The translations under genes and the position numbers were made by a program. This document shows positions 1 to 64,000 of a stretch of 64,000 bases of DNA, piece by piece (the stretch's first letter is position 1; every line of letters starts with the position of its first letter). The notes below the pieces were generated by a model. It was given only the letters and a program-made list of their open reading frames with translations, searched no databases and was not told where the DNA came from. The DNA is from Candidatus Aegiribacteria sp. Its GTDB lineage: Bacteria; Fermentibacterota; Fermentibacteria; Fermentibacterales; JCC-6. The stretch covers positions 12,186-76,185 of the forward strand of contig JAUVLV010000003.1 in assembly GCA_030600545.1 (NCBI GenBank). The letters run 5' to 3'.

Positions 1-948
1 TGATGTAAGGATCGCGCGAGGATTGTATCCTGCTCTGCGTAGAAGCCAGAGAAGAAGAACCGTTTTGTCTCTGCATACACCTGAGAGTTCAGCCAGAGTT
101 TCCATGGGATTTCGGGGGGAGTAGCCAGGATCTTCTCCCCAGTTGCCGCTGAGGTACTCGATTTCCTCTGAAACCCAGCTGCAGAGGGCCTCCGGTTTAT
201 TTCCCGCGGCTGCGATGATTGAATCCGCTAAGGTTGTGTACTCAACCATGCAGTCTCTATCAAGAACGGAATAAAGCCCGCTGCTTACTTCTTCGGGAAG
301 GTGGCTTGATACAGTTACAAAGGGGCTGATGGAGGCAGGATCACAGGAGAAAGGCAGATGCGGAATCGAATTGCATGGACCGGATTCCCAGATCATGCAT
401 TCCGTCCGGTCATTTAGGGAATACGCCTGTTCTTCGAAATCTCCTTCGGATACGATGTGCAGTTCTCGAGAGGAAGGCCACAGTACCTTGAAAGTCCCGT
501 GGTGAATACTGTCCCTTGAGGCGGCATAGAAGGTGTACGAGTAGAAGTCAGCCATGGGAAGGTGCTCGATGCTGCGTATGATTTCAACCTTCAGCGTATC
601 ACCGATTTCGATTCCCGGAAACGCAATCGAAACTTCCCTTAGAGAACTTTCAAGTCTTCCGGCATGCAGAAGCGAGCTGTGAGGATCTTCCCTTACTATT
701 GCACTGTCATCCCTCCTGCCCGACCGCCAGTGGCTTATGGATGCGGTTACTTCCAGAGACTCCCATGTATTCCTGAAAGAGGCGGATATTTCACTGTAGC
801 GCTGCACACCTCTTGCAGTTAACGGAACTACGACTTCACTGGTGGTTTCAATGTAACCGGAATCGGGAGAGGAGCAGTCCAGCGTTACATGATGTTCAAT
901 GTAGACTGCATCGGGCGCTGAAATGATCAGGAACAGTAAAAGGGCCAA
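1..948 (-). CDS. Transglutaminase-like secreted protein, partial; only the N-terminal ~316 aa lie in the window and the C-terminus runs off the left edge
   Basis: The minus-strand frame is open from 948 down to position 1. An in-frame TTG at 946-948 is followed by a signal-peptide-like MALLLFLIISA. Near the window edge there is a GVCRDKTVLLLWLLRRAGYNPRAIL motif matching the transglutaminase-like Cys core (C-x-x-x-A-x-L-x-x-x-L-R-x-x-G-I/Y-P-A-R). The ORF track does not list it because it is truncated and uses a non-ATG start. Confidence 0.45.
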   Translation of the reverse strand, partial: MALLLFLIISAPDAVYIEHHVTLDCSSPDSGYIETTSEVVVPLTARGVQRYSEISASFRNTWESLEVTASISHWRSGRRDDSAIVREDPHSSLLHAGRLESSLREVSIAFPGIEIGDTLKVEIIRSIEHLPMADFYSYTFYAASRDSIHHGTFKVLWPSSRELHIVSEGDFEEQAYSLNDRTECMIWESGPCNSIPHLPFSCDPASISPFVTVSSHLPEEVSSGLYSVLDRDCMVEYTTLADSIIAAAGNKPEALCSWVSEEIEYLSGNWGEDPGYSPRNPMETLAELSGVCRDKTVLLLWLLRRAGYNPRAILTS

Positions 949-950
949 TA

Positions 951-1703
951 TCAGATGCTCCCGTCTGTCAGCTCCAGATCAGGTGGGGTTGCGCTGGAAG
1001 TCCTGTTGGAATCCAGCAGGGTCAGGCTGACCATTGCTTTGCTGAGAGCATCAACATCCGAATCCAGAGGGTCAACAACAGGTAGAGAACGGTATCTGTC
1101 GTAGGCGAAAACCCTTCCGGGTTCAAGGTGCCTGAAGGATATATCAGCTGCGAAACGGGCCATCTTCGTCCATTTCATGCCTGCTATTTCATCGAACTCA
1201 ACCTCAGGGACGTTGATATTCAGAATTGTACCTTCCGGTATTTTTTCAGCAATCCCTTGTTTCATAAGTGATTTAAGAACGGAAGATGCTGTTCTGAAGA
1301 AGGGATTCGCGTTGTCTGATGTCACCCGAACACTGATGGCAATGGAAGGAATATCCCATAACGCAGCCTCGGTAGCGGCCGCAACGGTTCCGGAGTAGAA
1401 GATATTGTTCGCGAGATTCGCGCCGGGATTGATTCCTGAAATCAGGAGGTCAGGTGGATTGTCCTTCATCACTTCCATTAGAGAGATCTTAACGCAGTCG
1501 GTAGGAGTGCCTTCAAGGGCCCATTTGCGAAAGCCTTCCTTCCGAAGTTCCATCGAGGAGTAAAGACCCAGTGCATGGCTTGTACCGCTGCAGTGGTGAA
1601 GTGGAGCTACAACCCAGATCTCGTGATCATCCTTCAGCAGATTTTCAAGCTCAAGTAGTCCGGGCTGGTCGTAACCGTCATCATTTGTAAGGAGTATTCT
1701 CAT
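951..1703 (-). CDS. surE: 5'/3'-nucleotidase SurE
   Basis: The N-terminus MRILLTNDDGY, followed by GINPGANL and YSGTVAAA, is the classic SurE signature. The true start is the internal ATG at 1701-1703; the longer ORF in the track would overlap the upstream outer-membrane protein gene. Confidence 0.85.
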   Translation of the reverse strand: MRILLTNDDGYDQPGLLELENLLKDDHEIWVVAPLHHCSGTSHALGLYSSMELRKEGFRKWALEGTPTDCVKISLMEVMKDNPPDLLISGINPGANLANNIFYSGTVAAATEAALWDIPSIAISVRVTSDNANPFFRTASSVLKSLMKQGIAEKIPEGTILNINVPEVEFDEIAGMKWTKMARFAADISFRHLEPGRVFAYDRYRSLPVVDPLDSDVDALSKAMVSLTLLDSNRTSSATPPDLELTDGSI

Positions 1704-1707
1704 GCCA

Positions 1708-2610
1708 TCACAGGGACTTATGAAGGGTAAACCGGTGTACGTTACCCAGTGAGTAATCGGCAGGAATAAAAGCGTAGTCAAGCGTCCAGCTTCCAGCGGA
1801 GAGACCGATGCCCGAAGTAAAGTCTCTTGAATCGTCAAGGAATCTCATTCCGAAGCGCAGTTTCAACCATCTCTGAGGTGTGTATTCAATCCCGCTACCG
1901 GCTGAGAGCGTGTTATCCAGGGGTTTTCTGACTTCCGCTGATAAGGCTGCATTTCCGAATGGTAAGTTGAAACTATATCTGCTGCCCAGTTTCCACGTGA
2001 AAGGAAGACGGAAATCATCTTCCACCATTGTGACTGAAGGCCCTATATGCTGCAGTGCGGCGGCCAGATCAAGATCTTTAAGCGGATGTATGACGACACC
2101 AGCGTCAAAAGCGATTCCTGTAGCGCTTTCCATCCATATTTTCTCACGGAGGAGTTTCATACCGATGCCAAGGTCGAATATTCCCAGTCTGATACCGGCT
2201 GCCGCATGAAAAGAAATATCCCATGCGGAAAATGTTGTGATGGGTTCGGAAGACGCTTCCTCCCTCATTTCGAGGTTCCCAACGTAAACAAATCGGGTTC
2301 CGAGAGCACATCCTACTCGATCGAGACTGAAATTCCAGGAAAGAAAGCTCTGTGTCGCGTCACCAAGCCACTGGTTATGACCCGCAGATATTGAGCCGGT
2401 ATCCATTGACGCAAGCATTGCAGGATTCGTAAAACCAGACAGACTTCCACTGTTAAGAAGACCTGTTCCGCCGAGTGCTGCCGCCCTTGCGCCGGGGTCA
2501 ATTTTAAGAAAGCTGAAAGCACCTGCACCGGCGTCACGGTAGACATCATCGGATGAGAAGACCGGGAACACCGCAAAAATCATAATTACAGCAAATAATA
2601 TTGTTTTCAT
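1708..2610 (-). CDS. Outer-membrane beta-barrel protein, PorV/PorQ/FadL-like
   Basis: Signal peptide MKTILFAVIMIFAVFPVFS. The N-terminal motif ARAAALGG...NPAMLA is typical of PorV/FadL-type outer-membrane proteins. Glycine/aromatic-rich strands and a C-terminal aromatic residue are consistent with a beta-barrel. Confidence 0.55.
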   Translation of the reverse strand: MKTILFAVIMIFAVFPVFSSDDVYRDAGAGAFSFLKIDPGARAAALGGTGLLNSGSLSGFTNPAMLASMDTGSISAGHNQWLGDATQSFLSWNFSLDRVGCALGTRFVYVGNLEMREEASSEPITTFSAWDISFHAAAGIRLGIFDLGIGMKLLREKIWMESATGIAFDAGVVIHPLKDLDLAAALQHIGPSVTMVEDDFRLPFTWKLGSRYSFNLPFGNAALSAEVRKPLDNTLSAGSGIEYTPQRWLKLRFGMRFLDDSRDFTSGIGLSAGSWTLDYAFIPADYSLGNVHRFTLHKSL

Positions 2611-2723
2611 GTATCACCATTCTGGATCAACCGTTAAATGTATTATCATTATCTAGCTTCTACCGCGCAAATTGACAATAGTTCCACATTCGGAAAGGGA
2701 AAAACAGGGAACCGGAGGTACTC

Positions 2724-3530
2724 TTGAAGGCTGTGCATTTTGCTACTGGAGAACACGAAGGAGTATGGAACATGGCCTTCGACAGGCTGATTATGGAGCT
2801 TGTCAGGGAAAACAGGTGGGATTTTGTTCTAAGAACCTACGGATGGGATCCTGCATGCGTTTCGATCGGCAAGCTCCAGACAATTCGTCGTGAGATTGAC
2901 TCAGAGAAGCTTATTGGCGACGGTTACGGGCTGGTGCGAAGGCCGACAGGCGGCAGAGCGGTATGGCATGAAACGGAATTAACATACAGTATAGTTGCCA
3001 GATTGGATCATCCCATGGTATCAGGTTCCATAAGCGAAGCACTGAAAAAAACAGCCATTCCTATGGTAAATGCTATGAATTCCCTTGGAATAGAAGTTGC
3101 TGTAAGTCCACTGGAGAAGCACAGGGCGGGCGGCCCGAGAACTGCAGGCAATCCATGCTTTACTTCACATGGCAAATGGGAAGTTGGAACCACTGACGGA
3201 AGGAAACTGGTTGGCAGCGCACAGGCTCGTAGCCGTGGAGTATTCCTTGAGCATGGTTCCATCCTCTTTGAAAACGATCAGCTGAAGATACTGGACTATC
3301 TTCCGAAGGATACTCCGCAGCGGTTGAAGGAGATCATCAGGCACCAGCTTGCCGATGGTATCGCTTGCGTGCATGAGTTCAGACCGAACCTTGAAATGAG
3401 TGATATGCAGAATGCACTCCATGAATCCTTCTCTTATATTCTGACGGTAGACCTTGAATACTTGCCCTTCAAAGAACTTGAAGGAAAACGTCTGAGCGAA
3501 CTTGAATATGAATGCAGAAATGACCTATAA
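2724..3530 (+). CDS. Lipoate-protein ligase / octanoyltransferase family protein (BPL/LplA/LipB catalytic domain only, LipM-like)
   Basis: It has the GRKLVGSAQ lysine motif and RRPTGGRAVWH, and at 268 aa it lacks the LplA C-terminal domain. It overlaps lipA by 29 nt. Confidence 0.7.
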   Translation: MKAVHFATGEHEGVWNMAFDRLIMELVRENRWDFVLRTYGWDPACVSIGKLQTIRREIDSEKLIGDGYGLVRRPTGGRAVWHETELTYSIVARLDHPMVSGSISEALKKTAIPMVNAMNSLGIEVAVSPLEKHRAGGPRTAGNPCFTSHGKWEVGTTDGRKLVGSAQARSRGVFLEHGSILFENDQLKILDYLPKDTPQRLKEIIRHQLADGIACVHEFRPNLEMSDMQNALHESFSYILTVDLEYLPFKELEGKRLSELEYECRNDL

Positions 3531-4395
3531 GAAGAAACCTTCCTGGCTCAGAATGCCGACAATGGGATCGGAAGAGGCCGCTAAAGTCAGATCAATTCTC
3601 AGAAAATACAGCCTTGATACCGTCTGCAGACAGGCGAAATGCCCGAATCTCGGGCATTGTTTCCAGCGTGGAACTGCGACTTTCCTGATCCTTGGGAATC
3701 GATGCACAAGATCATGCCGGTACTGCGCCATTGAGCATAGCGAAGGCACTCTTGATCCACCCGATGCAAATGAGCCTGGCAGGATCGCTGAGGCTTCAGC
3801 GGAGATGAATCTCAGGTACGTTGTTATTACATCTGTGACCAGGGACGATCTGCGGGATGGCGGAGCAGGGCATTTTGCAGGAACCGTTGAAGCTGTAAGA
3901 AGGAAGATCCCCGGAGTGAGAATAGAGGTTCTCACACCGGATTTCCAGGGAAGCGAAGATGCTCTCAGGACAATTGCGAATTCAGAACCTGACGTATTCA
4001 ATCACAATCTGGAAACTGTTGAGCGACTGTTTCCCGATATAAGGCCTGAAGCTTCCTACGGAATGTCACTTGATGTGATCGAACTTTACGGCAGACTTTC
4101 CCCCTCTACCCCCCGCAAAAGCGGGCTGATGCTTGGACTGGGAGAAACGGAAAAGGAGATCATTATCGCACTCAAGAATTTAAGGGAAAGTGGTGTTACG
4201 ATGCTCACGCTCGGGCAGTACCTGCAGCCTTCGCGATTGCACTGGCCTGTAGACAGATATCTGACGCCGGATGAATTCGAAGCATGGAGAGATGAAGCAC
4301 TAACCATGGGTTTTGTTTCGGTTGCGTCCGGCCCGCTTGTAAGAAGTTCTTTTCACGCTGATGAGAACTTCGTAATGGGGGCCAAAAAATCTTGA
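3502..4395 (+). CDS. lipA: Lipoyl synthase
   Basis: Two clusters are present: CPNLGHC and the radical-SAM CTRSCRYC. Similarity extends along the whole protein. Confidence 0.9.
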   Translation: MNMNAEMTYKKKPSWLRMPTMGSEEAAKVRSILRKYSLDTVCRQAKCPNLGHCFQRGTATFLILGNRCTRSCRYCAIEHSEGTLDPPDANEPGRIAEASAEMNLRYVVITSVTRDDLRDGGAGHFAGTVEAVRRKIPGVRIEVLTPDFQGSEDALRTIANSEPDVFNHNLETVERLFPDIRPEASYGMSLDVIELYGRLSPSTPRKSGLMLGLGETEKEIIIALKNLRESGVTMLTLGQYLQPSRLHWPVDRYLTPDEFEAWRDEALTMGFVSVASGPLVRSSFHADENFVMGAKKS

Positions 4396-4443
4396 CCTGA
4401 GACACCTCATGCAAGATTATTTATGGCCCCAGGGAAGGTAAAG

Positions 4444-5934
4444 ATGAAAAAAATAGTATTGCTTCTGTTTGTTCTTGCAGTTCTGGCAATCACTCTATCC
4501 TGCAGCAAAAGCGAAGCCTCAGATCCTCAGATAAACGCAGAACAGGTAAGCACTGAAGAAGAGAACATGGAAGAGGCCGCTCTTGAGGATTCCCCAAGCG
4601 CGTTTCTCGAACTATGCTACGCAACTTCTGTCAATATGCCTGAAAATCAGTTTGGCCCAGAAAATGTGTTCGACAATGACCCGAATACCAGCTGGGTCAC
4701 CATGCCCGGCGCAGCCCCGGGCGAAGGGCTTTTCTTCTCCTTTGAAAAACCTATAGACATAGATGCTATCAGCATAAAAACCCTTCCGGGAAGCAGCGAT
4801 ATTCAAGAAATTGCCTATTTTCAACTGTACATAAACGGATTGGAAACCCCTATCCACAGAGCTGTTGAGGAGACCATTCCTGTCAACACCATGGTTAAGA
4901 GCATATTTGTACGGATCGGTGGCACTAGAATTTTGTCGTCGGAAGAATACCCCCCAAGAGACGGAATTAGTTATACAGGCAGTTTGCCTGTGGGTATCAG
5001 CAAAATAACCATTCTGGTTGCCAACGAAGACGGCGATGAAGTTCCTCTGCGAGTTCTGCCAATTGGAAAATCCAGTGGAAGCATACAAGCCAGTTCCTCC
5101 CTCGATCCCATAGAAGCCTATAATCCGGATTTCCTCTTTGATTCGCGTTCGGACTTCGGCTGGGCCGATGGCAATACAGAGATTACCGGTGCAGGAGAAA
5201 ATCTGTCATTCATTTTTGATCAGACTCAGCGCATCGAAAAAATTAAAATATGGAACGGTTACCATCGATCCCAGACACATTTTGATCAAAATGAACGGGC
5301 AGCTGCTATTTCCTTCGGAGTTGAAGGCGGGGACGCACCGGTATACCGGCTTGCCGACACCATGGAACCGCAGGTGATAACCCTGGACACGCCGCTTGAG
5401 GGCCGCAGTTTTGCGATGGATATACTCGAGATATACGAAGGTGTAACCTACAAGGACCTTGTGATAAGTGAACTGCGCTTCTTTAACGGAGAGGAATGGT
5501 TTGTGCTTGATTCCTTCGATCGTGAAACGCGAAAGCGCGACTTGCTGGAGTGGGCACAAAATACTTATGCTGAAGCCTTTATTGACAAACAGGTATATGC
5601 CAGCTATTACGATGATGGATATTATACACAATCCTTTATTCTGCGTTCAAACGGAAGTTTTATCCTCTGGAAGAACGGAGATGCAGATGATGGCAAGGTA
5701 ACCATTATGTACGCTGATGGTAACTGGCAGATCATTGACGATAACACGGTCAGGATATTTGGAAGGCTGCATAGAATCGGGCGTTACTCGCAAGATTCCT
5801 ATAATCCATATGCCGGAGTACAACCAAATCAGGAGCCAGACTTGGATCGCATAACAATCTTCACTGATGTCCTGCAATTCGACAGCAGCCGAATTTCCAG
5901 TGACCGGGGGATGTTCGAAGACTTTGTATTTTAG
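4444..5934 (+). CDS. Lipoprotein with an F5/8-type-C (discoidin)-like domain
   Basis: Lipobox LAITLSC after MKKIVLLLFVLAV. The discoidin-like motif FDNDPNTSWVT is present, with a second weaker repeat FDSRSDFGWADGNT. Confidence 0.55.
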   Translation: MKKIVLLLFVLAVLAITLSCSKSEASDPQINAEQVSTEEENMEEAALEDSPSAFLELCYATSVNMPENQFGPENVFDNDPNTSWVTMPGAAPGEGLFFSFEKPIDIDAISIKTLPGSSDIQEIAYFQLYINGLETPIHRAVEETIPVNTMVKSIFVRIGGTRILSSEEYPPRDGISYTGSLPVGISKITILVANEDGDEVPLRVLPIGKSSGSIQASSSLDPIEAYNPDFLFDSRSDFGWADGNTEITGAGENLSFIFDQTQRIEKIKIWNGYHRSQTHFDQNERAAAISFGVEGGDAPVYRLADTMEPQVITLDTPLEGRSFAMDILEIYEGVTYKDLVISELRFFNGEEWFVLDSFDRETRKRDLLEWAQNTYAEAFIDKQVYASYYDDGYYTQSFILRSNGSFILWKNGDADDGKVTIMYADGNWQIIDDNTVRIFGRLHRIGRYSQDSYNPYAGVQPNQEPDLDRITIFTDVLQFDSSRISSDRGMFEDFVF

Positions 5935-5946
5935 CGATGCCTTGAT

Positions 5947-7638
5947 GTGACGCGTACTAATAATAGATGGCTGGCCTATATTGCCCTGCTGATAATTCTG
6001 ACGGGGATTCTCATCGGCAGCGGCCTTCAGGCGCTCAACCGGACTGAGTACGCAAACGGTTGGGATGGTTATTATTACCTGATCCAGGTGCAGTCGCTGA
6101 ACAACACTGGCGCTATGCATTCCCCTGAGTATTCCCCGGTTTATCTGCTGCTTATAGCCTTGTACGCCATTACGGGAAATTACATCACATCGTACAAAAT
6201 CAGCGCAGTACTGATAGAATCCATCTTTGTTTTATCGGTGTTCACTTTGGGCTTCTCTTTACTCAAGTCGCAACCCAATGTCGACAGGCGCACAGCATTT
6301 TTTACCGCCCTCATCGCAGGCGCCCTGTCGGCAATGAGCCCCTCATTGAATTACTTTTTTACCCAGTTCCCCAAGAACCTGCTGGGCTTTGCTTTGTTCT
6401 TTTTCTTCATGGCTTCGGTATACAGTACCAGCCGCGTCTGGAAAAGCCGGCAATCTCCTTCTTCTCATCAGAAAATATCAAAAAGAGGTTTGATTGCGAA
6501 AATACTCGGAGTACTGCTGCTTTTTTTGGCGACCTTTTTTACTCACCGCTTTACCGCGGTACTCTCTCTATGCTTCCTCTTGCTGTATTTTGCCCCTTCG
6601 GTAAAGCACCTGTTCCAATATATATGGACAGATAAGAAGCGTGAGCCGGGTAATGCCGCCACATCCCGGCTGCGAAAATATTTGAGAAAATCACTTCGGT
6701 TCCTCATCCTGCTCATACCTTTCATGGCACTTTTAGCTCTCTCCCACAGACTCCACATGGTTCTTTCATTTTATGATCTGGAAATAATCACGAGCGATTT
6801 TTCTCTCAGACCAATTTTTGTACCAGTATCGTTCATACAGTACTTTGGTGCTTTCAGGCTTTCAGGACCCTGGATCGTAGAAATCTTTCTTGCCAGCGCC
6901 TTGCCGCTTATAACAGGCGCACTGCTGCTCAGCAAGCATAGATTCAGCTTCCTGCGCCTTGGCAGGGAATATTACATACTGATCATCATTGGCCTCACAG
7001 GATTATTCCCCTTCTTCAGGTTTTCGCTCACGGGTCTTTCCTACAGACTCTTCTATGGTTCACTGCTGATCTTTCCCCTGATCTGTATCCCATACATACG
7101 CTTCGGAGTACAAAAGATCCTTCACTTCCGACATGAAGAGAGGGTATTGCGGCAGGAGGCAATGCTCGTGCTGCTCTTTGTGGCACTGCTGGCCTTTTCT
7201 TTGTACACGGGCAAATCCTACAATCCCGAGCTGCATGACCCTCCCTACGCATTTTATGAAGAACTTGCTGCAAAGACTATTTTGTCTTTAGCCGATGTTG
7301 ACTACGAACTCATCATCGCCCATAAAGCACTCGCTGAAATGATCACCTATACCTTCGAAGTTGATGCCCTGCCATGGACACCGGAGGAGTACTTCCCCCG
7401 CGAGCGGGTCTGGCGGATAACAGCGGGTATCCTGCAGGATGAGGTTGCAATGTATCTCAGCCCCGAACTGGCCGAGCAATATTTTTTGCCCCTGAGCTGG
7501 GACTACGCGCTCATGCGTGAAGATCATTGGGAAGTTTTTTTGCGGAGTATTGCCAGCGAGCCTGTGATGCTGGAAGCGGTTCGCACCTGGCGCAATCCTC
7601 ATGAACAAAGACCGGCATACATGATGAAAGGCAAGTGA
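5947..7638 (+). CDS. Polytopic integral membrane protein with 12 or more predicted TM helices and a C-terminal soluble domain (possible GT-C-fold glycosyltransferase)
   Basis: The start codon is GTG. The N-terminal ~400 aa are strongly hydrophobic with many helices, followed by a hydrophilic ~160-aa tail. Confidence 0.5.
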   Translation: MTRTNNRWLAYIALLIILTGILIGSGLQALNRTEYANGWDGYYYLIQVQSLNNTGAMHSPEYSPVYLLLIALYAITGNYITSYKISAVLIESIFVLSVFTLGFSLLKSQPNVDRRTAFFTALIAGALSAMSPSLNYFFTQFPKNLLGFALFFFFMASVYSTSRVWKSRQSPSSHQKISKRGLIAKILGVLLLFLATFFTHRFTAVLSLCFLLLYFAPSVKHLFQYIWTDKKREPGNAATSRLRKYLRKSLRFLILLIPFMALLALSHRLHMVLSFYDLEIITSDFSLRPIFVPVSFIQYFGAFRLSGPWIVEIFLASALPLITGALLLSKHRFSFLRLGREYYILIIIGLTGLFPFFRFSLTGLSYRLFYGSLLIFPLICIPYIRFGVQKILHFRHEERVLRQEAMLVLLFVALLAFSLYTGKSYNPELHDPPYAFYEELAAKTILSLADVDYELIIAHKALAEMITYTFEVDALPWTPEEYFPRERVWRITAGILQDEVAMYLSPELAEQYFLPLSWDYALMREDHWEVFLRSIASEPVMLEAVRTWRNPHEQRPAYMMKGK

Positions 7639-7665
7639 TACTTCCCCCGGATATTTAGATGTTCC

Positions 7666-8220
7666 TTACGTCTGTTCCGGTTCCCAGAATTTGTAGCTTC
7701 TAATCGAATGAACAGATTCGCGGTCGAAGGTCAGAAGTCCGATTTCCTTTACCCATCCCTGTATTGGAAGATTGATTATATCCATGCATGTATTGATAGC
7801 TTTCGGCACTTCTTCAGTCTGAAGCCCAAGAGTGAGTGAACAGTGAGGGACCCAGGAGTCCGGACGGTAGAACACCTCTGAAAATTCTTTCATTTCCTTG
7901 AAAATTCTGTACAGCTGATCGTGTACGATTATGAGTGAAGGAGTGAAAACCGGGCCGAGAAACACCGTTCCACTTTTGGGTCCGAATGTAGCTATTGAAG
8001 AAAAGGTAACAGGAAATGCCCTGTGGGTCTGGGCGAAATCCGAAATATCATCAAGTATTAGATCAGTTTCAAGATCCTCCCATATAGCAAGTGTCAGATG
8101 AGGCTTGCCGCCGGACCTCAGAAGAGGTGATGAAAATCCCCTTGTTCGAAGAATGCTCCATGTCCGTCTTATGGTATTTTCGGTTTCGCTGTCAAGAAAA
8201 AGACATATATCACAAGCCAT
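7666..8220 (-). CDS. 2H phosphoesterase superfamily protein (LigT-like 2'-5' RNA ligase / cyclic phosphodiesterase)
   Basis: Two H-x-T/S-x motifs (HLTLA and HCSLT) occur at the spacing expected for the 2H fold, in a 184-aa protein. Confidence 0.6.
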   Translation of the reverse strand: MACDICLFLDSETENTIRRTWSILRTRGFSSPLLRSGGKPHLTLAIWEDLETDLILDDISDFAQTHRAFPVTFSSIATFGPKSGTVFLGPVFTPSLIIVHDQLYRIFKEMKEFSEVFYRPDSWVPHCSLTLGLQTEEVPKAINTCMDIINLPIQGWVKEIGLLTFDRESVHSIRSYKFWEPEQT

Positions 8221-8287
8221 TGAATGTCACTTCCATTTATATCCCCCTGATTGCACTGCAAGTCATCCACTGCATATGTTTGCATAT

Positions 8288-9268
8288 ATGGTAAATAATA
8301 GTTTAAGTGAATATACGCACGGAGTGGTCCTTGCGCCGATGGCAGGCACGACCGACTCCGCCTTCAGGCGGATATGCCGCCGCATGGGGGCTACTGCGGT
8401 AGTGACTGAAATGGTCGCAGCCGCGGGACTGTCAAGAAGGTCAGTAAAATCACACAAGCTTCTTTGTTTTCATGTGGAGGAAGAACCGATAGGAGTTCAG
8501 CTCTTCGGGAGCAGACCCAAAGATTTTGAGGAGGCAGCCGAGATAGTGTCTGGTCTGGGTTTTGCTTTCATAGATATCAACGCTGGCTGCCCGGTGAAAA
8601 AGGTCGTAAGAAATGGTTCCGGTTCAGCCCTTCTTAGGAATATTCCAACTCTGGCTGCCATAGTAAGGGCTGTTTCATCGCATACGTCTTTGCCTGTAAC
8701 TGTGAAGATACGTACAGGCTGGTCACCTGCGGAACCTGTTCCGGAATGTTTGCCCGGTATACTAGCTGATGAGGGTGCTGCTGCAATTGCTGTTCATGGA
8801 AGGTACAGAACGGATATGTTCTCTGGAAAGGTAAGGAAATCGGAGATTGAGCGGATCGTAAGAAATTCGCCGATTCCCGTTATCGCAAACGGTGATTCAG
8901 AAAATGTTTTCGTTGCGCTTGATCTCATAGATTCAACCGGGGCAGCGGGATTGATGGTTGGAAGAGGCGCACTGGGCAATCCCTGGATTTTCAGGGGGCT
9001 TACCGGCAAACCGGAAGATGCCTTTCCTCTGCCAGGGGAGGTTGTATCCGTAATACAGCAGCAGTACGAAATGATGAGTGAGTATATTCCGGAGAATCAC
9101 CTCTATCATATCCTGAGGGGCCAGCTTCTTCACTACATAAAAGGATTCAGAGGCGCTTCCGAACTTCGCAGAAAAGCAACAGGGGTGGATTCCATGGAAG
9201 ATCTGTCAGATATTCTATATGAACTTGAGCAACTGCTTAACCTTGAAAGGCAGCGGAGTAATGATTAA
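8288..9268 (+). CDS. dusB: tRNA-dihydrouridine synthase
   Basis: Dus signatures VLAPMAGTTD and CPVKKV are present, with a TIM-barrel FMN-binding pattern. The start was moved to an internal ATG because the longer ORF overlaps the divergent upstream gene. Confidence 0.8.
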   Translation: MVNNSLSEYTHGVVLAPMAGTTDSAFRRICRRMGATAVVTEMVAAAGLSRRSVKSHKLLCFHVEEEPIGVQLFGSRPKDFEEAAEIVSGLGFAFIDINAGCPVKKVVRNGSGSALLRNIPTLAAIVRAVSSHTSLPVTVKIRTGWSPAEPVPECLPGILADEGAAAIAVHGRYRTDMFSGKVRKSEIERIVRNSPIPVIANGDSENVFVALDLIDSTGAAGLMVGRGALGNPWIFRGLTGKPEDAFPLPGEVVSVIQQQYEMMSEYIPENHLYHILRGQLLHYIKGFRGASELRRKATGVDSMEDLSDILYELEQLLNLERQRSND

Positions 9269-10016
9269 AACAGCTGAAGCGCTTATTGCATTATCTGCAA
9301 TTCTGGTTTTATCCTGTGGAGCTTCAGAATCCGTTATCCTTCTGGATAGTACCCGATTTGTGCTCGATGAACGCTGCAGATATACATGGCAAAATGACGA
9401 CGGATGGGCTTTCATAGCCTGGGCGATAGATATTGAAGGTGGAGCTGAGATACTTGCGATGCAGTCAGGTTATAATCTTTCAGAGAAACCGGAGACTGGA
9501 GAAGAAATAACACTGCCTCTTCCGGAAGAGTTTTCCGAAGCCCTTGAGAACCGTCTTGAGTCCGCAAGGGCAGTAAGGCAGGCAACCAATTTAATTGAAA
9601 CAGGAGATACAGTGCTGGCCCGGAATATTCTGGAGGAGGCAATTGAAAAGGATCCTTCATGGTCTATTCCTGCTTATAACCTTTCTCTTATCTTGCTCAG
9701 GCAGGAAGGTCCCGAAGCTGTACTTGAGCTGCTTCAGCCAATTGCCTATAAATACGATGCAGCACTGATTCAATCAGAGATATTCTGGAACAGCGGCGAT
9801 TCAGATAAAGCGCTGAGGCAACTTGAGATATGCCTGATGGACGAATCCCCTCCCTTCGAAGCTCTTGCGGCAGCTGCACTGATTTACACTGTAACCGGCA
9901 ATTATTACCAGGCCTCCGGAATCTGGAGAGAGATACTGGCAAGTCCTGAAGCAGACGCTTCAATCAGGCTCATGGCTGTTAAATACGCCATCATTTATGA
10001 ACAACGTAACAGATGA
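9261..10016 (+). CDS. TPR-repeat lipoprotein
   Basis: MIKTAEALIALSAILVLSCG is a signal peptide with a lipobox. TPR-like helical repeats follow (ARNILEEAIEKDPSWSIPAYNLSL...). Confidence 0.45.
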   Translation: MIKTAEALIALSAILVLSCGASESVILLDSTRFVLDERCRYTWQNDDGWAFIAWAIDIEGGAEILAMQSGYNLSEKPETGEEITLPLPEEFSEALENRLESARAVRQATNLIETGDTVLARNILEEAIEKDPSWSIPAYNLSLILLRQEGPEAVLELLQPIAYKYDAALIQSEIFWNSGDSDKALRQLEICLMDESPPFEALAAAALIYTVTGNYYQASGIWREILASPEADASIRLMAVKYAIIYEQRNR

Positions 10017-10033
10017 GCTTGATTCGTTATTTG

Positions 10034-10381
10034 TCAGATATCGATGAAAGCATGTTCTGTGCCATAGAAATAGTGCGTCTCATCGTTGGTGCTTATTATC
10101 TTAACATCCATTCTTGAATCGCTGTTGTAATCGCCTATTTCAACAATATCCGGTATCCAGTTGATACGGAATACTCTTTCCCTTATAGGATGTCCTGGTT
10201 CCTGCATTGAAATCACGAGTTCTTTCAGATCAGATCCATCAAGTACGACAACCTTGGCCAGAATCCCGTCAAATTCCATCTGTTCATTGTAGATAACCCT
10301 GTTTACCGCACAGGAAGAAATAGTTTGAAGAATCAGCAGAGACAACGCAGTTGCGAAACCGAATAGAGTTTTGAATTTCAT
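10034..10381 (-). CDS. Small hypothetical lipoprotein
   Basis: The signal peptide and lipobox LQTISSC are present. No recognisable domain. Confidence 0.4.
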   Translation of the reverse strand: MKFKTLFGFATALSLLILQTISSCAVNRVIYNEQMEFDGILAKVVVLDGSDLKELVISMQEPGHPIRERVFRINWIPDIVEIGDYNSDSRMDVKIISTNDETHYFYGTEHAFIDI

Positions 10382-10409
10382 ATTACTTTTAAATTGTGTT
10401 TATACTTTC

Positions 10410-10760
10410 TTATTTGCTGTTGCTACCGCTATAAGCCTTGTGGATTCCGAATTGTAGGGTGCTCCCTCAAGGCTTCCGTAAATGTCAACACTTGAAAATC
10501 CAACTTCCTTAAGCATGCATGAAAGCTCTGCAGCACTGTAGACCCAGTGTGAAAATTCCCACCTGCCGAGAATACTCAAATTTTCGATTATAAGCCAATC
10601 ATTCTCAATGTGGTTCCAGCCGTCATCTATTCTGTGCCTCTGGATAAGCAGCAGACCTTCATCCGTTTCCTCATCTGTTACTGGATGGAAAATAGAGGCA
10701 AGGATAGGTCAGTTCCCAGAAATCACTTTGTTCAAACCAATCCATTACCATTCCTTCAAT
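10410..10760 (-). pseudogene. Coding remnant split across two frames (possible frameshifted small gene)
   Basis: My minus-strand translation gives MVMDWFEQSDFWELTYPCLYFPSSNR in one frame. An overlapping +1 frame gives PILASIFHPVTDEETDEGLLLIQRHRIDDGWNHIENDWLIIENLSILGRWEFSHWVYSAAELSCMLKEVGFSSVDIYGSLEG..., about 95 aa with no start codon. Confidence 0.25.
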
Positions 10761-11195
10761 TCAGGGATTGCATCTTCTGCAGAAATTGCAGATGCCAGTT
10801 CTTCTGGAATCGGGGCTGCCCCAGGTATACCATGCATCGATTATCTCAACCGTAAGAAAAGCCGGGTCCAGCTCAATGTAACCGCAATGGCCGACCATTG
10901 CCATGGTGGAAGGAAGACCCGAAAACTCACCACATAGCATGGCTATTTCCAGATATCCTGATTCATTCGGTGTTATAAAGTATAGATCCGGAGAAGCTAC
11001 TACGGGAAGGCTGTCCATGGCCGAGAGTATGATTTCCGCCATCTGAAGATTTGCTGTAGAATCATCTCCGGTTACAAGAAGGAGGCCGAACCTTGTAGGA
11101 GTTGCTGTATTATCAAGATCGATGAATCCATCTACAAGCGTGAACTGCTCCGGTATTGAAGCTGCTGCTGCGAGAATAATGAACATAATTGTCAT
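10761..11195 (-). CDS. Hypothetical secreted protein
   Basis: N-terminal hydrophobic signal MTIMFIILAAAAS. Its start overlaps the nlpC/P60 stop by 4 nt (ATGA), indicating an operon. No recognisable domain. Confidence 0.4.
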   Translation of the reverse strand: MTIMFIILAAAASIPEQFTLVDGFIDLDNTATPTRFGLLLVTGDDSTANLQMAEIILSAMDSLPVVASPDLYFITPNESGYLEIAMLCGEFSGLPSTMAMVGHCGYIELDPAFLTVEIIDAWYTWGSPDSRRTGICNFCRRCNP

Positions 11196-11710
11196 TCCAT
11201 GAACCTTCCCACCGATACTATCCTGTTGGAGTAATATTCCTTGGATAGTGATTCCCGTACAACTCCCCTGCTGGAAGAAGTATGGGCAAAGAAGCCGTTT
11301 CCTATGTAGATGCCTACGTGAGAAATGCCGGACCCGGAAGTATTGAAGAAAATGAGGTCGCCGAATTTAAGGATTGAGGGATTTACTGTTTCAGCAGCTG
11401 AAGCCTGCATGCTTGCGGTGCGCGGAATCGTGATGTCCACGGAACTATAGACGGCCTGCGTGAAAGCTGAGCAGTCAACACCGGAACGGCTCTCACCACC
11501 CCATAAGTAAGGTGTTCCCATCCATGAATCTATCTCGTCCATCATTTTGTTATCAGTTGAAGTTCTGGGACTCCCCCCGGTGGAGGCTATTTCGGACCAA
11601 TCTCCGCCGGAACACTGTATACCATCTCCCCTGTATACAGGAGTTGAACCGCAGGATACAAACAGCAGAACAGAAAACAATGGAATCAGAAAGCAGAGTG
11701 TATTTTTCAT
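11192..11710 (-). CDS. NlpC/P60 family (C40) cell-wall peptidase lipoprotein
   Basis: Lipobox VSCG. The catalytic Cys motif GVDCSAFTQ and the downstream SHVGIYIG His motif are present. Confidence 0.8.
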   Translation of the reverse strand: MKNTLCFLIPLFSVLLFVSCGSTPVYRGDGIQCSGGDWSEIASTGGSPRTSTDNKMMDEIDSWMGTPYLWGGESRSGVDCSAFTQAVYSSVDITIPRTASMQASAAETVNPSILKFGDLIFFNTSGSGISHVGIYIGNGFFAHTSSSRGVVRESLSKEYYSNRIVSVGRFME

Positions 11711-13341
11711 AGTATAATCTTTATTATCGTGTCTCTTTGAGGCTGAATAGTATCGGGACAGTCCATGCTGTAATGCAGACCTCTGCTTTCCCTTCTTCGC
11801 AGCGCAGATCTTACAATAGCTCTGCTTACAGTGCAGATGTTCCGGAGTTCCAGCAGACCGGTAACGGGGAGCAGAGACCAGTAATCCTCCTCTATCTCAT
11901 CTGCCAGGACATCTATTATCCTGAGGGCTCTATTGAGTCTTTTGTCGGACCTTACTATTCCTACATAATCCCACATGACACTTCTTATTGCTGCCCATGC
12001 ATGATCCAGAAGCACGTTTTCTTTGAGAGGTTTCGCTCTGCCGAATGACCAGTCTCTTGCATGGAAATCACTCGAGCGCATAACAGTGTCGGGAATGGAA
12101 TCTGCTGCCTTAAGCCCCATCACACCAGCTTCAAGAAGACTGTTGCTGCCAAGTCGATTGGCACCATGAAGTCCGGTGCAGGATACCTCACCTATTGCTC
12201 TCAGACCGTTCATTGCGGTACTGCCGTCGGTTCTTGCATCAATTCCGCCAACAATATAGTGGGCAGCGGGAACAACAGGTATAGGTTCGTTCCATGGACT
12301 AATACCAACAGAGGTAACGCCCTCGGTAACTTCGGGGAAAGAATTTGTCAGCTTCTCTCTGCTCAAGTGCGATGCATCCAGCAGAACATGATCGTTGCCC
12401 AATCGTTTCATTTCTGAATCAATAGCCCTGGCAACTATGTCCCTCGGGGCCAGTTCCATTCTTGCAGGATCGTAGTTTTCCATGAATCTTTCACCCTTGA
12501 GGTTTAATAGCATTGCCCCTTCTCCCCTCAGGGCTTCAGTAATAAGAAAGTTACGCTTATCAGGGTGGAAAAGGCAGGTAGGGTGGAATTGAAAGAATTC
12601 CATGTTCTTAAGGGGTAGTCCAGCTCGGTAGGCCATGGCCATTCCATCTCCCGTTGCGGAATCCTGATTGGAAGTATACCGGTATACTTTACCGGAACCG
12701 CCAGTAGCGATTACAGTTTCTCCCGCAAGAACAGTGGAAATTGTTCCATTGTGAAGAACATGAGCGCCGATACACCTGTCTACGGCACCTTCAACAAGTT
12801 CAGGCATTTCCCTGGATGCAGTGAGGAGATTAACCGCAAAGGCTGGTTCAATGATAGTAATGTTCTTCCGCTCGATACAGCGCTCACTTAGAACCTCACT
12901 TATGAGTTTTCCCGTTCTGTCTTTATAGTGAAGGACGCGCCGTATGCTGTGTCCGCCCTCGATGCCACTTTTTCCCATCCCGAAAGAACCCTCAAGTTCC
13001 GCACCCCACTGTAATAACTTTTTTACGAGCTTCGGACCATTGGATATAATATCCATCGCCACAATTTCGTCTACAAGACCTCCACCTGCATTAACGGTAT
13101 CATTAAGGTGAAGCTCAAAACTGTCATCGTCTGTAACTGCAGCCGCAAGCCCTCCCTGGGCAAGGTAAGTACTTCCGGTGGGCATCAGTATCTTGCTTAT
13201 CAGAAGGATATCAAGTTCCTCAGGAAGGGAAAGGGCGCATGTCAGGCCGGCCATACCGGCCCCAATAATCAGAACATCGGTTTCTATGATGTTATCAGTC
13301 AATCTTACTTCCCTTTTTTCTATTTCTTTTCCTGTACACAT
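11707..13341 (-). CDS. nadB: L-aspartate oxidase (fumarate reductase/succinate dehydrogenase flavoprotein family)
   Basis: It has the FAD-binding DVLIIGAGMAGL motif and is 544 aa. There are no adjacent sdhB/frdB-like genes, which favours NadB. Confidence 0.7.
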   Translation of the reverse strand: MCTGKEIEKREVRLTDNIIETDVLIIGAGMAGLTCALSLPEELDILLISKILMPTGSTYLAQGGLAAAVTDDDSFELHLNDTVNAGGGLVDEIVAMDIISNGPKLVKKLLQWGAELEGSFGMGKSGIEGGHSIRRVLHYKDRTGKLISEVLSERCIERKNITIIEPAFAVNLLTASREMPELVEGAVDRCIGAHVLHNGTISTVLAGETVIATGGSGKVYRYTSNQDSATGDGMAMAYRAGLPLKNMEFFQFHPTCLFHPDKRNFLITEALRGEGAMLLNLKGERFMENYDPARMELAPRDIVARAIDSEMKRLGNDHVLLDASHLSREKLTNSFPEVTEGVTSVGISPWNEPIPVVPAAHYIVGGIDARTDGSTAMNGLRAIGEVSCTGLHGANRLGSNSLLEAGVMGLKAADSIPDTVMRSSDFHARDWSFGRAKPLKENVLLDHAWAAIRSVMWDYVGIVRSDKRLNRALRIIDVLADEIEEDYWSLLPVTGLLELRNICTVSRAIVRSALRRRESRGLHYSMDCPDTIQPQRDTIIKIIL

Positions 13342-14404
13342 CTATACTATTTAGAATGTCATTCATCAGTTCCTGCACAGCTCCCTTGACTTCAAGATTC
13401 ATGGACTGTACGAGGATATCACCAGTATCCGGGATCCCATGCAGCTTCACAGCGTCCTTGGCGGTTGTTATAAGTGCTGAAGCTCCTGTCCTTTCCATAA
13501 TACGCTTCAAATGCTCAATATCACCTGCTGAGTAGACATGGTGATCTGGAAAAACCTCAAGCCCCTCAAGCCTTATTCCAGCTTCCTCAAGGGAATTGCG
13601 GAAACTCTCCGGTTTACCTATACCGCAGAAAGCCAGGACAGTTCTCTCTGGAATATCCGGCAGAACTTTGCCGTTTACAAGCCTCACGCCAGTATGCTTG
13701 ACCTTGCTGAACTGAACGGGAGCCTTCCAGTTATAATCAGAGACACGTCTCTTTATCCATTCCGCGGACATACCGGAAGGTATGCGGTTTATCCAGATAT
13801 GATCAGCCCTGGAGATAACGGATGGAAATTCTCTGAGTGTACCCGAAGGCAATATACCTCCCTGGCCGAAGGGACTTGCGAAATCGAGAACGAGAAGTTC
13901 AATATCACGGTAAAGCTGCAGATGCTGGAAGCCATCGTCAACAATAATAATATCGGGTCTTTCTCCGCGATAGGCTTTAAGCGCTGCTTCTGATTTTGAT
14001 TTACCAGCGTATACACTGCTCCTTCCAAGAAGACTCTCGGCAAGGAGAAGAACCTCATCGGTGAAATTTTCTCTGACCGCGTCGCTGTCGAGTCTGACAC
14101 TGCAGGCATGCGCGCGAATACCAAAATTCCGGGCTACAACAGATACATTATACCCCATCCCAGCTATTCGGTTGGCCAGCCATATAGTCACAGGCGTTTT
14201 ACCGGTACCCCCAACTTCTATATTACCAACGCTAATCACAGATACCGGAAGGTGAAATTGTCTATTCCCGGATTCGTACCATTTCCTTCTTATGGAAGCA
14301 AGAAGACCGTAAAGCCATCCGAATGGCATGAGAAACCATCCCACCCATGCGTAACTGCCCTGCCGGGATACTATTTTTCCGAAAAGTACATCAGGCCTTT
14401 TCAT
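13295..14404 (-). CDS. lpxK: Tetraacyldisaccharide 4'-kinase
   Basis: The GNIEVGGTGKTP P-loop is characteristic of LpxK. The N-terminal membrane-anchor helix is present. It overlaps the kdtA stop. Confidence 0.85.
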   Translation of the reverse strand: MKRPDVLFGKIVSRQGSYAWVGWFLMPFGWLYGLLASIRRKWYESGNRQFHLPVSVISVGNIEVGGTGKTPVTIWLANRIAGMGYNVSVVARNFGIRAHACSVRLDSDAVRENFTDEVLLLAESLLGRSSVYAGKSKSEAALKAYRGERPDIIIVDDGFQHLQLYRDIELLVLDFASPFGQGGILPSGTLREFPSVISRADHIWINRIPSGMSAEWIKRRVSDYNWKAPVQFSKVKHTGVRLVNGKVLPDIPERTVLAFCGIGKPESFRNSLEEAGIRLEGLEVFPDHHVYSAGDIEHLKRIMERTGASALITTAKDAVKLHGIPDTGDILVQSMNLEVKGAVQELMNDILNSIDVYRKRNRKKGSKID

Positions 14405-16274
14405 CGATTTTATCCGTTTCTGTGATCCCCGCTTTTCTTATCATCGCGGCGAAGTCATCAAGTATATTTCCTCTGATACTTTCGAATTCCTTTTTAACGC
14501 TGTTTCTGCTGCGCGAGTTGTTCCGCATCATGTTAAGTATATTGGCTATCTCTTCTTCCGATGGTGCTATATGTGCTATGCCCGATACAGCCAGTTTATC
14601 CACAATCTCTGTGAAACTGCTGTAATGAGGGCCAACAATGAACGGTACGCCTCTCATTGCCGGTTCAAGCACATTGTGCCCTCCAATCGGTACAAAAGTA
14701 CCTCCAACGAATGCCGCATCACCGACACCGTACATCTGTGCCAGTACTCCGTGAACATCTACCAGAATGCTGTCGAAATCAAACACTGTAGATGATGAAT
14801 TTGTCAATTCAGACCATTTAACAGGATTAAGGCTCATTCGCACCATGATATTCCGAACATCATCTATTCTGTCAAGGTGACGCGGTACTATGATAGGGAA
14901 GTAACCTGCCGATACAGCAGCGCTCAGAAGTATTTCCTCTTCTCCATTTCTTATGGAGCCAGCAACAAGAACAGGTTTATCTGTATTAAGAGCCATGCGC
15001 CATTCAGGCGGAGGGTCGCCATGATCGGTGAGTATTTTTGAATCCCCCGAAACACTCACGATCCTCTCATCGATGTTCATCGATATAAACCTTTTCTTGT
15101 CGAAAGCGCTTCTTGCAAGGATGCCGGTAAAGCAGGACAGCAGCATGGACGGAAGGGAGCCAAGGAAACGGTATCCCCTTAAGCTTTTTTCGGAAAGCCT
15201 TGCGTTAATCATCATGCATGGAATTCCGGACTCAACTGCTTTGCGAATTGTGTTGGGCCATATCTCCGTTTCCGCCAGTATAAACGCTCTGGGATGTATC
15301 CGCCGGATGAATCTTTCTGAAAAGCGCGGAATATCAAGTGGAATATAGCTTCCGTCCAGACCCATTCTATCTATGAACGACCGGCCGGATGGTGTAAAAC
15401 AGGTTATCCATACGGGTATGTCCTTCCCTTTCAGGTACTCAGCATAGGGCAGGAGCCCGTTAAGTTCGCCGAGTGAAGATCCGTGCAGCCATACGGGGCT
15501 GTTGCGGGATCTCTTCACGTACCCTTTTCTTTCCTTTCTCTCTCTATGCGGTCTGAACATTAGAACAAAGGATGAAACAGGATGCAGAACTGCCCCCACC
15601 AGACTGAGAATACCACTTATGAACCTTGCGGAAGGTGATGCCAGAAGATCTGCACAGGCTGTGACCCTGTTAAGTTCGGTTTCTACCCTCTCGATCCAGT
15701 GCTGTAGATCATCTTCCCTTTTCATCGGCGGTACAGGTCTGCCTTCAATAATCGGTACCAGAGCAAACGGCAGTGGTAGAATAAAACCGTCCCACGATGA
15801 AAAACGGACTGCAGGCCATCCGGATGATCCCATGGGGATTACGGGAAGTTTACCCAGCCTTGCTATATGGGCAATACCGTTCTTTGCAGCCTCTGCGGGT
15901 CCTCTGGGACCATCAGGTGTTATGGCGCAGTCAATTCCCTCTTTGAGTGCAACTGCCATTTCGCGGATGGCATTTCTTCCCCCTTTGGAGCTTGACCCTC
16001 TGATCGTTTCAAAACCCATGGAATGAAGCACATTGGTTACGTACTGACCATCTCTGTTCTGGCTTACAAGAACTTTAACACCCTCGTTTCTGTGTGTATG
16101 GATAAGTGGCAGCTGCCTTGCGTGCCAGAATGCAAAGAATACAGGTCTTCCCCTGGCTTTGCCTGCCCTTCCGGATGAAGGTTTTAAATACCGAACCCTC
16201 CAGGTAAGACCTATCAGTCTCATAAATATCCGGCCAAGTGTTTCCGAAAGCCTGAACAGATCAGTATGTAGCAT
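14391..16274 (-). CDS. waaA: Fusion of a DUF374 (lysophospholipid-acyltransferase-like) domain with 3-deoxy-D-manno-octulosonic acid transferase KdtA/WaaA
   Basis: The first ~200 aa (WHARQLPL...DGPRGP) match DUF374. A TM anchor follows, then the KdtA N-terminal motif VWLHGSSLGE and the GT30 C-domain. It is a single uninterrupted 627-aa frame. Confidence 0.75.
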   Translation of the reverse strand: MLHTDLFRLSETLGRIFMRLIGLTWRVRYLKPSSGRAGKARGRPVFFAFWHARQLPLIHTHRNEGVKVLVSQNRDGQYVTNVLHSMGFETIRGSSSKGGRNAIREMAVALKEGIDCAITPDGPRGPAEAAKNGIAHIARLGKLPVIPMGSSGWPAVRFSSWDGFILPLPFALVPIIEGRPVPPMKREDDLQHWIERVETELNRVTACADLLASPSARFISGILSLVGAVLHPVSSFVLMFRPHRERKERKGYVKRSRNSPVWLHGSSLGELNGLLPYAEYLKGKDIPVWITCFTPSGRSFIDRMGLDGSYIPLDIPRFSERFIRRIHPRAFILAETEIWPNTIRKAVESGIPCMMINARLSEKSLRGYRFLGSLPSMLLSCFTGILARSAFDKKRFISMNIDERIVSVSGDSKILTDHGDPPPEWRMALNTDKPVLVAGSIRNGEEEILLSAAVSAGYFPIIVPRHLDRIDDVRNIMVRMSLNPVKWSELTNSSSTVFDFDSILVDVHGVLAQMYGVGDAAFVGGTFVPIGGHNVLEPAMRGVPFIVGPHYSSFTEIVDKLAVSGIAHIAPSEEEIANILNMMRNNSRSRNSVKKEFESIRGNILDDFAAMIRKAGITETDKIDEKA

Positions 16275-17361
16275 TTGCTGTATCTTCCAGTATGTACCGG
16301 GCTGCCCTTTCGGATGAGCCCTTTTCCCCCAGTGCTTCCCTTACAAGTTTCAGCCCCTTTAAGGATTGCTTTCGGTCTTCGGAATTTATCAGAAGAGGTT
16401 TTACGAATCTGACGATGTTTTCCGGATAAACTTCTTTCTGAATGAGTTCTGCAGCGATCTCTGAACCCGCTACAAGATTGGCCATCCCGATGTTTTTTAC
16501 ACCCCTTACGAGTATTCTGGCAAGAAGATACGTGAGCGAAGAAGTTCTGTAGGTTATTATGAATGGTATTCCCCACATGGCTGTTTCAAGTGTTGCTGTG
16601 CCTGAACAGACCACAGCTGCAGATGCTTTTTCAAGGGCATCCTTAATGGAATCAGCAAGTCTTACTCCCTTAATATTCCTTGCAGATTCGTAGAGGTTTG
16701 CAGGCACGTCAGAGGATACGGCAACGGTAGCATTCGAAACGATCCCTGAATCCCTGAGGATGATAAAAGAATCCATCATCGGTTTTAGGAGGAGTGAAAT
16801 TTCCTGCCGGCGGCTTCCGGGCAGAAAGGCGATTTCCCCGCCTGGCTCGGATTCAAAGGGTTTTTGAATTGAATCAGCAAGTGGATGTCCTGAACATACG
16901 GCCCGGACACCATGTTCTCTGTAAAAATCAACTTCGAAACTGAAAAGAGTTATCATCAGGTCAACGGATTTTCGGATCTTCCTGACCCTTTTCCTGCCCC
17001 ATGCCCAGATTTGCGGAGAAATGTAATATATGACCCTGTAACCTCTTTTCTTCGCCCATATGGCAAGGGGAATATTGAAACCCGGATAATCGACCAGAAG
17101 AAGAATATCAGGATCGACTGCGAGAATATGTGATCTCATGCGGCTGCGCAGACTGCGGAATTTGTTAAGAGAGGATATCACTTCAGCAAAACCCATGACA
17201 GAATACTCGTTAAGATTGAATATTACATCGCCGCCGGCTTTTTGAATATTCCTGCCCCCCAACCCGGAAACATCAATGGAAACCATCTTCTGAAGCTCTT
17301 CCAGGAGTTCACCGCTTCGGACATCACCGGAAGGATCTCCGGCCGAAATGACGATTTTCAT
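16261..17361 (-). CDS. lpxB: Lipid-A-disaccharide synthase
   Basis: The N-terminus MKIVISAGDPSGD and a 366-aa GT19 pattern are present. Confidence 0.85.
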   Translation of the reverse strand: MKIVISAGDPSGDVRSGELLEELQKMVSIDVSGLGGRNIQKAGGDVIFNLNEYSVMGFAEVISSLNKFRSLRSRMRSHILAVDPDILLLVDYPGFNIPLAIWAKKRGYRVIYYISPQIWAWGRKRVRKIRKSVDLMITLFSFEVDFYREHGVRAVCSGHPLADSIQKPFESEPGGEIAFLPGSRRQEISLLLKPMMDSFIILRDSGIVSNATVAVSSDVPANLYESARNIKGVRLADSIKDALEKASAAVVCSGTATLETAMWGIPFIITYRTSSLTYLLARILVRGVKNIGMANLVAGSEIAAELIQKEVYPENIVRFVKPLLINSEDRKQSLKGLKLVREALGEKGSSERAARYILEDTANATY

Positions 17362-18296
17362 CCGGCAGGAATATCCTTCATTACTTCGTCCATAGCCTCC
17401 TGTATCCTTCCGGAAATGATTTGTGCTGATCTGAGGGCATTCAGGCCGTCCAGTCCGGTTACAGTGGGTAAGCAGCCTGTTTCGCAGGACATTCTGAAAT
17501 CGTTTAGCTCAGCGGTAAGCGCATCACCATCCGATACTGAAACGGATATGGGCTGGATTTTCCTGTCCACAACCCTGAAGGCTTCAACTTTCCTGGATGC
17601 GAAATCAACTGATACGTAGTTCCTGTGCTGGAAGAACCTCAGTTTCCTTATCTGTTCCCTCGATATTCTGCTTGCAGTCATATTGACCACGCAGTGATTC
17701 CGGAACTCTATCCTTGCGCTGGCGATATCAACGTTATTGCTGAGTACCGGAACACCGGAAGCCTGTACTGAGACTACAGGAGAACGGACAAAGGAAAGCA
17801 CAAGATCAATATCATGTATCATCAAATCCAGCACAACCGAAACATCGGTTCCCCTTGGATTGAAAGGTGACATTCTGTGACCCTCAACAAACAGTGGTTC
17901 ATCGATCAGTTCCGCAGCGGCAAGTATCGCGGGATTGAAACGTTCAACATGTCCCACTGCCAGGATGAGGTCTTTCTCTTCTGCGAGGTCAACCATTTCC
18001 TGTCCCTCTGCGGTTTCCGATGCGATAGGCTTCTCCACAAGGACATGCACACCTGAGTTCAGAGCCTTAAGTACAACCTGATAATGTTCTGAAGTTGTAC
18101 ATGCAACGACTGCGGAATCACATTCCTCGAGAAAGGAATCCAGTTTTCCAAAGGGCCTTACATCGAGTTCAGAGGCGAGTACTTTCATTCTCTCATTGTC
18201 AGTATCGAATATGGGAACTGTTCTTCCCGTTATTTCTCCGAGAATCCTTGCGTGATGGTAACCCAGATGACCTGTACCTATAACTCCTGTGATCAT
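17358..18296 (-). CDS. Gfo/Idh/MocA family NAD(P)-dependent oxidoreductase
   Basis: The Rossmann motif VIGTGHLGYHHARIL and the EKPIA motif are present. The start was set at the internal ATG to avoid overlap with ltaE. Confidence 0.75.
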   Translation of the reverse strand: MITGVIGTGHLGYHHARILGEITGRTVPIFDTDNERMKVLASELDVRPFGKLDSFLEECDSAVVACTTSEHYQVVLKALNSGVHVLVEKPIASETAEGQEMVDLAEEKDLILAVGHVERFNPAILAAAELIDEPLFVEGHRMSPFNPRGTDVSVVLDLMIHDIDLVLSFVRSPVVSVQASGVPVLSNNVDIASARIEFRNHCVVNMTASRISREQIRKLRFFQHRNYVSVDFASRKVEAFRVVDRKIQPISVSVSDGDALTAELNDFRMSCETGCLPTVTGLDGLNALRSAQIISGRIQEAMDEVMKDIPAG

Positions 18297-18297
18297 A

Positions 18298-19344
18298 TTA
18301 TCCCCCAAATACCGACAGAACATCGGCAGCGTACTTAACTGAACGTTCGGAAAGTGAAAGATGCGTAACGAATCGCAACATGGACGGTGATAGAGCCAGA
18401 CAGCCTATTTCAAGATCTGCAAGAGCATCAGCTATGTTTTCTGACTTGCCTTCGGGAGTTTCAGCTATGACTATATTGGTTTGAGGGTCTGGATTCAGCA
18501 TCTTCAGAATCGGTGAACGGGCTATTCCCCTTGCAAGCTGCTTTGCGTACCCGTGTGTTCTTGAAAGCTGAGGGAGATTATGTTCAAGCGCGTACAGACA
18601 GGCTGCCGCGAGAATTCCAGCCTGCCGCATTCCACCCCCGTGCTGCTTACGCAGGCATCGAACTTTATACTCATCTTCGGCCGAACAGACCAGGATGGAG
18701 CCCACAGGACATCCAAGCCCCTTCGAGAAACACATTGAGACCATTCTATAGACTGAAAGTACCTCCCGGAGTGTTTTTCCTGTTGCGGATATCGCATGCC
18801 AGACCCTTGCGCCGTCAAGATAAACTGAAACTTCACTGTCTCCGCAAATGTCTGCTATCTCTTTGATCTCGATTTCCGGAAGAACAAGGCCTCCCATGAT
18901 ATTCTGCGTGTTCTCAAGTGTAACCAGGGTTCTGGGCGCGAAGTGCTGGTCAATACCTCTGGAGACAGCCTTTTTTACTTCAGCAGGTGGAAGGCATCCG
19001 CTTACCGATTCATCTATCCTGTGCATCTGCAGACCGCCCAGCATAGCGTATTGTGCTCTTTCGTAAAGGTATACGTGGCTTCCGCTGCCACATATCACCT
19101 CATCCCCAGGGGAAGTGAGAGCCCTTATGGCGACTCCATTGGACATCGTACCTGTGGGCATAAATACCGCACTGTCAAATCCGGTCATCTCAGCTACAAC
19201 ACCCTCAAGATGGTTAACGGTCGGATCCTCTCCGAATACATCGTCTCCCACTTCTGCCCTGGCCATTGCGTTCCGCATCGCGTGTCCTGGAGTAGTTACA
19301 GTATCGCTGCGAAGGTCAACTTTAATCCTCTTCACTGTGTACAC
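18298..19344 (-). CDS. ltaE: Low-specificity L-threonine aldolase (PLP-dependent)
   Basis: DLRSDTVTTP...GDDV...DPTVN matches the LtaE N-terminus. The PLP-lysine region FSKGLGCPVGS and GGGMRQAGILAAA are also present. Confidence 0.8.
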   Translation of the reverse strand: MYTVKRIKVDLRSDTVTTPGHAMRNAMARAEVGDDVFGEDPTVNHLEGVVAEMTGFDSAVFMPTGTMSNGVAIRALTSPGDEVICGSGSHVYLYERAQYAMLGGLQMHRIDESVSGCLPPAEVKKAVSRGIDQHFAPRTLVTLENTQNIMGGLVLPEIEIKEIADICGDSEVSVYLDGARVWHAISATGKTLREVLSVYRMVSMCFSKGLGCPVGSILVCSAEDEYKVRCLRKQHGGGMRQAGILAAACLYALEHNLPQLSRTHGYAKQLARGIARSPILKMLNPDPQTNIVIAETPEGKSENIADALADLEIGCLALSPSMLRFVTHLSLSERSVKYAADVLSVFGG

Positions 19345-20342
19345 TTAATTTTCACTGAACGGTGATGGCATCTTATAGCCTCTTTAAGAATTCTGTTCAT
19401 TACTTTGGAAGGACTCACACCAGATGCATCCCAGAGCTTCGAGAACATGCTGATCTCGGTAAAACCGGGAATTGTATTTATCTCGTTGAAATAGAATTTT
19501 TCATTGCTGTCAAGAAGAAAGTCGGCTCTTGCAAAACCGCTTCCCTGTAGTAATGCGAAACAATCTTCAGCACATGATCTTATCTCGCTTGAGAGAGTAT
19601 CAGGGATGGGCGCTGGAATGAGCAGTTTTGATTCATCACAGTTGTATTTGGCCGAAAAATCGTACCATTCATGACCGGGAAGAATTTCACCTGCTACCGA
19701 AGAAGATATCGTACCCGATTCCGAAAGAAGGGCAACCTCAATCTCCCTTGCATTCTCAAGTCCGTTCTCAATAAGAATCAGTTTGTCGAACCGGAATGCC
19801 AGATCAGCGGCATCCTTAAGAGTATCAGGAGAATCGACCCTTGAAATACCAACACTTGATCCCATCCTTGAAGGCTTTACGAAAACAGGATACCGCAAAG
19901 GAGGTAATGATACAGGTGATGGAGGACAGTGAGTTGTAAAGCTTTTCCATGGAAGTACGGGAATGCCACGAGATGAAACAAGCTCTTTCGTCGTGATTTT
20001 ATTCATAGCAACGGCTGAAGTCATAACATCTGCCCCGGCACAGGGCCAGCCAGCCATCATGCAAAGCCCCTGAATCGTACCGTCTTCCCCATAAGGCCCG
20101 TGCAGCACAGGAAAAACCGCGTCAAAGATAACTTCAGAACCGTTCTGCAGCAGTTTCCATACTGAATGTCCGGTATTGATTTCAAGATAAGTGCCCTGCA
20201 GTGACCATTGTCCGTCAATGCTGATCTCAACCGGTATTACTTCGTGTCCTGATTCCTCAAGTACTCTTCCAACAAAAGCGGCTGATACCAGTGATATTTC
20301 ATGTTCGGCGGACTTTCCTCCCGAAAGTAGAAGAATTTTCAT
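19332..20342 (-). CDS. ddl: D-alanine--D-alanine ligase
   Basis: MKILLLSGGKSAEHEISLVSA plus an ATP-grasp pattern. Confidence 0.85.
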   Translation of the reverse strand: MKILLLSGGKSAEHEISLVSAAFVGRVLEESGHEVIPVEISIDGQWSLQGTYLEINTGHSVWKLLQNGSEVIFDAVFPVLHGPYGEDGTIQGLCMMAGWPCAGADVMTSAVAMNKITTKELVSSRGIPVLPWKSFTTHCPPSPVSLPPLRYPVFVKPSRMGSSVGISRVDSPDTLKDAADLAFRFDKLILIENGLENAREIEVALLSESGTISSSVAGEILPGHEWYDFSAKYNCDESKLLIPAPIPDTLSSEIRSCAEDCFALLQGSGFARADFLLDSNEKFYFNEINTIPGFTEISMFSKLWDASGVSPSKVMNRILKEAIRCHHRSVKIKCTQ

Positions 20343-20490
20343 TGTTCCTCCTGAACCTATTAGCCCGGCATGGGTCTTGACCGGACAATTCCCGTTGGTA
20401 GTTTTACCTGCACGCTAGTTGAATACTAATATACGATTACTTTATATATCCGGCAGGGACACTTCTCTGCAGATAAGCACCGGAGGCTTT

Positions 20491-21432
20491 ATGAAAATAC
20501 TGATCACAGGAGGAGCAGGTTTTATCGGCTCCAACATCGCTGATTACCTGATAGAAAAAGACACTGAAGTTCACATAATGGATGATCTTTCAACAGGATT
20601 CATGGAAAATGTAAACGAAAAAGCCAAATTTCATGAAATGGATATAAGAAGCGAAGAGGCATTTAAGCTGATCTCCGGCGGAGGTTTCGATATCGTATGT
20701 CATCACGCAGCCCAGATGGATGTCAGAAGGTCTGTACGGGAACCTCTTTTCGACGCGGATGTAAACATAAAAGGAATGATCAATGTTCTTGAAGCCTCGC
20801 AAAAAGGTGGTGTGAAACGTATCATCTATGCATCCACAGGAGGTGCCGTTTACGGTGAACCTGAAAGTATTCCGGTTGCTGAAGACCACTCGATCAATCC
20901 AATCTGCCATTACGGTATAAGCAAACACACTGCTGAACACTATCTTTTCCTTTACAGGTACCTGTACGGGCTCGATTACGTTGTACTCAGGTATCCCAAC
21001 GTTTACGGCCCAAGGCAGAATCCCTTCGGTGAAGCTGGTGTTACAGCCATTTTCACTCTTGCCTACCTTACCGGTAACTCCCCTGTCATAAACGGAGATG
21101 GAATGCAGCAGAGGGATTACGTGCATGTCACGGATATCGCGAGGGCCAACTGGATGGCGATGGATCTTTCAAGAAACGATATATCGGGAGAAATATTCAA
21201 TATTGGATTCGGTACGGGAAAATCCGTGATCGAACTGGACAGGATAATCCGCGGTTATTCTGGAACAGAACTTTCTCCCTCTTTCGGCCCGTCCCTGCCC
21301 GAAGAAATACTCAAAATCGCTCTTGACAGCACAAAGGCTGGTGAAATCCTGGGATGGAAACCTGAGATTAAGTTCGAAATCGGATTAAAAGAACTGGTTG
21401 AATACCACCGAGCAAAGCTGTCTGAAAATTAA
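20491..21432 (+). CDS. NAD-dependent epimerase/dehydratase (GalE-like short-chain dehydrogenase)
   Basis: MKILITGGAGFIGSN and the YGISK catalytic motif are present. A GGAGG ribosome-binding site lies 8 nt upstream. It sits adjacent to gmhB. Confidence 0.8.
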   Translation: MKILITGGAGFIGSNIADYLIEKDTEVHIMDDLSTGFMENVNEKAKFHEMDIRSEEAFKLISGGGFDIVCHHAAQMDVRRSVREPLFDADVNIKGMINVLEASQKGGVKRIIYASTGGAVYGEPESIPVAEDHSINPICHYGISKHTAEHYLFLYRYLYGLDYVVLRYPNVYGPRQNPFGEAGVTAIFTLAYLTGNSPVINGDGMQQRDYVHVTDIARANWMAMDLSRNDISGEIFNIGFGTGKSVIELDRIIRGYSGTELSPSFGPSLPEEILKIALDSTKAGEILGWKPEIKFEIGLKELVEYHRAKLSEN

Positions 21433-21992
21433 TGGAATCTAAACCAGTTTACATTGACAGGGACGGTGTTATAAACAAAAACAGGAGTGATTACGTTAAA
21501 TCACTTGAGGAATGGGTTCCCATACCCGGAGCAATTGATGCAATCACAAGACTCAGTAAGGCCGGACATCCGGTAGTAGTTCTTACGAACCAGTCCGCAA
21601 TTGCCAGGAATTTTTGTTGCGTTTCCGATGTTGAGAGAATACACCAGCACCTTATATCTCTTGTCAGTAAGGCCGGAGGCATGATATCGGGTATCTACTA
21701 CTGTCCTCACCATCCAGACGACGGGTGCGAGTGCAGAAAACCCCGTACAGGTATGGTTGATTTCGCAAGGAGGGAACTTGATCTCCCCGATGGAGGGTAC
21801 ATGATTGGTGACGCGGATTCTGATATGGAACTCGGCAGAAGAGCACGATTGAAGACAGTTCTTGTTCTTACAGGACGAGGAAGGGATCAGCTTGAAAGAA
21901 TAAAATCGAAAGATCTGCCTGAACCCTGGAAAGTTACAGAAAACATATTTTCTGCTGTGCAGATAATACTTGAAGATTCAGCGGATGACTGA
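21432..21992 (+). CDS. gmhB: D-glycero-D-manno-heptose 1,7-bisphosphate phosphatase (HAD-IIIA)
   Basis: The HAD motif DRDGVIN, LTNQSAIA, and the zinc-binding CPHHPDDGCECRKP insert typical of GmhB are all present. Confidence 0.8.
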   Translation: MESKPVYIDRDGVINKNRSDYVKSLEEWVPIPGAIDAITRLSKAGHPVVVLTNQSAIARNFCCVSDVERIHQHLISLVSKAGGMISGIYYCPHHPDDGCECRKPRTGMVDFARRELDLPDGGYMIGDADSDMELGRRARLKTVLVLTGRGRDQLERIKSKDLPEPWKVTENIFSAVQIILEDSADD

Positions 21993-24332
21993 TCAGTTTT
22001 CCTTAACTATCTCAAGATTCTCAAGATAATACTCCAGCTTATCAATACCTTCCTCGATTTTTCTTATGCTCTGTGATTTCCCGGCTTTTTCGAGGAAGGC
22101 TCCAATCTTTGTGATTTCAGTGAAACCGTAGCCTGCTCCTGACCCCTTCATATTATGGCCGCACCTTTCGATATCTCTGTATTCATGTTTATTCAGGAGA
22201 TTGCGTAATTTACCGATATCATCCTGCAGATTGCTGATATAACCGGGGATCAACTCCATGAGTTCGGGGTCAACGACCACTCTTATTCTATCCCCGTCGC
22301 TCTCAGGTGAATCTGAAGGGTCATCGTGTTTATCGTTATCGCTTTCGATTTTACCGGTTAGTTCTCCTACAAGTCTTATAAGAGCATTCTTGCTAACTGG
22401 TTTTGCAAGATGAATGTCACATCCCGCATCAAGACATTTCTTGATTTCGGTGTTTATGGAATTTGCGGTAAGGGCAACAATTGGTGTATGCTCGAGCCCG
22501 TTTTCATTTTCGATCTCCCGGATTCTTTTCGTTGCAGTGTATCCATCCATTACAGGCATCTGCATATCCATCAGAATGATATCCCAGTATTTCTGGAGAA
22601 ACTTTTCAACAGCTTCGCTGCCGTTTTTCGCTTCGATTATAAGGCAGGGCTCTTTTCTGAGGAACGCCTTAACCAGGAATCGGTTATCAGGCGAATCATC
22701 TACAAGCAGTATACTGAGGTTATTAAGGGTTTTTTCCTCAGCCTTATTCTTCACCTTTGAAGCAGTTCCTATTTTTTTCTCATCAGTTGATTCATGATGA
22801 ATATCGAATTCAGCCGTGAAAGAAAATGTGCTGCCCTGTTCAACCTGACTGTCAACTGAGATTTCTCCGTTCATAAGGCGTACCAGCTTTTTCGATATAG
22901 TCAGACCGAGACCTGTACCGCCGAATTTTCTGGTTACCGAAGTATCTGCCTGCGTGAAACTGTTAAAAATACTCTCAAGTTTTGAAGCAGGGATTCCGAT
23001 ACCGGAATCCACAACGGAGAACTTGATGATAGCCTTACTTCCTGATATTCTGGTTTTCTCAACGAATACCTTGATACTGCCGGATTCTGTGAATTTGATA
23101 GAGTTGCCTACAAGGTTGACGATTATCTGCATTAACCTGTCAGGATCACCCTTGAGGTACGCTGGTACATCGTCACTGATCTCGCACGAAAGGGTAAGTT
23201 CTTTTTTCTCTGCTCGCAGTTTAAAAGTATCTATTACTTTGCGCAGAGTATCTCTTATATTGAACAGGATTGTTTCCAGAACGATCCTTCCCGCTTTGAT
23301 CCTTGAAATGTCCAGTATATCGTTCACCAGAGCAAGGAGGCTGTTTCCGGAGGAATGCATGATCTCGACGTATTTTCTCTGCTCATCGTTAAGTTCGGTA
23401 TCAGCCATAAGTTCAGTAGTCCCGATTATTGAATTAAGAGGTGTACGGATCTCATGGCTCATATTAGCCAGAAATTCGGATTTTGTGCGGGATGCGTTCT
23501 CAGCGGCTTCGCTGGCTTCGACTATTTTTCTTTCCACATCCCTTCTTTCGGTAATATCCCGTATTATGCCTATTGCATGCCATGTATTATCCAGCTTTGT
23601 AGCAGATATTGAGAGTTCAACAGGGAAAACATTGCCGTTCTTACGTCGGGCTTCTATTTCAATAGTACGCCCTATCACAACTCCTTCACCGGTATTTCTG
23701 AAGGTTTTGTACCCGTTATTGAAAGAATCAAGATACTGTCTGGGAGCTATCAGCTGGTGCAGGTCCTCCCCCATCATTTCATCTACAGTGTAGCCGAGCA
23801 TTCTGCATGCTGCTGAGTTCACGAACGATATGTTTTTTTTATCGTTCATCATGATTATAGCGTCCTTGATGGATTCCGTAATAGTTTTGATTTTTTTTTC
23901 ACTGTACAAATCAGAATTATACTGTTCAGTACTATCGGGATACTCATCCGTACGTATTTTTTCAGATGTTTCCTCTTCAGATATTTTGGGGAGTTTGATG
24001 AAGGAATGAATGATACCTTTATGTTTTCCGATGGAACATCCGGTTGTCGAAATAATAACCGGGATTATCCGGCCCCCGTATATTTTAAGGTTACCCTGCA
24101 CGGCCTCATTGGAAGGCATCAGAGGTTTATTTTTGGCCGATTTGAGAAAATAACTGCAGAGTTTTCCGATTACAGCGGTTGCAGGCATTTCCAACATTAG
24201 CAAAGCTGTACTGTTTGTCTCAACGATTCCGCCGGTGGTTGAATCAGAAACAAATACACCGGAACCTTGTGAATCAAAGAAAGTTTCATCCATTGTTGTA
24301 GCAGTACGCTCAATGCCACCTGAATCTGACAT
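21993..24332 (-). CDS. Hybrid sensor histidine kinase (PAS-HisKA-HATPase-REC-Hpt)
   Basis: H-box SHEIRTPLNSIIG. The HATPase G-boxes, a REC domain (LLVDDSPDNR...MDMQMPVMDG) and a C-terminal Hpt (HNMKGSGAGYGF) are all present. Confidence 0.85.
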   Translation of the reverse strand: MSDSGGIERTATTMDETFFDSQGSGVFVSDSTTGGIVETNSTALLMLEMPATAVIGKLCSYFLKSAKNKPLMPSNEAVQGNLKIYGGRIIPVIISTTGCSIGKHKGIIHSFIKLPKISEEETSEKIRTDEYPDSTEQYNSDLYSEKKIKTITESIKDAIIMMNDKKNISFVNSAACRMLGYTVDEMMGEDLHQLIAPRQYLDSFNNGYKTFRNTGEGVVIGRTIEIEARRKNGNVFPVELSISATKLDNTWHAIGIIRDITERRDVERKIVEASEAAENASRTKSEFLANMSHEIRTPLNSIIGTTELMADTELNDEQRKYVEIMHSSGNSLLALVNDILDISRIKAGRIVLETILFNIRDTLRKVIDTFKLRAEKKELTLSCEISDDVPAYLKGDPDRLMQIIVNLVGNSIKFTESGSIKVFVEKTRISGSKAIIKFSVVDSGIGIPASKLESIFNSFTQADTSVTRKFGGTGLGLTISKKLVRLMNGEISVDSQVEQGSTFSFTAEFDIHHESTDEKKIGTASKVKNKAEEKTLNNLSILLVDDSPDNRFLVKAFLRKEPCLIIEAKNGSEAVEKFLQKYWDIILMDMQMPVMDGYTATKRIREIENENGLEHTPIVALTANSINTEIKKCLDAGCDIHLAKPVSKNALIRLVGELTGKIESDNDKHDDPSDSPESDGDRIRVVVDPELMELIPGYISNLQDDIGKLRNLLNKHEYRDIERCGHNMKGSGAGYGFTEITKIGAFLEKAGKSQSIRKIEEGIDKLEYYLENLEIVKEN

Positions 24333-24518
24333 ATGGAACTCCCCCGTATTCTATCAAAAAATTATCATCACATATAATCTATTGTAAAAAGGGATGGATA
24401 TGCAACTACGAGTTATTAAATACAGGATGTCTGTCACTCACATCTTTTCAGAACTTATTGTTATTTTCATATGTATGTTGTATGTTTTGTTTACAGTAAT
24501 CAATGAAACGAAGGTATT

Positions 24519-24887
24519 ATGGCATTATTAATGATAGTAGACGATGATCCAATGATCAGGAAAATGCTTGTAACAGCGTTCAAAGATAAAAACTACGATG
24601 TGATAGATGCTCCCGACGGTAAAACCGCCCTCAGAATATTCCGCGATGAAGATGTTGACGTTGTAATTACTGATATCATCATGCCGGATATGGAGGGTAT
24701 TGAGACCATACGCGAACTTCGGAAGATCAAACCTGATGTGAAGATAATCGCATTCTCAGGAGGCGGTACTCTCGCACCTGACGGTTATCTGAAATTAGCG
24801 TCTTCAATGGGAGCGCAGTACACTTTCCAGAAACCCGTTTCCATCAAAGAACTCAGTAAGGCGGTGAAGGATCTTCTGGATTCCTGA
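24519..24887 (+). CDS. Stand-alone response-regulator receiver (CheY-like)
   Basis: IVDDDPMIR...ITDIIMPDMEG...IAFSGGG make up a complete REC domain with no output domain. It is divergent from the hybrid kinase. Confidence 0.8.
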   Translation: MALLMIVDDDPMIRKMLVTAFKDKNYDVIDAPDGKTALRIFRDEDVDVVITDIIMPDMEGIETIRELRKIKPDVKIIAFSGGGTLAPDGYLKLASSMGAQYTFQKPVSIKELSKAVKDLLDS

Positions 24888-24980
24888 TCCTGTCTATTTT
24901 ATTACACTTCTAATCGAACATGAGGATACTACTCATGGGTTCCTGTGAGTGAGATATTTTATCATATTTCGTATATGGTG

Positions 24981-25691
24981 ATGAAAAATAAACGCAGAAA
25001 TAAATACTTAAGATTATTCGGGCTTTTCCTTCCCTTCGCGCTGCCGGCTGGTGTTTTTGTATTATGGCTTTCTTCACAATGCAACGGGCAGGAACAGAAT
25101 CCACTTCATATCGTTGCCTCGATGAATCTTGAAGGCGGCAGAACCACAACGTTTTCGACGATCCTCCCCGATGGTAACGAAGCTGTATGGGAATGTTCAG
25201 AGGGTAAATTCATAGAAACCGGTGATATTATAGCAAGGGGCAGAAATGTGACATGGCAGCCTACACCGGGTCTTGTGGATTCCGTCTCTATAATTATCAC
25301 TACTCCATCTGTTTCAGACACCGTCAGATTCCTTCCTGTAATACCTGATATCCTTCCATCCGTAACTGTTTCGGCTTCTTACCATCTTTCTATACTTGAG
25401 CGAGCCAGGAACATTCAGATAGCTCCTGGATTATACCGAGCAGTATCAAGGGGAGATGCTCTCAGAGGGTATGACGGCCTTGTTCTTCTCATAGTAACAA
25501 CAAGAGGAGAATACCGTAAAGCTTACGGTATGCTTCCCGGTGATACGCTCATGCTTGCCCTTCCATTGGGCGGGACAATACAGGCTACCGGTATTGATAA
25601 TATGGAAGATGCCATGAACAATGAAGGTAATATCCAGATTCTCTTTGAAGTTCTTGAAGAAATGCCTGAAACTGAAATGGTTGAAGAATAG
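24981..25691 (+). CDS. Hypothetical secreted/membrane-anchored protein
   Basis: The N-terminus has basic residues followed by a hydrophobic stretch (MKNKRRNKYLRLFGLFLPFALPAGVFVL). No recognisable domain. Confidence 0.35.
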   Translation: MKNKRRNKYLRLFGLFLPFALPAGVFVLWLSSQCNGQEQNPLHIVASMNLEGGRTTTFSTILPDGNEAVWECSEGKFIETGDIIARGRNVTWQPTPGLVDSVSIIITTPSVSDTVRFLPVIPDILPSVTVSASYHLSILERARNIQIAPGLYRAVSRGDALRGYDGLVLLIVTTRGEYRKAYGMLPGDTLMLALPLGGTIQATGIDNMEDAMNNEGNIQILFEVLEEMPETEMVEE

Positions 25692-25694
25692 ATA

Positions 25695-26990
25695 TCATCT
25701 AAACCTTCGCAGGTAACCTTTCCTTCTTGAGAAGAGCCACAGGGTAACAAGGCAGACAGGCCAAAGCCAGAACATCCATTCAAGAAATACTATCCTGCCT
25801 GATTTCAGAATCTCCAGAATTGCAAGCCAGATGAATACGATCCATTCAGATAGTATTGATGCGACCGATATGAATGGAAACAACAGCGTTAAGAATCCTG
25901 TGAGCATGGTTCCGAGCATGAAAGGTACCGAGATGACCGTTGCAATTGGAGCGACCGGGCTGAGGCCGCCGTATGTAAACGAAACCAGCGGAGCCAGAGC
26001 GACGGTAACCACAACCCCTGCATACGCGATCGACATGATCCAGCCCGGTTTTCCTGTAAAATTCTTACCAAGAATTATAAGGCTCAATACCGCGCCGAAT
26101 GACATTTTTGCTCCTATGTTTTCTAGAACATCTCCCGATGAAACGGCAGTGAGAAATATGACGGCAACTGACCATACGAAAAGGAGATCAGGTGTTCTAC
26201 CTGACAAATGAAACAGTATAAGTACAAGTAGAAGCATTACTCCTGCCCTTACGGTAGATGCCCTTGCTCCCGAAACAAAAACATAAATGAAAGCTATCAA
26301 TATAACTGCCGTTATCGATAACCAGCCTTTGCCGAAGAGTTTTCTGAAAATGATCAGCATCAGAGTTGACAGGATACCCACATGCATGCCCGAAAGAGCC
26401 AGCAGGTGTGATGTACCTGTATCGCTGAAAACTCTGCGGACAGACGGGGGCAGATATCCCCTTTCTCCCACCAGAAGAGCTGAAACCAGCGAACTTGTTT
26501 CTCGTGAGGTTATACTTCCGGCAAATTTTTCAGCGGTAGTCCTTCTGATACGATCCTGAAGTGAAGTTGAGGGAATCGATCGAAATGCGGAGCTTTCCAT
26601 GAATGCGCCGCTTACCGAGCCGATTATTACAACTGAATCTCCCCTGCTGACCGATTGAGCAAGCTTTCTGTCGGATGACCATACGGTATATCCCATTGGA
26701 GCAACCAGTATTGCTCCCTCTGTAGTGGTAGTTTTTACACTGCAGTGCCATACACCCGCTTCGGAAGTTTGATCGGAACGGGGCTGTCTGCAAGGATCAT
26801 CAAGGTATGATCCGAGAAGAATTGATAAAGTACACAAAATGATGATGCCGGATTTCCGATGTCCCAAGGTTATAAGAACAACTCCTGCGGGAATTCCGGC
26901 AAGCCATATTTGAGATGAGCAGCGCAGCGGTGTATAATACCCTGCCAGAAACAAAGCGGTGAACAGGAAGAGTGTTTTGCTGAAAACCAT
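25695..26990 (-). CDS. ComEC/Rec2-family membrane protein (competence channel domain; no metallo-beta-lactamase domain)
   Basis: It is polytopic. LLALSGMHVGIL matches the ComEC 'Competence' domain signature. The 431-aa length covers only the DUF4131 and Competence parts. Confidence 0.65.
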   Translation of the reverse strand: MVFSKTLFLFTALFLAGYYTPLRCSSQIWLAGIPAGVVLITLGHRKSGIIILCTLSILLGSYLDDPCRQPRSDQTSEAGVWHCSVKTTTTEGAILVAPMGYTVWSSDRKLAQSVSRGDSVVIIGSVSGAFMESSAFRSIPSTSLQDRIRRTTAEKFAGSITSRETSSLVSALLVGERGYLPPSVRRVFSDTGTSHLLALSGMHVGILSTLMLIIFRKLFGKGWLSITAVILIAFIYVFVSGARASTVRAGVMLLLVLILFHLSGRTPDLLFVWSVAVIFLTAVSSGDVLENIGAKMSFGAVLSLIILGKNFTGKPGWIMSIAYAGVVVTVALAPLVSFTYGGLSPVAPIATVISVPFMLGTMLTGFLTLLFPFISVASILSEWIVFIWLAILEILKSGRIVFLEWMFWLWPVCLVTLWLFSRRKGYLRRFR

Positions 26991-27033
26991 TGTACCCTCA
27001 GTTTACTCAGAATCTTTATGCAGTTCAAGTGGT

Positions 27034-27489
27034 ATGCCTTTATTTATACTGGACAACCTGCGCAGCGCTTTTAATGTTGGATCCGTTTTCAGAACAGTTG
27101 AAGCTGTTTTGCCGGCCTCGGTGTTTCTGACAGGAATATGCTGCAGACCGGGAAATCGAAAACTAAGTCACTCCTCGCGCGGAACCCATGCAGTTGTTCC
27201 CTGGAGATATTTCAGTGAAGCTGTAGAAGCTGCAATATGGGCAAAAAACAGCGGACGGATGCTTGTAGCTGTGGAGAATTCAGACGATGCAATTCCGATC
27301 TGGGAAGCACGATTTGAGCTTTCAAGTGCATTCATTCTTGGTAATGAAGCGGATGGACTGAATCCTGAAATCGCGAAAATGGCTGATATAAGCATCTATT
27401 TTCCACAGAGTGGAACAAGGAAATGCATCAACGTATCAAGCACCGCTGCAATTATCGCTTCGGAGATTCAGCGAAGAAAATGTCTTTGA
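27034..27489 (+). CDS. SpoU/TrmH-class (SPOUT) RNA 2'-O-methyltransferase
   Basis: NVGSVFRT, LVAVENSDDA, LGNEADGL and the knot-region motif INVSSTAAI are present. The start was moved to an internal ATG because the long ORF overlaps the divergent comEC start. Confidence 0.7.
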   Translation: MPLFILDNLRSAFNVGSVFRTVEAVLPASVFLTGICCRPGNRKLSHSSRGTHAVVPWRYFSEAVEAAIWAKNSGRMLVAVENSDDAIPIWEARFELSSAFILGNEADGLNPEIAKMADISIYFPQSGTRKCINVSSTAAIIASEIQRRKCL

Positions 27490-27584
27490 ATTGTTTGAAT
27501 ATCTCTGAAACCCATATTTATCAGCCCATATTTCTATAACACTATCTGACGTAAAGAAGGTTGCAGTAAAGTGTCTGTGATGGA

Positions 27585-30281
27585 TTAGTGTTGTGCCTTC
27601 ATCCAGTTACTGCCACTGCCGGTATCAACAACCAGGGGAACGTCCAGTTCAAAGGCTGATTCCATTTCATCCCTGATTATTCCGGAAACTTCATCGGCGG
27701 ATACCTCAGGTGCTTCTGCCACAAGCTCATCGTGTACCTGGAGGACAAGGCCGGCATTTATTTGCGAATGACGCAGCCTGCGGTCAACATTAAGCATAGC
27801 GATCTTAATAATATCCGCGGCGGATCCCTGAACCGTTGTATTTATCACCATGCGTTCCATCGAATTTCTTCTGGATCCCTTTGCTGATTTAAAACCCTTG
27901 AATTCACGTCTTCTTCCGAGAATTGTTCTGGTCTCTTCGTGTTCCTCGGCGTATTCGATACATCTGCTGAAAAATGTTTCGAGTTCAGTATAAGTATTGA
28001 GGTATCTGCTTATTATCCCAGATGCTTCCCCCCTGCTGATATTCAGCCTGTTGCTCAGTCCCCACGAGCTTATGCCGTAGAGTATTGAGAAATTAACCTC
28101 CTTTGCCTTTCTCCTGTGTTCGGGAGATGCATCACCGAAAAGAGCTTCAGCTGTGGAACTGTGGATATCCAGGTTCTGTTCGTAAGCTCTTCGCAGATTA
28201 CCCGGCCCGGCCATATGCGCCAGAATACGCAGTTCGATCTGGGAATAGTCAGCTGTAATAAGAACATGACTCTCTTTCCCGGCTGTGAAACACTTTCTCA
28301 CCTCGCGTCCCCTGCTCGTTCTTACCGGAATATTCTGAAGGTTGGGGCTGCTTGAACTCAATCTTCCCGTAGCTGTGACAGTCTGGCTGAAACTGGTATG
28401 TATCATGCCATCCTTCTCGCAGACATACTGCGGCAATTTTCTTATATAAGTGTTCAGAAGTTTTGATAATTCCCTGTGTTCGATGACAGTTTCAACAAAA
28501 CTGTGCTTCCCTCTGAGCTTTTCAAGAACCTCCATACTTGAGGAATTGGCCCCGCTTCCGGTCTTTCCCGCGGGAGTGAGACCGAGCCTGTTAAAGAGTG
28601 TATCGGAAACCTGCGAGGGACTGTTGAGATTGATGGGAAATCCGGCGGTTTTCACAGCTTTCGCTTCAAGTTCTCTGATAATATCGGAGAATTCAGTTTC
28701 CAGTATCTGGAGTGACTTGATATCAAGGCCGATCCCCCTTTTTTCCATATCCGAGATCACTTTAACCAGGGGAAGTTCAAGTGTATCATATATATTAAGC
28801 AGCCTGTCATCCTTCTCAAGCTCTTTTCTCAATATACTGTTCAGATTCAATGCAGCTGCAGAATCGCAGCAGCAGTACTCAGCGACTTTTTCTGTCTTTA
28901 CATCGGCCAGAGTTGAGGCGTTTCCCAGAATTTCACTGTAGTCGGTCATATTCCTTCCCAGCCAGGTCGAAGAAAGGTTAGAAAGAGAATGTGACCTGAT
29001 CTCAGGCCTGAGAAGATAATCCGCTATCATCGGGTCGCCTCTCATTCCTGATATTTCAAGACCCATGGATTCGAGAATATGAATGTCGTATTTTCCGTTC
29101 TGAGCCACAATCAGTTTATTACGAAGAAATGTTCTCAGAATTGTAACAACCTTATCTATCGAAAGAGCATCGGGACCTGAAAGCGGAATGTAGACTGCGC
29201 TGTCTTCAGATGTTGTCAGAGATATCCCGACAGGAACAGCCTGAAATGGAAACTTTGATGTGGTTTCGGTATCAAGTGCCAGAAGTTCACTCATGGAATG
29301 ATTAAGGCAATATTCTTCGAGCTCATTATAATTTCTAATGATGGTTGTTGAACACCATTCTGTGGAAGATGTATTCTCCAGGCCGCTGAATAGATCAGTT
29401 GCAGGGCTGATACCCAGCTTTTCCAGAATGCTCTGCATTCCAAGCGTAGTGAGCAACTCGGAAGCCACTTCCGTATCGGGAGGTTTCATTGAAAGGTCTT
29501 CAAGGGAAATATCCATTTTCTGCGCAGGTTTAAGGGATATGAGCTTTCTACTAAGAAGAACCATTTCTCTGCTGTTTTCAAGCTTTCTGCGAACAGGATC
29601 AGGTAATACATCGTTGATTGATTTGTAAATGCCGTCAATGCTGTGGAATTCATCCAGCAGTTTAATAGCGGTTTTCGGCCCTACGCCTTTTGCGCCGGGA
29701 ATATTGTCAGAAGAATCGCCTGTTAGCGACAGAAAATCCACGACCTGGTCAGCCCTTACACCCATGATACTTTTTACATCGTTCTTATTTACAATGATTT
29801 CCCGGCTGTTTCCAATGCCGGGTCGGATAATTGTCACACCGTCTTCAGCAAGCTGAAGAAGGTCCTTGTCCGAGGATAGAATTTCGACCGTATCACCTCT
29901 GGAAACAGCTTCCTGCGTCAGCCATGCTATGATATCATCTGCCTCAAGTCCTGCCTTCTCGAGAAGAGGGATTCCCAATGCAGGTATAAGTCTTCTGGCA
30001 TACTCAGACTGACTTCTGAGCTCATCCGGCATTGACGGACGGTTAGCTTTGTATTCGGGATACATCTCCGCGCGAAAGGTTGGTGACGGGTGATCGAATA
30101 CAGCAACAATAATAATATCGGGTGAACGGGATTCCCTGTGGTCAATAATTTCTCTGACAAGGTGAAAAAGACCACTTGTATTGGTTCCATCCTTTGCCCG
30201 CAGAGGATTCCGCAGCATCGCGAAATATCCTCTATAGAGAAGCGCATGGCTATCTATGAGAAGATATTCTTTTTTAGACAT
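27585..30281 (-). CDS. polA: DNA polymerase I
   Basis: There is a 5'-3' exonuclease N-terminus (LLIDSHALLYRGYFA), a 3'-5' exonuclease-like middle domain, and the polymerase motifs RRKAKEVNFSILYG and VLQVHDELV. Confidence 0.9.
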   Translation of the reverse strand: MSKKEYLLIDSHALLYRGYFAMLRNPLRAKDGTNTSGLFHLVREIIDHRESRSPDIIIVAVFDHPSPTFRAEMYPEYKANRPSMPDELRSQSEYARRLIPALGIPLLEKAGLEADDIIAWLTQEAVSRGDTVEILSSDKDLLQLAEDGVTIIRPGIGNSREIIVNKNDVKSIMGVRADQVVDFLSLTGDSSDNIPGAKGVGPKTAIKLLDEFHSIDGIYKSINDVLPDPVRRKLENSREMVLLSRKLISLKPAQKMDISLEDLSMKPPDTEVASELLTTLGMQSILEKLGISPATDLFSGLENTSSTEWCSTTIIRNYNELEEYCLNHSMSELLALDTETTSKFPFQAVPVGISLTTSEDSAVYIPLSGPDALSIDKVVTILRTFLRNKLIVAQNGKYDIHILESMGLEISGMRGDPMIADYLLRPEIRSHSLSNLSSTWLGRNMTDYSEILGNASTLADVKTEKVAEYCCCDSAAALNLNSILRKELEKDDRLLNIYDTLELPLVKVISDMEKRGIGLDIKSLQILETEFSDIIRELEAKAVKTAGFPINLNSPSQVSDTLFNRLGLTPAGKTGSGANSSSMEVLEKLRGKHSFVETVIEHRELSKLLNTYIRKLPQYVCEKDGMIHTSFSQTVTATGRLSSSSPNLQNIPVRTSRGREVRKCFTAGKESHVLITADYSQIELRILAHMAGPGNLRRAYEQNLDIHSSTAEALFGDASPEHRRKAKEVNFSILYGISSWGLSNRLNISRGEASGIISRYLNTYTELETFFSRCIEYAEEHEETRTILGRRREFKGFKSAKGSRRNSMERMVINTTVQGSAADIIKIAMLNVDRRLRHSQINAGLVLQVHDELVAEAPEVSADEVSGIIRDEMESAFELDVPLVVDTGSGSNWMKAQH

Positions 30282-30795
30282 CTGAAATTTCAGCTTTTTT
30301 CATAAGTCTCTCGCAAGCTGCAAGAACTGCCTCGGTAGAAATATCGTTCAGGCATTCAGGGATTCCATAGGGACAGTTACGTTTAAAGCATGGTGAACAT
30401 ACACGATCAGATTTAACTGTTTCAGTGAAATTGCCCATTGGAGCTGTCCATACAGGCGAGCTTGAACCGAATACAGTAACTGTTGGTATCCCGAGCGCAG
30501 CTGAGACATGCACTCCTCCGGAATCGTTTCCAACCGTCAGAACAGCTGAAAGCAGATGCGAGACAAGTCCAGGAAGCGTTAGATCGGTTCTGACATCAGC
30601 ACAGGGTACTTCGGACGAAATAGCATGTAGAGCTGCCTCTTCCTCCCTGGAACCGTAGAAAACGGGAATAAGCCCCGATACCCCTGGGTGGCTCCATAAA
30701 CTCATCTGTGGGTATTCTTCCGCAAGCAATGAGATCGCAGGAAGAGACATGACAAGATCACCGAGCCAGTTGGGTGTTCTGACGACCAGGCTCAA
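30274..30795 (-). CDS. Truncated GT9 (heptosyltransferase-family)-like protein
   Basis: The N-terminal RTPNWLGDLVMSLPAI and the C-terminal VGNDSGGVHVSAALGIPTVTVFGSS GT9 motifs are separated by only ~70 aa. The whole protein is 173 aa. Confidence 0.5.
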   Translation of the reverse strand: MSLVVRTPNWLGDLVMSLPAISLLAEEYPQMSLWSHPGVSGLIPVFYGSREEEAALHAISSEVPCADVRTDLTLPGLVSHLLSAVLTVGNDSGGVHVSAALGIPTVTVFGSSSPVWTAPMGNFTETVKSDRVCSPCFKRNCPYGIPECLNDISTEAVLAACERLMKKAEISDV

Positions 30796-30796
30796 A

Positions 30797-31723
30797 TTAC
30801 CATCCTTTTTTCAGAAGTTTGATCCATGCCTTAATGAAATCACTTTCATTCGATGCTGGTTTGATATCTGTCCATTTGATGAAACTGTTGGATTTATCCA
30901 GACCAACAGCGGGTATGCTGAAAGCGCATGCATCTCCCCAGAGATCGTCCGAATCGGTTAACACAGCGGATGCGTCGGCGATAATAGCTGTTTTCGTATA
31001 TCTATCCATCTCGCTGAATTCGCTATTCTTGCCTGAGAGTAGAATCGTACGCAGAGGTATTTCAGCCCTGCTCTTCTCAAGAATTGATATCGCTGAGGAT
31101 GTAGTGACTATATACGGCAGCATCCTTCCCGAAACCGGAGCCATAATTCTTTCCGCTGCCTTTTCTAATTTAATTGTAAGTGAGGGTCTCCAATCTGTAT
31201 CGTATTTCATCCCTACAGCACTGCACATCTGTGAAAGAATATCGGGATAAACATCTGATTCAGTCTTTATTCTGAAATTAATGTATTGCGATGAAATTTT
31301 GAGAGGAGCCATCCTTACTCTGCAGGATGTGCGGTCGAATATCCTTTTCATTTCACTGCGAATGTTTGCGTATGGGTATACGAGAAGAGTTTTGTCGGAG
31401 AAAGACTTACCTTTTATCGTATCAGGTATATCGGGATGTCTTGCATACGAATGAACTGAGGGTCGAATACGCAGCACGTTGAAAAGTCTGTTGTCCCTGC
31501 TGCTGCAGATGACCGTAAGTTTTTTATCAGGGAATTCTCTCTGAAGTGTATTCGCCATATATACAGCCGGCCAGATATCCGATTCTACAGTTCCTGCGAT
31601 AAGCAGAAAACCATCCGGATTAAGCAGATCATCGGGCAGGTGAATGATCCTGCTGTTCAGCTTTCTTGTGCCTGGCGATTTTCTTAATGTTTTTCTTAAC
31701 AGTTTTTCCAGTGCAAGTTTCAT
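30797..31723 (-). CDS. Divergent GT9-like (heptosyltransferase family) protein
   Basis: Weak GT9 N-terminal (LLIAGTVESDIWPAV) and C-terminal (AIIADASAVLTDSDDLWGDACAFSIPAVGL) patterns, in a 308-aa protein. Confidence 0.4.
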   Translation of the reverse strand: MKLALEKLLRKTLRKSPGTRKLNSRIIHLPDDLLNPDGFLLIAGTVESDIWPAVYMANTLQREFPDKKLTVICSSRDNRLFNVLRIRPSVHSYARHPDIPDTIKGKSFSDKTLLVYPYANIRSEMKRIFDRTSCRVRMAPLKISSQYINFRIKTESDVYPDILSQMCSAVGMKYDTDWRPSLTIKLEKAAERIMAPVSGRMLPYIVTTSSAISILEKSRAEIPLRTILLSGKNSEFSEMDRYTKTAIIADASAVLTDSDDLWGDACAFSIPAVGLDKSNSFIKWTDIKPASNESDFIKAWIKLLKKGW

Positions 31724-32400
31724 TCCAGATTCTCCAGGAGTGTTGCAGCATAATACTTTACAATTGAAGTGTATTGATCTCCCCCGTAAAGCGACTGCAG
31801 TATGGACATGGCCTCTCCGAACCTGTTCTGCTCGTGAAGGCTCATGGCAAGGGAGATCAGTGGTAAACCTTCTCCTGGAAAATTGCCGGCAAGAAACACA
31901 GCTATATCCTCAGCTTCTTCGTATCTGCCCGTTTGCACCAAAGCAAAACTCAGATCAAGCGCGGAATAGAACCGCTGTCTGGCCGAAGCCGCCAGGTCAA
32001 TGGAGAGCCTGAAGTATTCAGCTGCACTGTTTCCATCGCCCCTGAACTGGGCGGCAAGCCCCTTTGCCCTGTTCTCCAGCCAACGGCTTCCCTGAATTGA
32101 ATCCAGTGCCATACAGGCGAATTCAGAAAGTCCGCAGCTCCAGCTCAATCGCGCATACCAGAAATCAAAGCAGGAGGATTCAATGGGAAAATACTCAAGC
32201 TGCAATATAAGATCAAAAGCATGAGTATTGCTACCTGAGTAAAGGGCTTCCTCAAGGAATCCTCTGAGGATTCTCGCTTCTCCTGTGATATCGTTATCTT
32301 CGTAATATGCACATCCTGCCTCAACAAAATCACCGGCTAGTTCCAGTTCTGTTCCTGATGAAAGGAACAGTGAAAACAAAAGAAAATAATTAATAAACAT
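31720..32400 (-). CDS. Secreted TPR-like repeat protein
   Basis: Signal peptide MFINYFLLFSLFLSSG, with helical repeat content. Confidence 0.4.
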   Translation of the reverse strand: MFINYFLLFSLFLSSGTELELAGDFVEAGCAYYEDNDITGEARILRGFLEEALYSGSNTHAFDLILQLEYFPIESSCFDFWYARLSWSCGLSEFACMALDSIQGSRWLENRAKGLAAQFRGDGNSAAEYFRLSIDLAASARQRFYSALDLSFALVQTGRYEEAEDIAVFLAGNFPGEGLPLISLAMSLHEQNRFGEAMSILQSLYGGDQYTSIVKYYAATLLENLE

Positions 32401-32403
32401 CGT

Positions 32404-33093
32404 TTACTCCAGAAATCGTGAAAGCATTCTTTTAAGAAGACGAAGATAACTGAGAAGGCCGGTAAAAGCTGAAAGCAGCGCTATTATTGTAAGTGGAGTG
32501 TGAAGGGACTGGAATATGTGTTTCTGAGGAAACGTAAGCCTTCCGGTAGCTGTTATCAGAAGAAGATAACTGAAGAGTACCGCGAGACGCTCGCCTGTAG
32601 TGATGGTTACAACAGGAATATGAATACTCCAGGATATAGCCGCAAGCGAAAATAGCAGAAGAAGGTGATATCCGACCAGTATGCTGGCTGCCACAGTATC
32701 AATAGCGCCGAGAGAGAAGGATACCGCTATCAGTGAAACAGAAAGGAAAAGCTTGTCAGCTGTGAAATCCATGACCTTTCCGGGATAGGAAGCTTTCTTC
32801 AGCCTTCTTGCAAGCCATCCGTCAAAGTAATCTGAAACAGCGCACACAAGGATGACCCAGAAAAGAATATCAAGGGACAATGAGCCGTAGACTATAAGAA
32901 TAACTATCCCTGCTCCGAGAAATCGTAACCATGATATCGCCGCGGGGAGAATTGCAAAACTGCCTGCTATCTGTTGTGCTTTTTCCTGGATTTCCCTATT
33001 CAGCTGTCTCAGAAAAGTCCTGCCTTTTTCTTTTGCGAAATCAGCGTTCATCGATGGCTCTCTCTCTGGAACCTGCAACAAACAGGCTGTCAA
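32404..33093 (-). CDS. CDP-alcohol phosphatidyltransferase family protein
   Basis: The signature DYFDGWLARRLKKASYPGKVMDFTADKL (D-G-x2-A-R-x8-G-x3-D-x3-D) is present, with several TM helices. Confidence 0.75.
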   Translation of the reverse strand: MTACLLQVPEREPSMNADFAKEKGRTFLRQLNREIQEKAQQIAGSFAILPAAISWLRFLGAGIVILIVYGSLSLDILFWVILVCAVSDYFDGWLARRLKKASYPGKVMDFTADKLFLSVSLIAVSFSLGAIDTVAASILVGYHLLLLFSLAAISWSIHIPVVTITTGERLAVLFSYLLLITATGRLTFPQKHIFQSLHTPLTIIALLSAFTGLLSYLRLLKRMLSRFLE

Positions 33094-33508
33094 GTGATTT
33101 CATTCCGATCCAGTTTCTTTCCCAGTGAAATGCTGCAGGGAAAAAGTCATTCGAAAGAAGTTCAAGATCATTGTATCCGACAAGAAGGTCAGGATGAAAA
33201 CATCCGTCCTGAGAGGTATTCATCCATCCCATATGAAGGATTGCTGTAAGTGTTGAGGCGTAAGCGTCATTTTCAATGTCCGGAGGAATGCCGATATCTA
33301 TGGATATGACGTTGTACAGATCGAAGCGGCCGTACCATGAAAGAGCTATTCCAAGATCCCTTCTTGTAACAGGTATTATCTTGCCTCTGTTCTCCATCCA
33401 TATTTCAGCATCGTTAATTCTGCCGGATGCCACGAGAAGACGCACCAGAGGTATCAATGCTCTCCTGTCGGCATTTTTAAGCTGCTGCAGCAGTGATATC
33501 TCGTCCAT
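33041..33508 (-). CDS. Hypothetical protein; start uncertain (the upstream part of the ORF in the track is the tRNA gene)
   Basis: The in-frame region downstream of tRNA-Gly has a hydrophobic stretch but no ATG until 33506-33508. It overlaps the next gene by 52 nt. Confidence 0.3.
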   Translation of the reverse strand: MDEISLLQQLKNADRRALIPLVRLLVASGRINDAEIWMENRGKIIPVTRRDLGIALSWYGRFDLYNVISIDIGIPPDIENDAYASTLTAILHMGWMNTSQDGCFHPDLLVGYNDLELLSNDFFPAAFHWERNWIGMKSLDSLFVAGSRERAIDER

Positions 33509-33627
33509 GGTGTACGAAGTACCCAGAACTCCGTCTCCCGAAACTTCAAGCCAGTAATTCTGTTGACTTGAAGTTGAAGCTGTAAGAAGCGAACTGTATA
33601 GAAGAAGTACAGCGGCCAGTAAAATAA

Positions 33628-33703
33628 TGGAGCGGGTAACGGGGATCGAACCCGCGACATTCAGCTTGGGAAGCTGACACTCTGCCAACTGAGTTATACC
33701 CGC
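33628..33703 (-). tRNA. tRNA-Gly (anticodon CCC)
   Basis: Folded by hand. Acceptor stem GCGGGTA/TACCCGC. D-arm ACTC-AGTTGGCA-GAGT. Anticodon stem TCAGC/GCTGA with loop TTCCCAA. Variable loop of 5 nt. T-arm GCGGG-TTCGATC-CCCGT. Discriminator U followed by an encoded CCA. It matches the bacterial tRNA-Gly consensus. Confidence 0.85.
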
Positions 33704-33729
33704 TCCTTCCTTCGGAGATGAATATGGTT

Positions 33730-34563
33730 TCATAATGCTGCCGTCAAGCTTTCATTCAGGGGGTTTTCCAGAATGCCGGAGTATACTGTTCTTGCCTCAC
33801 CCTGAAGCCACCAGCCATGGCTGTCCTTTCCCACTTTGAGTGTTCTCCCGCTTCTTACGGTAATATTGACTGGAAGTTCCATTTCATGGATACTGACGGC
33901 ACAGATTGCCGAGGCTACCGCTCCGGTTCCGCAGGCAAGGGTTTCTCCCTCAACACCCCTTTCCCAGGTTCGCATTGAAAGTTTCGATTTACCGGTTATC
34001 CATGCGAAATCAACATTGGCACCCTCTTTTCCGAAGAGGATGTGCTTTCTGAGTTCAGGGGCTAATTCTGCAAAGGGGAGTTCTTCGGGTCCATCGAACA
34101 TGACAACAGCATGAGGGACACCTGTATTCAGAAATGACAATCGTAAACTGACAGAGTCTATATCAATGCTTCGATCGAAGTAGTGTACTTCCGGAGTAGT
34201 CATCCATAATCTGACACTGTCCTGTCCGGTTATTTCAGCTGAATGAATTCCTGCATCGCTTCTGAAATGGAAAATCCCTCTATCTGGCACGATGCCTGCT
34301 GAAGCTGCGTATCCAGCGATGCATCTTCCGCCGTTTCCACACATTTCAGCAGCTTTTCCATCATTGTTATAGAATTTCATGTGAAACGCGTATTCAGTAT
34401 CATCTTTAAGTTCCAGGAGACCATCGGCTCCTACGGATAAACCTCTTACGCACAGGCTTCGGATAAAGTCAGGGGTTATGATATCGTCAAGAGATGAATC
34501 CATGTTATCAAGAACTATGAAATCATTCCCTGCGCCACTCATTTTTACGAATTTCTGTTTCAT
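33730..34563 (-). CDS. dapF: Diaminopimelate epimerase
   Basis: MSGAGNDFIVLD, the CGNGGRC catalytic Cys region and a second Cys motif GTGAVAS are present. Confidence 0.85.
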   Translation of the reverse strand: MKQKFVKMSGAGNDFIVLDNMDSSLDDIITPDFIRSLCVRGLSVGADGLLELKDDTEYAFHMKFYNNDGKAAEMCGNGGRCIAGYAASAGIVPDRGIFHFRSDAGIHSAEITGQDSVRLWMTTPEVHYFDRSIDIDSVSLRLSFLNTGVPHAVVMFDGPEELPFAELAPELRKHILFGKEGANVDFAWITGKSKLSMRTWERGVEGETLACGTGAVASAICAVSIHEMELPVNITVRSGRTLKVGKDSHGWWLQGEARTVYSGILENPLNESLTAAL

Positions 34564-36767
34564 TCCGCTCCCCTGTCGGTAATCATCTGTAATTCTGCCG
34601 CCGCCTGAGTATTTCCTGGATCTTCTTCAAGAAGAAGCTTGTATTCGGTTTCAGCTTCCCTGAACTTCCCTTCCGAAGCGAACAGTCTTGCAAGAAGAAG
34701 CCTTAATTCAGGTCTTTCACCGCACCAGAAGGTAAATGTCTCGATGTCTTCAGCAAGATTATCGAGATCATAGCTGCCCTGAATATACAACTGAACAAGA
34801 TCGTTGAGCATCTGCTCCGTAACATTCTGCGGGCCGCCTCCGGATACACCGAGAAGAAGAGCTCCGGAAAGCATATCCGGATCATTCATCTCGATACCTT
34901 TGTCAGCAAGGTATCCCGAAGCTGCGCTGGGATCTGAGAGAAGGCTCCTGGCGGAATCGTAACCGTTGTAACAGTGCCTGTAACGATCAACGAAAAGAAA
35001 GCGTCTTGGCACAGGTTCCGCATTTTCTTCTCCCAATCTGAAAACGCGAAGAGATGAGCCCTGAAAAACAAGTGTCAATGAGTCAAGTATCTCCGGATTG
35101 TAGTGCATCAAAAGAGCTACAGCATCGCCGGGCACTTCCTCAAGGCCTGCCAGATACAAAAGGCCTGAAAAGCTGTCATCCAGAAGAAAATCAGCCTGAT
35201 ATACAACAAGTTCGCATTCTTTTTCTCTCATGAATGCTGTAAGACTGTCCTCCGGCATGAACATGGTTCGTGCGAATCTGACGATGTTTCTTCTGTTGCT
35301 TCTGTTTTCAAAGAATGTATGCGTAACGACGGGTCGGTTCGAATAAGCGGAAACGAGTCCGGAAATATGCCAGAAACTGAGCACGGCCTCATCGGTATCG
35401 GTTTCTCTTTGCATCCAATGCAGAAATGAATCGAGTTCGCTGTCGTTAAGTAATGATGATGTATTCCTGTACTGAAGACCGGTTTTCGATACTATCTCAG
35501 CAACATTCCCGGGGAAAACCGACTGCAGAAGTATTAACGCAACAGCTGGGATGAAAAACCATGTTTTGCGGAGTGATAGTGTAATTACCGGGATAAGCGC
35601 GATTGCCAGAAGTACAAGAAGCCTGTCAAAGAAGAGGTAACCTGCCAGTGAAAGAAACAGGAACCAGAATATCAGTCTGCCTTTCTTCTCCCTGAAAAAT
35701 GCTGGCATTCCCGGCAATGTAACAGCAAGAGGAATACCGAAAATAAGCAGGAACTGCGCAGGTGTAGGGCTGGTGTATCCGGGAACCCAGAACAGCCTTG
35801 CGTCACTGGAAAGCAGTGATGGATCGGAAGGATGTGAGAACATGAAACGGATCTTCGCTGTAATCACTGCTGCAACATGTCCGCTGGAACCGGATCCCGC
35901 GAGTGTTGAAAGAAAAGCTAGAAGAGTTCCGCCGATCGGTATCCAGACGCTTTTGAAGCGTGGAAGAACAAGAAGTATGGCCATTACTGTTGATGGGCTT
36001 AGAATTGCTCCGTCATGCCTCATATGGGAAAGAAAAACTGCGGCTGCAATCTGTGCGGAAGCAAATGATATCCGGAGAGAAAAAGGGACATCACCCTTTC
36101 TGTAATTTCTCCAGAAAAGGTAAAGAAGAAGAAAAAATACGATGAAGGCGGATACTTTCCATGCCGCAAGGGTAAGAAATAGAACCAATCCTGCGAAGAT
36201 TGATGCAGTGAGTGTTTGCCTGTCAGTTGTTCCTTCCTTCTGATTGTCTGACAGAGTTTTTTCGGTAAGCCAGGCAAGTGTAATCAGAAGCGGAAGCGCA
36301 ACCGTTTCTCTGTAGAATGATTCCCCTCTTGCTCTTAAAAGCGCTGGAAACAGAAACGCGTAAATGGATGAGCCCACCAGAGCGAATCGAAGGCTGTAAT
36401 CGGCAGAACGCATCCACAGGTATAGCGCAGGAATTGTGAGAAGAGGGAAAAGAAAACAGAAGTATTTAATGAAGTCATCAAAATCTCCACCAATTATACT
36501 GTGAATACTTCCGGCCAGATATTCCTCAAAAATGGAATTTTCGGATGTATTCATACCTTCAGGATGCATCACAAGAGTATCGATGTGCGGGATGCTGAGC
36601 TTTTCAGATACCATTTTTGCATATCTGTAAGACTGGGTTGTTTCGGTCTGCATCCTGGCAGATGGCGGCATGACCTTTTCCGCAAACCACGTTCTAAAAA
36701 GGAAACCTGCAGCAATTGCTGCAAGTAAAGCTGAAATGACCAGCATTTTCTTAATTCCATTGGTCAT
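34560..36767 (-). CDS. Large polytopic membrane protein with C-terminal TPR repeats (GT-C/ArnT-PMT-like architecture)
   Basis: About 500 aa with many TM helices, followed by a soluble TPR region (LLARLFASEGKFREAETEYKLLLEEDPGNTQAAAELQ). Confidence 0.55.
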   Translation of the reverse strand: MTNGIKKMLVISALLAAIAAGFLFRTWFAEKVMPPSARMQTETTQSYRYAKMVSEKLSIPHIDTLVMHPEGMNTSENSIFEEYLAGSIHSIIGGDFDDFIKYFCFLFPLLTIPALYLWMRSADYSLRFALVGSSIYAFLFPALLRARGESFYRETVALPLLITLAWLTEKTLSDNQKEGTTDRQTLTASIFAGLVLFLTLAAWKVSAFIVFFLLLYLFWRNYRKGDVPFSLRISFASAQIAAAVFLSHMRHDGAILSPSTVMAILLVLPRFKSVWIPIGGTLLAFLSTLAGSGSSGHVAAVITAKIRFMFSHPSDPSLLSSDARLFWVPGYTSPTPAQFLLIFGIPLAVTLPGMPAFFREKKGRLIFWFLFLSLAGYLFFDRLLVLLAIALIPVITLSLRKTWFFIPAVALILLQSVFPGNVAEIVSKTGLQYRNTSSLLNDSELDSFLHWMQRETDTDEAVLSFWHISGLVSAYSNRPVVTHTFFENRSNRRNIVRFARTMFMPEDSLTAFMREKECELVVYQADFLLDDSFSGLLYLAGLEEVPGDAVALLMHYNPEILDSLTLVFQGSSLRVFRLGEENAEPVPRRFLFVDRYRHCYNGYDSARSLLSDPSAASGYLADKGIEMNDPDMLSGALLLGVSGGGPQNVTEQMLNDLVQLYIQGSYDLDNLAEDIETFTFWCGERPELRLLLARLFASEGKFREAETEYKLLLEEDPGNTQAAAELQMITDRGAE

Positions 36768-36812
36768 TATTCAGAAGGTTCTTTCGTGCGTAAGGGAGCT
36801 TGCCCTTCGCCT

Positions 36813-37394
36813 TCAGGACAGGAGGCCAGAATGTTGCTTTGCTATTATGGTTGACATCAGCTTCAGTGTTTCCAGAGGGCCTGAACCTCCAATGGCAACA
36901 GATTCTATATTTGGCCATTCGTACCGATTCAGAAGCATCGCCATGTGTTCAGCAGTTGCGATCGAAGGAAGATCGCGCTTGTTGAACTGCAGTACGGTCG
37001 GGATTGCTGAAAGCTCCAGTCCGTAAGATTCAAGGTTGTTCTCGAGATCTTCGATACTGTCAAGATTCGCATCCATGCGTTCAGTCTGGCTGTCTGCTAC
37101 AAATACGAGCCCATCAACCCCGTCGAGTATCACCCTCCTGCTGAGAGAATAATAGGCCTGTCCGGGAACCGAATAGAGGTGAAGTCTTACTCTGTCATTC
37201 CCGATTGAGGCAAAATTAACTGGAAGAAAGTCAAAGAAGACCGTTCGCTCACCCCTGGTGCAGAGTGTTACAAGTCTCCCGCGGTGTTCGGGTCCGATGA
37301 TGTCTCTGATTCTTCTAAGGTTAGTGGTTTTTCCTGAAAGACCAGGTCCGTAGTACACGATTTTATACGCTACCTCATTGACAGATCGATGCAT
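36813..37394 (-). CDS. mglA: MglA-family Ras-like small GTPase (paralog 1)
   Basis: P-loop KIVYYGPGLSGKTTNL, the intrinsic Arg finger context ERTVFFDFLP, switch II LYSVPGQ (the MglA-specific T/SVPGQ in place of DxxGQ), and NKRD are all present. Confidence 0.8.
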   Translation of the reverse strand: MHRSVNEVAYKIVYYGPGLSGKTTNLRRIRDIIGPEHRGRLVTLCTRGERTVFFDFLPVNFASIGNDRVRLHLYSVPGQAYYSLSRRVILDGVDGLVFVADSQTERMDANLDSIEDLENNLESYGLELSAIPTVLQFNKRDLPSIATAEHMAMLLNRYEWPNIESVAIGGSGPLETLKLMSTIIAKQHSGLLS

Positions 37395-37429
37395 TTATCC
37401 CCGTTTCAGATATTCCTAAGATAACAGAC

Positions 37430-38746
37430 TTACAGTATATAATTACCATCTTCTCTACGATCAGCAAGGTCAAGCAAAATTCTAGAAGCAATGGCACCCG
37501 TAATCTTCACATTCCCCTGAACAAGATCGGGTGCTCCAAATAACTGTTCATCAAGAAGATAACTTAGTACAGGCCTCAGTCTTCTAGCCCCTATATCCTC
37601 GGTTTCGTTGTTAAGGTAATTTGCGACTCTGGCAACTTCCAATGCAGCCTTTCGGTTCAGTTTGAGTTTGACGCCGTCCGATGCCAGTAGTGCGGTATAC
37701 TGCTTGAGAAGAGAATTCTCGGGTTCAGTCAGTATGCGAAAGAGGTCCTTTTCCGAAAGATGATCAAGTTCAACCCTCATAGGAAAGCGACCCTGCAGTT
37801 CAGGTATAAGGTCAGAAGGACTGGACCCATGGAAAGCTCCTGCGGCAATGAAAAGTATATGATCAGTAATAACAGGCCCGTAACGTGTTGGTACGGTGCA
37901 TCCTTCCACTATTGGAAGCAAATCCCTCTGAACACCCATTCTTGAAACCTCTGGCCCCTTGCTTTCACTGATACCGATGATTTTATCTATCTCATCTATG
38001 AAGATTATGCCTTCCTCCTGGGCAAGCTTAAGACCCTTCGAAATATGATCACTTCCTTCCAGAAGTCTTCTCATCTCTTCTTCCTGTAGTCGTTCCCTGG
38101 CTTTCGATACGGTCAGGTTTTTCTTTTTCCGCCTGCTGCCAACCATTTTCTGCATGAGTTTCTTCAGGTTCTCTCCCGCTGTATTATCGAACCCCCCCCC
38201 GCCTGGTATCAGGGGCATTATCTCCATCTGCGCGATATTCTCGGGAAGTATCAGTTCAATCTCAGTATCATCAAGGACACCCTTATCTATCATCCTGATG
38301 ATCTCACTGTTTGTTATGGAATCGAATCCGGTTTTTTTAAGGGCTTCAGCCAGCTTGCTGTTTACCGCGTCCCTTACCTGTTCTTCCCGCTCTTTTGCGG
38401 CCTTTTTCGCCTCGATGTCCACTGCCTGATGGACAAGGGATCTGACCATCGATTCAACATCCCTGCCGACATAACCTGTTTCAGTATATTTTGTAGCTTC
38501 GACTTTCACGAAGGGAGCACCTGTTAAATTGGCAAGCCTTCTGGCAATCTCAGTTTTACCTATACCCGTAGGTCCCATCATTATGAGATTGCTCGGGTAT
38601 ATTTCGGACTTAATTTCCTCAGATGCTTCCCTTCTTCTGTAACGGTTGCGAAGGGCTATGGCAACGGACCGTTTTGCGTTATCCTGACCTATGACATGGC
38701 GGCCAAGCCAATGAACAATCTGTGCCGGTGTAAGATCTCTTTCCAT
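37430..38746 (-). CDS. hslU: ATP-dependent protease ATPase subunit HslU
   Basis: LTPAQIV...IGQDNAKR and Walker A MMGPTGIGKTEIARRLA are present. The start ATG overlaps the hslV stop by 1 nt (TGATG). Confidence 0.9.
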   Translation of the reverse strand: MERDLTPAQIVHWLGRHVIGQDNAKRSVAIALRNRYRRREASEEIKSEIYPSNLIMMGPTGIGKTEIARRLANLTGAPFVKVEATKYTETGYVGRDVESMVRSLVHQAVDIEAKKAAKEREEQVRDAVNSKLAEALKKTGFDSITNSEIIRMIDKGVLDDTEIELILPENIAQMEIMPLIPGGGGFDNTAGENLKKLMQKMVGSRRKKKNLTVSKARERLQEEEMRRLLEGSDHISKGLKLAQEEGIIFIDEIDKIIGISESKGPEVSRMGVQRDLLPIVEGCTVPTRYGPVITDHILFIAAGAFHGSSPSDLIPELQGRFPMRVELDHLSEKDLFRILTEPENSLLKQYTALLASDGVKLKLNRKAALEVARVANYLNNETEDIGARRLRPVLSYLLDEQLFGAPDLVQGNVKITGAIASRILLDLADRREDGNYIL

Positions 38747-39285
38747 CAGCGAAGCTCCTCGATCTGTATGGTTCCACCTGTGTATATGCATATTCCAGAA
38801 GCTATTTTTAAGCTTTCTCGGACTATTCTTGCCGGTCCCATTCTCGTATGTGCATCCAGTGCACGTGCTGCTGCAATTGCGTAGGACTGCCCGGAGCCTA
38901 CCGAAACAATTCCATCTTCAGCCTCAACGATTTCTCCTGAACCTCCTATCAGCAGGGCATGTTCTCTGTCAACGGCGGCAATAAGAGCCTGAAGCTGTCT
39001 GAGGTACTTATCGGTTCTCCATTCTCGAGCCAGTTCCACTGCAGCCCTGGGAAGATTACCTCTGGCTGCTTCGAGTTTCTCTTCAAGTCTTTCAACAAGG
39101 GCAAACGCATCTGCGCCGGTACCCGAGAAACCCACAAGAACGGTATCGGAATATAGTTTTCTTATCTTTCTTGCTGTACTTTTGATTACTGTCTCACCAA
39201 GGGTTACCTGACCGTCGGCAGCCATCGCGGCCTTGCCGTTGCGTACTATCCCGAGTACAGTTGTTGCGTGAATATCTTCGATCAT
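38746..39285 (-). CDS. hslV: ATP-dependent protease subunit HslV
   Basis: TTVLGIVRNGKAAMAADGQVT has the catalytic N-terminal Thr after a short leader. GSG motifs are present. 179 aa. Confidence 0.85.
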   Translation of the reverse strand: MIEDIHATTVLGIVRNGKAAMAADGQVTLGETVIKSTARKIRKLYSDTVLVGFSGTGADAFALVERLEEKLEAARGNLPRAAVELAREWRTDKYLRQLQALIAAVDREHALLIGGSGEIVEAEDGIVSVGSGQSYAIAAARALDAHTRMGPARIVRESLKIASGICIYTGGTIQIEELR

Positions 39286-42200
39286 GATCCTCCATCAAGT
39301 GTATTAACCCAGGAATAACTTCCGGAGCCTCTGCCCGGTTCAGGTACGGATTCAGCATACGATGCGGGATCCAGAAGAATCCCGGACAGGATTGAACCTG
39401 ATACATGGCTGCTTCCGCAGAGGGCTGCATACATCAAGAAGTACCTTCCACCCCTGGCAGCCATCCATGCGAGGGCTTCCGGAGAGACCCTTTTACCTTC
39501 CGTAACATACCATTCCGACCATTCCCGGGATTCCTCAGAACCTTCATCCAGAAGTCTCAAGGCAAATCCCTCTATTGCTCCTGCTTCGGATTCATCGTCA
39601 ATATAATCGGACAGGACAAGTCCAGCGGATATGGATGACATGATATGCCCTCTGGAAGCCAGTTCTGCCATAGAGTCAATAATATCTCCGGCATTTGCGT
39701 CTTCGATAAGGTCAATTCTGTTTGAGGTGTCCTGACTGATGAATTCAAAGAATATTGACAGGCCGCTGTCACGGGGATTAACTCTTGCTCCTGTCCTTGA
39801 ATTCTCAAGAATTTCCTCGAGCGTACTCCGTGCAAGCGCAGCCAGTTCTACCGATTGAAGGTTATGCTGCACATCCATACTGTCGAGGATTCTCCAGGCT
39901 CCAATATAATCGGAAAACATCAGTGATACTTCGATCTTCATCCATGCAAATGGTATTGAACCCTCATCAGCGGTCATCCATTCAAATGAAACTGAACTGT
40001 CATCAATAATATTGAAAAGATTTCTGTACTCCATCTCCTGCCTGTATCCGAAAGTATTTTCCGAACCTATTGCCATGTTTAAAATTGAATAGGACAGCTG
40101 CAGGAGTTCCTGATTGCCAATTCTATTGGCAGCTTCCATCGCTTCGGCAGCAAGAATCTCGAGAGTATCCGCGGCAGCAGCAGGTCCGTAGAGACCATCG
40201 ATGAGCTTGCCAATTATCATCGCTCTTGAGGGCAGTATTTCTGCCCAGTCATCGGGCAGTGTCACAAAGAGCTGCTCCGCTCTATCAAGGGCCATCTGTA
40301 CGCTGTCCGGTTCTCCAGCCGCCATGTAATGATAAGCGAGCCTGTGATATGCCGAAACGTAATTCTTCAGGAGTTGTACAGCCTGGTCACATTTAAAAAT
40401 GGATGGATCTGTGACTCCTGTGAATCGATACTCGTTCATAAGCTGCCAGCCTTGAGAGCTGTTTACAGCATCTACAACGGGATGTTCAGTTATACAGAAT
40501 GCTATACCCTCCATTTCCTGGTAATGCTCGAGGAACTGCCGGCTTTCTGGAGCAACGGTGCCTGCGAAATATATTTCACGACCGTGAACAGGCCTGTTCT
40601 TGATCATATTCAGAAGAACGAGATCCTGCATCGTCAGCGCTCCCGTGTTGCCAAGGCACTCAGTAGGCATCGCCATGGCCATGCTGCCGTTGGTTATTGC
40701 CCAGGGCCATACCTGGTTAAAAGTTATTCGGAGAATATCTCCGTCAATCGATGATGATACAGCCTGGCCGTATCTATCAACATGGAAATAATGGGGACCC
40801 CATACGTAGATAGGATGCAGCGAATCAACGAGTCCATAGTCATCAAAATCAAGAAGAAGGGGATCCTTTTCCACAAGCTGCTGAACGTACCAGTTCGTGT
40901 TCATCAGGCTCAGATTGCTCACTATGACATCTCTGCGAACCCCCAGAACTCCCTGAGCGAACCAAAGGGGAAATGTGTCGTTGTCACCGTTGGTTATAAG
41001 AACGGCGTTCTCGGGGCAGCTTTCAAGAAGATTTATGCCGTAGTCTCGCGCGAAGGTGGAATCCGACCTGTCGCATCTGTAGAAATTGACCCCGAATGAT
41101 AATGCCGGTATCAGTAATGTTGCCCAGGCAAGCCTGGACTTGTCAGAAAGGAAATCCTTGAATACCGATACCAGTCCTATTCCCGAGAATATTGCAAAAA
41201 ATGCGAAGGATGCTCCAAAGAAGTAGTCCCTCTCCCTTACTTCTCCCAGATCTGTGCCCTCGATACCGGTTTTAAAATTGAGTATGAAGAAAATGAAGAG
41301 GATAGAAGACATCAGAAACAGTAAACCAAGATATAGAAGCAGTTTGGGCCTCTTTATTCCCAGCACTACCAGTCCGTAAATCGCTCCGAATATCAGTACT
41401 ATTCTTATGACCATGGATGCAGCGGAACCTGCCGTATCTCCCAGATAACGATCCCATCCGTCATCCACCCTGCCGGACTGCCAGGAAAGATATTTCATAT
41501 ATAGCTTTATCTGATCGATGAACGGACCCTTTCTTTCCAGGATCGATGTGCTGCCGTACTGCTCACGGGTGAAAGCCTTCTCAAAATCGGTCCAGTGGGA
41601 AGTGTCACGTTCGTTTATTTCCGGATTCTGCACAGCGCGAAGAGGCATATAGAGATGAATGCTGAAAGCCAGAACTACAAGGCCAACTATTGTAAGAACG
41701 AACCAGGACCGTTTCCATATATCCGTCTTTTTCCTGAAGGCGTAAATAAGGTACAGCAAAAGTATCGGGGGACCGGTAACGAATGGTACGCTGCCATGGT
41801 TTCCAACGGCAAGGATTATCAGGTAAGATATGAGAAGCAGATACCTTGCTTCTCCCCAGCCGCCATGATCCTTTTTTCCCTTTTCATGTTTTTTCTCTGC
41901 GTATCTCTCTATCCAGCAGTCGAACGACCACATGATAATAAATGTCAGCAGCAGTGCCGTGGCGTAAGTTTCCGTGGCATTGCTGTTGCGCCAGATAGTG
42001 TAGCTGAAGGCAGCAATAAACCCTGAAAGAACGGACATCGGTCTGTACCAGGCAGGCACGAAATCCATTCTGTTCCCCCATCGCTGAACGAGGCGGACAA
42101 GAAGGCTGACAGTGATTGCTCCGGCAAAAGCACATAGAAGATTAACCCGTGCCGCAACCGAGGGAATAAAAGAGAAAATGATAGTGCTGAATCTTCCAAG

Positions 42201-42395
42201 GAGTACGAAAAATGGAACACCCGGCGGGTGTGGAACTCCGGCAGTCCATGAGCAGGTAAGGTATTCTCCGCTGTCCCAGAAGCTTACACTGGGAGCCAGT
42301 GTAAGAAGATATGTGAAAAGTGCAGCCAGTCCTACTGTTAAGGCAATCGATCTGTCGATTCTGATTCTTCTTGTTTCTTCGTTACTATTAGTCAC
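39282..42395 (-). CDS. DUF2723/TMEM260-like giant membrane protein (GT-C-fold glycosyltransferase-like N-domain plus ~600-aa C-terminal region)
   Basis: The N-terminal motif LLTLAPSVSFWDSGEYLTCSWTAGVPHPPGVPF is characteristic of DUF2723. There are 10 or more TM helices, then a long soluble helical-repeat C-terminus. 1037 aa. Confidence 0.6.
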   Translation of the reverse strand: MTNSNEETRRIRIDRSIALTVGLAALFTYLLTLAPSVSFWDSGEYLTCSWTAGVPHPPGVPFFVLLGRFSTIIFSFIPSVAARVNLLCAFAGAITVSLLVRLVQRWGNRMDFVPAWYRPMSVLSGFIAAFSYTIWRNSNATETYATALLLTFIIMWSFDCWIERYAEKKHEKGKKDHGGWGEARYLLLISYLIILAVGNHGSVPFVTGPPILLLYLIYAFRKKTDIWKRSWFVLTIVGLVVLAFSIHLYMPLRAVQNPEINERDTSHWTDFEKAFTREQYGSTSILERKGPFIDQIKLYMKYLSWQSGRVDDGWDRYLGDTAGSAASMVIRIVLIFGAIYGLVVLGIKRPKLLLYLGLLFLMSSILFIFFILNFKTGIEGTDLGEVRERDYFFGASFAFFAIFSGIGLVSVFKDFLSDKSRLAWATLLIPALSFGVNFYRCDRSDSTFARDYGINLLESCPENAVLITNGDNDTFPLWFAQGVLGVRRDVIVSNLSLMNTNWYVQQLVEKDPLLLDFDDYGLVDSLHPIYVWGPHYFHVDRYGQAVSSSIDGDILRITFNQVWPWAITNGSMAMAMPTECLGNTGALTMQDLVLLNMIKNRPVHGREIYFAGTVAPESRQFLEHYQEMEGIAFCITEHPVVDAVNSSQGWQLMNEYRFTGVTDPSIFKCDQAVQLLKNYVSAYHRLAYHYMAAGEPDSVQMALDRAEQLFVTLPDDWAEILPSRAMIIGKLIDGLYGPAAAADTLEILAAEAMEAANRIGNQELLQLSYSILNMAIGSENTFGYRQEMEYRNLFNIIDDSSVSFEWMTADEGSIPFAWMKIEVSLMFSDYIGAWRILDSMDVQHNLQSVELAALARSTLEEILENSRTGARVNPRDSGLSIFFEFISQDTSNRIDLIEDANAGDIIDSMAELASRGHIMSSISAGLVLSDYIDDESEAGAIEGFALRLLDEGSEESREWSEWYVTEGKRVSPEALAWMAARGGRYFLMYAALCGSSHVSGSILSGILLDPASYAESVPEPGRGSGSYSWVNTLDGGS

Positions 42396-43294
42396 TCTTT
42401 CCCCCTGGGATGTGCTTTCCTGTATGTCTTCCTCAATCGTTCCATTGTCAGGTGCGTGTAAACCTGGGTCGTAGAAAGAGTCGCGTGTCCCAGCATATCC
42501 TGAACCGCCCTCAGGTCGGCTCCATTATCAAGCAGATGAGTTGCAAAGCTGTGCCGGAATGTATGAGGTGAAGCTCCTGCTGCCCGGGCAGCTTTCTTTA
42601 CTCCGCATGCAACAATACGCCGGATATCTCTGGGGTCAAGCTTCCTTCCGTGGATGCTGATGAATACAGTTCCCGGATCGGCAGTAGAATCCACTGCAAG
42701 CTCACTCCTGCTGTCGATCCATGACTGCAGTGATCTGCAGGTTAGTTCAGGAAGAGGTACTATCCTTTCTCTATTTCCCTTGCCTATGACTTGTATCTCT
42801 CTTGTCTGCAGATTCAGCCCGGCCAGAAGGACCGAAACGGATTCCGAAGCTCTCAAACCTGCTCCGTAAAGCAGATCGACTATAGCCCGGTTTCGTATGC
42901 CAAGAATCGATGATACATCGTAGCTGTCGATCACCTGCTGCACTTCCCGTACGCTGAGAAATCCAGGCAATCTGGCAGGTGTTTTAGGCATGGCAATCAG
43001 TTTTGCAGGATTCGAGGGTAATCTTTCTGTTTCAAGCATCCAGTTCCCGAATGTCCGCAACGATGAAACCTCTCTTGCCAGAGACTTTGAATCAAGTTCT
43101 CTTGATGCTTCATGTCGGAGAAATCCCCTCAGCTCGTTCAGCGTAAAGCCATCAAGAATACTCTCGGAGTGCTGCCAGTTATTGAATCTGTAGAGATCGG
43201 CTCTGTATGCCTTTACTGTGTTCTCGGAGAATCTCCGGCCATAAAGCAGGTCTCTGCAGAAATTCTCGATCAGTTCACAATTTTCTTCCTGCAT
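42392..43294 (-). CDS. xerD: Tyrosine recombinase XerC/XerD
   Basis: The C-terminal catalytic region HTFRHSFATHLLDNGADLRAVQDMLGHATLSTTQVYTHL and the N-terminal SAM-like domain are present. The internal ATG was chosen to avoid overlap with topA. Confidence 0.8.
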   Translation of the reverse strand: MQEENCELIENFCRDLLYGRRFSENTVKAYRADLYRFNNWQHSESILDGFTLNELRGFLRHEASRELDSKSLAREVSSLRTFGNWMLETERLPSNPAKLIAMPKTPARLPGFLSVREVQQVIDSYDVSSILGIRNRAIVDLLYGAGLRASESVSVLLAGLNLQTREIQVIGKGNRERIVPLPELTCRSLQSWIDSRSELAVDSTADPGTVFISIHGRKLDPRDIRRIVACGVKKAARAAGASPHTFRHSFATHLLDNGADLRAVQDMLGHATLSTTQVYTHLTMERLRKTYRKAHPRGKE

Positions 43295-45474
43295 CTGGGA
43301 CACCAGATACCTTTCTTCTTTTCTATCAGTATTGGAAAACCACACCTGGGACAGGTTTTATCAATCGGCTTGTTCCATACTGCGTATTCACATTCGGGAT
43401 ACCTGTTGCAGGCATAAAAAAGCCTTCCCCGGCGTGATTTCTTTTCAACCAGTTCTCCGGTGCATCCTTCCGCAGGGCACGGAACCCCCGTTGGTACAGG
43501 TTCTGTATGCTTGCACTTCGGATGATTTTCGCAGCTTAGGTATCTCCCGAACCTGCCTTTCTTGAGCAAAAGGCTGCCACCGCATTCCGGGCACTTCCTG
43601 CCGAAGTATTCTGTTGAACTATCTTTTTCAAGGGGGCTGGAATACCTGCATTTTGGAAAAGCGGTGCAGGCTTTGAATTTTCCATATCTGCCCCATCGAA
43701 TGACAAGAGGGGAACCGCATTCAGGACATGTTTCCTCGGTATCTTCCTGCAGTTCATTCCTGAATTTGTTTGTACTTTCCAGCGCATTTTTCAGAGAGGA
43801 TTCAAGAGGAAGACTCAGCTGGTCCAGAACGTTGAGATAAGATTCATCGCCCTTTGCTATCGAATCGAGGAGGTCTTCCATTCTTGCCGTGAAATCCACC
43901 TGGAATATATGGGGAAACATCTTTATCAGTATTCGTACGGTTGTTGTTCCCAGTTCGGTTGGCCTGAGTGTTTTTCCGTCCTTTTCTACGTATTCTCTTC
44001 TTCTGAGTGTTTTTATTGTACTAACGTATGTTGAAGGTCTTCCAATACCTACTTTTTTCATCTCCGCGACAAGCCTTGCCTCGGAAAATCTGGGAGGTGG
44101 AGATGTGAACTTCTGTTCTTTGTTGAATGATTGTGGTGAAACCTTACCTTTTTCCACTTCAGGAAGCCTGTTCTTTGTTTTAATGAATGCCGGATCAATT
44201 ATCGAAAAACCTTGTTTGAGCAGTACTTCCCCGGTGGATAAGAATTCAAGACCTGCCCCCGATACGATGACAGTCGTATTCATTATTTCAGCATCCATGA
44301 GCTGTGTAGCCGCGAATCGATTCCAGATGAGCCTGTAAAGAGAAAGCTCGGGAGCATTGAGAACAGATTTGAGTTTATCTGGCGTAAGCTGAATATCGAC
44401 AGGCCTTATGGCTTCATGAGCATCCTGCGAACCCTTTGAACTTCTGTACCTTCTGATTTTCGCGTACAGCATATCCGAGCCGTATCTTTCAGTCAGATAT
44501 TCCCTGCAGCTTTTCAGACTGTCCGGACTCATCCTTACAGAATCCGTACGCATGTATGTAATGAGCCCTTTTCTTGTGCTTTTGCCGAAGGATATTCCTT
44601 CGTACAGTTTCTGAGCAAGTGACATGGTTCTTGATGGAGAGAATGACAATTTGCTGGAGGCGGTCTGCTGAAGTGTACTTGTAATAAAAGGAGGAGGAGG
44701 ATTCACAGACTTTTTTCTGGAATCTACTTTTGATATCTCCCAGATGATACCTGGTTCGTTAATTCTTTCAATGATAATCTCTGCTTCTTCTTCGCAACCT
44801 GGATACTTCCCGGGTTTTCCAGCTGTTTTTCCATCTATTTTATGAAGATTCGCTGTAAACGAGTTTGTCCCCTGTTCAAAAGCTGCGTCAATCAGCCAGT
44901 ATTCAACCGGCACAAAACTGCTGATAGTATCCTCGCGCTCCTGGATAATCCTGAGAGCTACAGTTTGCACTCTTCCAGCGCTTTTGCCTTTCCCCATTAT
45001 CTTCTGGAGCCAAGACGAAATCCTGTAACCCACAAGCCGATCCATAACCCTTCTTGCCTGCTGAGCGTCAACAAGCTGCATATCGATTGAACTGGGGTTT
45101 TTAAGGGATTTAAGAACAGTATCTTTCGTGATTGCGTTGAATCTGAGCCTGCTGAATACAACGTCCTTTCTTTTCAGTATCTGTGACAGGTGCCAGCAGA
45201 TTGCCTCTCCCTCTCTGTCAGGATCAGCTGCAAGATAGATAATGGAGACCCCCCTGGCTTTCTTTTTCAGAAGGGTTACAATTTTTCTTTTTTCCGGAAG
45301 TATCGCATAGGTAGGTTTGAAACCGTTACTTTCATCAACTCCAAGGTAGCTCGCTGGAAGATCCCTGACATGACCGTACGAAGCGATCACTTCATAACTA
45401 TCTCCAAGATAGCTGCGAAGGCTGCTGGCCTTTGCAGGTGATTCAATGATTACAAGTTTTTTTTTCTTACTCAT
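43270..45474 (-). CDS. topA: DNA topoisomerase I
   Basis: TOPRIM VIIESPAKA, GHVRDLP, and C-terminal tandem Cys4 zinc ribbons are present. 734 aa. Confidence 0.9.
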   Translation of the reverse strand: MSKKKKLVIIESPAKASSLRSYLGDSYEVIASYGHVRDLPASYLGVDESNGFKPTYAILPEKRKIVTLLKKKARGVSIIYLAADPDREGEAICWHLSQILKRKDVVFSRLRFNAITKDTVLKSLKNPSSIDMQLVDAQQARRVMDRLVGYRISSWLQKIMGKGKSAGRVQTVALRIIQEREDTISSFVPVEYWLIDAAFEQGTNSFTANLHKIDGKTAGKPGKYPGCEEEAEIIIERINEPGIIWEISKVDSRKKSVNPPPPFITSTLQQTASSKLSFSPSRTMSLAQKLYEGISFGKSTRKGLITYMRTDSVRMSPDSLKSCREYLTERYGSDMLYAKIRRYRSSKGSQDAHEAIRPVDIQLTPDKLKSVLNAPELSLYRLIWNRFAATQLMDAEIMNTTVIVSGAGLEFLSTGEVLLKQGFSIIDPAFIKTKNRLPEVEKGKVSPQSFNKEQKFTSPPPRFSEARLVAEMKKVGIGRPSTYVSTIKTLRRREYVEKDGKTLRPTELGTTTVRILIKMFPHIFQVDFTARMEDLLDSIAKGDESYLNVLDQLSLPLESSLKNALESTNKFRNELQEDTEETCPECGSPLVIRWGRYGKFKACTAFPKCRYSSPLEKDSSTEYFGRKCPECGGSLLLKKGRFGRYLSCENHPKCKHTEPVPTGVPCPAEGCTGELVEKKSRRGRLFYACNRYPECEYAVWNKPIDKTCPRCGFPILIEKKKGIWCPRCRKKIVN

Positions 45475-45543
45475 ATATCTTTCATTATTACAAATCCCGG
45501 ATAAGTAATACTTTATTGGAAATTATTCTGAAAGAGTGCATGA

Positions 45544-47022
45544 TCAGTTCAAATCTGTCATCCATTCGAATATTCTGCCAGTGATCAGTTCTGTAGTTTC
45601 AGGTATTATCGCCTGTTTTCTCTGCAGGAAGTATGGACTGCTGGATCCTGAAAGAATACTGAAACTGTCAGCAGTAAACGAAAATAAAGTTGCCTCGTAA
45701 TACTGGTTTTCTCTGTAGTACAGAACCATCTGGTCAACCATTGTCGAATCGAGAAGCATACCCAGATTCCCCAGAAGAGCCGTTCTTTTTTCAGCAGGTT
45801 CAGGATGCAGTATGGACATAAGAAGAATGTCGAAACCGTCATCAGTAGTAATCAGTGAAAAACCGTCGAACTCTATTGAATAAATCGCAGCAAGTTGACC
45901 CAGTGGCTCTGAAAGGAACTGCATGGAGTCGGTCTGTATTTCTATGCCAGGACCGGGTGATATTGTCAGTGTTCTTGGCAGTGAATATTCTTCGGGTGTT
46001 CCCAGTGAATCTGGTACCGAAACATCTCTCAGGGATATGTACCCATTAACCTCCAGAGAATCTACAGGAGCAACGGTTGTATCAGTTACTGCCACCGAAT
46101 CGGAAAGCAGCGAATCAGCTTCATGAATAACCACGGTATCGGCATATACGATTTCCGAACTTTCCAGTCTGTCATCTGATGAAAGGAAAAAATTCATCGG
46201 ATCAATAATAACGAAAGCTATTACCATAAGAATCAGAACGATTATGACAGCAGGCAATGGAGATATTTTTGAGAATATCCCTGATCTATTTATACTGGTT
46301 TTTCTTTTTGGATATGAACTTTTCGTCTCATCACGACTGCTTTCTTCGTGATTGCTTTTTCTGATCTCAGGTACCGAGTCAAGAGGCTTGTCAACCATTC
46401 TTCCCTCAGAGGCGCACTTCTCACATACGTGGTATTTCCTGTTGAAACACTCTGAACACGTAAGTTTTTCGCAAGTTCGACATGGAATAAGCTTCTGATC
46501 ACCGATTGGTGTTCTTCCACAGATGTGGCATCTTTCAACCGAGATCATCTCTTCTGCAGCGGATGTGATTATGAGAGAATCATCATCATCATCATCAAAA
46601 TGTTTATGAGTATAATCCTCATCTTTTACAGAGCTCTGATCATGATAGACATCACCGATATCTTCATTTTTCTTTTCCTCTATTGCGGGAATATCATCTG
46701 TAATCATTTCGTAGGGTGATTCTTCAGATTTGCTCTCTTCAACAGCGGGATTGGTCTTGTTGTTGCCGTAGTGTCTTGGGAGAAGGTCTACAAATGGGTA
46801 CATTCTGTCCTGGAGAATTCTGGCTTGCTCCATCTCAACACCCTCACTGAGAATGCTGGGAGAATTTTCAACGTTTTTACTGGCTTCTTCGCTTGACATT
46901 CCCAGTTCGCTCATGAGCAGTTCTTTTACCTTTTTCTTCTCTTCTTCCCTGGTAAGTCTGACAAGAAGAAGATCAACAAGCCTGCTTTGATCCAATTCAG
47001 CCTCGCTTTTCATCAAGAGCAA
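45544..47022 (-). CDS. Bitopic membrane protein with a cytoplasmic acidic region and a 4xCxxC zinc ribbon, and a ~210-aa periplasmic domain
   Basis: CHICG...CRTCEKLTCSEC...CEKC gives four CxxC pairs. Upstream is a poly-Asp tract (DDDDDD). One TM helix (AVIIVLILMVIAFVII). Its start overlaps the mglA-2 3' end by 26 nt. Confidence 0.5.
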   Translation of the reverse strand: MLLMKSEAELDQSRLVDLLLVRLTREEEKKKVKELLMSELGMSSEEASKNVENSPSILSEGVEMEQARILQDRMYPFVDLLPRHYGNNKTNPAVEESKSEESPYEMITDDIPAIEEKKNEDIGDVYHDQSSVKDEDYTHKHFDDDDDDSLIITSAAEEMISVERCHICGRTPIGDQKLIPCRTCEKLTCSECFNRKYHVCEKCASEGRMVDKPLDSVPEIRKSNHEESSRDETKSSYPKRKTSINRSGIFSKISPLPAVIIVLILMVIAFVIIDPMNFFLSSDDRLESSEIVYADTVVIHEADSLLSDSVAVTDTTVAPVDSLEVNGYISLRDVSVPDSLGTPEEYSLPRTLTISPGPGIEIQTDSMQFLSEPLGQLAAIYSIEFDGFSLITTDDGFDILLMSILHPEPAEKRTALLGNLGMLLDSTMVDQMVLYYRENQYYEATLFSFTADSFSILSGSSSPYFLQRKQAIIPETTELITGRIFEWMTDLN

Positions 47023-47605
47023 GAGAGAACTGTCTATGCAGTCTGCGCATTACAATACGGTTTGCTTTTCTGAGAGTTTCAAAAACACCTGTACCATCTG
47101 TTGCAACCGATTCGATACATGGGACCCTCTCGAGACCAAGGCGTTTTTTTATTACACTTGTGGGAAGAATATCCGGAAGGTCTCTTTTGTTTGTCTGGAG
47201 TACGAGGCTGAGACCCCTTCGCTTCGTATTTTTAAGGTTATCCTTCAGATCTCGCAGGCTTGCTATGTTCGCGTCCATCCTGGTTCTTTGTGAGTCGGCA
47301 ACGAAAATGATACCATCAACGCCCTGAAGAATCAGCTGACGGCTGTCTGTGTACATCGCCTGTCCGGGTACGCTGTAAAGGTGAATCCTTACCTTGAAAC
47401 CGTAAATCGTACCTGTGTTAATGGGAAGAAAGTCAAAAAACAGAGTACGTTCATTTCCTGTCGCGAGAGAAATCAACTTCCCTCGATCATTGGATGGTAT
47501 CTGACTGTGAATAAACTTGACATTGGTTGTTTTCCCGGAAAGCCCGGGACCGGCATATACAAGTTTACAATCGATTTCTCTTGAACTGTAGCTAACTGTT
47601 GCCAT
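46997..47605 (-). CDS. mglA: MglA-family Ras-like small GTPase (paralog 2)
   Basis: KLVYAGPGLSGKTTNV, ERTLFFDFLP, HLYSVPGQ, NKRD. The N-terminus MATVSYSSREIDCK closely parallels Myxococcus MglA (MSFINYSSREINCK). Confidence 0.8.
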   Translation of the reverse strand: MATVSYSSREIDCKLVYAGPGLSGKTTNVKFIHSQIPSNDRGKLISLATGNERTLFFDFLPINTGTIYGFKVRIHLYSVPGQAMYTDSRQLILQGVDGIIFVADSQRTRMDANIASLRDLKDNLKNTKRRGLSLVLQTNKRDLPDILPTSVIKKRLGLERVPCIESVATDGTGVFETLRKANRIVMRRLHRQFSLALDEKRG

Positions 47606-47816
47606 TCGTATTATCCCCGTTTCCAGAATCTTCTTCGTCGTTCTCCGTGTCCGGAAATTCCTCTTTCATTCCTTTTCTGAACATATGGAGCGCTTGCCCC
47701 ACCGACCTGGCAAGATCCGGAATTCTTTTTGCTCCGAAAAGAAGTAGAAGAACAACAACTATCAGTACAATTTCACCGGTCCCTGGACGAAACATCATAA
47801 TATCTCCTGCCTGCAA
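47592..47816 (-). CDS. tatA: Sec-independent (Tat) translocase subunit TatA/E
   Basis: MFRPGTGEIVLIVVVLLLLFGAKRIPDLARSVGQALHMFRKGMKEE is a TM helix followed by an amphipathic helix with the F-G-x-K-(R/K) hinge motif, then an acidic tail. Confidence 0.75.
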   Translation of the reverse strand: MQAGDIMMFRPGTGEIVLIVVVLLLLFGAKRIPDLARSVGQALHMFRKGMKEEFPDTENDEEDSGNGDNTNGNS

Positions 47817-47824
47817 ATCCTGTA

Positions 47825-48097
47825 TCAGAACCAGCGGTAAAGATAACCTACAAACATCAGTCCCGCAAAACTCATGAGATTCAGCTTGAAAGCAATCTCT
47901 TCAAGGGCGAACCTGAATACGATCAAATCAAATCCTATCGGACCCACTGAAAACTCAAGGGATCCAGCGAAAAACGATTTGAGTGTCGTAGAGGACTCAG
48001 GGAGTATAACTGCTATTGCTTCGCCAAACACGGTGCCTGTCATCATTCCCAGGAATGAGATGGTGATCCAGAATCCGGTCGAGCGATTGTGAAGCAA
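47825..48097 (-). CDS. Small hypothetical membrane protein
   Basis: 90 aa with two hydrophobic segments, co-directional with the tatA-mglA block. Confidence 0.3.
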   Translation of the reverse strand: MLHNRSTGFWITISFLGMMTGTVFGEAIAVILPESSTTLKSFFAGSLEFSVGPIGFDLIVFRFALEEIAFKLNLMSFAGLMFVGYLYRWF

Positions 48098-48118
48098 ACT
48101 TACTCCATTAATTATAAT

Positions 48119-48661
48119 CTATTCTGGCGTACACGCCGAATCAACCCCCGGATCATAGATCCAGGGAAAACCTCTTCTTAATAGTACAATAGCAACAATA
48201 CCGGTAATGGTTCCAGAAAGGAAACCCCATATTGTAAGTGGGAGTAAAAGACTATTCATAGGAAGTCCCGGAAGAAGTGCAGATGCAGTCAACAGCTGAA
48301 TTGAGAGACTGGAAAGACTACCGGAAATGGACATCCCCGTAACTGAGAAATACCTTTTTACCAATCCCATTACCGCTGCTGACGCAATTCCCCCTGAAAT
48401 GGAAAGAAGGTACGTTGGAGTTGCAAGTGTTCCAATGAATAGAGCTGCGCCGGTAGATCTCAGTATATTTACTCTCAGACCTGTCCAAAAACCGTATTTT
48501 GCTATTGCCGCAACCGTTATGACATTAGCCAGACCCAGTTTGATGAAAGGCAGAGGTCTGGGAATGAGATTCTCTATAACACCAGCCCCAATTGCGAGTA
48601 CAACGAGAAGGACTTCAATTCTGACGCGATCACCACAGTATTCTTCAGTTGATTTCCACAT
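48119..48661 (-). CDS. Polytopic membrane protein (Gx-transporter / HepS-component-I-like)
   Basis: Four to five TM helices, Gly/Ala-rich (LVVLAIGAGVIENL...GLANVITVAAIAKYG). The start is set at the internal ATG, and the 5' end is uncertain. Confidence 0.4.
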   Translation of the reverse strand: MWKSTEEYCGDRVRIEVLLVVLAIGAGVIENLIPRPLPFIKLGLANVITVAAIAKYGFWTGLRVNILRSTGAALFIGTLATPTYLLSISGGIASAAVMGLVKRYFSVTGMSISGSLSSLSIQLLTASALLPGLPMNSLLLPLTIWGFLSGTITGIVAIVLLRRGFPWIYDPGVDSACTPE

Positions 48662-49730
48662 TTGCTGCTTCTTCAAGAAGAGATTCAACCCTGGAAAATA
48701 GCCGTTTGGCGTTGAAGTGATGTTCCGCCCTTTCCAGCGCTCCGAAGGAGAGTCTGGAATGCATTTGTGGATCATCCATCTTCTTCACTGCCTCTGCTAT
48801 GGCGATGGAATCACCAGGTGGAATAATCAGACCCGATACATTATCGGAGTTTACCCAGGGAACTCCGGTTGGAAGCGCTGTACTTATCACAGGAATACCG
48901 CAGGCCATTGCTTCGGTCTGAACCATGCCGAATGCTTCGCTCCGCATTGTTGATGGCAGAATAAGACACCTGGCCTGCTGATAGAGTTCTACAAGCTTTC
49001 GATCATCCGGGTTGCTGACAATCTCTATATTAAGGCTATCTTCACGGATCTTATTACGCACATTGTTCTCCAGAGGGCCTCCCCCCACCATAACAAGCTT
49101 TCTCCGGGGGAATTCCTTCCATGCATCGAGCAGTACGCCGATACCCTTGTACTTTCGAAATCTTCCTACAAATAATACGTAATCACCCTCAGTGTCTACA
49201 TCTGGCGGCCTGAACACATCGAGATCTGAACCGATAGGAACAACTTCAGTATTATCAAGATCTGACAGATAGATGGAAGTATCAAGATAAACAGGAGAAG
49301 TGGCTATTACCTTGCTGGCACCTTTTAAAAACCTTCTCAGCAGCGGGCCGTAGAAAGGAAGAAAGAACGCCTGTCTGACTATATCGCTATGGTATGTTAC
49401 AATGTAGGGAGTGTTCCTTCCGGAAAGGAGCCATGCAATTACAGCAGATGGCAGAGGAACATGAAAGTGCAGTATGTCGGCAGGAGTATTTTGCAGTATA
49501 CTGCGAAGTCCAGGGGATATTGGATTTGAAAGAATTCTGCATATACAGGGGTATTCAATGACATTGAATCCTGAAACCACAGTTTTAGAGCCTCCCCTGG
49601 CATTACCCGCCACAAGAACACTAACTTCATGCCCCTTGCCGGCGAGGTACCTGGAAAGATCGTGCAAGTACCTTTCAATTCCACCCCGCACTAATGGATG
49701 GACATCCTTGTAAACCTGAAGGATTCTCAC
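48645..49730 (-). CDS. Glycosyltransferase family 4
   Basis: MRILQVY...GGIERY and the C-terminal EAFGMVQTEAMACGIPVI (the E-x7-E region) are present. An ATGA overlap links it to the upstream GT4. Confidence 0.8.
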   Translation of the reverse strand: MRILQVYKDVHPLVRGGIERYLHDLSRYLAGKGHEVSVLVAGNARGGSKTVVSGFNVIEYPCICRILSNPISPGLRSILQNTPADILHFHVPLPSAVIAWLLSGRNTPYIVTYHSDIVRQAFFLPFYGPLLRRFLKGASKVIATSPVYLDTSIYLSDLDNTEVVPIGSDLDVFRPPDVDTEGDYVLFVGRFRKYKGIGVLLDAWKEFPRRKLVMVGGGPLENNVRNKIREDSLNIEIVSNPDDRKLVELYQQARCLILPSTMRSEAFGMVQTEAMACGIPVISTALPTGVPWVNSDNVSGLIIPPGDSIAIAEAVKKMDDPQMHSRLSFGALERAEHHFNAKRLFSRVESLLEEAANVEIN

Positions 49731-50851
49731 GTTCCAAACTCCTCATACACTTTCAAAACCTGTCCGGCCATTCGTTCCGTTGAGAAATGTGAAGCAAAAT
49801 CCATCAGAGCGTTAGCGTCGTGATCAGTATCAAGGGAATCAAGGATGGATTCAGTAATAGAATCGGGATCAAAGCCTTCCGCAACGGTCGATATTCCTGA
49901 GTAGATCTCCCTTAGCGCAGAAGCGGGAGTAACAACAGATGGAACTCCTGCTGAAGCCGCTTCAAGCGGGGGCAGTCCGAAACCCTCGTATAAAGATGGG
50001 TAAACAAGCAGTTCAGCGCCTGAAATGCAGCTTTTCAGCATAGTTGCTGAAAGTGATCCGGTCAGACGAATGCCTTCCGTATCGAGAAGTCTTTTCCTCA
50101 GGGATTCAGGTCCCCAGCCCCATCTTCCTGCAATCACAAGAGACATATCAGGATGAACCCTGCTTACCTCTGACCAGGAATCGACCAGAGCTGAAATATT
50201 CTTTCTTGGTTCTATTGTCCCGGCAAACGCGATATATCTTCCCTTGAGAGAAAATGTGCTTCTGAACTCTGAAGGGTCAGAGAGAAAGGAATCGGTAGAC
50301 AGGTAAACTTTTCTGATTCTGTTTTCTTCAATCCCGAGAAGCTTCACCGCTTCACTTCCCGTTGATTCACTGTCAACCATAACTACGTCGGCATTTCCAG
50401 CGACTTTTCTGAAATGAAGACGGTAATAGACCGATCTTAAGAATGGAAACCATGACGGATTTATGCAGAATGCCAGGTCATGAAGGGTAACCGCGCAGGG
50501 CACATCACGAGGTGCTCTGCCGGAAAAGGCGGGAAGGTGTACTATGGAAGGTGAAATCGACGCTACCAATGAAGGCAGCGTAATATTCTCATTCAAAACC
50601 TTCCTGATGCCACCAGCTGAATGATGATAATGAAGAGCGTCCGAAGGGGACATAAGCTTCCCTCCGACAGCAGTAATAACATTAGCTTCACAGTGACTGA
50701 ATCCCTCAAGAAGTCTCTTGAGGTAAATACCTGTTCCACCCCTGTTTGAGAGTGAATCAGCATAAATAACTGCAGGCGTGTCGCAGTTCGAATTGTCAGT
50801 ACATCTATATTTCAATTTTGCATGAGCTGCCGACATTGATCCTGACAGCAT
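49727..50851 (-). CDS. Glycosyltransferase family 4
   Basis: EGFGLPPLEAASAGVPSVVT and a GT-B pattern are present. The exact start is uncertain because the ORF overlaps the upstream gene. Confidence 0.75.
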   Translation of the reverse strand: MLSGSMSAAHAKLKYRCTDNSNCDTPAVIYADSLSNRGGTGIYLKRLLEGFSHCEANVITAVGGKLMSPSDALHYHHSAGGIRKVLNENITLPSLVASISPSIVHLPAFSGRAPRDVPCAVTLHDLAFCINPSWFPFLRSVYYRLHFRKVAGNADVVMVDSESTGSEAVKLLGIEENRIRKVYLSTDSFLSDPSEFRSTFSLKGRYIAFAGTIEPRKNISALVDSWSEVSRVHPDMSLVIAGRWGWGPESLRKRLLDTEGIRLTGSLSATMLKSCISGAELLVYPSLYEGFGLPPLEAASAGVPSVVTPASALREIYSGISTVAEGFDPDSITESILDSLDTDHDANALMDFASHFSTERMAGQVLKVYEEFGT

Positions 50852-51785
50852 TGCCGGATATGTCCGCTTCGTTACCGATTATGGAATCGTGGATATTCAC
50901 ATCGGTAAGGTTTGTTCCGCAACCTATTATTGCGTTACGGACGATTGTATTTCTAACTTCCGAACCGGATGCAATGGAGACATAGGGTCCCACAACAGAA
51001 GATTCAATTTTTACATTACCATCAATGCTTACAGGCGGGACTATTACGACGTTTTTCAGATCTCCTGCCGATGAACCCTTTTTCAGATCAAGGAGAATCC
51101 TGTTGGTTTTAAGAATGGTTTCCGGCTTACCGCAATCGTACCATCCATCAACCTCAAAGCATCCGAATGGGTGCCCCTCCTCAAGCATAAGCTGCATGGC
51201 GTCAGTCAGCTGGAATTCTCCACCGGTCTTTTTTCCGCTTTCTATCAGACGGTAAGTGGCATCCATGAGTTCAGAACCTGAAATAAACCCGTAAATACCG
51301 ACTATTGCCAGGTCACTGACGAATTTCTGAGGTTTCTCCACAAATCTTTTAACTCTGTTATCATCATACACGACAACACCGAATCTCCGCGGGTCCTCCA
51401 CCTTCTTCACTGCGATCATGTTCGATTTGTCATTGAAGGCTAAAGACAGGTCAGCACTGAAAAGAGTATCGCCAAGCACTACAAGGGTTTTTTCGTCAGC
51501 AGTCATTGGTGACGCAAGATTCACGGCTGATGCAAGTCCATCCATTTTCTTCTGTATTGCAAAATCAACTTGAATTTCCGGATAGTTTTTCTTGGCCCAA
51601 TCCACGATTTCATCTCCAAGGTATCCCACTATAAGTGTGATGTGGTCTATTCCTGAAGCTTTCAGTTCATCGATGATATGTCCAAGCATTGTGTTTCCAG
51701 CCAGGCGAATCAGAACTTTGGGCACCGACCATGTAAAAGGTCTCATTCTCGTGCCTTTTCCTGCCACCGGGATTATTGCGTGCAT
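50805..51785 (-). CDS. Sugar-phosphate nucleotidyltransferase with a C-terminal left-handed beta-helix (NDP-sugar pyrophosphorylase)
   Basis: The N-terminal IIPVAGKGTRMRP signature (G-x-G-T-R-x-x-P) is followed by C-terminal hexapeptide repeats. 326 aa. Confidence 0.75.
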   Translation of the reverse strand: MHAIIPVAGKGTRMRPFTWSVPKVLIRLAGNTMLGHIIDELKASGIDHITLIVGYLGDEIVDWAKKNYPEIQVDFAIQKKMDGLASAVNLASPMTADEKTLVVLGDTLFSADLSLAFNDKSNMIAVKKVEDPRRFGVVVYDDNRVKRFVEKPQKFVSDLAIVGIYGFISGSELMDATYRLIESGKKTGGEFQLTDAMQLMLEEGHPFGCFEVDGWYDCGKPETILKTNRILLDLKKGSSAGDLKNVVIVPPVSIDGNVKIESSVVGPYVSIASGSEVRNTIVRNAIIGCGTNLTDVNIHDSIIGNEADISGNAVRINVGSSCKIEI

Positions 51786-53564
51786 TTAATTTTCTCCATC
51801 GTTTCTTTCCCGATGTATCTCATCCAGTATGATCTCGGGATACCTGGATTTAACGTAATCAAAAACGAGATTTCTTATTTCATTTCCTGATTTCATTGTC
51901 AGAGCTTTTTTTGCGATAGTCTTAACTTCACTCATGCGGATAACACTGATCATCTCCTTAACATCGGGGATAAGTGTCAGAGGTACACTGAGTTCGTTCA
52001 GGCCGAATCCCACCAGCAGAGGAATGGCTAATGGATTATTAGCCATCTGTCCGCAGATGCCAACCCACTGTTCCACTTCCTTGCATTTTCTGGCGACGAT
52101 ATCGATCTGTCTGATAACTGCCGGATGCAGAGAATCAAAGAGTTTGGATACGTAGGGGCTGCCTCTGTCAACCGCAAGTGTGTACTGAGTAAGATCGTTC
52201 GAGCCAATCGATACGAAATCGGTATGGGGAAGCAGAAGATCGATACCGAGAACAGCTGCGGGAGTTTCAATCATAATACCAAGCGGTGGAATTTCTCCTC
52301 TGGGAATGCCTTCGCGATCAAGTTCAGCAGCAATATCCTCAAGCATGACCCTGACCTGCAGAATCTGGTCGTATCCCGTGATCATTGGAAGCATTATCCT
52401 ACCATTTCCGTGCCTTGCTGCCCTCAGAAGCGCTCTCAGTTGTCTTGTGAATTTTTCCGGACGGTCCAGGCAGATCCTGATGGCCCTCCACCCAAGGAAG
52501 GGATTTTTTTCTTTGGTCGGAATCGAATCCAGAAACTTGTCTCCCCCAAGATCGAGGGTTCTTATTATCACAGGATCAGGATTAAGAGTCTCAAGTACAT
52601 GTCTGTAAGCTCTGTAATGTATTTCTTCATCGTCTTCCGCCTCCGGGGTGAGAAGCATTATGAATTCCGTTCTGAAAAGACCTATTCCATTTCCTCCAAA
52701 ACGGCGTACCTGATCGGCTTCCAGCGAGAATTCAATATTCGCCGAAAGCTCTATATCTATTCCATCCGCGGTAACAGCAGGGTTTTCAGCATTCAGTGCT
52801 ATCTCGGCTTCAGCTATGTTGTAGCGTTCTTTCAGTTTGTAATAGTACTCAAGCTCATCGTCATTGGGATTCAGTATTACATTTCCATGGATTCCATCAA
52901 TAATTACAGTCTGTCCTGTAACCACATATTTCGCTACATCTTTGAGGGCGACAACGGCCGGGATCCCCATGCTCCTGGCCAGTATCGCGGTATGTGAGGT
53001 TGAACCGCCAAGATCTGTGACTATTCCAAGAAGCTGTTTTCTTGACAGCCCGGCTGTCTGTGACGGGTCAAGATCCCGTGATACAAGAACTACAGGATTA
53101 GTCAGATTCAACAGGGCTTCCTGCTCTGTACCCATCAGATTCGCCATTATTCTTTTACCGACATCCCTTATATCGATCGCCCTGCCTTTAATGTATGAAT
53201 CCTCTATCAGGCTAAAACGTTCAAGAACATCATAGAGAGCCCTGCTTACGGCATAATCGGCACTCACCTGTTCATTCCTTATCCGATTTTCAACGTCGGA
53301 AATCATGGATGGGTCGTTTAGAAGAAGAATTTGAACCTCGATGAGCTGTCTGCCCTCAATAATATCGCTGACCTGATCCGATATCTGCTCAAGTTCCATT
53401 CGCGTATGGGCAAGAGCTGCTCTGAATCGATCCAGCTCTGCTTCTACCTCTTCTTTATTCCTCAGGTTTCTCTTCTGTATTCTTATCTCTTCAATGTTCA
53501 ACAGAAATGCCGGTCCTATGGATACACCGGGAGATGCAGGAGTACCTTTAAGTCTAATGCTCAA
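51786..53564 (-). CDS. ptsI: Phosphoenolpyruvate-protein phosphotransferase (PTS enzyme I)
   Basis: The active-site His region GGSTSHTAILARSMGIPAVV and the PEP-utilizing C-terminal domain are present. 592 aa. Confidence 0.9.
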   Translation of the reverse strand: MSIRLKGTPASPGVSIGPAFLLNIEEIRIQKRNLRNKEEVEAELDRFRAALAHTRMELEQISDQVSDIIEGRQLIEVQILLLNDPSMISDVENRIRNEQVSADYAVSRALYDVLERFSLIEDSYIKGRAIDIRDVGKRIMANLMGTEQEALLNLTNPVVLVSRDLDPSQTAGLSRKQLLGIVTDLGGSTSHTAILARSMGIPAVVALKDVAKYVVTGQTVIIDGIHGNVILNPNDDELEYYYKLKERYNIAEAEIALNAENPAVTADGIDIELSANIEFSLEADQVRRFGGNGIGLFRTEFIMLLTPEAEDDEEIHYRAYRHVLETLNPDPVIIRTLDLGGDKFLDSIPTKEKNPFLGWRAIRICLDRPEKFTRQLRALLRAARHGNGRIMLPMITGYDQILQVRVMLEDIAAELDREGIPRGEIPPLGIMIETPAAVLGIDLLLPHTDFVSIGSNDLTQYTLAVDRGSPYVSKLFDSLHPAVIRQIDIVARKCKEVEQWVGICGQMANNPLAIPLLVGFGLNELSVPLTLIPDVKEMISVIRMSEVKTIAKKALTMKSGNEIRNLVFDYVKSRYPEIILDEIHRERNDGEN

Positions 53565-53569
53565 CTGTT

Positions 53570-53836
53570 CTATTCCTCTCCAAATCCGCCCCGGATGATA
53601 TCTACGATTGTTTTAGCAGCCTCGTTTTCATCATCACCTTCAGCTGTAACTTCAATTATACTCCCGCGGCATGCCGCAAGTGTCATAACGCCCATAATAC
53701 TTTTTGCATTAACTGAATCACCATCAACTGTCAGTGTAATGCTGCTTTCAAAAACAGATGCCGCCTTAACTATCTGAGCAGCTGGTCGAGCATGAATACC
53801 AAGCTTATTTACTACTTCAGCTTTTTCAGTTTTCAA
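53570..53836 (-). CDS. ptsH: Phosphocarrier protein HPr
   Basis: GIHARPAAQ (His15) and the Ser46 region KSIMGVMTL are present. 88 aa. Confidence 0.85.
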   Translation of the reverse strand: MKTEKAEVVNKLGIHARPAAQIVKAASVFESSITLTVDGDSVNAKSIMGVMTLAACRGSIIEVTAEGDDENEAAKTIVDIIRGGFGEE

Positions 53837-53852
53837 TGAAGTCCTCCAGCTC

Positions 53853-54824
53853 TTACTTTCTTCCTGATTTCAGCTCTTTGCTGATTATTCTCTTGATCAG
53901 GTCCTTTTCGACCTCCTCAGGAACATTTCTTCCCTTCTGAAGAAGAAGATAATTCATTACTGCGACCTCAAGAAGAAGTGTAAGATTACGGCCAGGCAGC
54001 ACAGGTATAATCGTTCTAGGAATCGGCAGATCAAGTATAGTGCTGATTTTTTGAATAAGGCCTGTTCTATCGAAATCCTGATTGTGCCTGGACCATTCCT
54101 CCAGTTTTACTTCAAGGTTGATCTGCTGTCTGTCCTTTACCGATCTGATTCCGTAGAATGCGGAGACATCCACAAGTCCAAGTCCTCTGATCTCCATATG
54201 ATGCGCCATTCCGGAATCTCCAATACCGAAGAGCGCATTACCAATTCTTCTTACATGTACTCTATCGTCCGCTATCAGCCTGTGTCCTCTTTCAAGAAGA
54301 CCCAGTACAGTCTCGCTTTTGCCGATCGCACTTCTTCCTGTACATAGAACTCCTGCGCCGAAAACTTCGACAAGACTTCCGTATACATTTGTTTCAGGGG
54401 CGAATACCATATCGAGGAAACTGCAAAGCCCACGTATCAGTGGAGTTGTGTCCATTGTAGAACGAAAAAGAGCTGAGGAACTGGATTTAGAAAGTTTGAC
54501 AAGTTCATCAGGGGGATCGAGACCCTTCGTTACAATAGAACAGTATACCGGTAATTCAAAAAGCGATTCCAGTGAATCCTTTCTACGTTCTGCAGAAAGT
54601 GAATCAAGGTAGGATATCTCCGTCTCACCGAAGATCTGTACCCTTTCGTACAGGAATTTATGAAGGTACCCGGTCAGAGCCATGCCCGGCCGACTGATAT
54701 CCTGGGATTCTATAAGTCTTTCGTGACCTGTATTCCCGTTAACTGTTTCCAGCTCAAGGCTTTTACTGAGTATTCTGAAAAGCTCAGCAGTCGTGAGCTC
54801 CTCCCTGCCAGGAATGTATTCCAT
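53853..54824 (-). CDS. hprK: HPr kinase/phosphorylase
   Basis: Walker A GRSAIGKSETVLGLLERGHRLIADD and the C-terminal HprK signature are present. Confidence 0.85.
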   Translation of the reverse strand: MEYIPGREELTTAELFRILSKSLELETVNGNTGHERLIESQDISRPGMALTGYLHKFLYERVQIFGETEISYLDSLSAERRKDSLESLFELPVYCSIVTKGLDPPDELVKLSKSSSSALFRSTMDTTPLIRGLCSFLDMVFAPETNVYGSLVEVFGAGVLCTGRSAIGKSETVLGLLERGHRLIADDRVHVRRIGNALFGIGDSGMAHHMEIRGLGLVDVSAFYGIRSVKDRQQINLEVKLEEWSRHNQDFDRTGLIQKISTILDLPIPRTIIPVLPGRNLTLLLEVAVMNYLLLQKGRNVPEEVEKDLIKRIISKELKSGRK

Positions 54825-54838
54825 CAGGATTTTCTCCG

Positions 54839-55387
54839 TTATTTCTGGTTTCTCACCAGTTCAACGACCTGTGTCTTGCCGTCCGGGGTTGTATATACAA
54901 CACTGAGCATGCCTGTTTCCGTGTTCTGGAAAACAAAATGCTCGTCCTGGTCAATCTCGTAATTCATTATGGCGTCTTTAGTATTCAGCCTCGGCATTAT
55001 TTCTGAATCATCTATGAGAATTCCATCAGCAAACTCAGATTCCTCTGCGGGAACGTAATATGTTAAAGAACTGTCGTCTGAACCGTTATTTTCCCGGTGG
55101 GGATGATTGTGCATTCTGTCTTTGAATTTCCGAACTTGTGTTTCAAGCGAATGAAATGCCTCGTCAAATGCGGAATAGATATCATGAGATTTTGATTTGG
55201 AATCCAGTTTTATATGATTTCCTCTAACCTGTATATGAACGTGATTGGTTCCAGAGGTTACTTCAAGTATCACACGCACGTCATCTATGCCATCATAGAA
55301 TCTATCTACGGTTTTAAGTTTCTTCTCAACATGCTTCTTAAGAGCATCTGTCAATTGAAAGTGTCTTCCACTGATTTCAATGTTCAT
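54839..55387 (-). CDS. hpf: Ribosome hibernation promoting factor (long form)
   Basis: MNIEISGRHFQLTDALKKHVEKKL matches the RaiA/HPF N-terminal domain, and the C-terminal dimerisation domain is present. An AAGGGAG ribosome-binding site lies 6 nt upstream. Confidence 0.85.
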   Translation of the reverse strand: MNIEISGRHFQLTDALKKHVEKKLKTVDRFYDGIDDVRVILEVTSGTNHVHIQVRGNHIKLDSKSKSHDIYSAFDEAFHSLETQVRKFKDRMHNHPHRENNGSDDSSLTYYVPAEESEFADGILIDDSEIMPRLNTKDAIMNYEIDQDEHFVFQNTETGMLSVVYTTPDGKTQVVELVRNQK

Positions 55388-55412
55388 TCAGAACTCCCTT
55401 CGATTAGGTGCT

Positions 55413-55428
55413 TGTTTCCAAATGGAAA
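55413..55428. promoter_or_regulatory. Perfect 7-bp inverted repeat GTTTCCA-AA-TGGAAAC in the hpf 5' leader
   Basis: Read directly from the sequence. It lies 26-41 nt upstream of the hpf ATG, between gatD and hpf. The loop is too short for a stable hairpin, so a dimeric regulator site is more likely. Confidence 0.3.
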
Positions 55429-55585
55429 CGGTGAACATAGATAAAAAAATACTGCACTTCATATGCGATTTGAGCATATCCTGAACAGTTAATACTTACA
55501 AGTGTATTTATCACAGAACAATAATATTGTTCCTTCAGTGCGAGGTCAACACCATCAGAGATACAATACTGCCCCGGCTTTCGAT

Positions 55586-56812
55586 TTATCGCTTATGACT
55601 TCTGATGAATTCCTCTACTTCAGGAATACCGCCCTGCAATATCAAATAACCGTTATGGGGTTCTCTTTCCGTGATCTCACCAGCTATCGGAGTAAGCATT
55701 ATCTTTTTAACCTCTTCCCTGTCATGGCTCTGACCAAGTGCCCAGCATAATTTCATGTATGCAACTTCCGGAAGCATATTGGAAGCTGGAATTACACCAA
55801 GATCCATGATATCCCGCCCTGTATCGTATACGAACATCTGTACATATCCCCACAGGGTTTGAACCGTCATGTAAACATGTACTCCCTGATCGCAGGCTTT
55901 CTTAAGGACAGGATAGAGAGGCTTGTTCACATGTCCAAGCCCCGTTCCCGCGATTATGATACCCTTGTAACCGTTATCAATAAGCGATTCAATAATATCA
56001 GGTTTCATATCAGGATAGTAATACACTATTGAAACACTTGAATCGAAAGCAGTATTGATTTTCACATGACGGTCTGTCCGTCTTTTCCTGTAATCGGTTT
56101 TCAATGGTGTTATATGTCCTTTTTCAACCATAGCCAGGGGTATGTCTCCTATTGTGCGGAATGTGGACCTGTAGGAGGAATGCATCTTCCTGACTCTTGT
56201 TCCTCTGTGCAGAAGTCCATACTGATCACTTGTAGGACCGAACATACAGACCATTACCTCTGCAATATCGCTCTCAGCGGCTGCATAGGTGGCATTCATC
56301 AGATTTATTGCCGCATCGCTTGAAGGGCGGTCACTGGATCGTTGTGATCCGACCATTACTACAGGAACAGGTGTATCCTGAACCATGAACGAAAGAACAG
56401 CTGCTGTATGATGCATCGTATCGGTCCCATGGCCAATGACTATTCCATCTACACCATCGGCTATTGCCCTGCCGATTGCCTCCGCTGTTCCTTTCCATTG
56501 TTCAGGCCCCATGTTTTCACTGAAAACTCCGTAGAGCTTCTCCGTTTTAAGGTTGCAGATATCCGCCAGTTCGGGTACCGATCCATAGAGCTCACCAGGG
56601 GAAAATGCGGGAATGACAGCGCCCGTTCTGTAATCAAGCCTCGAGGCAATGGTGCCCCCTGTTCCGAAAAGTCTCACATTCGGTTTTGATGGATCGTACG
56701 GAAATTCCTTTTCAGGGATCTTGTAATGGGCTTCGTTCCTTCCCAGCTCAGCGATGGACTCAATAGTTCCAACATCCAGGCCTACATTGTAGCCGTTATG
56801 GATTTTCAACAC
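55586..56812 (-). CDS. gatD: Glutamyl-tRNA(Gln) amidotransferase subunit D (archaeal-type; asparaginase-fold with ~90-aa N-terminal extension)
   Basis: Asparaginase motifs FGTGGTIAS and GHGTDTM are present. The 408-aa length includes the GatD-specific N-terminal domain. It is immediately downstream of a gatE-like gene. Confidence 0.75.
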   Translation of the reverse strand: MLKIHNGYNVGLDVGTIESIAELGRNEAHYKIPEKEFPYDPSKPNVRLFGTGGTIASRLDYRTGAVIPAFSPGELYGSVPELADICNLKTEKLYGVFSENMGPEQWKGTAEAIGRAIADGVDGIVIGHGTDTMHHTAAVLSFMVQDTPVPVVMVGSQRSSDRPSSDAAINLMNATYAAAESDIAEVMVCMFGPTSDQYGLLHRGTRVRKMHSSYRSTFRTIGDIPLAMVEKGHITPLKTDYRKRRTDRHVKINTAFDSSVSIVYYYPDMKPDIIESLIDNGYKGIIIAGTGLGHVNKPLYPVLKKACDQGVHVYMTVQTLWGYVQMFVYDTGRDIMDLGVIPASNMLPEVAYMKLCWALGQSHDREEVKKIMLTPIAGEITEREPHNGYLILQGGIPEVEEFIRSHKR

Positions 56813-56977
56813 TATATGCGTATCGTCAGCGGTTTCCGACCGGGGAAGAATTACTCCGCTGAAACCGCCTCTGGTCGATTCAATATTAACATCGGACCAT
56901 ACGCCAACATTGTATTTCTTCAGACATTCCAGGCTTTTACCCCTGTATCCTTTGTATAGATCGGAGGACAGCTTTGA

Positions 56978-58906
56978 TCACCTCCTCTGTATTTGCCGTG
57001 ACGAGGAATCAGCAAATTCGGTAAAAATTGTGTTTCTCACTACTTCCAGCACTTCTCTGCCGCCCGGCATCCCCTTGAACCTGTCCTTTATGCGCCCTAT
57101 GAGAAAGCGTTCCATAAGACCGGTGTCGAAAGGATCAAGTATTTCCATTATTCTGACGGCCGTGTCTTCTATATCTTTTCTGTCGGGTATCGTTAAATCA
57201 GTTATAACCGATTCGATTTCCGCATTCCCGTTTCCGCAGGTTTTCTCCAGAATATAGGCTGCGGCTTCAACGGGAAGATTGCGCCTGCTGGCCGCTGACA
57301 GTACTTCGATAAGTGTTTCATCAGGGATCTCACTTACATTGCCGCTGTTCTTCAGATGGTTTAGTGTGCTAAGAAAAAAATGCATGAGAATGCGTGGAGA
57401 GTACAGGCATTTCTTCACAGCCTCATCGTATACGAATCTCATGTAAGAAATACTCATCTGACGGGCAGATTCTGCAGGTACTCCCACAGTTATATATCTC
57501 TCCATCCGTTCCCAGGGTCTTTCGGGAAGGTCCGATTCGATACGTTCGATCATTTTTTCGGTTATGGCTATTGGCTGCAGGTCGGTATCAGGATACATCC
57601 TGTTTGGTCCGGGCAGAATTCTTTCGAATCCGTTTGTTCCATCAGAATATGATTGTCTTGTTTCACTGCAGACGCCGTAGATAGCTTCCCTTGCTCTTGT
57701 TGCGATTTCACCCGTCGCCATATCGAGGTCTTCTACCGATCCCCATACGACAACGACGGCATCACCCGTTTCAGCACCAGTTTTCTTTTTTACTGTCTCC
57801 CATTCGCTAACCGAGAAACTGTATCCTTCCTCTCCATCGTTTACGATATTGGGAAGGGTATCAAGACATGCAATAACGCGGACTCTGTCGGAGATCTCCC
57901 CGGCGAAAGTACAGCCGGGCTGTGTAACTGTAGAAAGCAATCCTACGTATCCCCGCAGTAGAACAGCTCTAAGCTCAAAGCCCTTCTTCAGAGCGGCTGC
58001 AGCAGGGCTGTAGACAGTTCCTGAGAGTTCATCGGTAACATCAAAACATTCGGAACTGAACGTTGAATCCGTAATACCCCTTCTGGACAGTTCTTTTTTG
58101 ATCTCCAGAAGAAACACCTGGCGGAAAGCCTCGTTGTGAACAAGCAGCGGTATCGCTGGAATCCTTGAAACACCCTTAATCTCAACGCGGCATCCCCCCG
58201 TTACAGAAACGTTCACATCCTGCCTTGCGGCGCCAATTCCACGTCTTACTTTACCAGAAGCTCTAACAAGATCGCTTAGTATCCGGGCAACCTCAGCCAC
58301 ATCGCGTGGAGTAGTCATTTCCGGAGCCGTTACAGTCTCAATAAGCGGTATTCCAAGCCTGTCCGTCAGGTAGACGCGTTCATGGCCTGTATCGCTTACT
58401 TCCCGGCAGGCATCTTCTTCCAGTCCAAGCTGAATAATATTTATACGCCTGTTTTTAAATGGGATCCAGCCGTCAACTCCCAGTATTGTCGTTCTCTGAA
58501 AACCTGCAGGTATTGATCCATCGAGGTACTGCTTCCTCTGAATATGAATCTCACTAACGAGTTTGCAGTTAAGAAGCATCGTTATCTCAAGTGCGATATC
58601 AAGAGCCTGTGGATTCAATTCGAAGGGAGGAGTATCATCGATTTCGTAAGTACAAATGGTATCTTTGTTTATCTGGTATGTGATGTTCTTTTTAGTTTTG
58701 AACTCCATAAGAGCTGTGCCGTCGTATTCACCGAGTTCTGAAAGAGTAGGTCTCATATGACGAAGTATCTGTGCATCGTATTCGTCAGAGTAAGGAAGTA
58801 CCGGGCAGCGACAGAACAATTTTTTCCTGGTATCGATCTGCTGGTGTATCTCAAGTCCGCTGCGCAGTCCGATAGCTTCGTAATCGGAGGTTGTCATCTC
58901 CTCCAT
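56978..58906 (-). CDS. gatE: Glutamyl-tRNA(Gln) amidotransferase subunit E (archaeal-type)
   Basis: YEAIGLRSGLEIHQQIDTRKKLFCRC, RPTLSELG, ICTYEIDDTPPFELNPQALDIA, DRLGIPLIETVTAP and RQDVNVSVTGGCRVEIKGV match GatE (GatB-like catalytic core plus insertion). The ~640-aa size fits GatE, not the ~480-aa bacterial GatB. Confidence 0.75.
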   Translation of the reverse strand: MEEMTTSDYEAIGLRSGLEIHQQIDTRKKLFCRCPVLPYSDEYDAQILRHMRPTLSELGEYDGTALMEFKTKKNITYQINKDTICTYEIDDTPPFELNPQALDIALEITMLLNCKLVSEIHIQRKQYLDGSIPAGFQRTTILGVDGWIPFKNRRINIIQLGLEEDACREVSDTGHERVYLTDRLGIPLIETVTAPEMTTPRDVAEVARILSDLVRASGKVRRGIGAARQDVNVSVTGGCRVEIKGVSRIPAIPLLVHNEAFRQVFLLEIKKELSRRGITDSTFSSECFDVTDELSGTVYSPAAAALKKGFELRAVLLRGYVGLLSTVTQPGCTFAGEISDRVRVIACLDTLPNIVNDGEEGYSFSVSEWETVKKKTGAETGDAVVVVWGSVEDLDMATGEIATRAREAIYGVCSETRQSYSDGTNGFERILPGPNRMYPDTDLQPIAITEKMIERIESDLPERPWERMERYITVGVPAESARQMSISYMRFVYDEAVKKCLYSPRILMHFFLSTLNHLKNSGNVSEIPDETLIEVLSAASRRNLPVEAAAYILEKTCGNGNAEIESVITDLTIPDRKDIEDTAVRIMEILDPFDTGLMERFLIGRIKDRFKGMPGGREVLEVVRNTIFTEFADSSSRQIQRR

Positions 58907-59184
58907 TCTTTTTATCAAGTTGAGACAACTCTCCTTCCAGTATACTTTATTCATACTCAGTTTCCAGAGATTCATTGAGTATAAAGTGAGATCAGATTTC
59001 GCAAGAACAGCGTTTAATTATATTTCATGGGATTCCACAAAACAACGGTTACTGCCTGGCCGCCTCCACGAGAATCCGTCTGACCGACTTGTTACCGCAT
59101 CGGGTGATACTGCCGCGCATCAGATAATCAGAAAAATCCCTTTTATCCGCTGTTAGGCGAAGGTGAAACATTGTTACCTTACTT

Positions 59185-59877
59185 CTATTTCATCAGGATC
59201 AGTTTCTTTGTTGCCCGATAATTACCTATGTTCAGTCGATAGAAGTAAATACCTGAATTAATTTCTTTCGAATTCCAGACAACTTCATAATCACCAGCAA
59301 CCTTGTAATCATTAACAAGAGTTTCAACCAATTGACCACTTATGTTATAAATTTGTATTTCCACATTACATGTTCTAGATATAGAATAACTGATTGTAGT
59401 TGCCGAGCTGAATGGGTTTGGATAATTTTGATATAATCTAAAAGAATTTGTTGTAACATCAGAATAATCCTCTTCAATTCCGGTCATGTGTTCAAAGTAA
59501 AAAGCTCCCATATCAGCAACTGTGCTATCAGGGTCAAGGGAAGAAGCAGGATCACCTGCATCTATACAAGGCGATTTTGTGCTATCAGGTACTGGGAAAT
59601 TAGCCCAAGTTAGATAAAAATCACCGATTACAGGATCTACAAATAGTGGATCTTCATCAATACAACCTGTACCGAACCAAGGCTGGCCTGTTCCTCCTTC
59701 TATATCTGAATAGCTGGCTGTCAATGTTTGAGCCCCTGAATATGCTATAGTTGGAGGGGTATCATGCCAGAGGATATCATTAAACACATTTGCCTGAGCT
59801 CCGCTCTGGTCAAAATAGAAGTAGATTCCTCCGCCTTCAGAAGCTGAATTGCTATAGAATGTATTGTTAAATATATT
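59185..59877 (-). CDS. C-terminal part of a secreted protein carrying a T9SS C-terminal sorting domain (same frame as the upstream beta-helix ORF)
   Basis: The last ~80 aa (YPNPFSSATTISYSISRTCNVEIQIYNISGQLVETL...GIYFYRL) match the Por secretion C-terminal domain. Confidence 0.6.
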   Translation of the reverse strand, partial: NIFNNTFYSNSASEGGGIYFYFDQSGAQANVFNDILWHDTPPTIAYSGAQTLTASYSDIEGGTGQPWFGTGCIDEDPLFVDPVIGDFYLTWANFPVPDSTKSPCIDAGDPASSLDPDSTVADMGAFYFEHMTGIEEDYSDVTTNSFRLYQNYPNPFSSATTISYSISRTCNVEIQIYNISGQLVETLVNDYKVAGDYEVVWNSKEINSGIYFYRLNIGNYRATKKLILMK

Positions 59878-60651
59878 TTAATTTCCTGTTGTAGTTGATA
59901 TACATAATCCGCCTCCAGATTCAGCAGAGGATTCGTTTTCATTAAAAACATTATGGTCTATTGTTGCAGTTCCATTATCAAGAAATATATTTGCACCACC
60001 TCCAGTTTGGACTGAAGTATTTATAGTAAATCTATTGTTCTGAATATTCAGTGTACCTCCGCCATGTTCTATCCACAAACCTCCTCCTTGCCATACTGAG
60101 CTATTCCCAATATAAGTATTATCCAATAAATCTATCGTGCCCGATGTAATTTGTATGTAGGTTCCTCCTCCACTACCAGCCACTACTGATGAATTCCCTG
60201 TTAAAGTGTTGTGTCTGTACTCTACTATAGCATTACCAGCAGGGCACCTGATCCAGCAACCACCTCCAAATTCATCTGCTATATTATCGTTGAAAGTACT
60301 GTTTTCAACTACAACGGTAGAACCATCGCCCATTGGATAGAGCATTGCTCCTGCACCATCCCTTTCTGCTGTATTTTCAATAAAAGTACATTCTATAACT
60401 CTTATCTCGGTCCCTGCTCCTTCTGTCTGGACAAACAAGCCTCCTGCAGTACCATAAGGGTACCCCGATGAATTTGGGGATGAATTTCTTCTGAACATAC
60501 AGTTATTAATTGTGATATTTCCTGTTATTGAATATATGTTTACACCACCACAAACATAACCTGCTGTGTTGTCATCAATGGTACAGTTATTAAGACTTAT
60601 ATCCGCATCTTGTGTCTCTATATATAATCCTCTCTCCATAGTCTGCTTCAA
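59878..60651 (-). CDS. Right-handed parallel beta-helix repeat protein (N-terminal part, ends at an in-frame TAA)
   Basis: Repeated ~22-aa N-x-x-x-N/GGG motifs (NNCTIDDN, NITINNCMF, VIECTFIENTA, VVENSTFNDN, IQNNRFTINTS). There is no signal peptide at the annotated start, so the gene is probably 5'-truncated or frameshifted upstream. Confidence 0.5.
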   Translation of the reverse strand: MKQTMERGLYIETQDADISLNNCTIDDNTAGYVCGGVNIYSITGNITINNCMFRRNSSPNSSGYPYGTAGGLFVQTEGAGTEIRVIECTFIENTAERDGAGAMLYPMGDGSTVVVENSTFNDNIADEFGGGCWIRCPAGNAIVEYRHNTLTGNSSVVAGSGGGTYIQITSGTIDLLDNTYIGNSSVWQGGGLWIEHGGGTLNIQNNRFTINTSVQTGGGANIFLDNGTATIDHNVFNENESSAESGGGLCISTTTGN

Positions 60652-61117
60652 TATATATCTGTTATCACTAGTGTCCCATTATAAGTCAAAGAGTGACAAC
60701 TGGTTAAAAATTTTATTGTCTTCTAACTGTAATCCATTATCCTTAATATGTAGAGAATCGTCTCAACCACAGGCCGAGAAAGAAGCTTGGCTTCAAAACA
60801 CCCTATGAAGTATTCTTCAACACAACTGAATTAACTGTTGCACTTAGAACTTGAATCCGGGTCATTTCTTATGTCGAAAAGAAAAAATGAAAGCACCAAA
60901 TGTCAAAATTCAAGATACGACCCCAAATATGCTGAATCTCACTTGACCGAAAATTAATTTAAGCCTATATAATAAAATATTGTGTTCGAGTTGGTGGAAT
61001 CTCTGGGAGATTTTTTGAAATGGATTGTTTGCTCAAGGAGGTGATAGCGAATTCAATAACTGAGCTATATCGATGAGTATGTGGTTATAAAACAAGTTAC
61101 ACCTGAGGAGGTTTGTT

Positions 61118-61867
61118 ATGACTAAGTTTGTGTACATGATCATTGCAGCATTCATGCTGGCTTGCCTGAGCTGCGGCGACGGAGGAACCGGTCCTGCAGA
61201 TACTACTTTGACAGTCTCCGGAACTCTCACTTGTTCCCTTGCAGCAGACGGAGTACCTGCTTACGGTTCAATCGTGACTGGTGATCCTGACAGTATCATG
61301 ACCAGTGTTTATCCTATTACTGTTGCTCCATTTGCAGGAGGAGTGTCAAGCTATTCGGTCAGCGACGTTGAGGAGGGCTCGTACTATCTCGGCGTCTTCA
61401 TCGATATGAACGAGAATTACGATCCGGAGGACTCAACTGCGGGACCCGATGACGGTGATTTGCTTGCCTTACTGCCGCTGGTCGTGAACGGGAACGAGGT
61501 ATTGAACGTTCTCGAAGATGACTGGGATATGTGTGGCGGAGGCGGTAACATATGCGTTTCGGGAAACCTGAACAAAAACGGCGTGGCTGACGGGATTTCA
61601 GGCTATGCAGGTCTCCTTGACAGCAATTTCACCTTCCAGTACATGTCTGTAACCGCATTTGACGGAGGATCGACACACTACAATATCTACGATGTCGAAG
61701 AAGATTCATACCTGTTTGGTGCCTTCATCGATATAAATGGCAACGCCAACACCGAAGATCCGGAACCAGATGAGGGCGACTGGCTCATTGATCCGTATTC
61801 TGTATGGATCGACCAGAATACGGAAATTGATGTCAACGAAGCAGACTGGAGCCTGTACCATAATTAA
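61118..61867 (+). CDS. Acidic lipoprotein with an internal tandem duplication (two ~90-aa repeats)
   Basis: Lipobox LACLSCG, and a GAGGAGG ribosome-binding site 7 nt upstream. Repeat 1 is YSVSDVEEGSYYLGVFIDMNENYDPEDS...DDGDLL...NEVLNVLEDDWDM. Repeat 2 is YNIYDVEEDSYLFGAFIDINGNANTEDPEPDEGDWL...NTEIDVNEADWSLY. Confidence 0.6.
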   Translation: MTKFVYMIIAAFMLACLSCGDGGTGPADTTLTVSGTLTCSLAADGVPAYGSIVTGDPDSIMTSVYPITVAPFAGGVSSYSVSDVEEGSYYLGVFIDMNENYDPEDSTAGPDDGDLLALLPLVVNGNEVLNVLEDDWDMCGGGGNICVSGNLNKNGVADGISGYAGLLDSNFTFQYMSVTAFDGGSTHYNIYDVEEDSYLFGAFIDINGNANTEDPEPDEGDWLIDPYSVWIDQNTEIDVNEADWSLYHN

Positions 61868-61919
61868 TAGCATCTAGCGTGAGTTTCCTATGAAATAGAA
61901 AATACCAGACAGATTGGAT

Positions 61920-61969
61920 GCCGTAACCCGCATGAATTGAGGCAGTTACGGCATCTCTTTTTGCTTTTG
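61920..61969 (+). terminator. Rho-independent terminator
   Basis: GCCGTAAC...GTTACGGC is an 8-bp stem, followed by ATCTCTTTTTGCTTTTG, 52 nt after the lipoprotein stop. It sits in a convergent intergenic region. Confidence 0.5.
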
Positions 61970-62017
61970 TGATGTGCGATGTTATCCGTGCTATCCATTG
62001 CAGGGGATCCGGCACCT

Positions 62018-63289
62018 TTAAATATTCAGCTCCTTCAGTCTTGAAAGCAGTGTTCTGTAACTTACTTTAAGCATTTCAGCAGCCTTCTTTCTGTTGCCTC
62101 CGGAATCTTTAAGGGCTTTTTTTATCATCTCGCCTTCTCGAATTCTGGCTGCCCTTGCTGATTCTTTCAGAAGTCCTTCGGAAGAAACAGGGTCATCGAT
62201 CTCCAGTATTTCTGAATCTATGATTTTATCATCAACCAGTGCTGCGGCTCTCAGTACTATACTCCTGAGCTGTCTTACGTTTCCCGGCCAGCGGTACGCT
62301 TTCAGTTTGTTCATCGCCTCTTCGGTAACGGTTACTCCACGGTAACCGGATAGCCTGAGAAAGTACGCTGTAAGATCGGGTATGTCCTCCGTTCTTTCTC
62401 TCAGTGGTGAGAGTGTAACGGGGAACTCCCCTATTCTGAAATAAAGATCCTTCCTGAATCTTCCTTCTTCGGTTTCCGTTTTGAGTTCTCTGTTACTTGC
62501 CGAGATAACCCTTGCGTTGGTATGGAATAATTCCGTACCTCCCACTCTTGTATACTCCCTTTCCTGAAGTACCCTGAGAAGTTTTCCCTGCAGTGAAGTG
62601 TCAAGATCTCCAACCTCATCGAGAAAGATGGTTCCTCCCTGAGCGTACTCGAATCTTCCCTTGCGTGTTCTGTCCGAACCGGTGTACGCACCCTTTTCGG
62701 CACCGAAGAGTTCACTTTCAAGAAGATCAGCCGGTATAGCGGCGCAGTTGACAGGTACAAAAGGACCTTCGAAACAGGTACTTTCACTGTGGATCATTCT
62801 TGCCAGAAGTTCCTTACCTGTCCCGCTTTCGCCCAGCACAAGGATGTTCAGATCGGTGCCGGCACCTTTTGATGCCCTACCGATCGTAGAAAGAAGAGAT
62901 GGTGAGGATCCTACGATATCGGTACCGGCCGTGTGCGAATACTTTCTTACAAGTGCGAGAAGTTCATCCAGATCAAAGGGTTTTGTTATAAAATCCCTTG
63001 CACCTTCCTTCATTGCCTCAACTGCAAGATTTACAGTGCCAAAGGCTGTCATTAGAAGAACGGGTGTCCAGTGGCTGAATTCCCTGGATTTTCTTAGAAT
63101 ATCCATTCCGTCGATGTTTCCTGGAAGACAAATATCACTCAGCAGAATATCAAAACCGCCAGTCTCGAGCTTCTTCAGGGCATCAGTTCCGGAAGATACC
63201 GCTGTAACTTCCCATCCATCTTCCCGAAGAGCCGTTGTGAGCATGTTTCGCATGGCTCGTTTGTCCTCTATTAGAAGAATTCTTTCGAT
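62018..63289 (-). CDS. Sigma-54-dependent response regulator (NtrC/Fis family: REC-AAA+-HTH)
   Basis: REC (DILLSDICLPG), AAA+ with Walker A GESGTGKELLAR and the GAFTGA-variant ELFGAEKGAYTG, and a C-terminal Fis-type HTH. The REC beta1 strand (ERILLIEDKRA) is encoded upstream of the first ATG (63253), so translation probably starts at an in-frame ATC (63287-63289) that has a GGGAGG ribosome-binding site 8 nt upstream. Confidence 0.75.
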   Translation of the reverse strand: MERILLIEDKRAMRNMLTTALREDGWEVTAVSSGTDALKKLETGGFDILLSDICLPGNIDGMDILRKSREFSHWTPVLLMTAFGTVNLAVEAMKEGARDFITKPFDLDELLALVRKYSHTAGTDIVGSSPSLLSTIGRASKGAGTDLNILVLGESGTGKELLARMIHSESTCFEGPFVPVNCAAIPADLLESELFGAEKGAYTGSDRTRKGRFEYAQGGTIFLDEVGDLDTSLQGKLLRVLQEREYTRVGGTELFHTNARVISASNRELKTETEEGRFRKDLYFRIGEFPVTLSPLRERTEDIPDLTAYFLRLSGYRGVTVTEEAMNKLKAYRWPGNVRQLRSIVLRAAALVDDKIIDSEILEIDDPVSSEGLLKESARAARIREGEMIKKALKDSGGNRKKAAEMLKVSYRTLLSRLKELNI

Positions 63290-63290
63290 A

Positions 63291-64000
63291 TCAATAACCT
63301 CCCTGGTTTTCCTGAATAGGAATCAGAATGGTAAATAGAGCTCCTCCTTCATCTCTGTTCTCACCGCTCAGTTCGCCGCCCATAGACCTGATTATTCTCC
63401 TGCTGACGGAAAGACCCAGCCCCATATTGCCACTGCTTCTGTTCTTGGTTGTCCTGAAGGGCCTGAAAGCTTCCTCGCCATCAATGGATAAACCGGGACC
63501 AGAGTCCGCGACTGATATTAAAAGATTTGCGTCTTTCCTGTTTATTGAGATCTCAACTGAAGAAGATGTGTCAGCTTCAACAGCGTTCCTTACGATATTG
63601 CTAATGCAGGATGACAGGAGTTTCCTGTCAGCGTTTATGGAAAATTCGTTAATAGAAGTATCTACCAAACATCTACCTTCGCACAAACTGCAGGCTTCTT
63701 CGCATATTGAGATGATATCATCCCTGCCAAGATTAGCTGTAACCGGTTCCGGTGACCTGGCGAAACTTCCGAATGAGTTGATAAGATCCTGTGCTGAATC
63801 GACTTCTCTTTTTACTTCGGAGATAATATTCTGTGTTCTTTCATCCGAATGCCCTCTGGTCAGTAAATCAACAAAACCTGATAGAGCACAAAGCGTATTT
63901 CCCATTTCATGCGATATACCTGCAGATGCCGCTCCTATGTCTGCCATTGCCGATTGATCGGCTATTCTCCTTTCCAGTTCACTTATTCTGGTGACATCGG
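63291..64000 (-). CDS. Sensor histidine kinase (NtrB-like), partial; the 5' end is beyond the window
   Basis: H-box ISHEMGNTL and the HATPase_c G-boxes (DSGPGL, GNMGLGLSVS) are present. The frame stays open to position 64000. Its stop overlaps the response-regulator start region. Confidence 0.7.
   Translation of the reverse strand, partial: DVTRISELERRIADQSAMADIGAASAGISHEMGNTLCALSGFVDLLTRGHSDERTQNIISEVKREVDSAQDLINSFGSFARSPEPVTANLGRDDIISICEEACSLCEGRCLVDTSINEFSINADRKLLSSCISNIVRNAVEADTSSSVEISINRKDANLLISVADSGPGLSIDGEEAFRPFRTTKNRSSGNMGLGLSVSRRIIRSMGGELSGENRDEGGALFTILIPIQENQGGY

Follow-up and report, generated by a model that had tools for sequence, protein, structure and literature searches.

MglA is the model for how a Ras-like GTPase sets and switches front–rear polarity in bacteria. 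Knowledge of it comes almost entirely from Myxococcus, where its regulator is the Roadblock protein MglB; the MglA of Bdellovibrio is made independent of a GAP by a substitution in its P-loop. Helix α4 of MglA has its equivalent in helix D of EF-Tu, also called the "G4-G5 helix", which translational GTPases use for bL12 binding. An mglB gene within four genes is typical of the MglA family but not defining (390 of 449), and the other 59 genes have already been classed as orphans, among them the characterised SofG and the Bdellovibrio mglA (PMC4316618). In M. xanthus, GltJ, a bitopic protein with a cytoplasmic zinc finger, binds both MglA-GTP and MglB (PMC11135422, Attia et al. 2024). [quoted passage not shown]

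We analyzed a 64,000-nt stretch of DNA (the window; JAUVLV010000003.1 positions 12,186–76,185, assembly GCA_030600545.1) from Candidatus Aegiribacteria sp., a member of the Fermentibacterota. Organisms of this phylum are rod-shaped diderms (no flagella, type IV pili). On the minus strand, the ORF list shows tatA (47592..47798), mglA1 (46997..47605) and a gene for a bitopic membrane protein (45544..46995, or to 47022 in its longest form) abutting or overlapping one another. A whole phylum possesses a canonical MglA with no adjacent MglB, its gene being joined to that of a membrane-spanning protein with bL12-like and FYVE/PHD-like domains. The membrane protein was previously undescribed and is a candidate GTPase partner of a new type.

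The mglA1 gene, with its ATG at 47605 and a TGA ending at 46997, encodes a group-1-type MglA small GTPase of 202 aa. A phmmer search of the PDB matched, over residues 1–190, the solved structures from Thermus thermophilus (3t12, E = 6e-63) and M. xanthus (6hjh, E = 1e-58). The motifs are GPGLSGKTT, the intrinsic Arg53-Thr54, SVPGQ (G3) and NKRD; hence motif comparison bears out the SVPGQ switch II and the intrinsic Arg that an earlier reading of this sequence (the original prediction) had reported, and the catalytic Gly21, Arg53 and Gln82 are kept. The N-terminus, described there as nearly identical to that of Myxococcus MglA, is only similar, with 19 of the first 28 residues identical to the M. 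xanthus protein. The NERTLFFDF motif also appears in the consensus of 56 MglA1 orthologs, and R53 and T54 are invariant in 19 aligned MglA1 sequences. G3 departs from the group-1 TVPGQ, in which a hydroxyl residue takes the place of the universal Asp, by a conservative Thr-to-Ser change that is fixed in both MglA paralogs across the phylum, with Gln82 kept. Of the group 1 features of Wuichet & Sogaard-Andersen 2015, MglA1 has the single Ras-like G domain of about 190–200 aa, the intrinsic Arg and the G3 motif, and lacks the coupling to mglB. MglA1 orthologs are at least 71% identical within Fermentibacterota and at most 58% outside, and they bear a lineage-specific signature in α4, I152...L156-G157.

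Pfam found no Roadblock/MglB protein in the neighbouring genes, and HMM and phmmer searches found no MglB among all six-frame ORFs of the window and 61 syntenic loci (1.3 Mb in total), in agreement with the reported absence of an mglB-like gene. That mglB normally adjoins mglA also agrees with the nearest MglA homologs outside the phylum, which have mglB immediately upstream; the local loss of mglB is thus derived. Among the best 120 listed homologs of a WOR-3-type MglB, most of which are unnamed, none of the named matches was a Fermentibacteria-named protein. The residues of MglA1 at MglB-contact positions (PMC3199381), L55, F56, F57 and F59, are fully kept, which would fit an MglB encoded at another place in the genome.

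The longest ORF for the membrane protein begins at TTG 47022 (492 aa) and overlaps mglA1 by 26 nt, while ATG 47013 would give 489 aa and TTG 46995 483 aa. The conserved start in relatives is an ATG that shares 1 nt with the mglA stop, and in the clade of the window it is a non-ATG codon 1 nt after that stop, which corresponds to TTG 46995. This TTG is preceded by GAGG, ATG 47013 has no Shine-Dalgarno sequence, and gene callers place the start at the equivalent of TTG 46995 in loci L068 and L069. The genes are thus tightly coupled, and the 26-nt overlap is probably not real. We found at least 139 homologs of the membrane protein, none bearing a name other than "hypothetical" and every one from a Fermentibacteria-type source, and an exhaustive profile search of 1.84e9 representatives gave only about 16 full-length clusters. 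To judge from these searches, the family is confined to Fermentibacterota.

The domains of the membrane protein, numbered from ATG 47013 and all on the minus strand, begin with a module resembling the CTD of bL12 (L7/L12) at residues 12–80 (46774..46980). This module had been missed before, as had the window's second MglA paralog and the restriction to one phylum. The AF2 model has the order β-α-α-β-α-β (pLDDT 85–96), and Foldseek against the PDB matched it to 1ctf (TM 0.70, rmsd 2.6 Å, 23% identity, prob 0.99). Pfam Ribosomal_L12 (PF00542) matches 24 of the 42 family members, with E values down to 1.8e-5 (above 1 for the window's own protein alone), and all seven PDB matches of the domain profile are bL12 (E 0.09–0.4). 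Modelled fold and sequence both mark the N-terminal domain as homologous to the bL12 CTD. That the protein might be a true ribosomal stalk protein was considered and rejected, as the module lies at the extreme N-terminus of the ~485-aa protein, with nothing preceding it, and the N-terminal dimerisation/bL10-binding domain and hinge of bL12 are absent. The residues of the basic factor-binding face of E. coli bL12 (K65, K70, R73, K81 and K84) are not conserved in the module, and helix 1 reads as E/K-mixed in the alignment.

The module is followed by an acidic cytoplasmic linker (residues 84–157; 46543..46764), predicted from its composition and pLDDT (<50) to be disordered. It has a net charge of −18, including a D6 tract, as expected from the acidic poly-Asp region originally noted; its length and sequence vary among relatives, and its acidity is constant. 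Next come the four CxxC pairs that had been read as zinc ribbons (residues 161–200; 46414..46533; RCHICGRTP...PCRTC...TCxxC...HVCxKC). The pairs are indeed invariant in 42 homologs, all eight Cys being accompanied by invariant R161, H163, G166, T168, P169 and H195, but the Cys-rich region is a single predicted FYVE/PHD-like finger, an eight-Cys, two-zinc cross-brace, rather than a set of ribbons. Pfam FYVE/RING/B-box families match 20 of 42 members weakly (FYVE best E 0.0068, below cut-off), and the domain-only model (pLDDT 83) resembles FYVE and PHD fingers (prob up to 0.98, E 0.03–0.8), including that of the Rab3A effector rabphilin. Of the PI3P-binding signature (WxxD, R(R/K)HHCR and RVC), the finger, which reads ERCHICGRTP...PCRTC...HVCEKC, has neither WxxD nor RRHHCR. 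We also considered a zinc-binding anti-sigma factor (ZAS) and rejected it, since the HxxxCxxC motif is absent and none of the neighbours encodes a sigma factor.

The only Kyte–Doolittle hydrophobic peak (residues 253–270; 46204..46257) is a helix in the model and leaves 219 residues after it, as anticipated for a bitopic protein; the K/R-rich segment ahead of it indicates that the N-terminus is inside and the C-terminus outside. The folded C-terminal domain of the protein is accordingly periplasmic. This conserved α/β domain (residues 330–489; 45547..46026; pLDDT 92–98) lies behind a disordered D/S/T-rich spacer and contains an ILHPE motif and invariant H403, R410 and Y433. It has no Pfam or NCBIfam match, and its Foldseek matches in the PDB were only weak, high-rmsd ones to Rai1, MGME1 and Cas4 (prob 0.3–0.66), none of them convincing. 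A Roadblock-like fold, suggested as something that the 492-aa protein might contain, did not emerge: PF03259 matched none of the 42 members, and no such fold was among the best 50 listed Foldseek PDB matches.

The product of tatA (likely start ATG 47798, preceded by AGGAG) belongs to the TatA/TatE family, with 58.1 bits for TIGR01411 (cut-off 53.9), 58.4 bits for Pfam TatA_B_E (PF02416; cut-off 21; E = 4e-16) and an LLLFGAKRIP motif; it shows the family's transmembrane helix at the N-terminus, the amphipathic helix and the FG-K hinge. Its gene ends at 47592 and overlaps the mglA1 start by 14 nt, exactly as originally described. We found no tatC in the neighbourhood or among the proteins scanned. 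Directly upstream of tatA lies a gene for a 90-aa small membrane protein (47825..48097, minus strand), weakly DUF4321-like (Pfam E = 0.027, below cut-off; a weak match was also found in the relative L068) and syntenic in all loci.

The order tatA–mglA1–membrane protein was found in 58 of 61 species-level loci retrieved through the membrane protein, the exceptions being one without mglA1 (L022) and two whose contigs end inside the membrane-protein gene (L051 and L052), and in both loci retrieved through MglA1. The survey of relatives called for by the original prediction thus found this order, with tight junctions, in about 60 species-level genomes of the phylum. The tatA/mglA junction measures −14 to +7 nt in all relatives, and the distance from the mglA stop to the partner start is −4 to +1 nt in nearly all loci; the latter belongs to the tightest junction class and is kept down to 31% partner identity. 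The conservation is not specific to the trio, as the whole array, GT-GT-Gx-DUF4321-tatA-mglA1-partner-topA-xer-TMEM260-like-hslVU-mglA2-GT-C/TPR, is syntenic in all loci. Since the surrounding ~20 kb, with its glycosyltransferases, topA, xerC, hslVU and other genes, is equally co-syntenic across the phylum, gene order by itself counts for little as evidence. Genes that have nothing to do with each other, for example xer and the TMEM260-like gene, overlap at their junctions too, so that the supposed tight coupling of the GTPase to a Tat component is nothing specific; in all likelihood, tatA is just a co-transcribed neighbour. These results support the conclusion that the mglA and membrane-protein genes are a real unit conserved across the lineage without an adjacent mglB. 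In our preferred reading, they form a Fermentibacterota-specific two-gene module, an MglA1 and its translationally coupled bitopic protein within a long co-directional array.

The second paralog, mglA2 (36813..37394, minus strand; 193 aa; Pfam Arf), lies downstream of hslVU, 10 kb from mglA1. It too has no mglB next to it, and its synteny holds in every locus that is long enough. MglA2 has the motifs ERT, SVPGQ and NKRD, is 49% identical to MglA1 and is the more derived of the two, with a mean identity to M. xanthus MglA of 47.5% versus 52.6% for MglA1. One lineage, represented by three independent assemblies (L022, L066 and L067), has deleted mglA1 and so offers a natural experiment, although one with no second lineage to set beside it (n = 1). 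An intact membrane protein persists there, meaning that the pairing is not obligatory. Its zinc finger and C-domain are normal, but its bL12-like domain has diverged further than any other (46% identity with the consensus versus 59–85% elsewhere), with a residual of +0.156 against C-domain distance (next-highest 0.075; sd 0.071), and the otherwise invariant Y72 has become Ser. MglA2 of this lineage falls 10.4 identity points below the expectation from TopA, HslU and the TMEM260-like protein (sd 1.25) and has 13 changes at MglA2 columns conserved at ≥90%, versus at most three in the 42 others. It has also gained I152 and G157 in α4. These residues are conserved (≥90%) in MglA1 orthologs, the other 42 MglA2 proteins having M and N equally conserved, while outgroup MglAs have I in 4 of 49 and G in 1 of 49. 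As far as sequences can tell, the convergent changes show MglA2 taking over some MglA1-specific role, not necessarily that of binding the membrane protein.

We propose that MglA1 docks on the cytoplasmic part of the bitopic inner-membrane protein, whose bL12-CTD-like domain would contact helix α4 of the G domain. The acidic linker and the FYVE/PHD-like finger might serve as further regulatory or partner-binding surfaces, and the transmembrane helix and periplasmic domain would connect the state of the GTPase to an envelope structure. In this way, the membrane protein may serve to regulate MglA1, or to recruit it, in genomes whose mglA1 has no mglB beside it. That it is a candidate MglA1 partner docking through its bL12-like domain is a reading we hold with about as much belief as doubt; candidate interface residues are I152 and G157 of MglA1 and Y72, R65 and Q68 of the partner.

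Should the two proteins not interact, what remains is an ordinary orphan mglA within an operon of high synteny. The pair would then be merely co-transcribed within a phylum-wide housekeeping array, without physical contact; the membrane protein would have an independent envelope function, and MglA1 would find its partners elsewhere, possibly a distant MglB and RomR/X-type regulators. The synteny of the entire array, the overlap of unrelated genes, the retention of an intact membrane protein where mglA1 is deleted and the conserved MglB-contact residues (PMC3199381) all suit this explanation. It does not account well for the fact that, in the lineage without mglA1, acceleration falls specifically on two elements, the bL12-like domain and the second MglA paralog, the latter converging on the α4 signature of MglA1. 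Besides, a domain of a GTPase-docking type adjoining a GTPase gene is an unlikely coincidence, and the junction between the two genes is of the tightest class even where the partner has diverged to 31% identity. We therefore regard mere neighbourhood as rather doubtful. Very improbable, in our estimate, is a function linked to Tat, in which the membrane protein would work with TatA in translocase assembly, substrate quality control or localisation, MglA1 having been inserted between their genes. Both are single-pass membrane proteins, and tatA stands directly ahead of the pair in every locus and, where mglA1 is deleted, still precedes the membrane-protein gene, 124 nt away. Yet Pfam and NCBIfam give the partner no domain with a known Tat connection, the neighbourhood lacks tatC, the tatA junction evidence is no stronger than that of other neighbours, and the correlated changes in MglA2 are left unexplained.

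Instead, the membrane protein might act as GAP (or GEF) on MglA1. Its bL12-like domain would then stimulate GTP hydrolysis, as ribosomal bL12 helps to activate the GTPases of translation, so that the phylum needs no Roadblock-type MglB. With Gly21, Arg53 and Gln82 kept, MglA1 should cycle and need a GAP, and the bL12 CTD has been implicated in both recruitment and activation of translational GTPases (PMC6753160, PMC3299993). The missing mglB in the 64 kb and in 61 syntenic loci, next to outgroup MglAs with mglB directly upstream, speaks in the same direction, as does, weakly, the lack of a Fermentibacteria name among the named WOR-3-type MglB matches. MglB, however, clamps the switch/β2 face, and α4 lies on another face (PMC3199381), so that Arg53 and Gln82 are not obviously positioned by such a contact. 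The search for mglB covered the window and the 61 loci, no obvious pattern shows the partner to be dispensable for either paralog, and no catalytic-residue argument favours a GAP. We consider this explanation decidedly unlikely. A related and bolder claim, that a bL12-descended domain at the inner membrane is a docking and regulatory module on α4 of MglA that functionally replaces MglB throughout Fermentibacterota, a transmembrane GTPase switch without described counterpart, also appears unlikely to us.

Relative to known systems, the statement that such tight coupling is not a described arrangement was overstated, since orphan MglAs (PMC4316618) and the MglA-binding bitopic zinc-finger protein GltJ (PMC11135422) are known, although no homology between GltJ and the membrane protein appeared in the exhaustive profile search, which found no homolog outside Fermentibacterota. 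Like SofG and Bdellovibrio MglA, MglA1 is of the group-1 type, with the intrinsic Arg and xVPGQ, and lacks an mglB within four genes (PMC4316618). It differs from the Bdellovibrio protein in keeping Gly21, Arg53 and Gln82, and from orphans generally in that each genome has two orphan paralogs, the canonical one with a conserved, translationally coupled membrane partner. With the bL12 CTD, the module shares its fold and a detectable sequence homology, and its proposed GTPase target is the homologous helix (α4, G4-G5 or EF-Tu helix D; PMC6753160). By contrast, it lacks the N-terminal dimerisation/bL10-binding domain and the basic factor-binding residues of bL12, and is anchored at the membrane, not on the ribosome, its putative client being a Ras-like small GTPase rather than a translational one. 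Rab effectors with FYVE-type fingers, such as rabphilin-3A on Rab3A (1zbd), likewise place a two-zinc cross-brace finger in a small-GTPase-associated protein, and 1zbd_B is a weak fold match of the finger (E 0.26); here WxxD and R(R/K)HHCR are absent.

The closest parallel is the MglA–GltJ pair of the M. xanthus Agl-Glt focal-adhesion machinery. In both cases, a group-1 MglA is found with a bitopic protein of the inner membrane whose N-terminal, cytoplasmic region is long and comprises a zinc finger and a flexible linker, one transmembrane helix and a periplasmic domain coming after it. The state of the GTPase is linked to an envelope-spanning machine in M. xanthus and, by our proposal, would be so here. 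The differences are that GltJ has a single-zinc, four-Cys ZnR and a GYF domain in place of the eight-Cys cross-brace (no GYF family was among the Pfam matches of 42 members of the membrane-protein family) and has no bL12-like domain, that gltJ is not adjacent to mglA and that M. xanthus has MglB. By analogy, the membrane protein may be a functional counterpart of GltJ built from non-homologous domains, a view for and against which the evidence seems to us equally weighted. If it is true, Fermentibacterota would present a second solution, reached independently, for coupling a small GTPase with the cell envelope, and the mode in which a bL12 CTD recognizes a G domain would extend beyond translation.

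Four closely spaced genes lie on the minus strand of the window. An ORF for a 90-aa membrane protein that is weakly DUF4321-like (47825-48097) is followed by tatA (47592-47798; Pfam E=4e-16; TIGR01411 58.1 bits against a cut-off of 53.9), whose product, judged from its sequence, is a genuine TatA/E member, then by mglA1 (46997-47605), and finally by an ORF with its stop at 45544 that encodes a protein of about 485 aa, hereafter the partner. The mglA1 product matched the solved MglA structures of T. thermophilus (E=6e-63) and M. xanthus (E=1e-58) and carries the group-1 MglA hallmarks defined by Wuichet & Sogaard-Andersen (PMC4316618), namely the P-loop GPGLSGKTT with Gly21, Arg53-Thr54, SVPGQ (Thr78 replaced by Ser) with Gln82, and NKRD. 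The SVPGQ motif and the intrinsic Arg that the original prediction ascribed to this GTPase are thus both present, and the tatA stop overlaps the mglA1 ATG by 14 nt, the figure it had given. A promoter and terminator scan of 45300-48900 gave counts no higher than the shuffle expectation, a result that has no bearing on operon boundaries.

The longest partner ORF begins at TTG 47022, giving the previously described 26-nt overlap with mglA1. In distant relatives, the partner ATG shares one base with the mglA stop; in the clade of the window, the sole universally conserved partner start is a non-ATG codon located one base past the mglA stop, and it is at this position that the relatives' gene callers place the start. 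The window equivalent is TTG 46995, with GAGG upstream at a 5-nt spacing, and ATG 47013 has no Shine-Dalgarno sequence. A conserved start one base past the mglA stop, or overlapping it, means that mglA1 and the partner gene are tightly coupled, as had been claimed. However, the comparative start codons and the GAGG indicate that the 26-nt overlap probably arises only from choosing the longest ORF.

We derived the anatomy of the partner from an AlphaFold2 model based on 42 homologs, together with the alignment (residues are counted from ATG 47013). Residues 12-80 are confidently modelled as a beta-alpha-alpha-beta-alpha-beta domain, which aligned with the bL12 C-terminal domain 1ctf (TM 0.70, rmsd 2.6 A, 23% identity, probability 0.99). 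Pfam Ribosomal_L12 matched 24 of the 42 family members (best E=1.8e-5), and a PDB search with the profile of this domain, which the original prediction had not described, returned bL12 chains exclusively. Non-ribosomal bL12-CTD domains occur elsewhere, as two uncharacterised proteins of the representative library, P0138 (1056 aa) and P0153 (692 aa), consist largely of at least five tandem bL12-CTD-like repeats (KIxVIKxVRxxxGLGLKEAKDLVESAP...). The following segment of the partner (residues 84-157) is predicted to be disordered and is strongly acidic, with a net charge of -18 that includes a D6 tract.

All eight Cys fall within residues 161-200 and are invariant, as are several flanking residues. 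The fold matches of a domain-only model of this region (pLDDT 83) were FYVE and PHD fingers, and family members gave weak matches to Pfam FYVE, RING and B-box. Instead of the zinc ribbons proposed from the four CxxC pairs, the region is thus predicted to form one two-zinc cross-brace finger; PI3P-binding FYVE signatures are missing from it. Among PDB sequences the finger profile scored best against bL28 (2jz6, E=0.004), a match set aside as similarity over a short motif because FYVE/PHD is favoured by the fold search. The 2jz6 entry is a zinc-binding form of bL28, with which both outer CxxC knuckles of the finger were aligned, a weak likeness, yet a curious one beside a bL12-like domain. We also rejected an anti-sigma factor (ZAS) identity for the partner, which has no HxxxCxxC motif and whose gene has no sigma factor gene among its neighbours. 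A separate family, library proteins P0140-P0157, has only the 8-Cys module in common with the partner (RCHxCG...CPxCGxFTCxxC...CxxC); two N-terminal zinc ribbons precede the module, and helical, TerB-like and TPR-like regions, recognized by eye, come after it, with repeated segments in some members.

Residues 253-270 constitute the sole hydrophobic peak of the partner and have a K/R-rich stretch ahead of them, which implies a topology with the N-terminus in and the C-terminus out. Beyond a D/S/T-rich spacer, residues 330-489 fold with very high confidence into a periplasmic alpha/beta domain with an ILHPE motif and invariant H403, R410 and Y433; it had no Pfam or NCBIfam match, and its PDB fold matches were at noise level.

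As originally noted, no Roadblock/LC7 gene adjoins mglA1: Pfam revealed none within four genes of it, and HMM and phmmer searches for MglB across six-frame ORFs of the window and 61 related loci (1.3 Mb) found none. An outgroup MglB query (WOR-3-type) was uninformative on absence, the named sequences among its best 120 matches being from WOR-3, Cloacimonadota, Zixibacteria, TA06 and similar, and most matches being unnamed. Outside the phylum, the MglA homologs nearest in sequence (56-58% identity) are encoded directly after mglB, so the uncoupled state is derived; MglA1 retains L55, F56, F57 and F59, residues through which MglA contacts MglB (PMC3199381). A second, more derived paralog, mglA2 (36813-37394, minus strand), lies directly after hslVU, with no mglB adjoining. 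Mean identity to M. xanthus MglA is 52.6% for MglA1 orthologs and 47.5% for MglA2 orthologs, and MglA1 holds the ancestral residue at most paralog-discriminating positions; by these sequence measures it is the more canonical paralog. After mglA2 comes the gene for a 735-aa polytopic protein (34560-36767, minus strand), which looks like a GT-C glycosyltransferase from weak Dpy19/STT3 matches and has a C-terminal TPR region that is probably periplasmic; with these features in view, MglA2 and this protein were set aside as a second pair of GTPase and membrane partner. The two genes are syntenic in every sufficiently long locus.

The partner has more than 139 homologs, all unnamed or annotated as 'hypothetical', and the named sources are Candidatus Aegiribacteria, Sabulitectum and Fermentibacteraceae. 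When 1.84 billion representative proteins were searched exhaustively with a profile, only about 16 full-length partner clusters emerged; the partner architecture is therefore confined to Fermentibacterota. Our locus survey, with one genome per GTDB species, comprised 61 loci, all from this phylum. The order DUF4321-like, tatA, mglA1, partner is present in 58 of them and is kept down to 31% partner identity, with an mglA/partner junction of -8 to +1 nt in all but two; two further loci, reached from MglA1, have the identical order. The genes do not abut in loci L024 and L029, where 85 nt separate the mglA1 stop from the partner start. In locus L058 (Ca. Sabulitectum silens JCC-6), mglA1, topA, xer, the TMEM260-like gene, hslU and the TPR gene were each found in several tblastn pieces, which points to a frameshift-rich, low-quality assembly rather than biology.

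From about 27500 to 60700, over more than 30 kb of the window, nearly all genes run on the minus strand, and their junctions are short or overlapping; a long co-directional array of this kind, conserved across the phylum, makes gene order a limited guide to function. The same strand carries a 408-aa asparaginase-domain protein (55586-56812) beside a 665-aa GatB_N-domain protein (56978-58975). The Pfam GatB_N match covers residues 40-477 of the latter and exceeds the 277 positions of the model, implying a large insertion. Although encoded in a bacterium, the two resemble the GatD/GatE pair of an archaeal-type Glu-tRNA(Gln) amidotransferase. Of the adjacent minus-strand genes at 59185-59787 and 59878-60651, one encodes a Por_Secre_tail type IX sorting domain (E=2.5e-12) and the other a Chlamydia-PMP-type repeat, which suggests that the organism has a T9SS.

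One lineage, represented by three independent assemblies (loci L022, L066 and L067), lacks mglA1. Here (L022 9604-11581) tatA is followed by 124 nt and then by an intact partner gene, a clean deletion. The bL12-like domain of this lineage is the most divergent of the family (46% identity to the consensus, against 59-85% elsewhere), and the residual of N-domain on C-domain distance is +0.156, the next-highest being 0.075 (sd 0.071). Tyr72, otherwise invariant, is replaced by Ser; the zinc finger and the periplasmic domain are unremarkable. MglA2 of the same lineage lies 10.4 identity points under the expectation from TopA, HslU and the TMEM260-like protein (sd 1.25), and 13 of the columns conserved to at least 90% in MglA2 are altered in it, against at most 3 in any of the 42 others. 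Twenty-three positions tell MglA1 and MglA2 apart; at three of them the MglA2 of this lineage has acquired the MglA1 residue, and 41 of the 42 others carry no MglA1 residue at any. Two of the three, I152 and G157, are derived and MglA1-specific (among 49 outgroup MglAs, I occurs at 152 in four and G at 157 in one) and map between the G4 and G5 motifs, to helix alpha4 and the turn at its C-terminal end. Helix alpha4 is homologous to EF-Tu helix D, the 'G4-G5 helix' at which translational GTPases bind the bL12 C-terminal domain (PMC6753160, PMC3505967). The elements that changed, the bL12-like domain and MglA2 alpha4, are the same ones predicted to be in contact if the bL12-like domain docks on alpha4. 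The lineage is a single case and proves only that MglA2 changed after the loss of mglA1.

We consider the partner a candidate membrane-anchored MglA1-binding protein, acting as effector, recruiter or regulator, and we infer the binding with about even confidence. The bL12-like domain would be the docking module for MglA1, and the periplasmic domain might tie the GTPase state to an envelope structure; these organisms are diderm rods that have type IV pili and no flagella (PMC5030696). That the two are mere operon neighbours strikes us as unlikely. The shared gene order gives little support for a functional link: the whole array of about 20 kb (two glycosyltransferases, a Gx-type protein, the four genes, topA, xerC, a TMEM260-like gene, hslVU, the second mglA and the GT-C/TPR protein) is as syntenic as the four genes, and unrelated gene pairs within it overlap too, so gene-order conservation must be discounted. 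The bolder proposal, that the partner acts as GAP in place of MglB, is improbable. A Roadblock-like fold was found in the partner neither among the 50 best Foldseek matches to the PDB nor by Pfam over the 42 members; the periplasmic domain, considered for its alpha-beta-beta-alpha-beta-beta order, had no Roadblock match and lies across the membrane from the GTPase. A Tat-related role for the partner is very improbable, and the supposed link of TatA to the GTPase came down to adjacency.

Orphan MglAs are already known (PMC4316618), as is a link between MglA and a membrane zinc-finger protein (GltJ; PMC11135422). A literature search, in which the family was not queried by name, returned nothing on MglA or the partner family in Fermentibacterota. 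What appears to be new is a phylum-restricted partner family with a bL12-like plus FYVE/PHD-like architecture and a fixed coupling to a canonical MglA. The closest functional precedent is GltJ of M. xanthus, which is bitopic and whose cytoplasmic linker binds MglA-GTP while its zinc finger binds MglB (PMC11135422), but the domains of the two proteins are non-homologous, and the GYF domain of GltJ has no counterpart in the partner.

Follow-up and report, generated by a model that had tools for sequence, protein, structure and literature searches.

A bacterial branch of probable GatDE-type tRNA-dependent amidotransferases, seen from a gene pair of Candidatus Aegiribacteria

The amidotransferase GatDE has been called archaea-specific, an "archaeal signature protein", in papers up to 2022 (PMC2330236, PMC2811023, PMC9499178), and reviews to 2022 use its restriction to archaea to argue for a co-evolution of archaeal tRNA(Gln) and GatDE, which is in turn invoked for archaea never acquiring GlnRS. 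The question thus arises of how a pair of genes with the motifs of GatE and GatD comes to lie on a contig of Candidatus Aegiribacteria sp., a member of the Fermentibacterota, and of what the encoded proteins are. Both genes are located on the minus strand of the window, i.e., the whole stretch of 64,000 nt that was analysed. Quite probably, they encode a native GatDE-type tRNA-dependent amidotransferase of a bacterial clade, which derives from a single ancient transfer followed by vertical inheritance, and the gatD of which starts at a CTG codon. The features of the pair are the following:

gatE, 56978..58906, minus strand, kinase/transamidase subunit of GatDE, 642 amino acids from the ATG at 58906
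gatD, 55586..56971, minus strand, asparaginase-type glutaminase subunit, 461 amino acids when extended to the proposed CTG start
GatD_N-encoding region, 56753..56893, minus strand, PF18195 match on residues 27-73 of the 461-residue protein
gatE/gatD junction, 56969..56985, minus strand, GGAGGTGATC, with a Shine-Dalgarno at 56976-56985, the gatE TGA inside it, and then the CTG

The gatE frame continues without a stop as far as 58975, and the start at 58906 (MEEMT) is backed by the relatives. The motifs GLEIHQQ, RPTLSELG, DRLGIPLIETVTAP and RQDVNVSVTGGCRVEIKGV, on which the preliminary description had based the assignment to GatE, are all found in the translation, and the assignment stands when tested against GatB. 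Over its full length, the protein passes the NCBIfam equivalogs NF003107 (517.1 bits, cut-off 456) and TIGR00134 (465.6 bits, cut-off 319.55), whereas all six NCBIfam GatB models are failed, with 72-148 bits for cut-offs of 315-680 (148.2 bits for the best one, cut-off 338). Residues H21, E163 and E190, invariant among 62 bacterial and archaeal GatE sequences, align to His15, Glu157 and Glu184 of Methanothermobacter thermautotrophicus GatE, which coordinate Mg2+ and are essential for its kinase and transamidase activity (PMC2330236). The match to PF02934, a profile of 277 positions, is spread over residues 40-477 and is therefore broken by some 160 inserted residues. Confidence is high all along the AF2 model (pLDDT 93.1, pTM 0.89), which finds its best Foldseek matches in 1zq1_C (TM 0.84) and 2d6f_D (TM 0.80), the target-normalised TM to GatB chains being lower (0.59-0.79). 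Weak Foldseek matches to AspRS fit the insertion domain of the GatB-like core previously described. The HMM and PDB alignments reach the C-terminus, including the tail motif, and the tails of the solved GatE chains are only partly resolved, which limits the comparison of the tail folds.

With respect to GatD, the motifs TGGTIAS and GHGTDTM are present in the translation, and the protein passes both TIGR02153 (494.8 bits, cut-off 324; an NCBIfam equivalog) and NF003217 (494.5 bits, cut-off 310; NCBIfam) while remaining below the cut-off of the NCBIfam type II asparaginase subfamily model and of both named L-asparaginase equivalogs. TIGR00519, a broader model for the type I asparaginase subfamily, is passed as well (399.5 bits, cut-off 260.5), which is to be expected since GatD is a fold relative of these enzymes. 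Residues T54, T130, D131 and K209 of the 408-residue open reading frame (T107, T183, D184 and K262 of the 461-residue protein) align to T102, T178, D179 and the lysine of the VRK motif of Pyrococcus abyssi GatD; the Thr nucleophile (TGGT), the Thr-Asp of HGTDT and the Lys of VRKMH also align to M. thermautotrophicus GatD. In the PDB, both subunits find their best matches among archaeal GatDE, namely chains of 1zq1 and 2d6f, with full-length alignments and E values of 1e-94 to 1e-114. An ordinary asparaginase accompanied by a GatB is rejected by the equivalogs passed and failed, together with the presence of GatD_N. This last domain is missing from the 408-residue product, since mechanical ORF callers give gatD as 55586..56812 only, with a GTG start. 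The reading frame at these coordinates, also adopted by the preliminary description, is real and correctly placed on the minus strand, but its 5' end is too short, the frame encoding GatD_N up to the gatE stop. In the extended protein, PF18195 scores 44.8 bits (cut-off 25.7), on a region mostly upstream of the GTG at 56812, and the N-terminal translation ...GVWSDVNIESTRGGFSGVILPRSETADDTHIVLKIHNGYN matches relatives across phyla. An asparaginase fold preceded by an N-terminal extension, as already proposed, is thus found once the gene is extended.

The host contig is bacterial. Its neighbouring genes had been read as such, and PolA (928 bits), topA_bact (668 bits), lpxB (236 bits), lpxK (205 bits) and a T9SS sorting domain (50 bits) bear this out, a KdtA-like protein staying below the cut-offs of all five KdtA models. 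Directly downstream of gatD and co-oriented with it (51786..55387, minus strand) lie four genes, all scoring above the NCBIfam cut-offs:

hpf, 54839-55387, minus strand, HPF (76 bits)
hprK, 53853-54824, minus strand, HprK (318 bits)
ptsH, 53570-53836, minus strand, HPr (101 bits)
ptsI, 51786-53564, minus strand, PtsI (539 bits)

The same order follows gatD in the relatives L001-L004, and the whole gatE-gatD-hpf-hprK-ptsH-ptsI block is kept across Fermentibacterota, in independent assemblies that come from different samples and have GatE identities of 65-94%. Upstream of the pair, the relatives carry a sigma-54-dependent response regulator and its kinase; rpoN and lptB were not seen among the genes examined, and the earlier idea that the pair sits where these two genes normally precede hpf-hprK finds no support. 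A motif or tblastn scan of the 64 kb found no genes for tRNA(Gln), GluRS, GlnRS, GatCAB or AsnRS, and the scan for a tRNA(Gln) gene was equally negative in 84 related loci. A GluRS is the partner that the earlier word "transamidosome" would imply.

Relatives of the pair occur in at least 581 species-level genomes, and members of the clade belong to the Fermentibacterota, Krumholzibacteriota, Ignavibacteria, Bacteroidota, Aminicenantes, Cloacimonadota and others. The best 80 of these at least 581 all bear bacterial record titles, four of them as whole chromosomes, and are by title mostly FCB-group lineages and Aminicenantes, a few bearing other labels that are partly automatic. In the window, gatD comes directly after gatE, and this holds for every one of the 65 loci in which the two could be placed. 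Given at least 80 related loci with bacterial titles and a bacterial window contig, the view of GatDE as an archaeal-only enzyme, which the preliminary description had taken as established, does not hold; the "archaeal signature" is a claim on the taxa that have the enzyme rather than a molecular criterion, and it is outdated. In an unrooted neighbour-joining tree (612 columns), bacterial and archaeal GatDE are split in 199 of 200 bootstrap replicates, bacterial GatE being 32-41% identical to archaeal GatE, and on these alignments the bacterial GatDE are seen as a monophyletic branch of the family.

Where does translation of gatD begin? Between the gatE TGA (56978-56980, within the Shine-Dalgarno) and codon 54 of gatD, there is no in-frame ATG, GTG or TTG, and the proposed start is the CTG at 56969-56971. 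The Shine-Dalgarno 10-mer occurs once in the 64-kb window, and its arrangement with spacer and CTG is kept in 11 of 12 Fermentibacterota/Krumholzibacteriota junctions (window, L001-L007, L009-L011), L008 having a GTG at the codon where the 11 others have CTG, whereas a neighbouring Leu codon varies. CTG initiation is rare in bacteria. From its conservation, gatD is most likely translated from this CTG, the perfect 10-nt Shine-Dalgarno overlapping the gatE stop and lying 9 nt ahead of the CTG, which would start gatD by tight translational coupling. With a non-canonical start, 53 residues are dropped by gene callers, and the gatD genes of Fermentibacterota are systematically shortened. It is unlikely that GatD arises otherwise, either as a GatE-GatD fusion obtained by read-through of the gatE TGA or from the GTG at 56812 without N-terminal domain. 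It is true that gatE and gatD are in the same frame with one TGA between them in the window and in L001, L002 and L005, and that gatD is devoid of any canonical start codon upstream of 56812. However, gatE stops earlier in three loci, out of frame at a TAG in L006 and without change of frame in L007 and L009, and all three nonetheless keep the Shine-Dalgarno-TGA-CTG junction, so that read-through cannot be a general solution. Moreover, 29 of the 51 window genes end in TGA, which makes it the commonest ordinary stop there, and no fused GatE-GatD frame was found among the 65 loci, four apparent ones being out-of-frame GC-rich open frames. The 53 upstream codons, conserved as protein across phyla and scoring as GatD_N, must be translated, and the CTG is invariant beside a variable Leu codon, apart from the GTG of L008, which again points to initiation at the CTG.

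The domains devoted to tRNA reading raise a different question. In the GatE of the window, GatB_Yqey and an above-threshold GAD are not detected by Pfam. The same is true of the bacterial clade members tested, with GatB_Yqey undetected and GAD at most sub-threshold apart from weak matches in the sequence P0149, whereas the three archaeal GatE tested (Heimdall, Thor, Thermoprotei) all show a clear GatB_Yqey, and two of them a GAD above its threshold. The identity of the tail is 0.19 within the bacterial clade vs. 0.31 within archaea. The tail and the insertion domain are the most diverged parts of bacterial GatE, which is a new observation and, the tail being the D-loop reader in archaea, its poor conservation suggests that the substrate specificity may differ. 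Also new, along with the lack of an ATG, GTG or TTG start in gatD, is the location of gatDE beside glnS in some lineages: a genuine glnS adjoins the pair in L034 and L078 (716 and 743 bits, cut-off 426) and another one in L088, these glnS-linked loci being found in Ignavibacteriae and Bacteroidota relatives. It follows that GatDE need not be the sole or main route to Gln-tRNA, and a replacement of GatCAB or GlnRS cannot be assumed.

These neighbours, like the eroded domain signals and the low tail identity, would also suit a changed or widened job, namely the amidation of Asp-tRNA(Asn), alone or in addition, or a back-up rescuing Glu-tRNA(Gln) from a non-discriminating GluRS. In line with this, a 2014 survey reports GlnRS without GatCAB in Bacteroidetes and GlnRS in Ignavibacterium album (PMC3927822), and bacterial tRNA(Gln) and tRNA(Asn) have in common the U1-A72 that serves bacterial GatCAB as a determinant (PMC2330236). 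Such a job is nevertheless improbable: the catalytic cradle is highly conserved, both proteins pass equivalogs trained on Glu-tRNA(Gln) enzymes, the AspRS-like insertion, which modelling suggests to clash with AspRS (PMC2330236), still appears in the predicted GatE fold, and the adjacency of glnS or glnA suits a glutamine-related role equally well. As a tentative extension of the GatDE reading, it is conceivable, if rather doubtful, that the clade, acquired in a single event from a donor that was Asgard-related or a stem archaeon, re-tuned its tail and insertion to bacterial tRNAs (U1-A72) and works with a bacterial GluRS, in some lineages alongside GlnRS and genetically linked to it, possibly on Asp-tRNA(Asn) too or in a conditional or rescue role.

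The phylogenetic check previously advocated, carried out by neighbour-joining only (276 columns rooted, 612 unrooted), thus gave the bacterial homologues a clade of their own, and the GatB root places this clade close to Asgard sequences. In the best rooted tree, it nests within archaea beside Thor, Odin and Heimdall sequences, which suggests a single ancient transfer, the Asgard sister relation being weakly supported (25 of 200 replicates rooted, 122 of 200 unrooted). The occurrence of the block in independent assemblies and of a separate clade across many phyla makes any archaea-to-bacteria transfer ancient and probably single; one such transfer is most likely, its direction and age being inferred. 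Accordingly, of the two alternatives initially offered, a lineage with an unusual aminoacylation toolkit is favoured over an import by this particular genome, the genes being long resident. A vertical relic from LUCA, lost in most bacteria and involving no archaeal transfer, is quite unlikely. The part of the proposal of Sheppard and Soll summarised in PMC9499178, of a LUCA with both GatDE and GatCAB, speaks for it, and so do the depth of the bacterial clade (35-41% identity to archaeal GatE), its monophyly and its many phyla. Its earliest branch, P0149, also comes from a bacterial contig, and Pfam still matches the tail and insertion domains of archaeal type weakly in this sequence. Against it, archaeal monophyly, with the root between the domains, is recovered in only 5-8 of 200 replicates with the GatB outgroup, and the concentration of the best 80 loci in the FCB group and Aminicenantes would require very many independent losses.

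The composition of the gat genes is that of their surroundings: their GC3 (0.446/0.454) lies close to the window mean (0.433 +/- 0.057), their codon distances (0.062/0.046, mean 0.091) belong to the smallest in the set of 51 window genes, and the tetranucleotide correlation is unchanged over 54-60 kb, with no compositional break involving the gat genes at 55.5 or 59 kb. That they represent an assembly or binning artefact, with an archaeal fragment on a bacterial contig, or a very recent acquisition by one genome, for which only the prior expectation of an archaea-only GatDE in papers up to 2022 can be invoked, is scarcely credible and is refuted by the identical gene order in independent assemblies from different samples, the native GC, GC3, codon usage and tetranucleotide profile, the exclusively bacterial closest homologues, and the presence of the genes on a 4.1-Mb NCBI record as well as on records whose titles name a whole bacterial chromosome.

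As a native bacterial GatDE, the enzyme would, by homology, be active on tRNA(Gln). A GatD dimer would hydrolyse glutamine (or asparagine) and the ammonia released would reach GatE through an internal tunnel; with ATP and Mg2+, GatE would phosphorylate the side-chain carboxyl of the glutamate on Glu-tRNA(Gln) and amidate the activated glutamate to yield Gln-tRNA(Gln). After the transfer, the bacterial branch would have been inherited vertically while its tRNA-reading domains diverged.

A monophyletic GatDE in hundreds of bacterial species suggests an enzyme able to work in bacterial translation, and the tRNA features read in bacteria, the replacement of GatCAB and the reason for the glnS adjacency are now testable. 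If the re-tuning outlined above is true, the clade would be a natural experiment in the co-evolution of amidotransferase and tRNA identity after a domain crossing, and it would bear on the proposal of a LUCA with both amidotransferases. Users of the NCBIfam names gatE_arch and gatD_arch for flagging archaeal sequence in bins should be aware that bacteria carry both genes.

Compared to the archaeal enzymes of known structure, 2D6F from M. thermautotrophicus with tRNA(Gln) and 1ZQ1 from Pyrococcus abyssi, the pair follows the same two-gene plan, a GatB-paralogous kinase/transamidase with a probably AspRS-like insertion and, as glutaminase, an asparaginase-type protein with GatD_N, with full-length alignments, all Mg ligands and Thr/Thr-Asp-Lys residues conserved, and a best predicted-fold match of TM 0.80-0.84. 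It differs by its bacterial host, its separate and well-supported clade (32-41% GatE identity), and its fast-evolving YqeY-type tail and GAD-type insertion, the former without Pfam match and the latter sub-threshold or without any. Archaeal GatDE, the subunits of which form an alpha2-beta2 complex, reads tRNA(Gln) via the first base pair, A1-U72, and the D-loop, whereas tRNA(Gln) has U1-A72 in model bacteria; the partner GluRS and tRNA(Gln) would here be of bacterial types, the host's own tRNA not being among the genes seen. No archaeon encodes GlnRS according to a 2022 review (PMC9499178), unlike the bacterial lineages that carry gatDE beside glnS. With bacterial GatCAB (GatB kinase, GatA amidase and GatC), the pair shares the cradle common to GatE and GatB and would share the chemistry and the setting of bacterial indirect aminoacylation, but the GatB equivalogs are failed widely, an asparaginase-fold GatD replaces the amidase-signature GatA, no GatC is involved, and GatE contains an insertion domain that GatB lacks. 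Type I L-asparaginases, e.g., those of Pyrococcus or E. coli AnsA, have the fold and the catalytic Thr/Thr-Asp-Lys in common with GatD, which passes TIGR00519; unlike them, GatD reaches a higher score with the GatD equivalogs (495 bits), stays below the cut-offs of the named L-asparaginase equivalogs, possesses GatD_N and is encoded right after gatE in 65 of 65 loci.

Both open reading frames of the pair are co-oriented on the minus strand at the positions assigned to them in the preliminary description, and all of the motifs it quoted occur in their translations:

56978-58975, minus strand: open frame of gatE, with a start at 58906 (MEEMTTSDY...) backed by relatives
55586-56812, minus strand: gatD as listed, downstream of gatE

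Among the NCBI curated family models, the upstream protein passes those of GatE, NF003107 (517.1 bits, cut-off 456) and TIGR00134 (465.6 bits, cut-off 319.55), and the downstream protein passes that of GatD, TIGR02153 (494.8 bits, cut-off 324). The pair fails the type II asparaginase subfamily model, both named L-asparaginase equivalogs and all six GatB models, in agreement with the earlier reading of the pair as GatE and GatD. GatD does pass the broader subfamily model of type I asparaginases as well, as expected from a fold relative. According to Pfam, GatE contains a catalytic GatB/GatE domain split by a long insertion, and GatD contains both asparaginase domains. Among solved structures, chains 1zq1 and 2d6f of archaeal GatDE come nearest and align over the whole length (E 1e-94 to 1e-114), far ahead of ordinary asparaginases and GatB chains. 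The AlphaFold2 model of the window GatE, confident over its full length (mean pLDDT 93.1, pTM 0.89), best matches 1zq1_C (target-normalised TM 0.84), followed by 2d6f (0.80) and by GatB chains, and the weak match of the model to AspRS fits an AspRS-like insertion domain. On every sequence and fold criterion that could be tested, the two proteins classify as GatD and GatE, and taxonomic restriction is the sole "defining" feature of GatDE that the window pair fails.

Most of the bacterial neighbours named in the preliminary description were recovered, namely DNA polymerase I (928 bits, above cut-off), a topoisomerase I of the bacterial type (668 bits, the archaeal model failing) and, all above cut-off, LpxB and LpxK, HprK, HPr and PtsI, and a T9SS sorting domain; the KdtA-like transferase falls under the cut-offs of all five KdtA models. 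HPF and a sigma-54-dependent response regulator also score above cut-off. The GC content of the gat genes (0.462 and 0.472) is close to the window mean of 0.461 +/- 0.027, as is their GC3 (0.446 and 0.454, window 0.433 +/- 0.057), in synonymous-codon distance to the remaining window (0.062 and 0.046) they rank near the bottom of the 51 genes, and the tetranucleotide correlation shows no dip over 54-60 kb. The gat genes are native in composition, and neither a preference for GatB and asparaginase among the best matches nor a compositional sign of a chimeric junction at the gat genes was encountered. The sole compositional outlier of the window is a low-GC stretch at 59-61 kb, upstream of gatE, where two genes for secreted proteins are located (59185-60651, minus strand; GC 0.38-0.39, GC3 0.25-0.26), one of them with a T9SS sorting tail. 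Placed between the sigma-54 response regulator and gatE and absent from the related loci L002 and L003, these genes look like a lineage-specific insertion. Elsewhere in the window, four large open reading frames of 492-1037 aa (39282-42395, 34560-36767, 5947-7638 and 45544-47022) have no NCBIfam match at E<=1e-10, and the 492-aa one (45544-47022) has none at 1e-5 either. An Rfam scan of 54.8-59.3 kb returned no RNA family.

The closest GatE homologues, 57-94% identical and located on metagenomic contigs, already bear the GatE label in NCBI annotation, and the named ones are assigned to Candidatus Aegiribacteria or Fermentibacteria, Krumholzibacteriota, Bacteroidales or "bacterium". The order sigma-54 regulator, gatE, gatD, hpf, hprK, ptsH and ptsI, followed by sugar-nucleotide and glycosyltransferase genes, recurs in three independent relatives from different samples; the closest contig (L001) has the part from gatE to ptsH in common with it and then ends. 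A scan of the genome collection with a single protein gave no matches, and an alignment-based scan succeeded. At least 581 confirmed loci were obtained from GTDB, taken at one genome per species, with two motifs conserved in bacterial GatE-type proteins. The best 80 of these all carry bacterial titles, four of them those of whole-chromosome records, and include Fermentibacteria/Aegiribacteria, Krumholzibacteriota, Ignavibacteria/Melioribacteraceae/Kapabacteria, Bacteroidota, Rhodothermaceae, Chlorobiota, Calditrichota, Cloacimonetes, Neomarinimicrobiota and Aminicenantes, plus some less reliable automatic labels. Such numbers and titles indicate that GatDE is a property of whole lineages, and not of the window genome alone.

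When representatives clustered at 50% identity were searched exhaustively with the window GatE, the scores showed a step, between one group 41-63% identical to the query and a remainder at 38% or less, whose recoverable names are all archaeal (Heimdall-, Thor- and Odinarchaeota, Thermoprotei, Ignisphaera, Methanofastidiosum, Parvarchaeota and Diapherotrites). Two GatE-like representatives, P0157 (943 aa) and P0190 (781 aa), are far longer than usual and may contain extra domains or consist of mis-joined gene calls. In unrooted neighbour-joining trees built from 122 GatE sequences (612 columns), the archaeal and bacterial homologues fall apart into a separate bacterial clade, joined by the GatE-type protein P0149, and the archaeal sequences (199 of 200 bootstrap replicates). 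Among the bacterial sequences P0149 branches off first, and the P0149/P0270 gene locus (L085, 10001-13310, plus strand) occurs on a bacterial contig with Mur ligases, MraZ/RsmH and Lnt. Its weak Pfam hits to archaeal-type domains, a YqeY-type tail just above threshold and a GAD insertion just below, mark it as an intermediate form. With three GatB fragments from PDB alignments as the outgroup (276 shared columns), the bacterial GatE clade is monophyletic in 165 of 200 replicates, and the best tree nests it within the archaeal sequences, beside Thor, Odin and Heimdall. One ancient transfer from archaea to bacteria, followed by vertical inheritance, is favoured by these trees, perhaps with some further spread among bacteria. 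It is improbable that bacterial GatDE would be a vertical relic from LUCA, as only 5-8 of the 200 outgroup replicates put the root between the two domains and the best tree leaves the bacteria nested among archaea; the small chance left to such a relic comes from the simple neighbour-joining method and from the weak bootstrap of the Asgard link (25/200 rooted, 122/200 unrooted).

GatD, a glutaminase of the asparaginase type, works with a Thr nucleophile and a Thr-Lys-Asp triad, and GatE phosphorylates, then amidates, Glu-tRNA(Gln); in the alpha2-beta2 GatDE complex a tunnel of 40 A joins the two active sites, and the essential Mg2+ is held by His15, Glu157 and Glu184 in the M. thermautotrophicus enzyme (PMC2330236). 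The aligned residues of the window GatE, H21, E163 and E190, do not vary among 62 GatE sequences from bacteria and archaea, and neither do E19, E164, R228, D230, N232, S234, E242 and K244. The catalytic residues of GatD are likewise kept in the alignment of the window protein. Taken together with the confident archaeal-GatE-like model, the conservation of these residues makes it very likely that the window GatDE is an active tRNA-dependent amidotransferase.

In the archaeal enzyme it is GatE that recognises the tRNA, through the D-loop and the first base pair (A1-U72) of the latter (PMC2330236, PMC9499178); a YqeY-type extension assists tRNA binding in a related enzyme (PMC2330236). Between the bacterial and archaeal clades, identity amounts to 42-44% in the catalytic cradle, 25% in the insertion domain and 19% in the C-terminal tail, the latter being 19% identical within the bacterial clade versus 31% within archaea. 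In GatE of Heimdall, Thor and Thermoprotei, the GatB_Yqey tail is clear by Pfam (70-91 bits) and the GAD insertion exceeds the Pfam threshold in two of the three. Pfam detects no tail domain in the window GatE or in the GatE-type proteins P0101 and P0066, and among these three a GAD hit, below threshold, occurs in P0066 only. The tail and the insertion are reportedly the specific tRNA-reading elements in a co-crystal paper of 2006. Since U1-A72, which in model bacteria is a mark of tRNA(Gln) and tRNA(Asn), not of tRNA(Glu), is normal in bacterial tRNA(Gln), and A1-U72 is the pair read by the archaeal enzyme, it is reasonable to suspect that tRNA recognition may have been re-tuned in bacterial GatE. 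No tRNA(Gln) gene occurs in the window or in the 84 related loci scanned. The only tRNA gene of the window is a tRNA-Gly(CCC) (33628-33703, minus strand), and that of the 84 loci is a tRNA-Glu(CUC) in L024 (5741-5817, plus strand), 184 nt upstream of gatE, with an enlarged but tRNA(Glu)-like D-loop and U1-A72 as first base pair.

Other aminoacylation genes were sought over about 1.04 Mb of DNA, using motifs of GatB, GatA, GluRS and AsnRS and, for GatB, tblastn. None of these four was found there and just two glnS genes turned up; the GatB tblastn matches, all below 40% identity, are presumably the gatE genes themselves. The two glnS genes, genuine by their scores, directly adjoin gatDE in L034 and L078 (TIGR00440, 716 and 743 bits, cut-off 426), and the glnS and glnA genes located beside gatDE are as follows:

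L034, 9282-10964, minus strand: glnS, convergent, after gatD (Bacteroidetes MAG, 1.02-Mb contig)
L078, 656-2497, minus strand: glnS, divergent, before gatE
L088, 7001-8686, plus strand: glnS, again in a convergent arrangement (Ignavibacteriae MAG)
L087, 8558-9967, plus strand: glnA, type I glutamine synthetase (486 bits), directly upstream of gatE in the 4.1-Mb record CP070727.1

The MAGs with glnS beside gatDE are labelled Bacteroidota, Ignavibacteriae and, for one of them, Myxococcota, and display two different arrangements. The matches listed for the GlnRS of L034 come from Bacteroidota and Ignavibacteriae, at identities of at least 79%. A survey of 2014 attributed GlnRS without GatCAB to Bacteroidetes, and GlnRS to Ignavibacterium album (PMC3927822), which, together with the glnS genes beside gatDE, indicates that at least some members of the bacterial clade have GatDE and the direct pathway side by side. 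The direct and GatDE routes to Gln-tRNA may be linked. Beside GlnRS, GatDE may be redundant, may rescue mischarged Glu-tRNA(Gln) or may have changed its specificity.

The mechanical gatD open reading frame starts at a GTG (56812) that aligns with archaeal residue 49, and the frame remains open for 55 codons further, up to the in-frame gatE stop (TGA, 56978-56980). These codons, none of which is ATG, GTG or TTG, translate as SKLSSDLYKGYRGKSLECLKKYNVGVWSDVNIESTRGGFSGVILPRSETADDTHI, a stretch conserved as protein in GatD of every bacterial phylum sampled, and the extended GatD matches GatD_N at 44.8 bits (cut-off 25.7). An ATG, 5-7 codons ahead of the conserved KGY motif, starts gatD in most of the bacterial lineages. 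An arrangement consisting of GGAGGTGATC, 4-5 bases and then CTG is common to the Fermentibacterota loci (the window, L001, L002, L005, L006, L007, L009 and L010) and also occurs in one Krumholzibacteriota locus. The CTG codon is invariant at these junctions; L008 has GTG instead, and L003 and L004 possess an ATG two codons before a CTG that is kept too. In the window (56969-56985, minus strand), the GGAGGTGATC Shine-Dalgarno overlaps the gatE TGA and the CTG comes 9 nt later. This motif, the exact complement of the 16S rRNA 3' end, occurs once only in the 64 kb, at the gatE/gatD junction, and about 40% of the window genes are preceded by a Shine-Dalgarno core at normal spacing. The best reading of these junctions is an initiation of gatD at the CTG (56969-56971), which would be tightly coupled to gatE termination and would yield a GatD of 461 residues. 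Owing to the lack of an ATG, GTG or TTG start, gene callers give a truncated GatD of about 408 residues, in which 53 residues and the N-terminal domain are lost. Read-through of the gatE TGA into a GatE-GatD fusion is not a general explanation, since gatE ends earlier in L006 (at a TAG, in another frame) and in L007 and L009 (in the same frame), TGA is the commonest ordinary stop of the window (29 of 51 genes), and real fusions number 0 in 65 loci. Long open frames resembling such fusions in L059, L078, L081 and L084 were rejected as GC-rich artefacts, gatE lying in another frame.

GatDE has been presented as an "archaeal signature protein", occurring "exclusively in archaea" or "now only found in archaea", from 2008 to 2022 (PMC2330236, 2008; PMC2811023, 2009; PMC8007984, 2021; PMC9499178, 2022). 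A limited literature search found no paper on bacterial GatDE, a weak negative since the English word "gate" drowns the name "GatE", and the genome paper on Fermentibacteria (Hyd24-12) makes no mention of amidotransferases. Public annotation already labels the bacterial proteins correctly, and the occurrence of GatDE in bacteria is a real finding, moderately surprising to a specialist and not categorically new. Compared with archaeal GatDE, the window pair belongs to the same family and is predicted to perform the same chemistry, whereas the bacterial side differs by its distinct clade, its diverged tRNA-reading domains and its genomic partnership with glnS and glnA and, in the lineage of the window, by what appears to be a non-canonical start codon of gatD.
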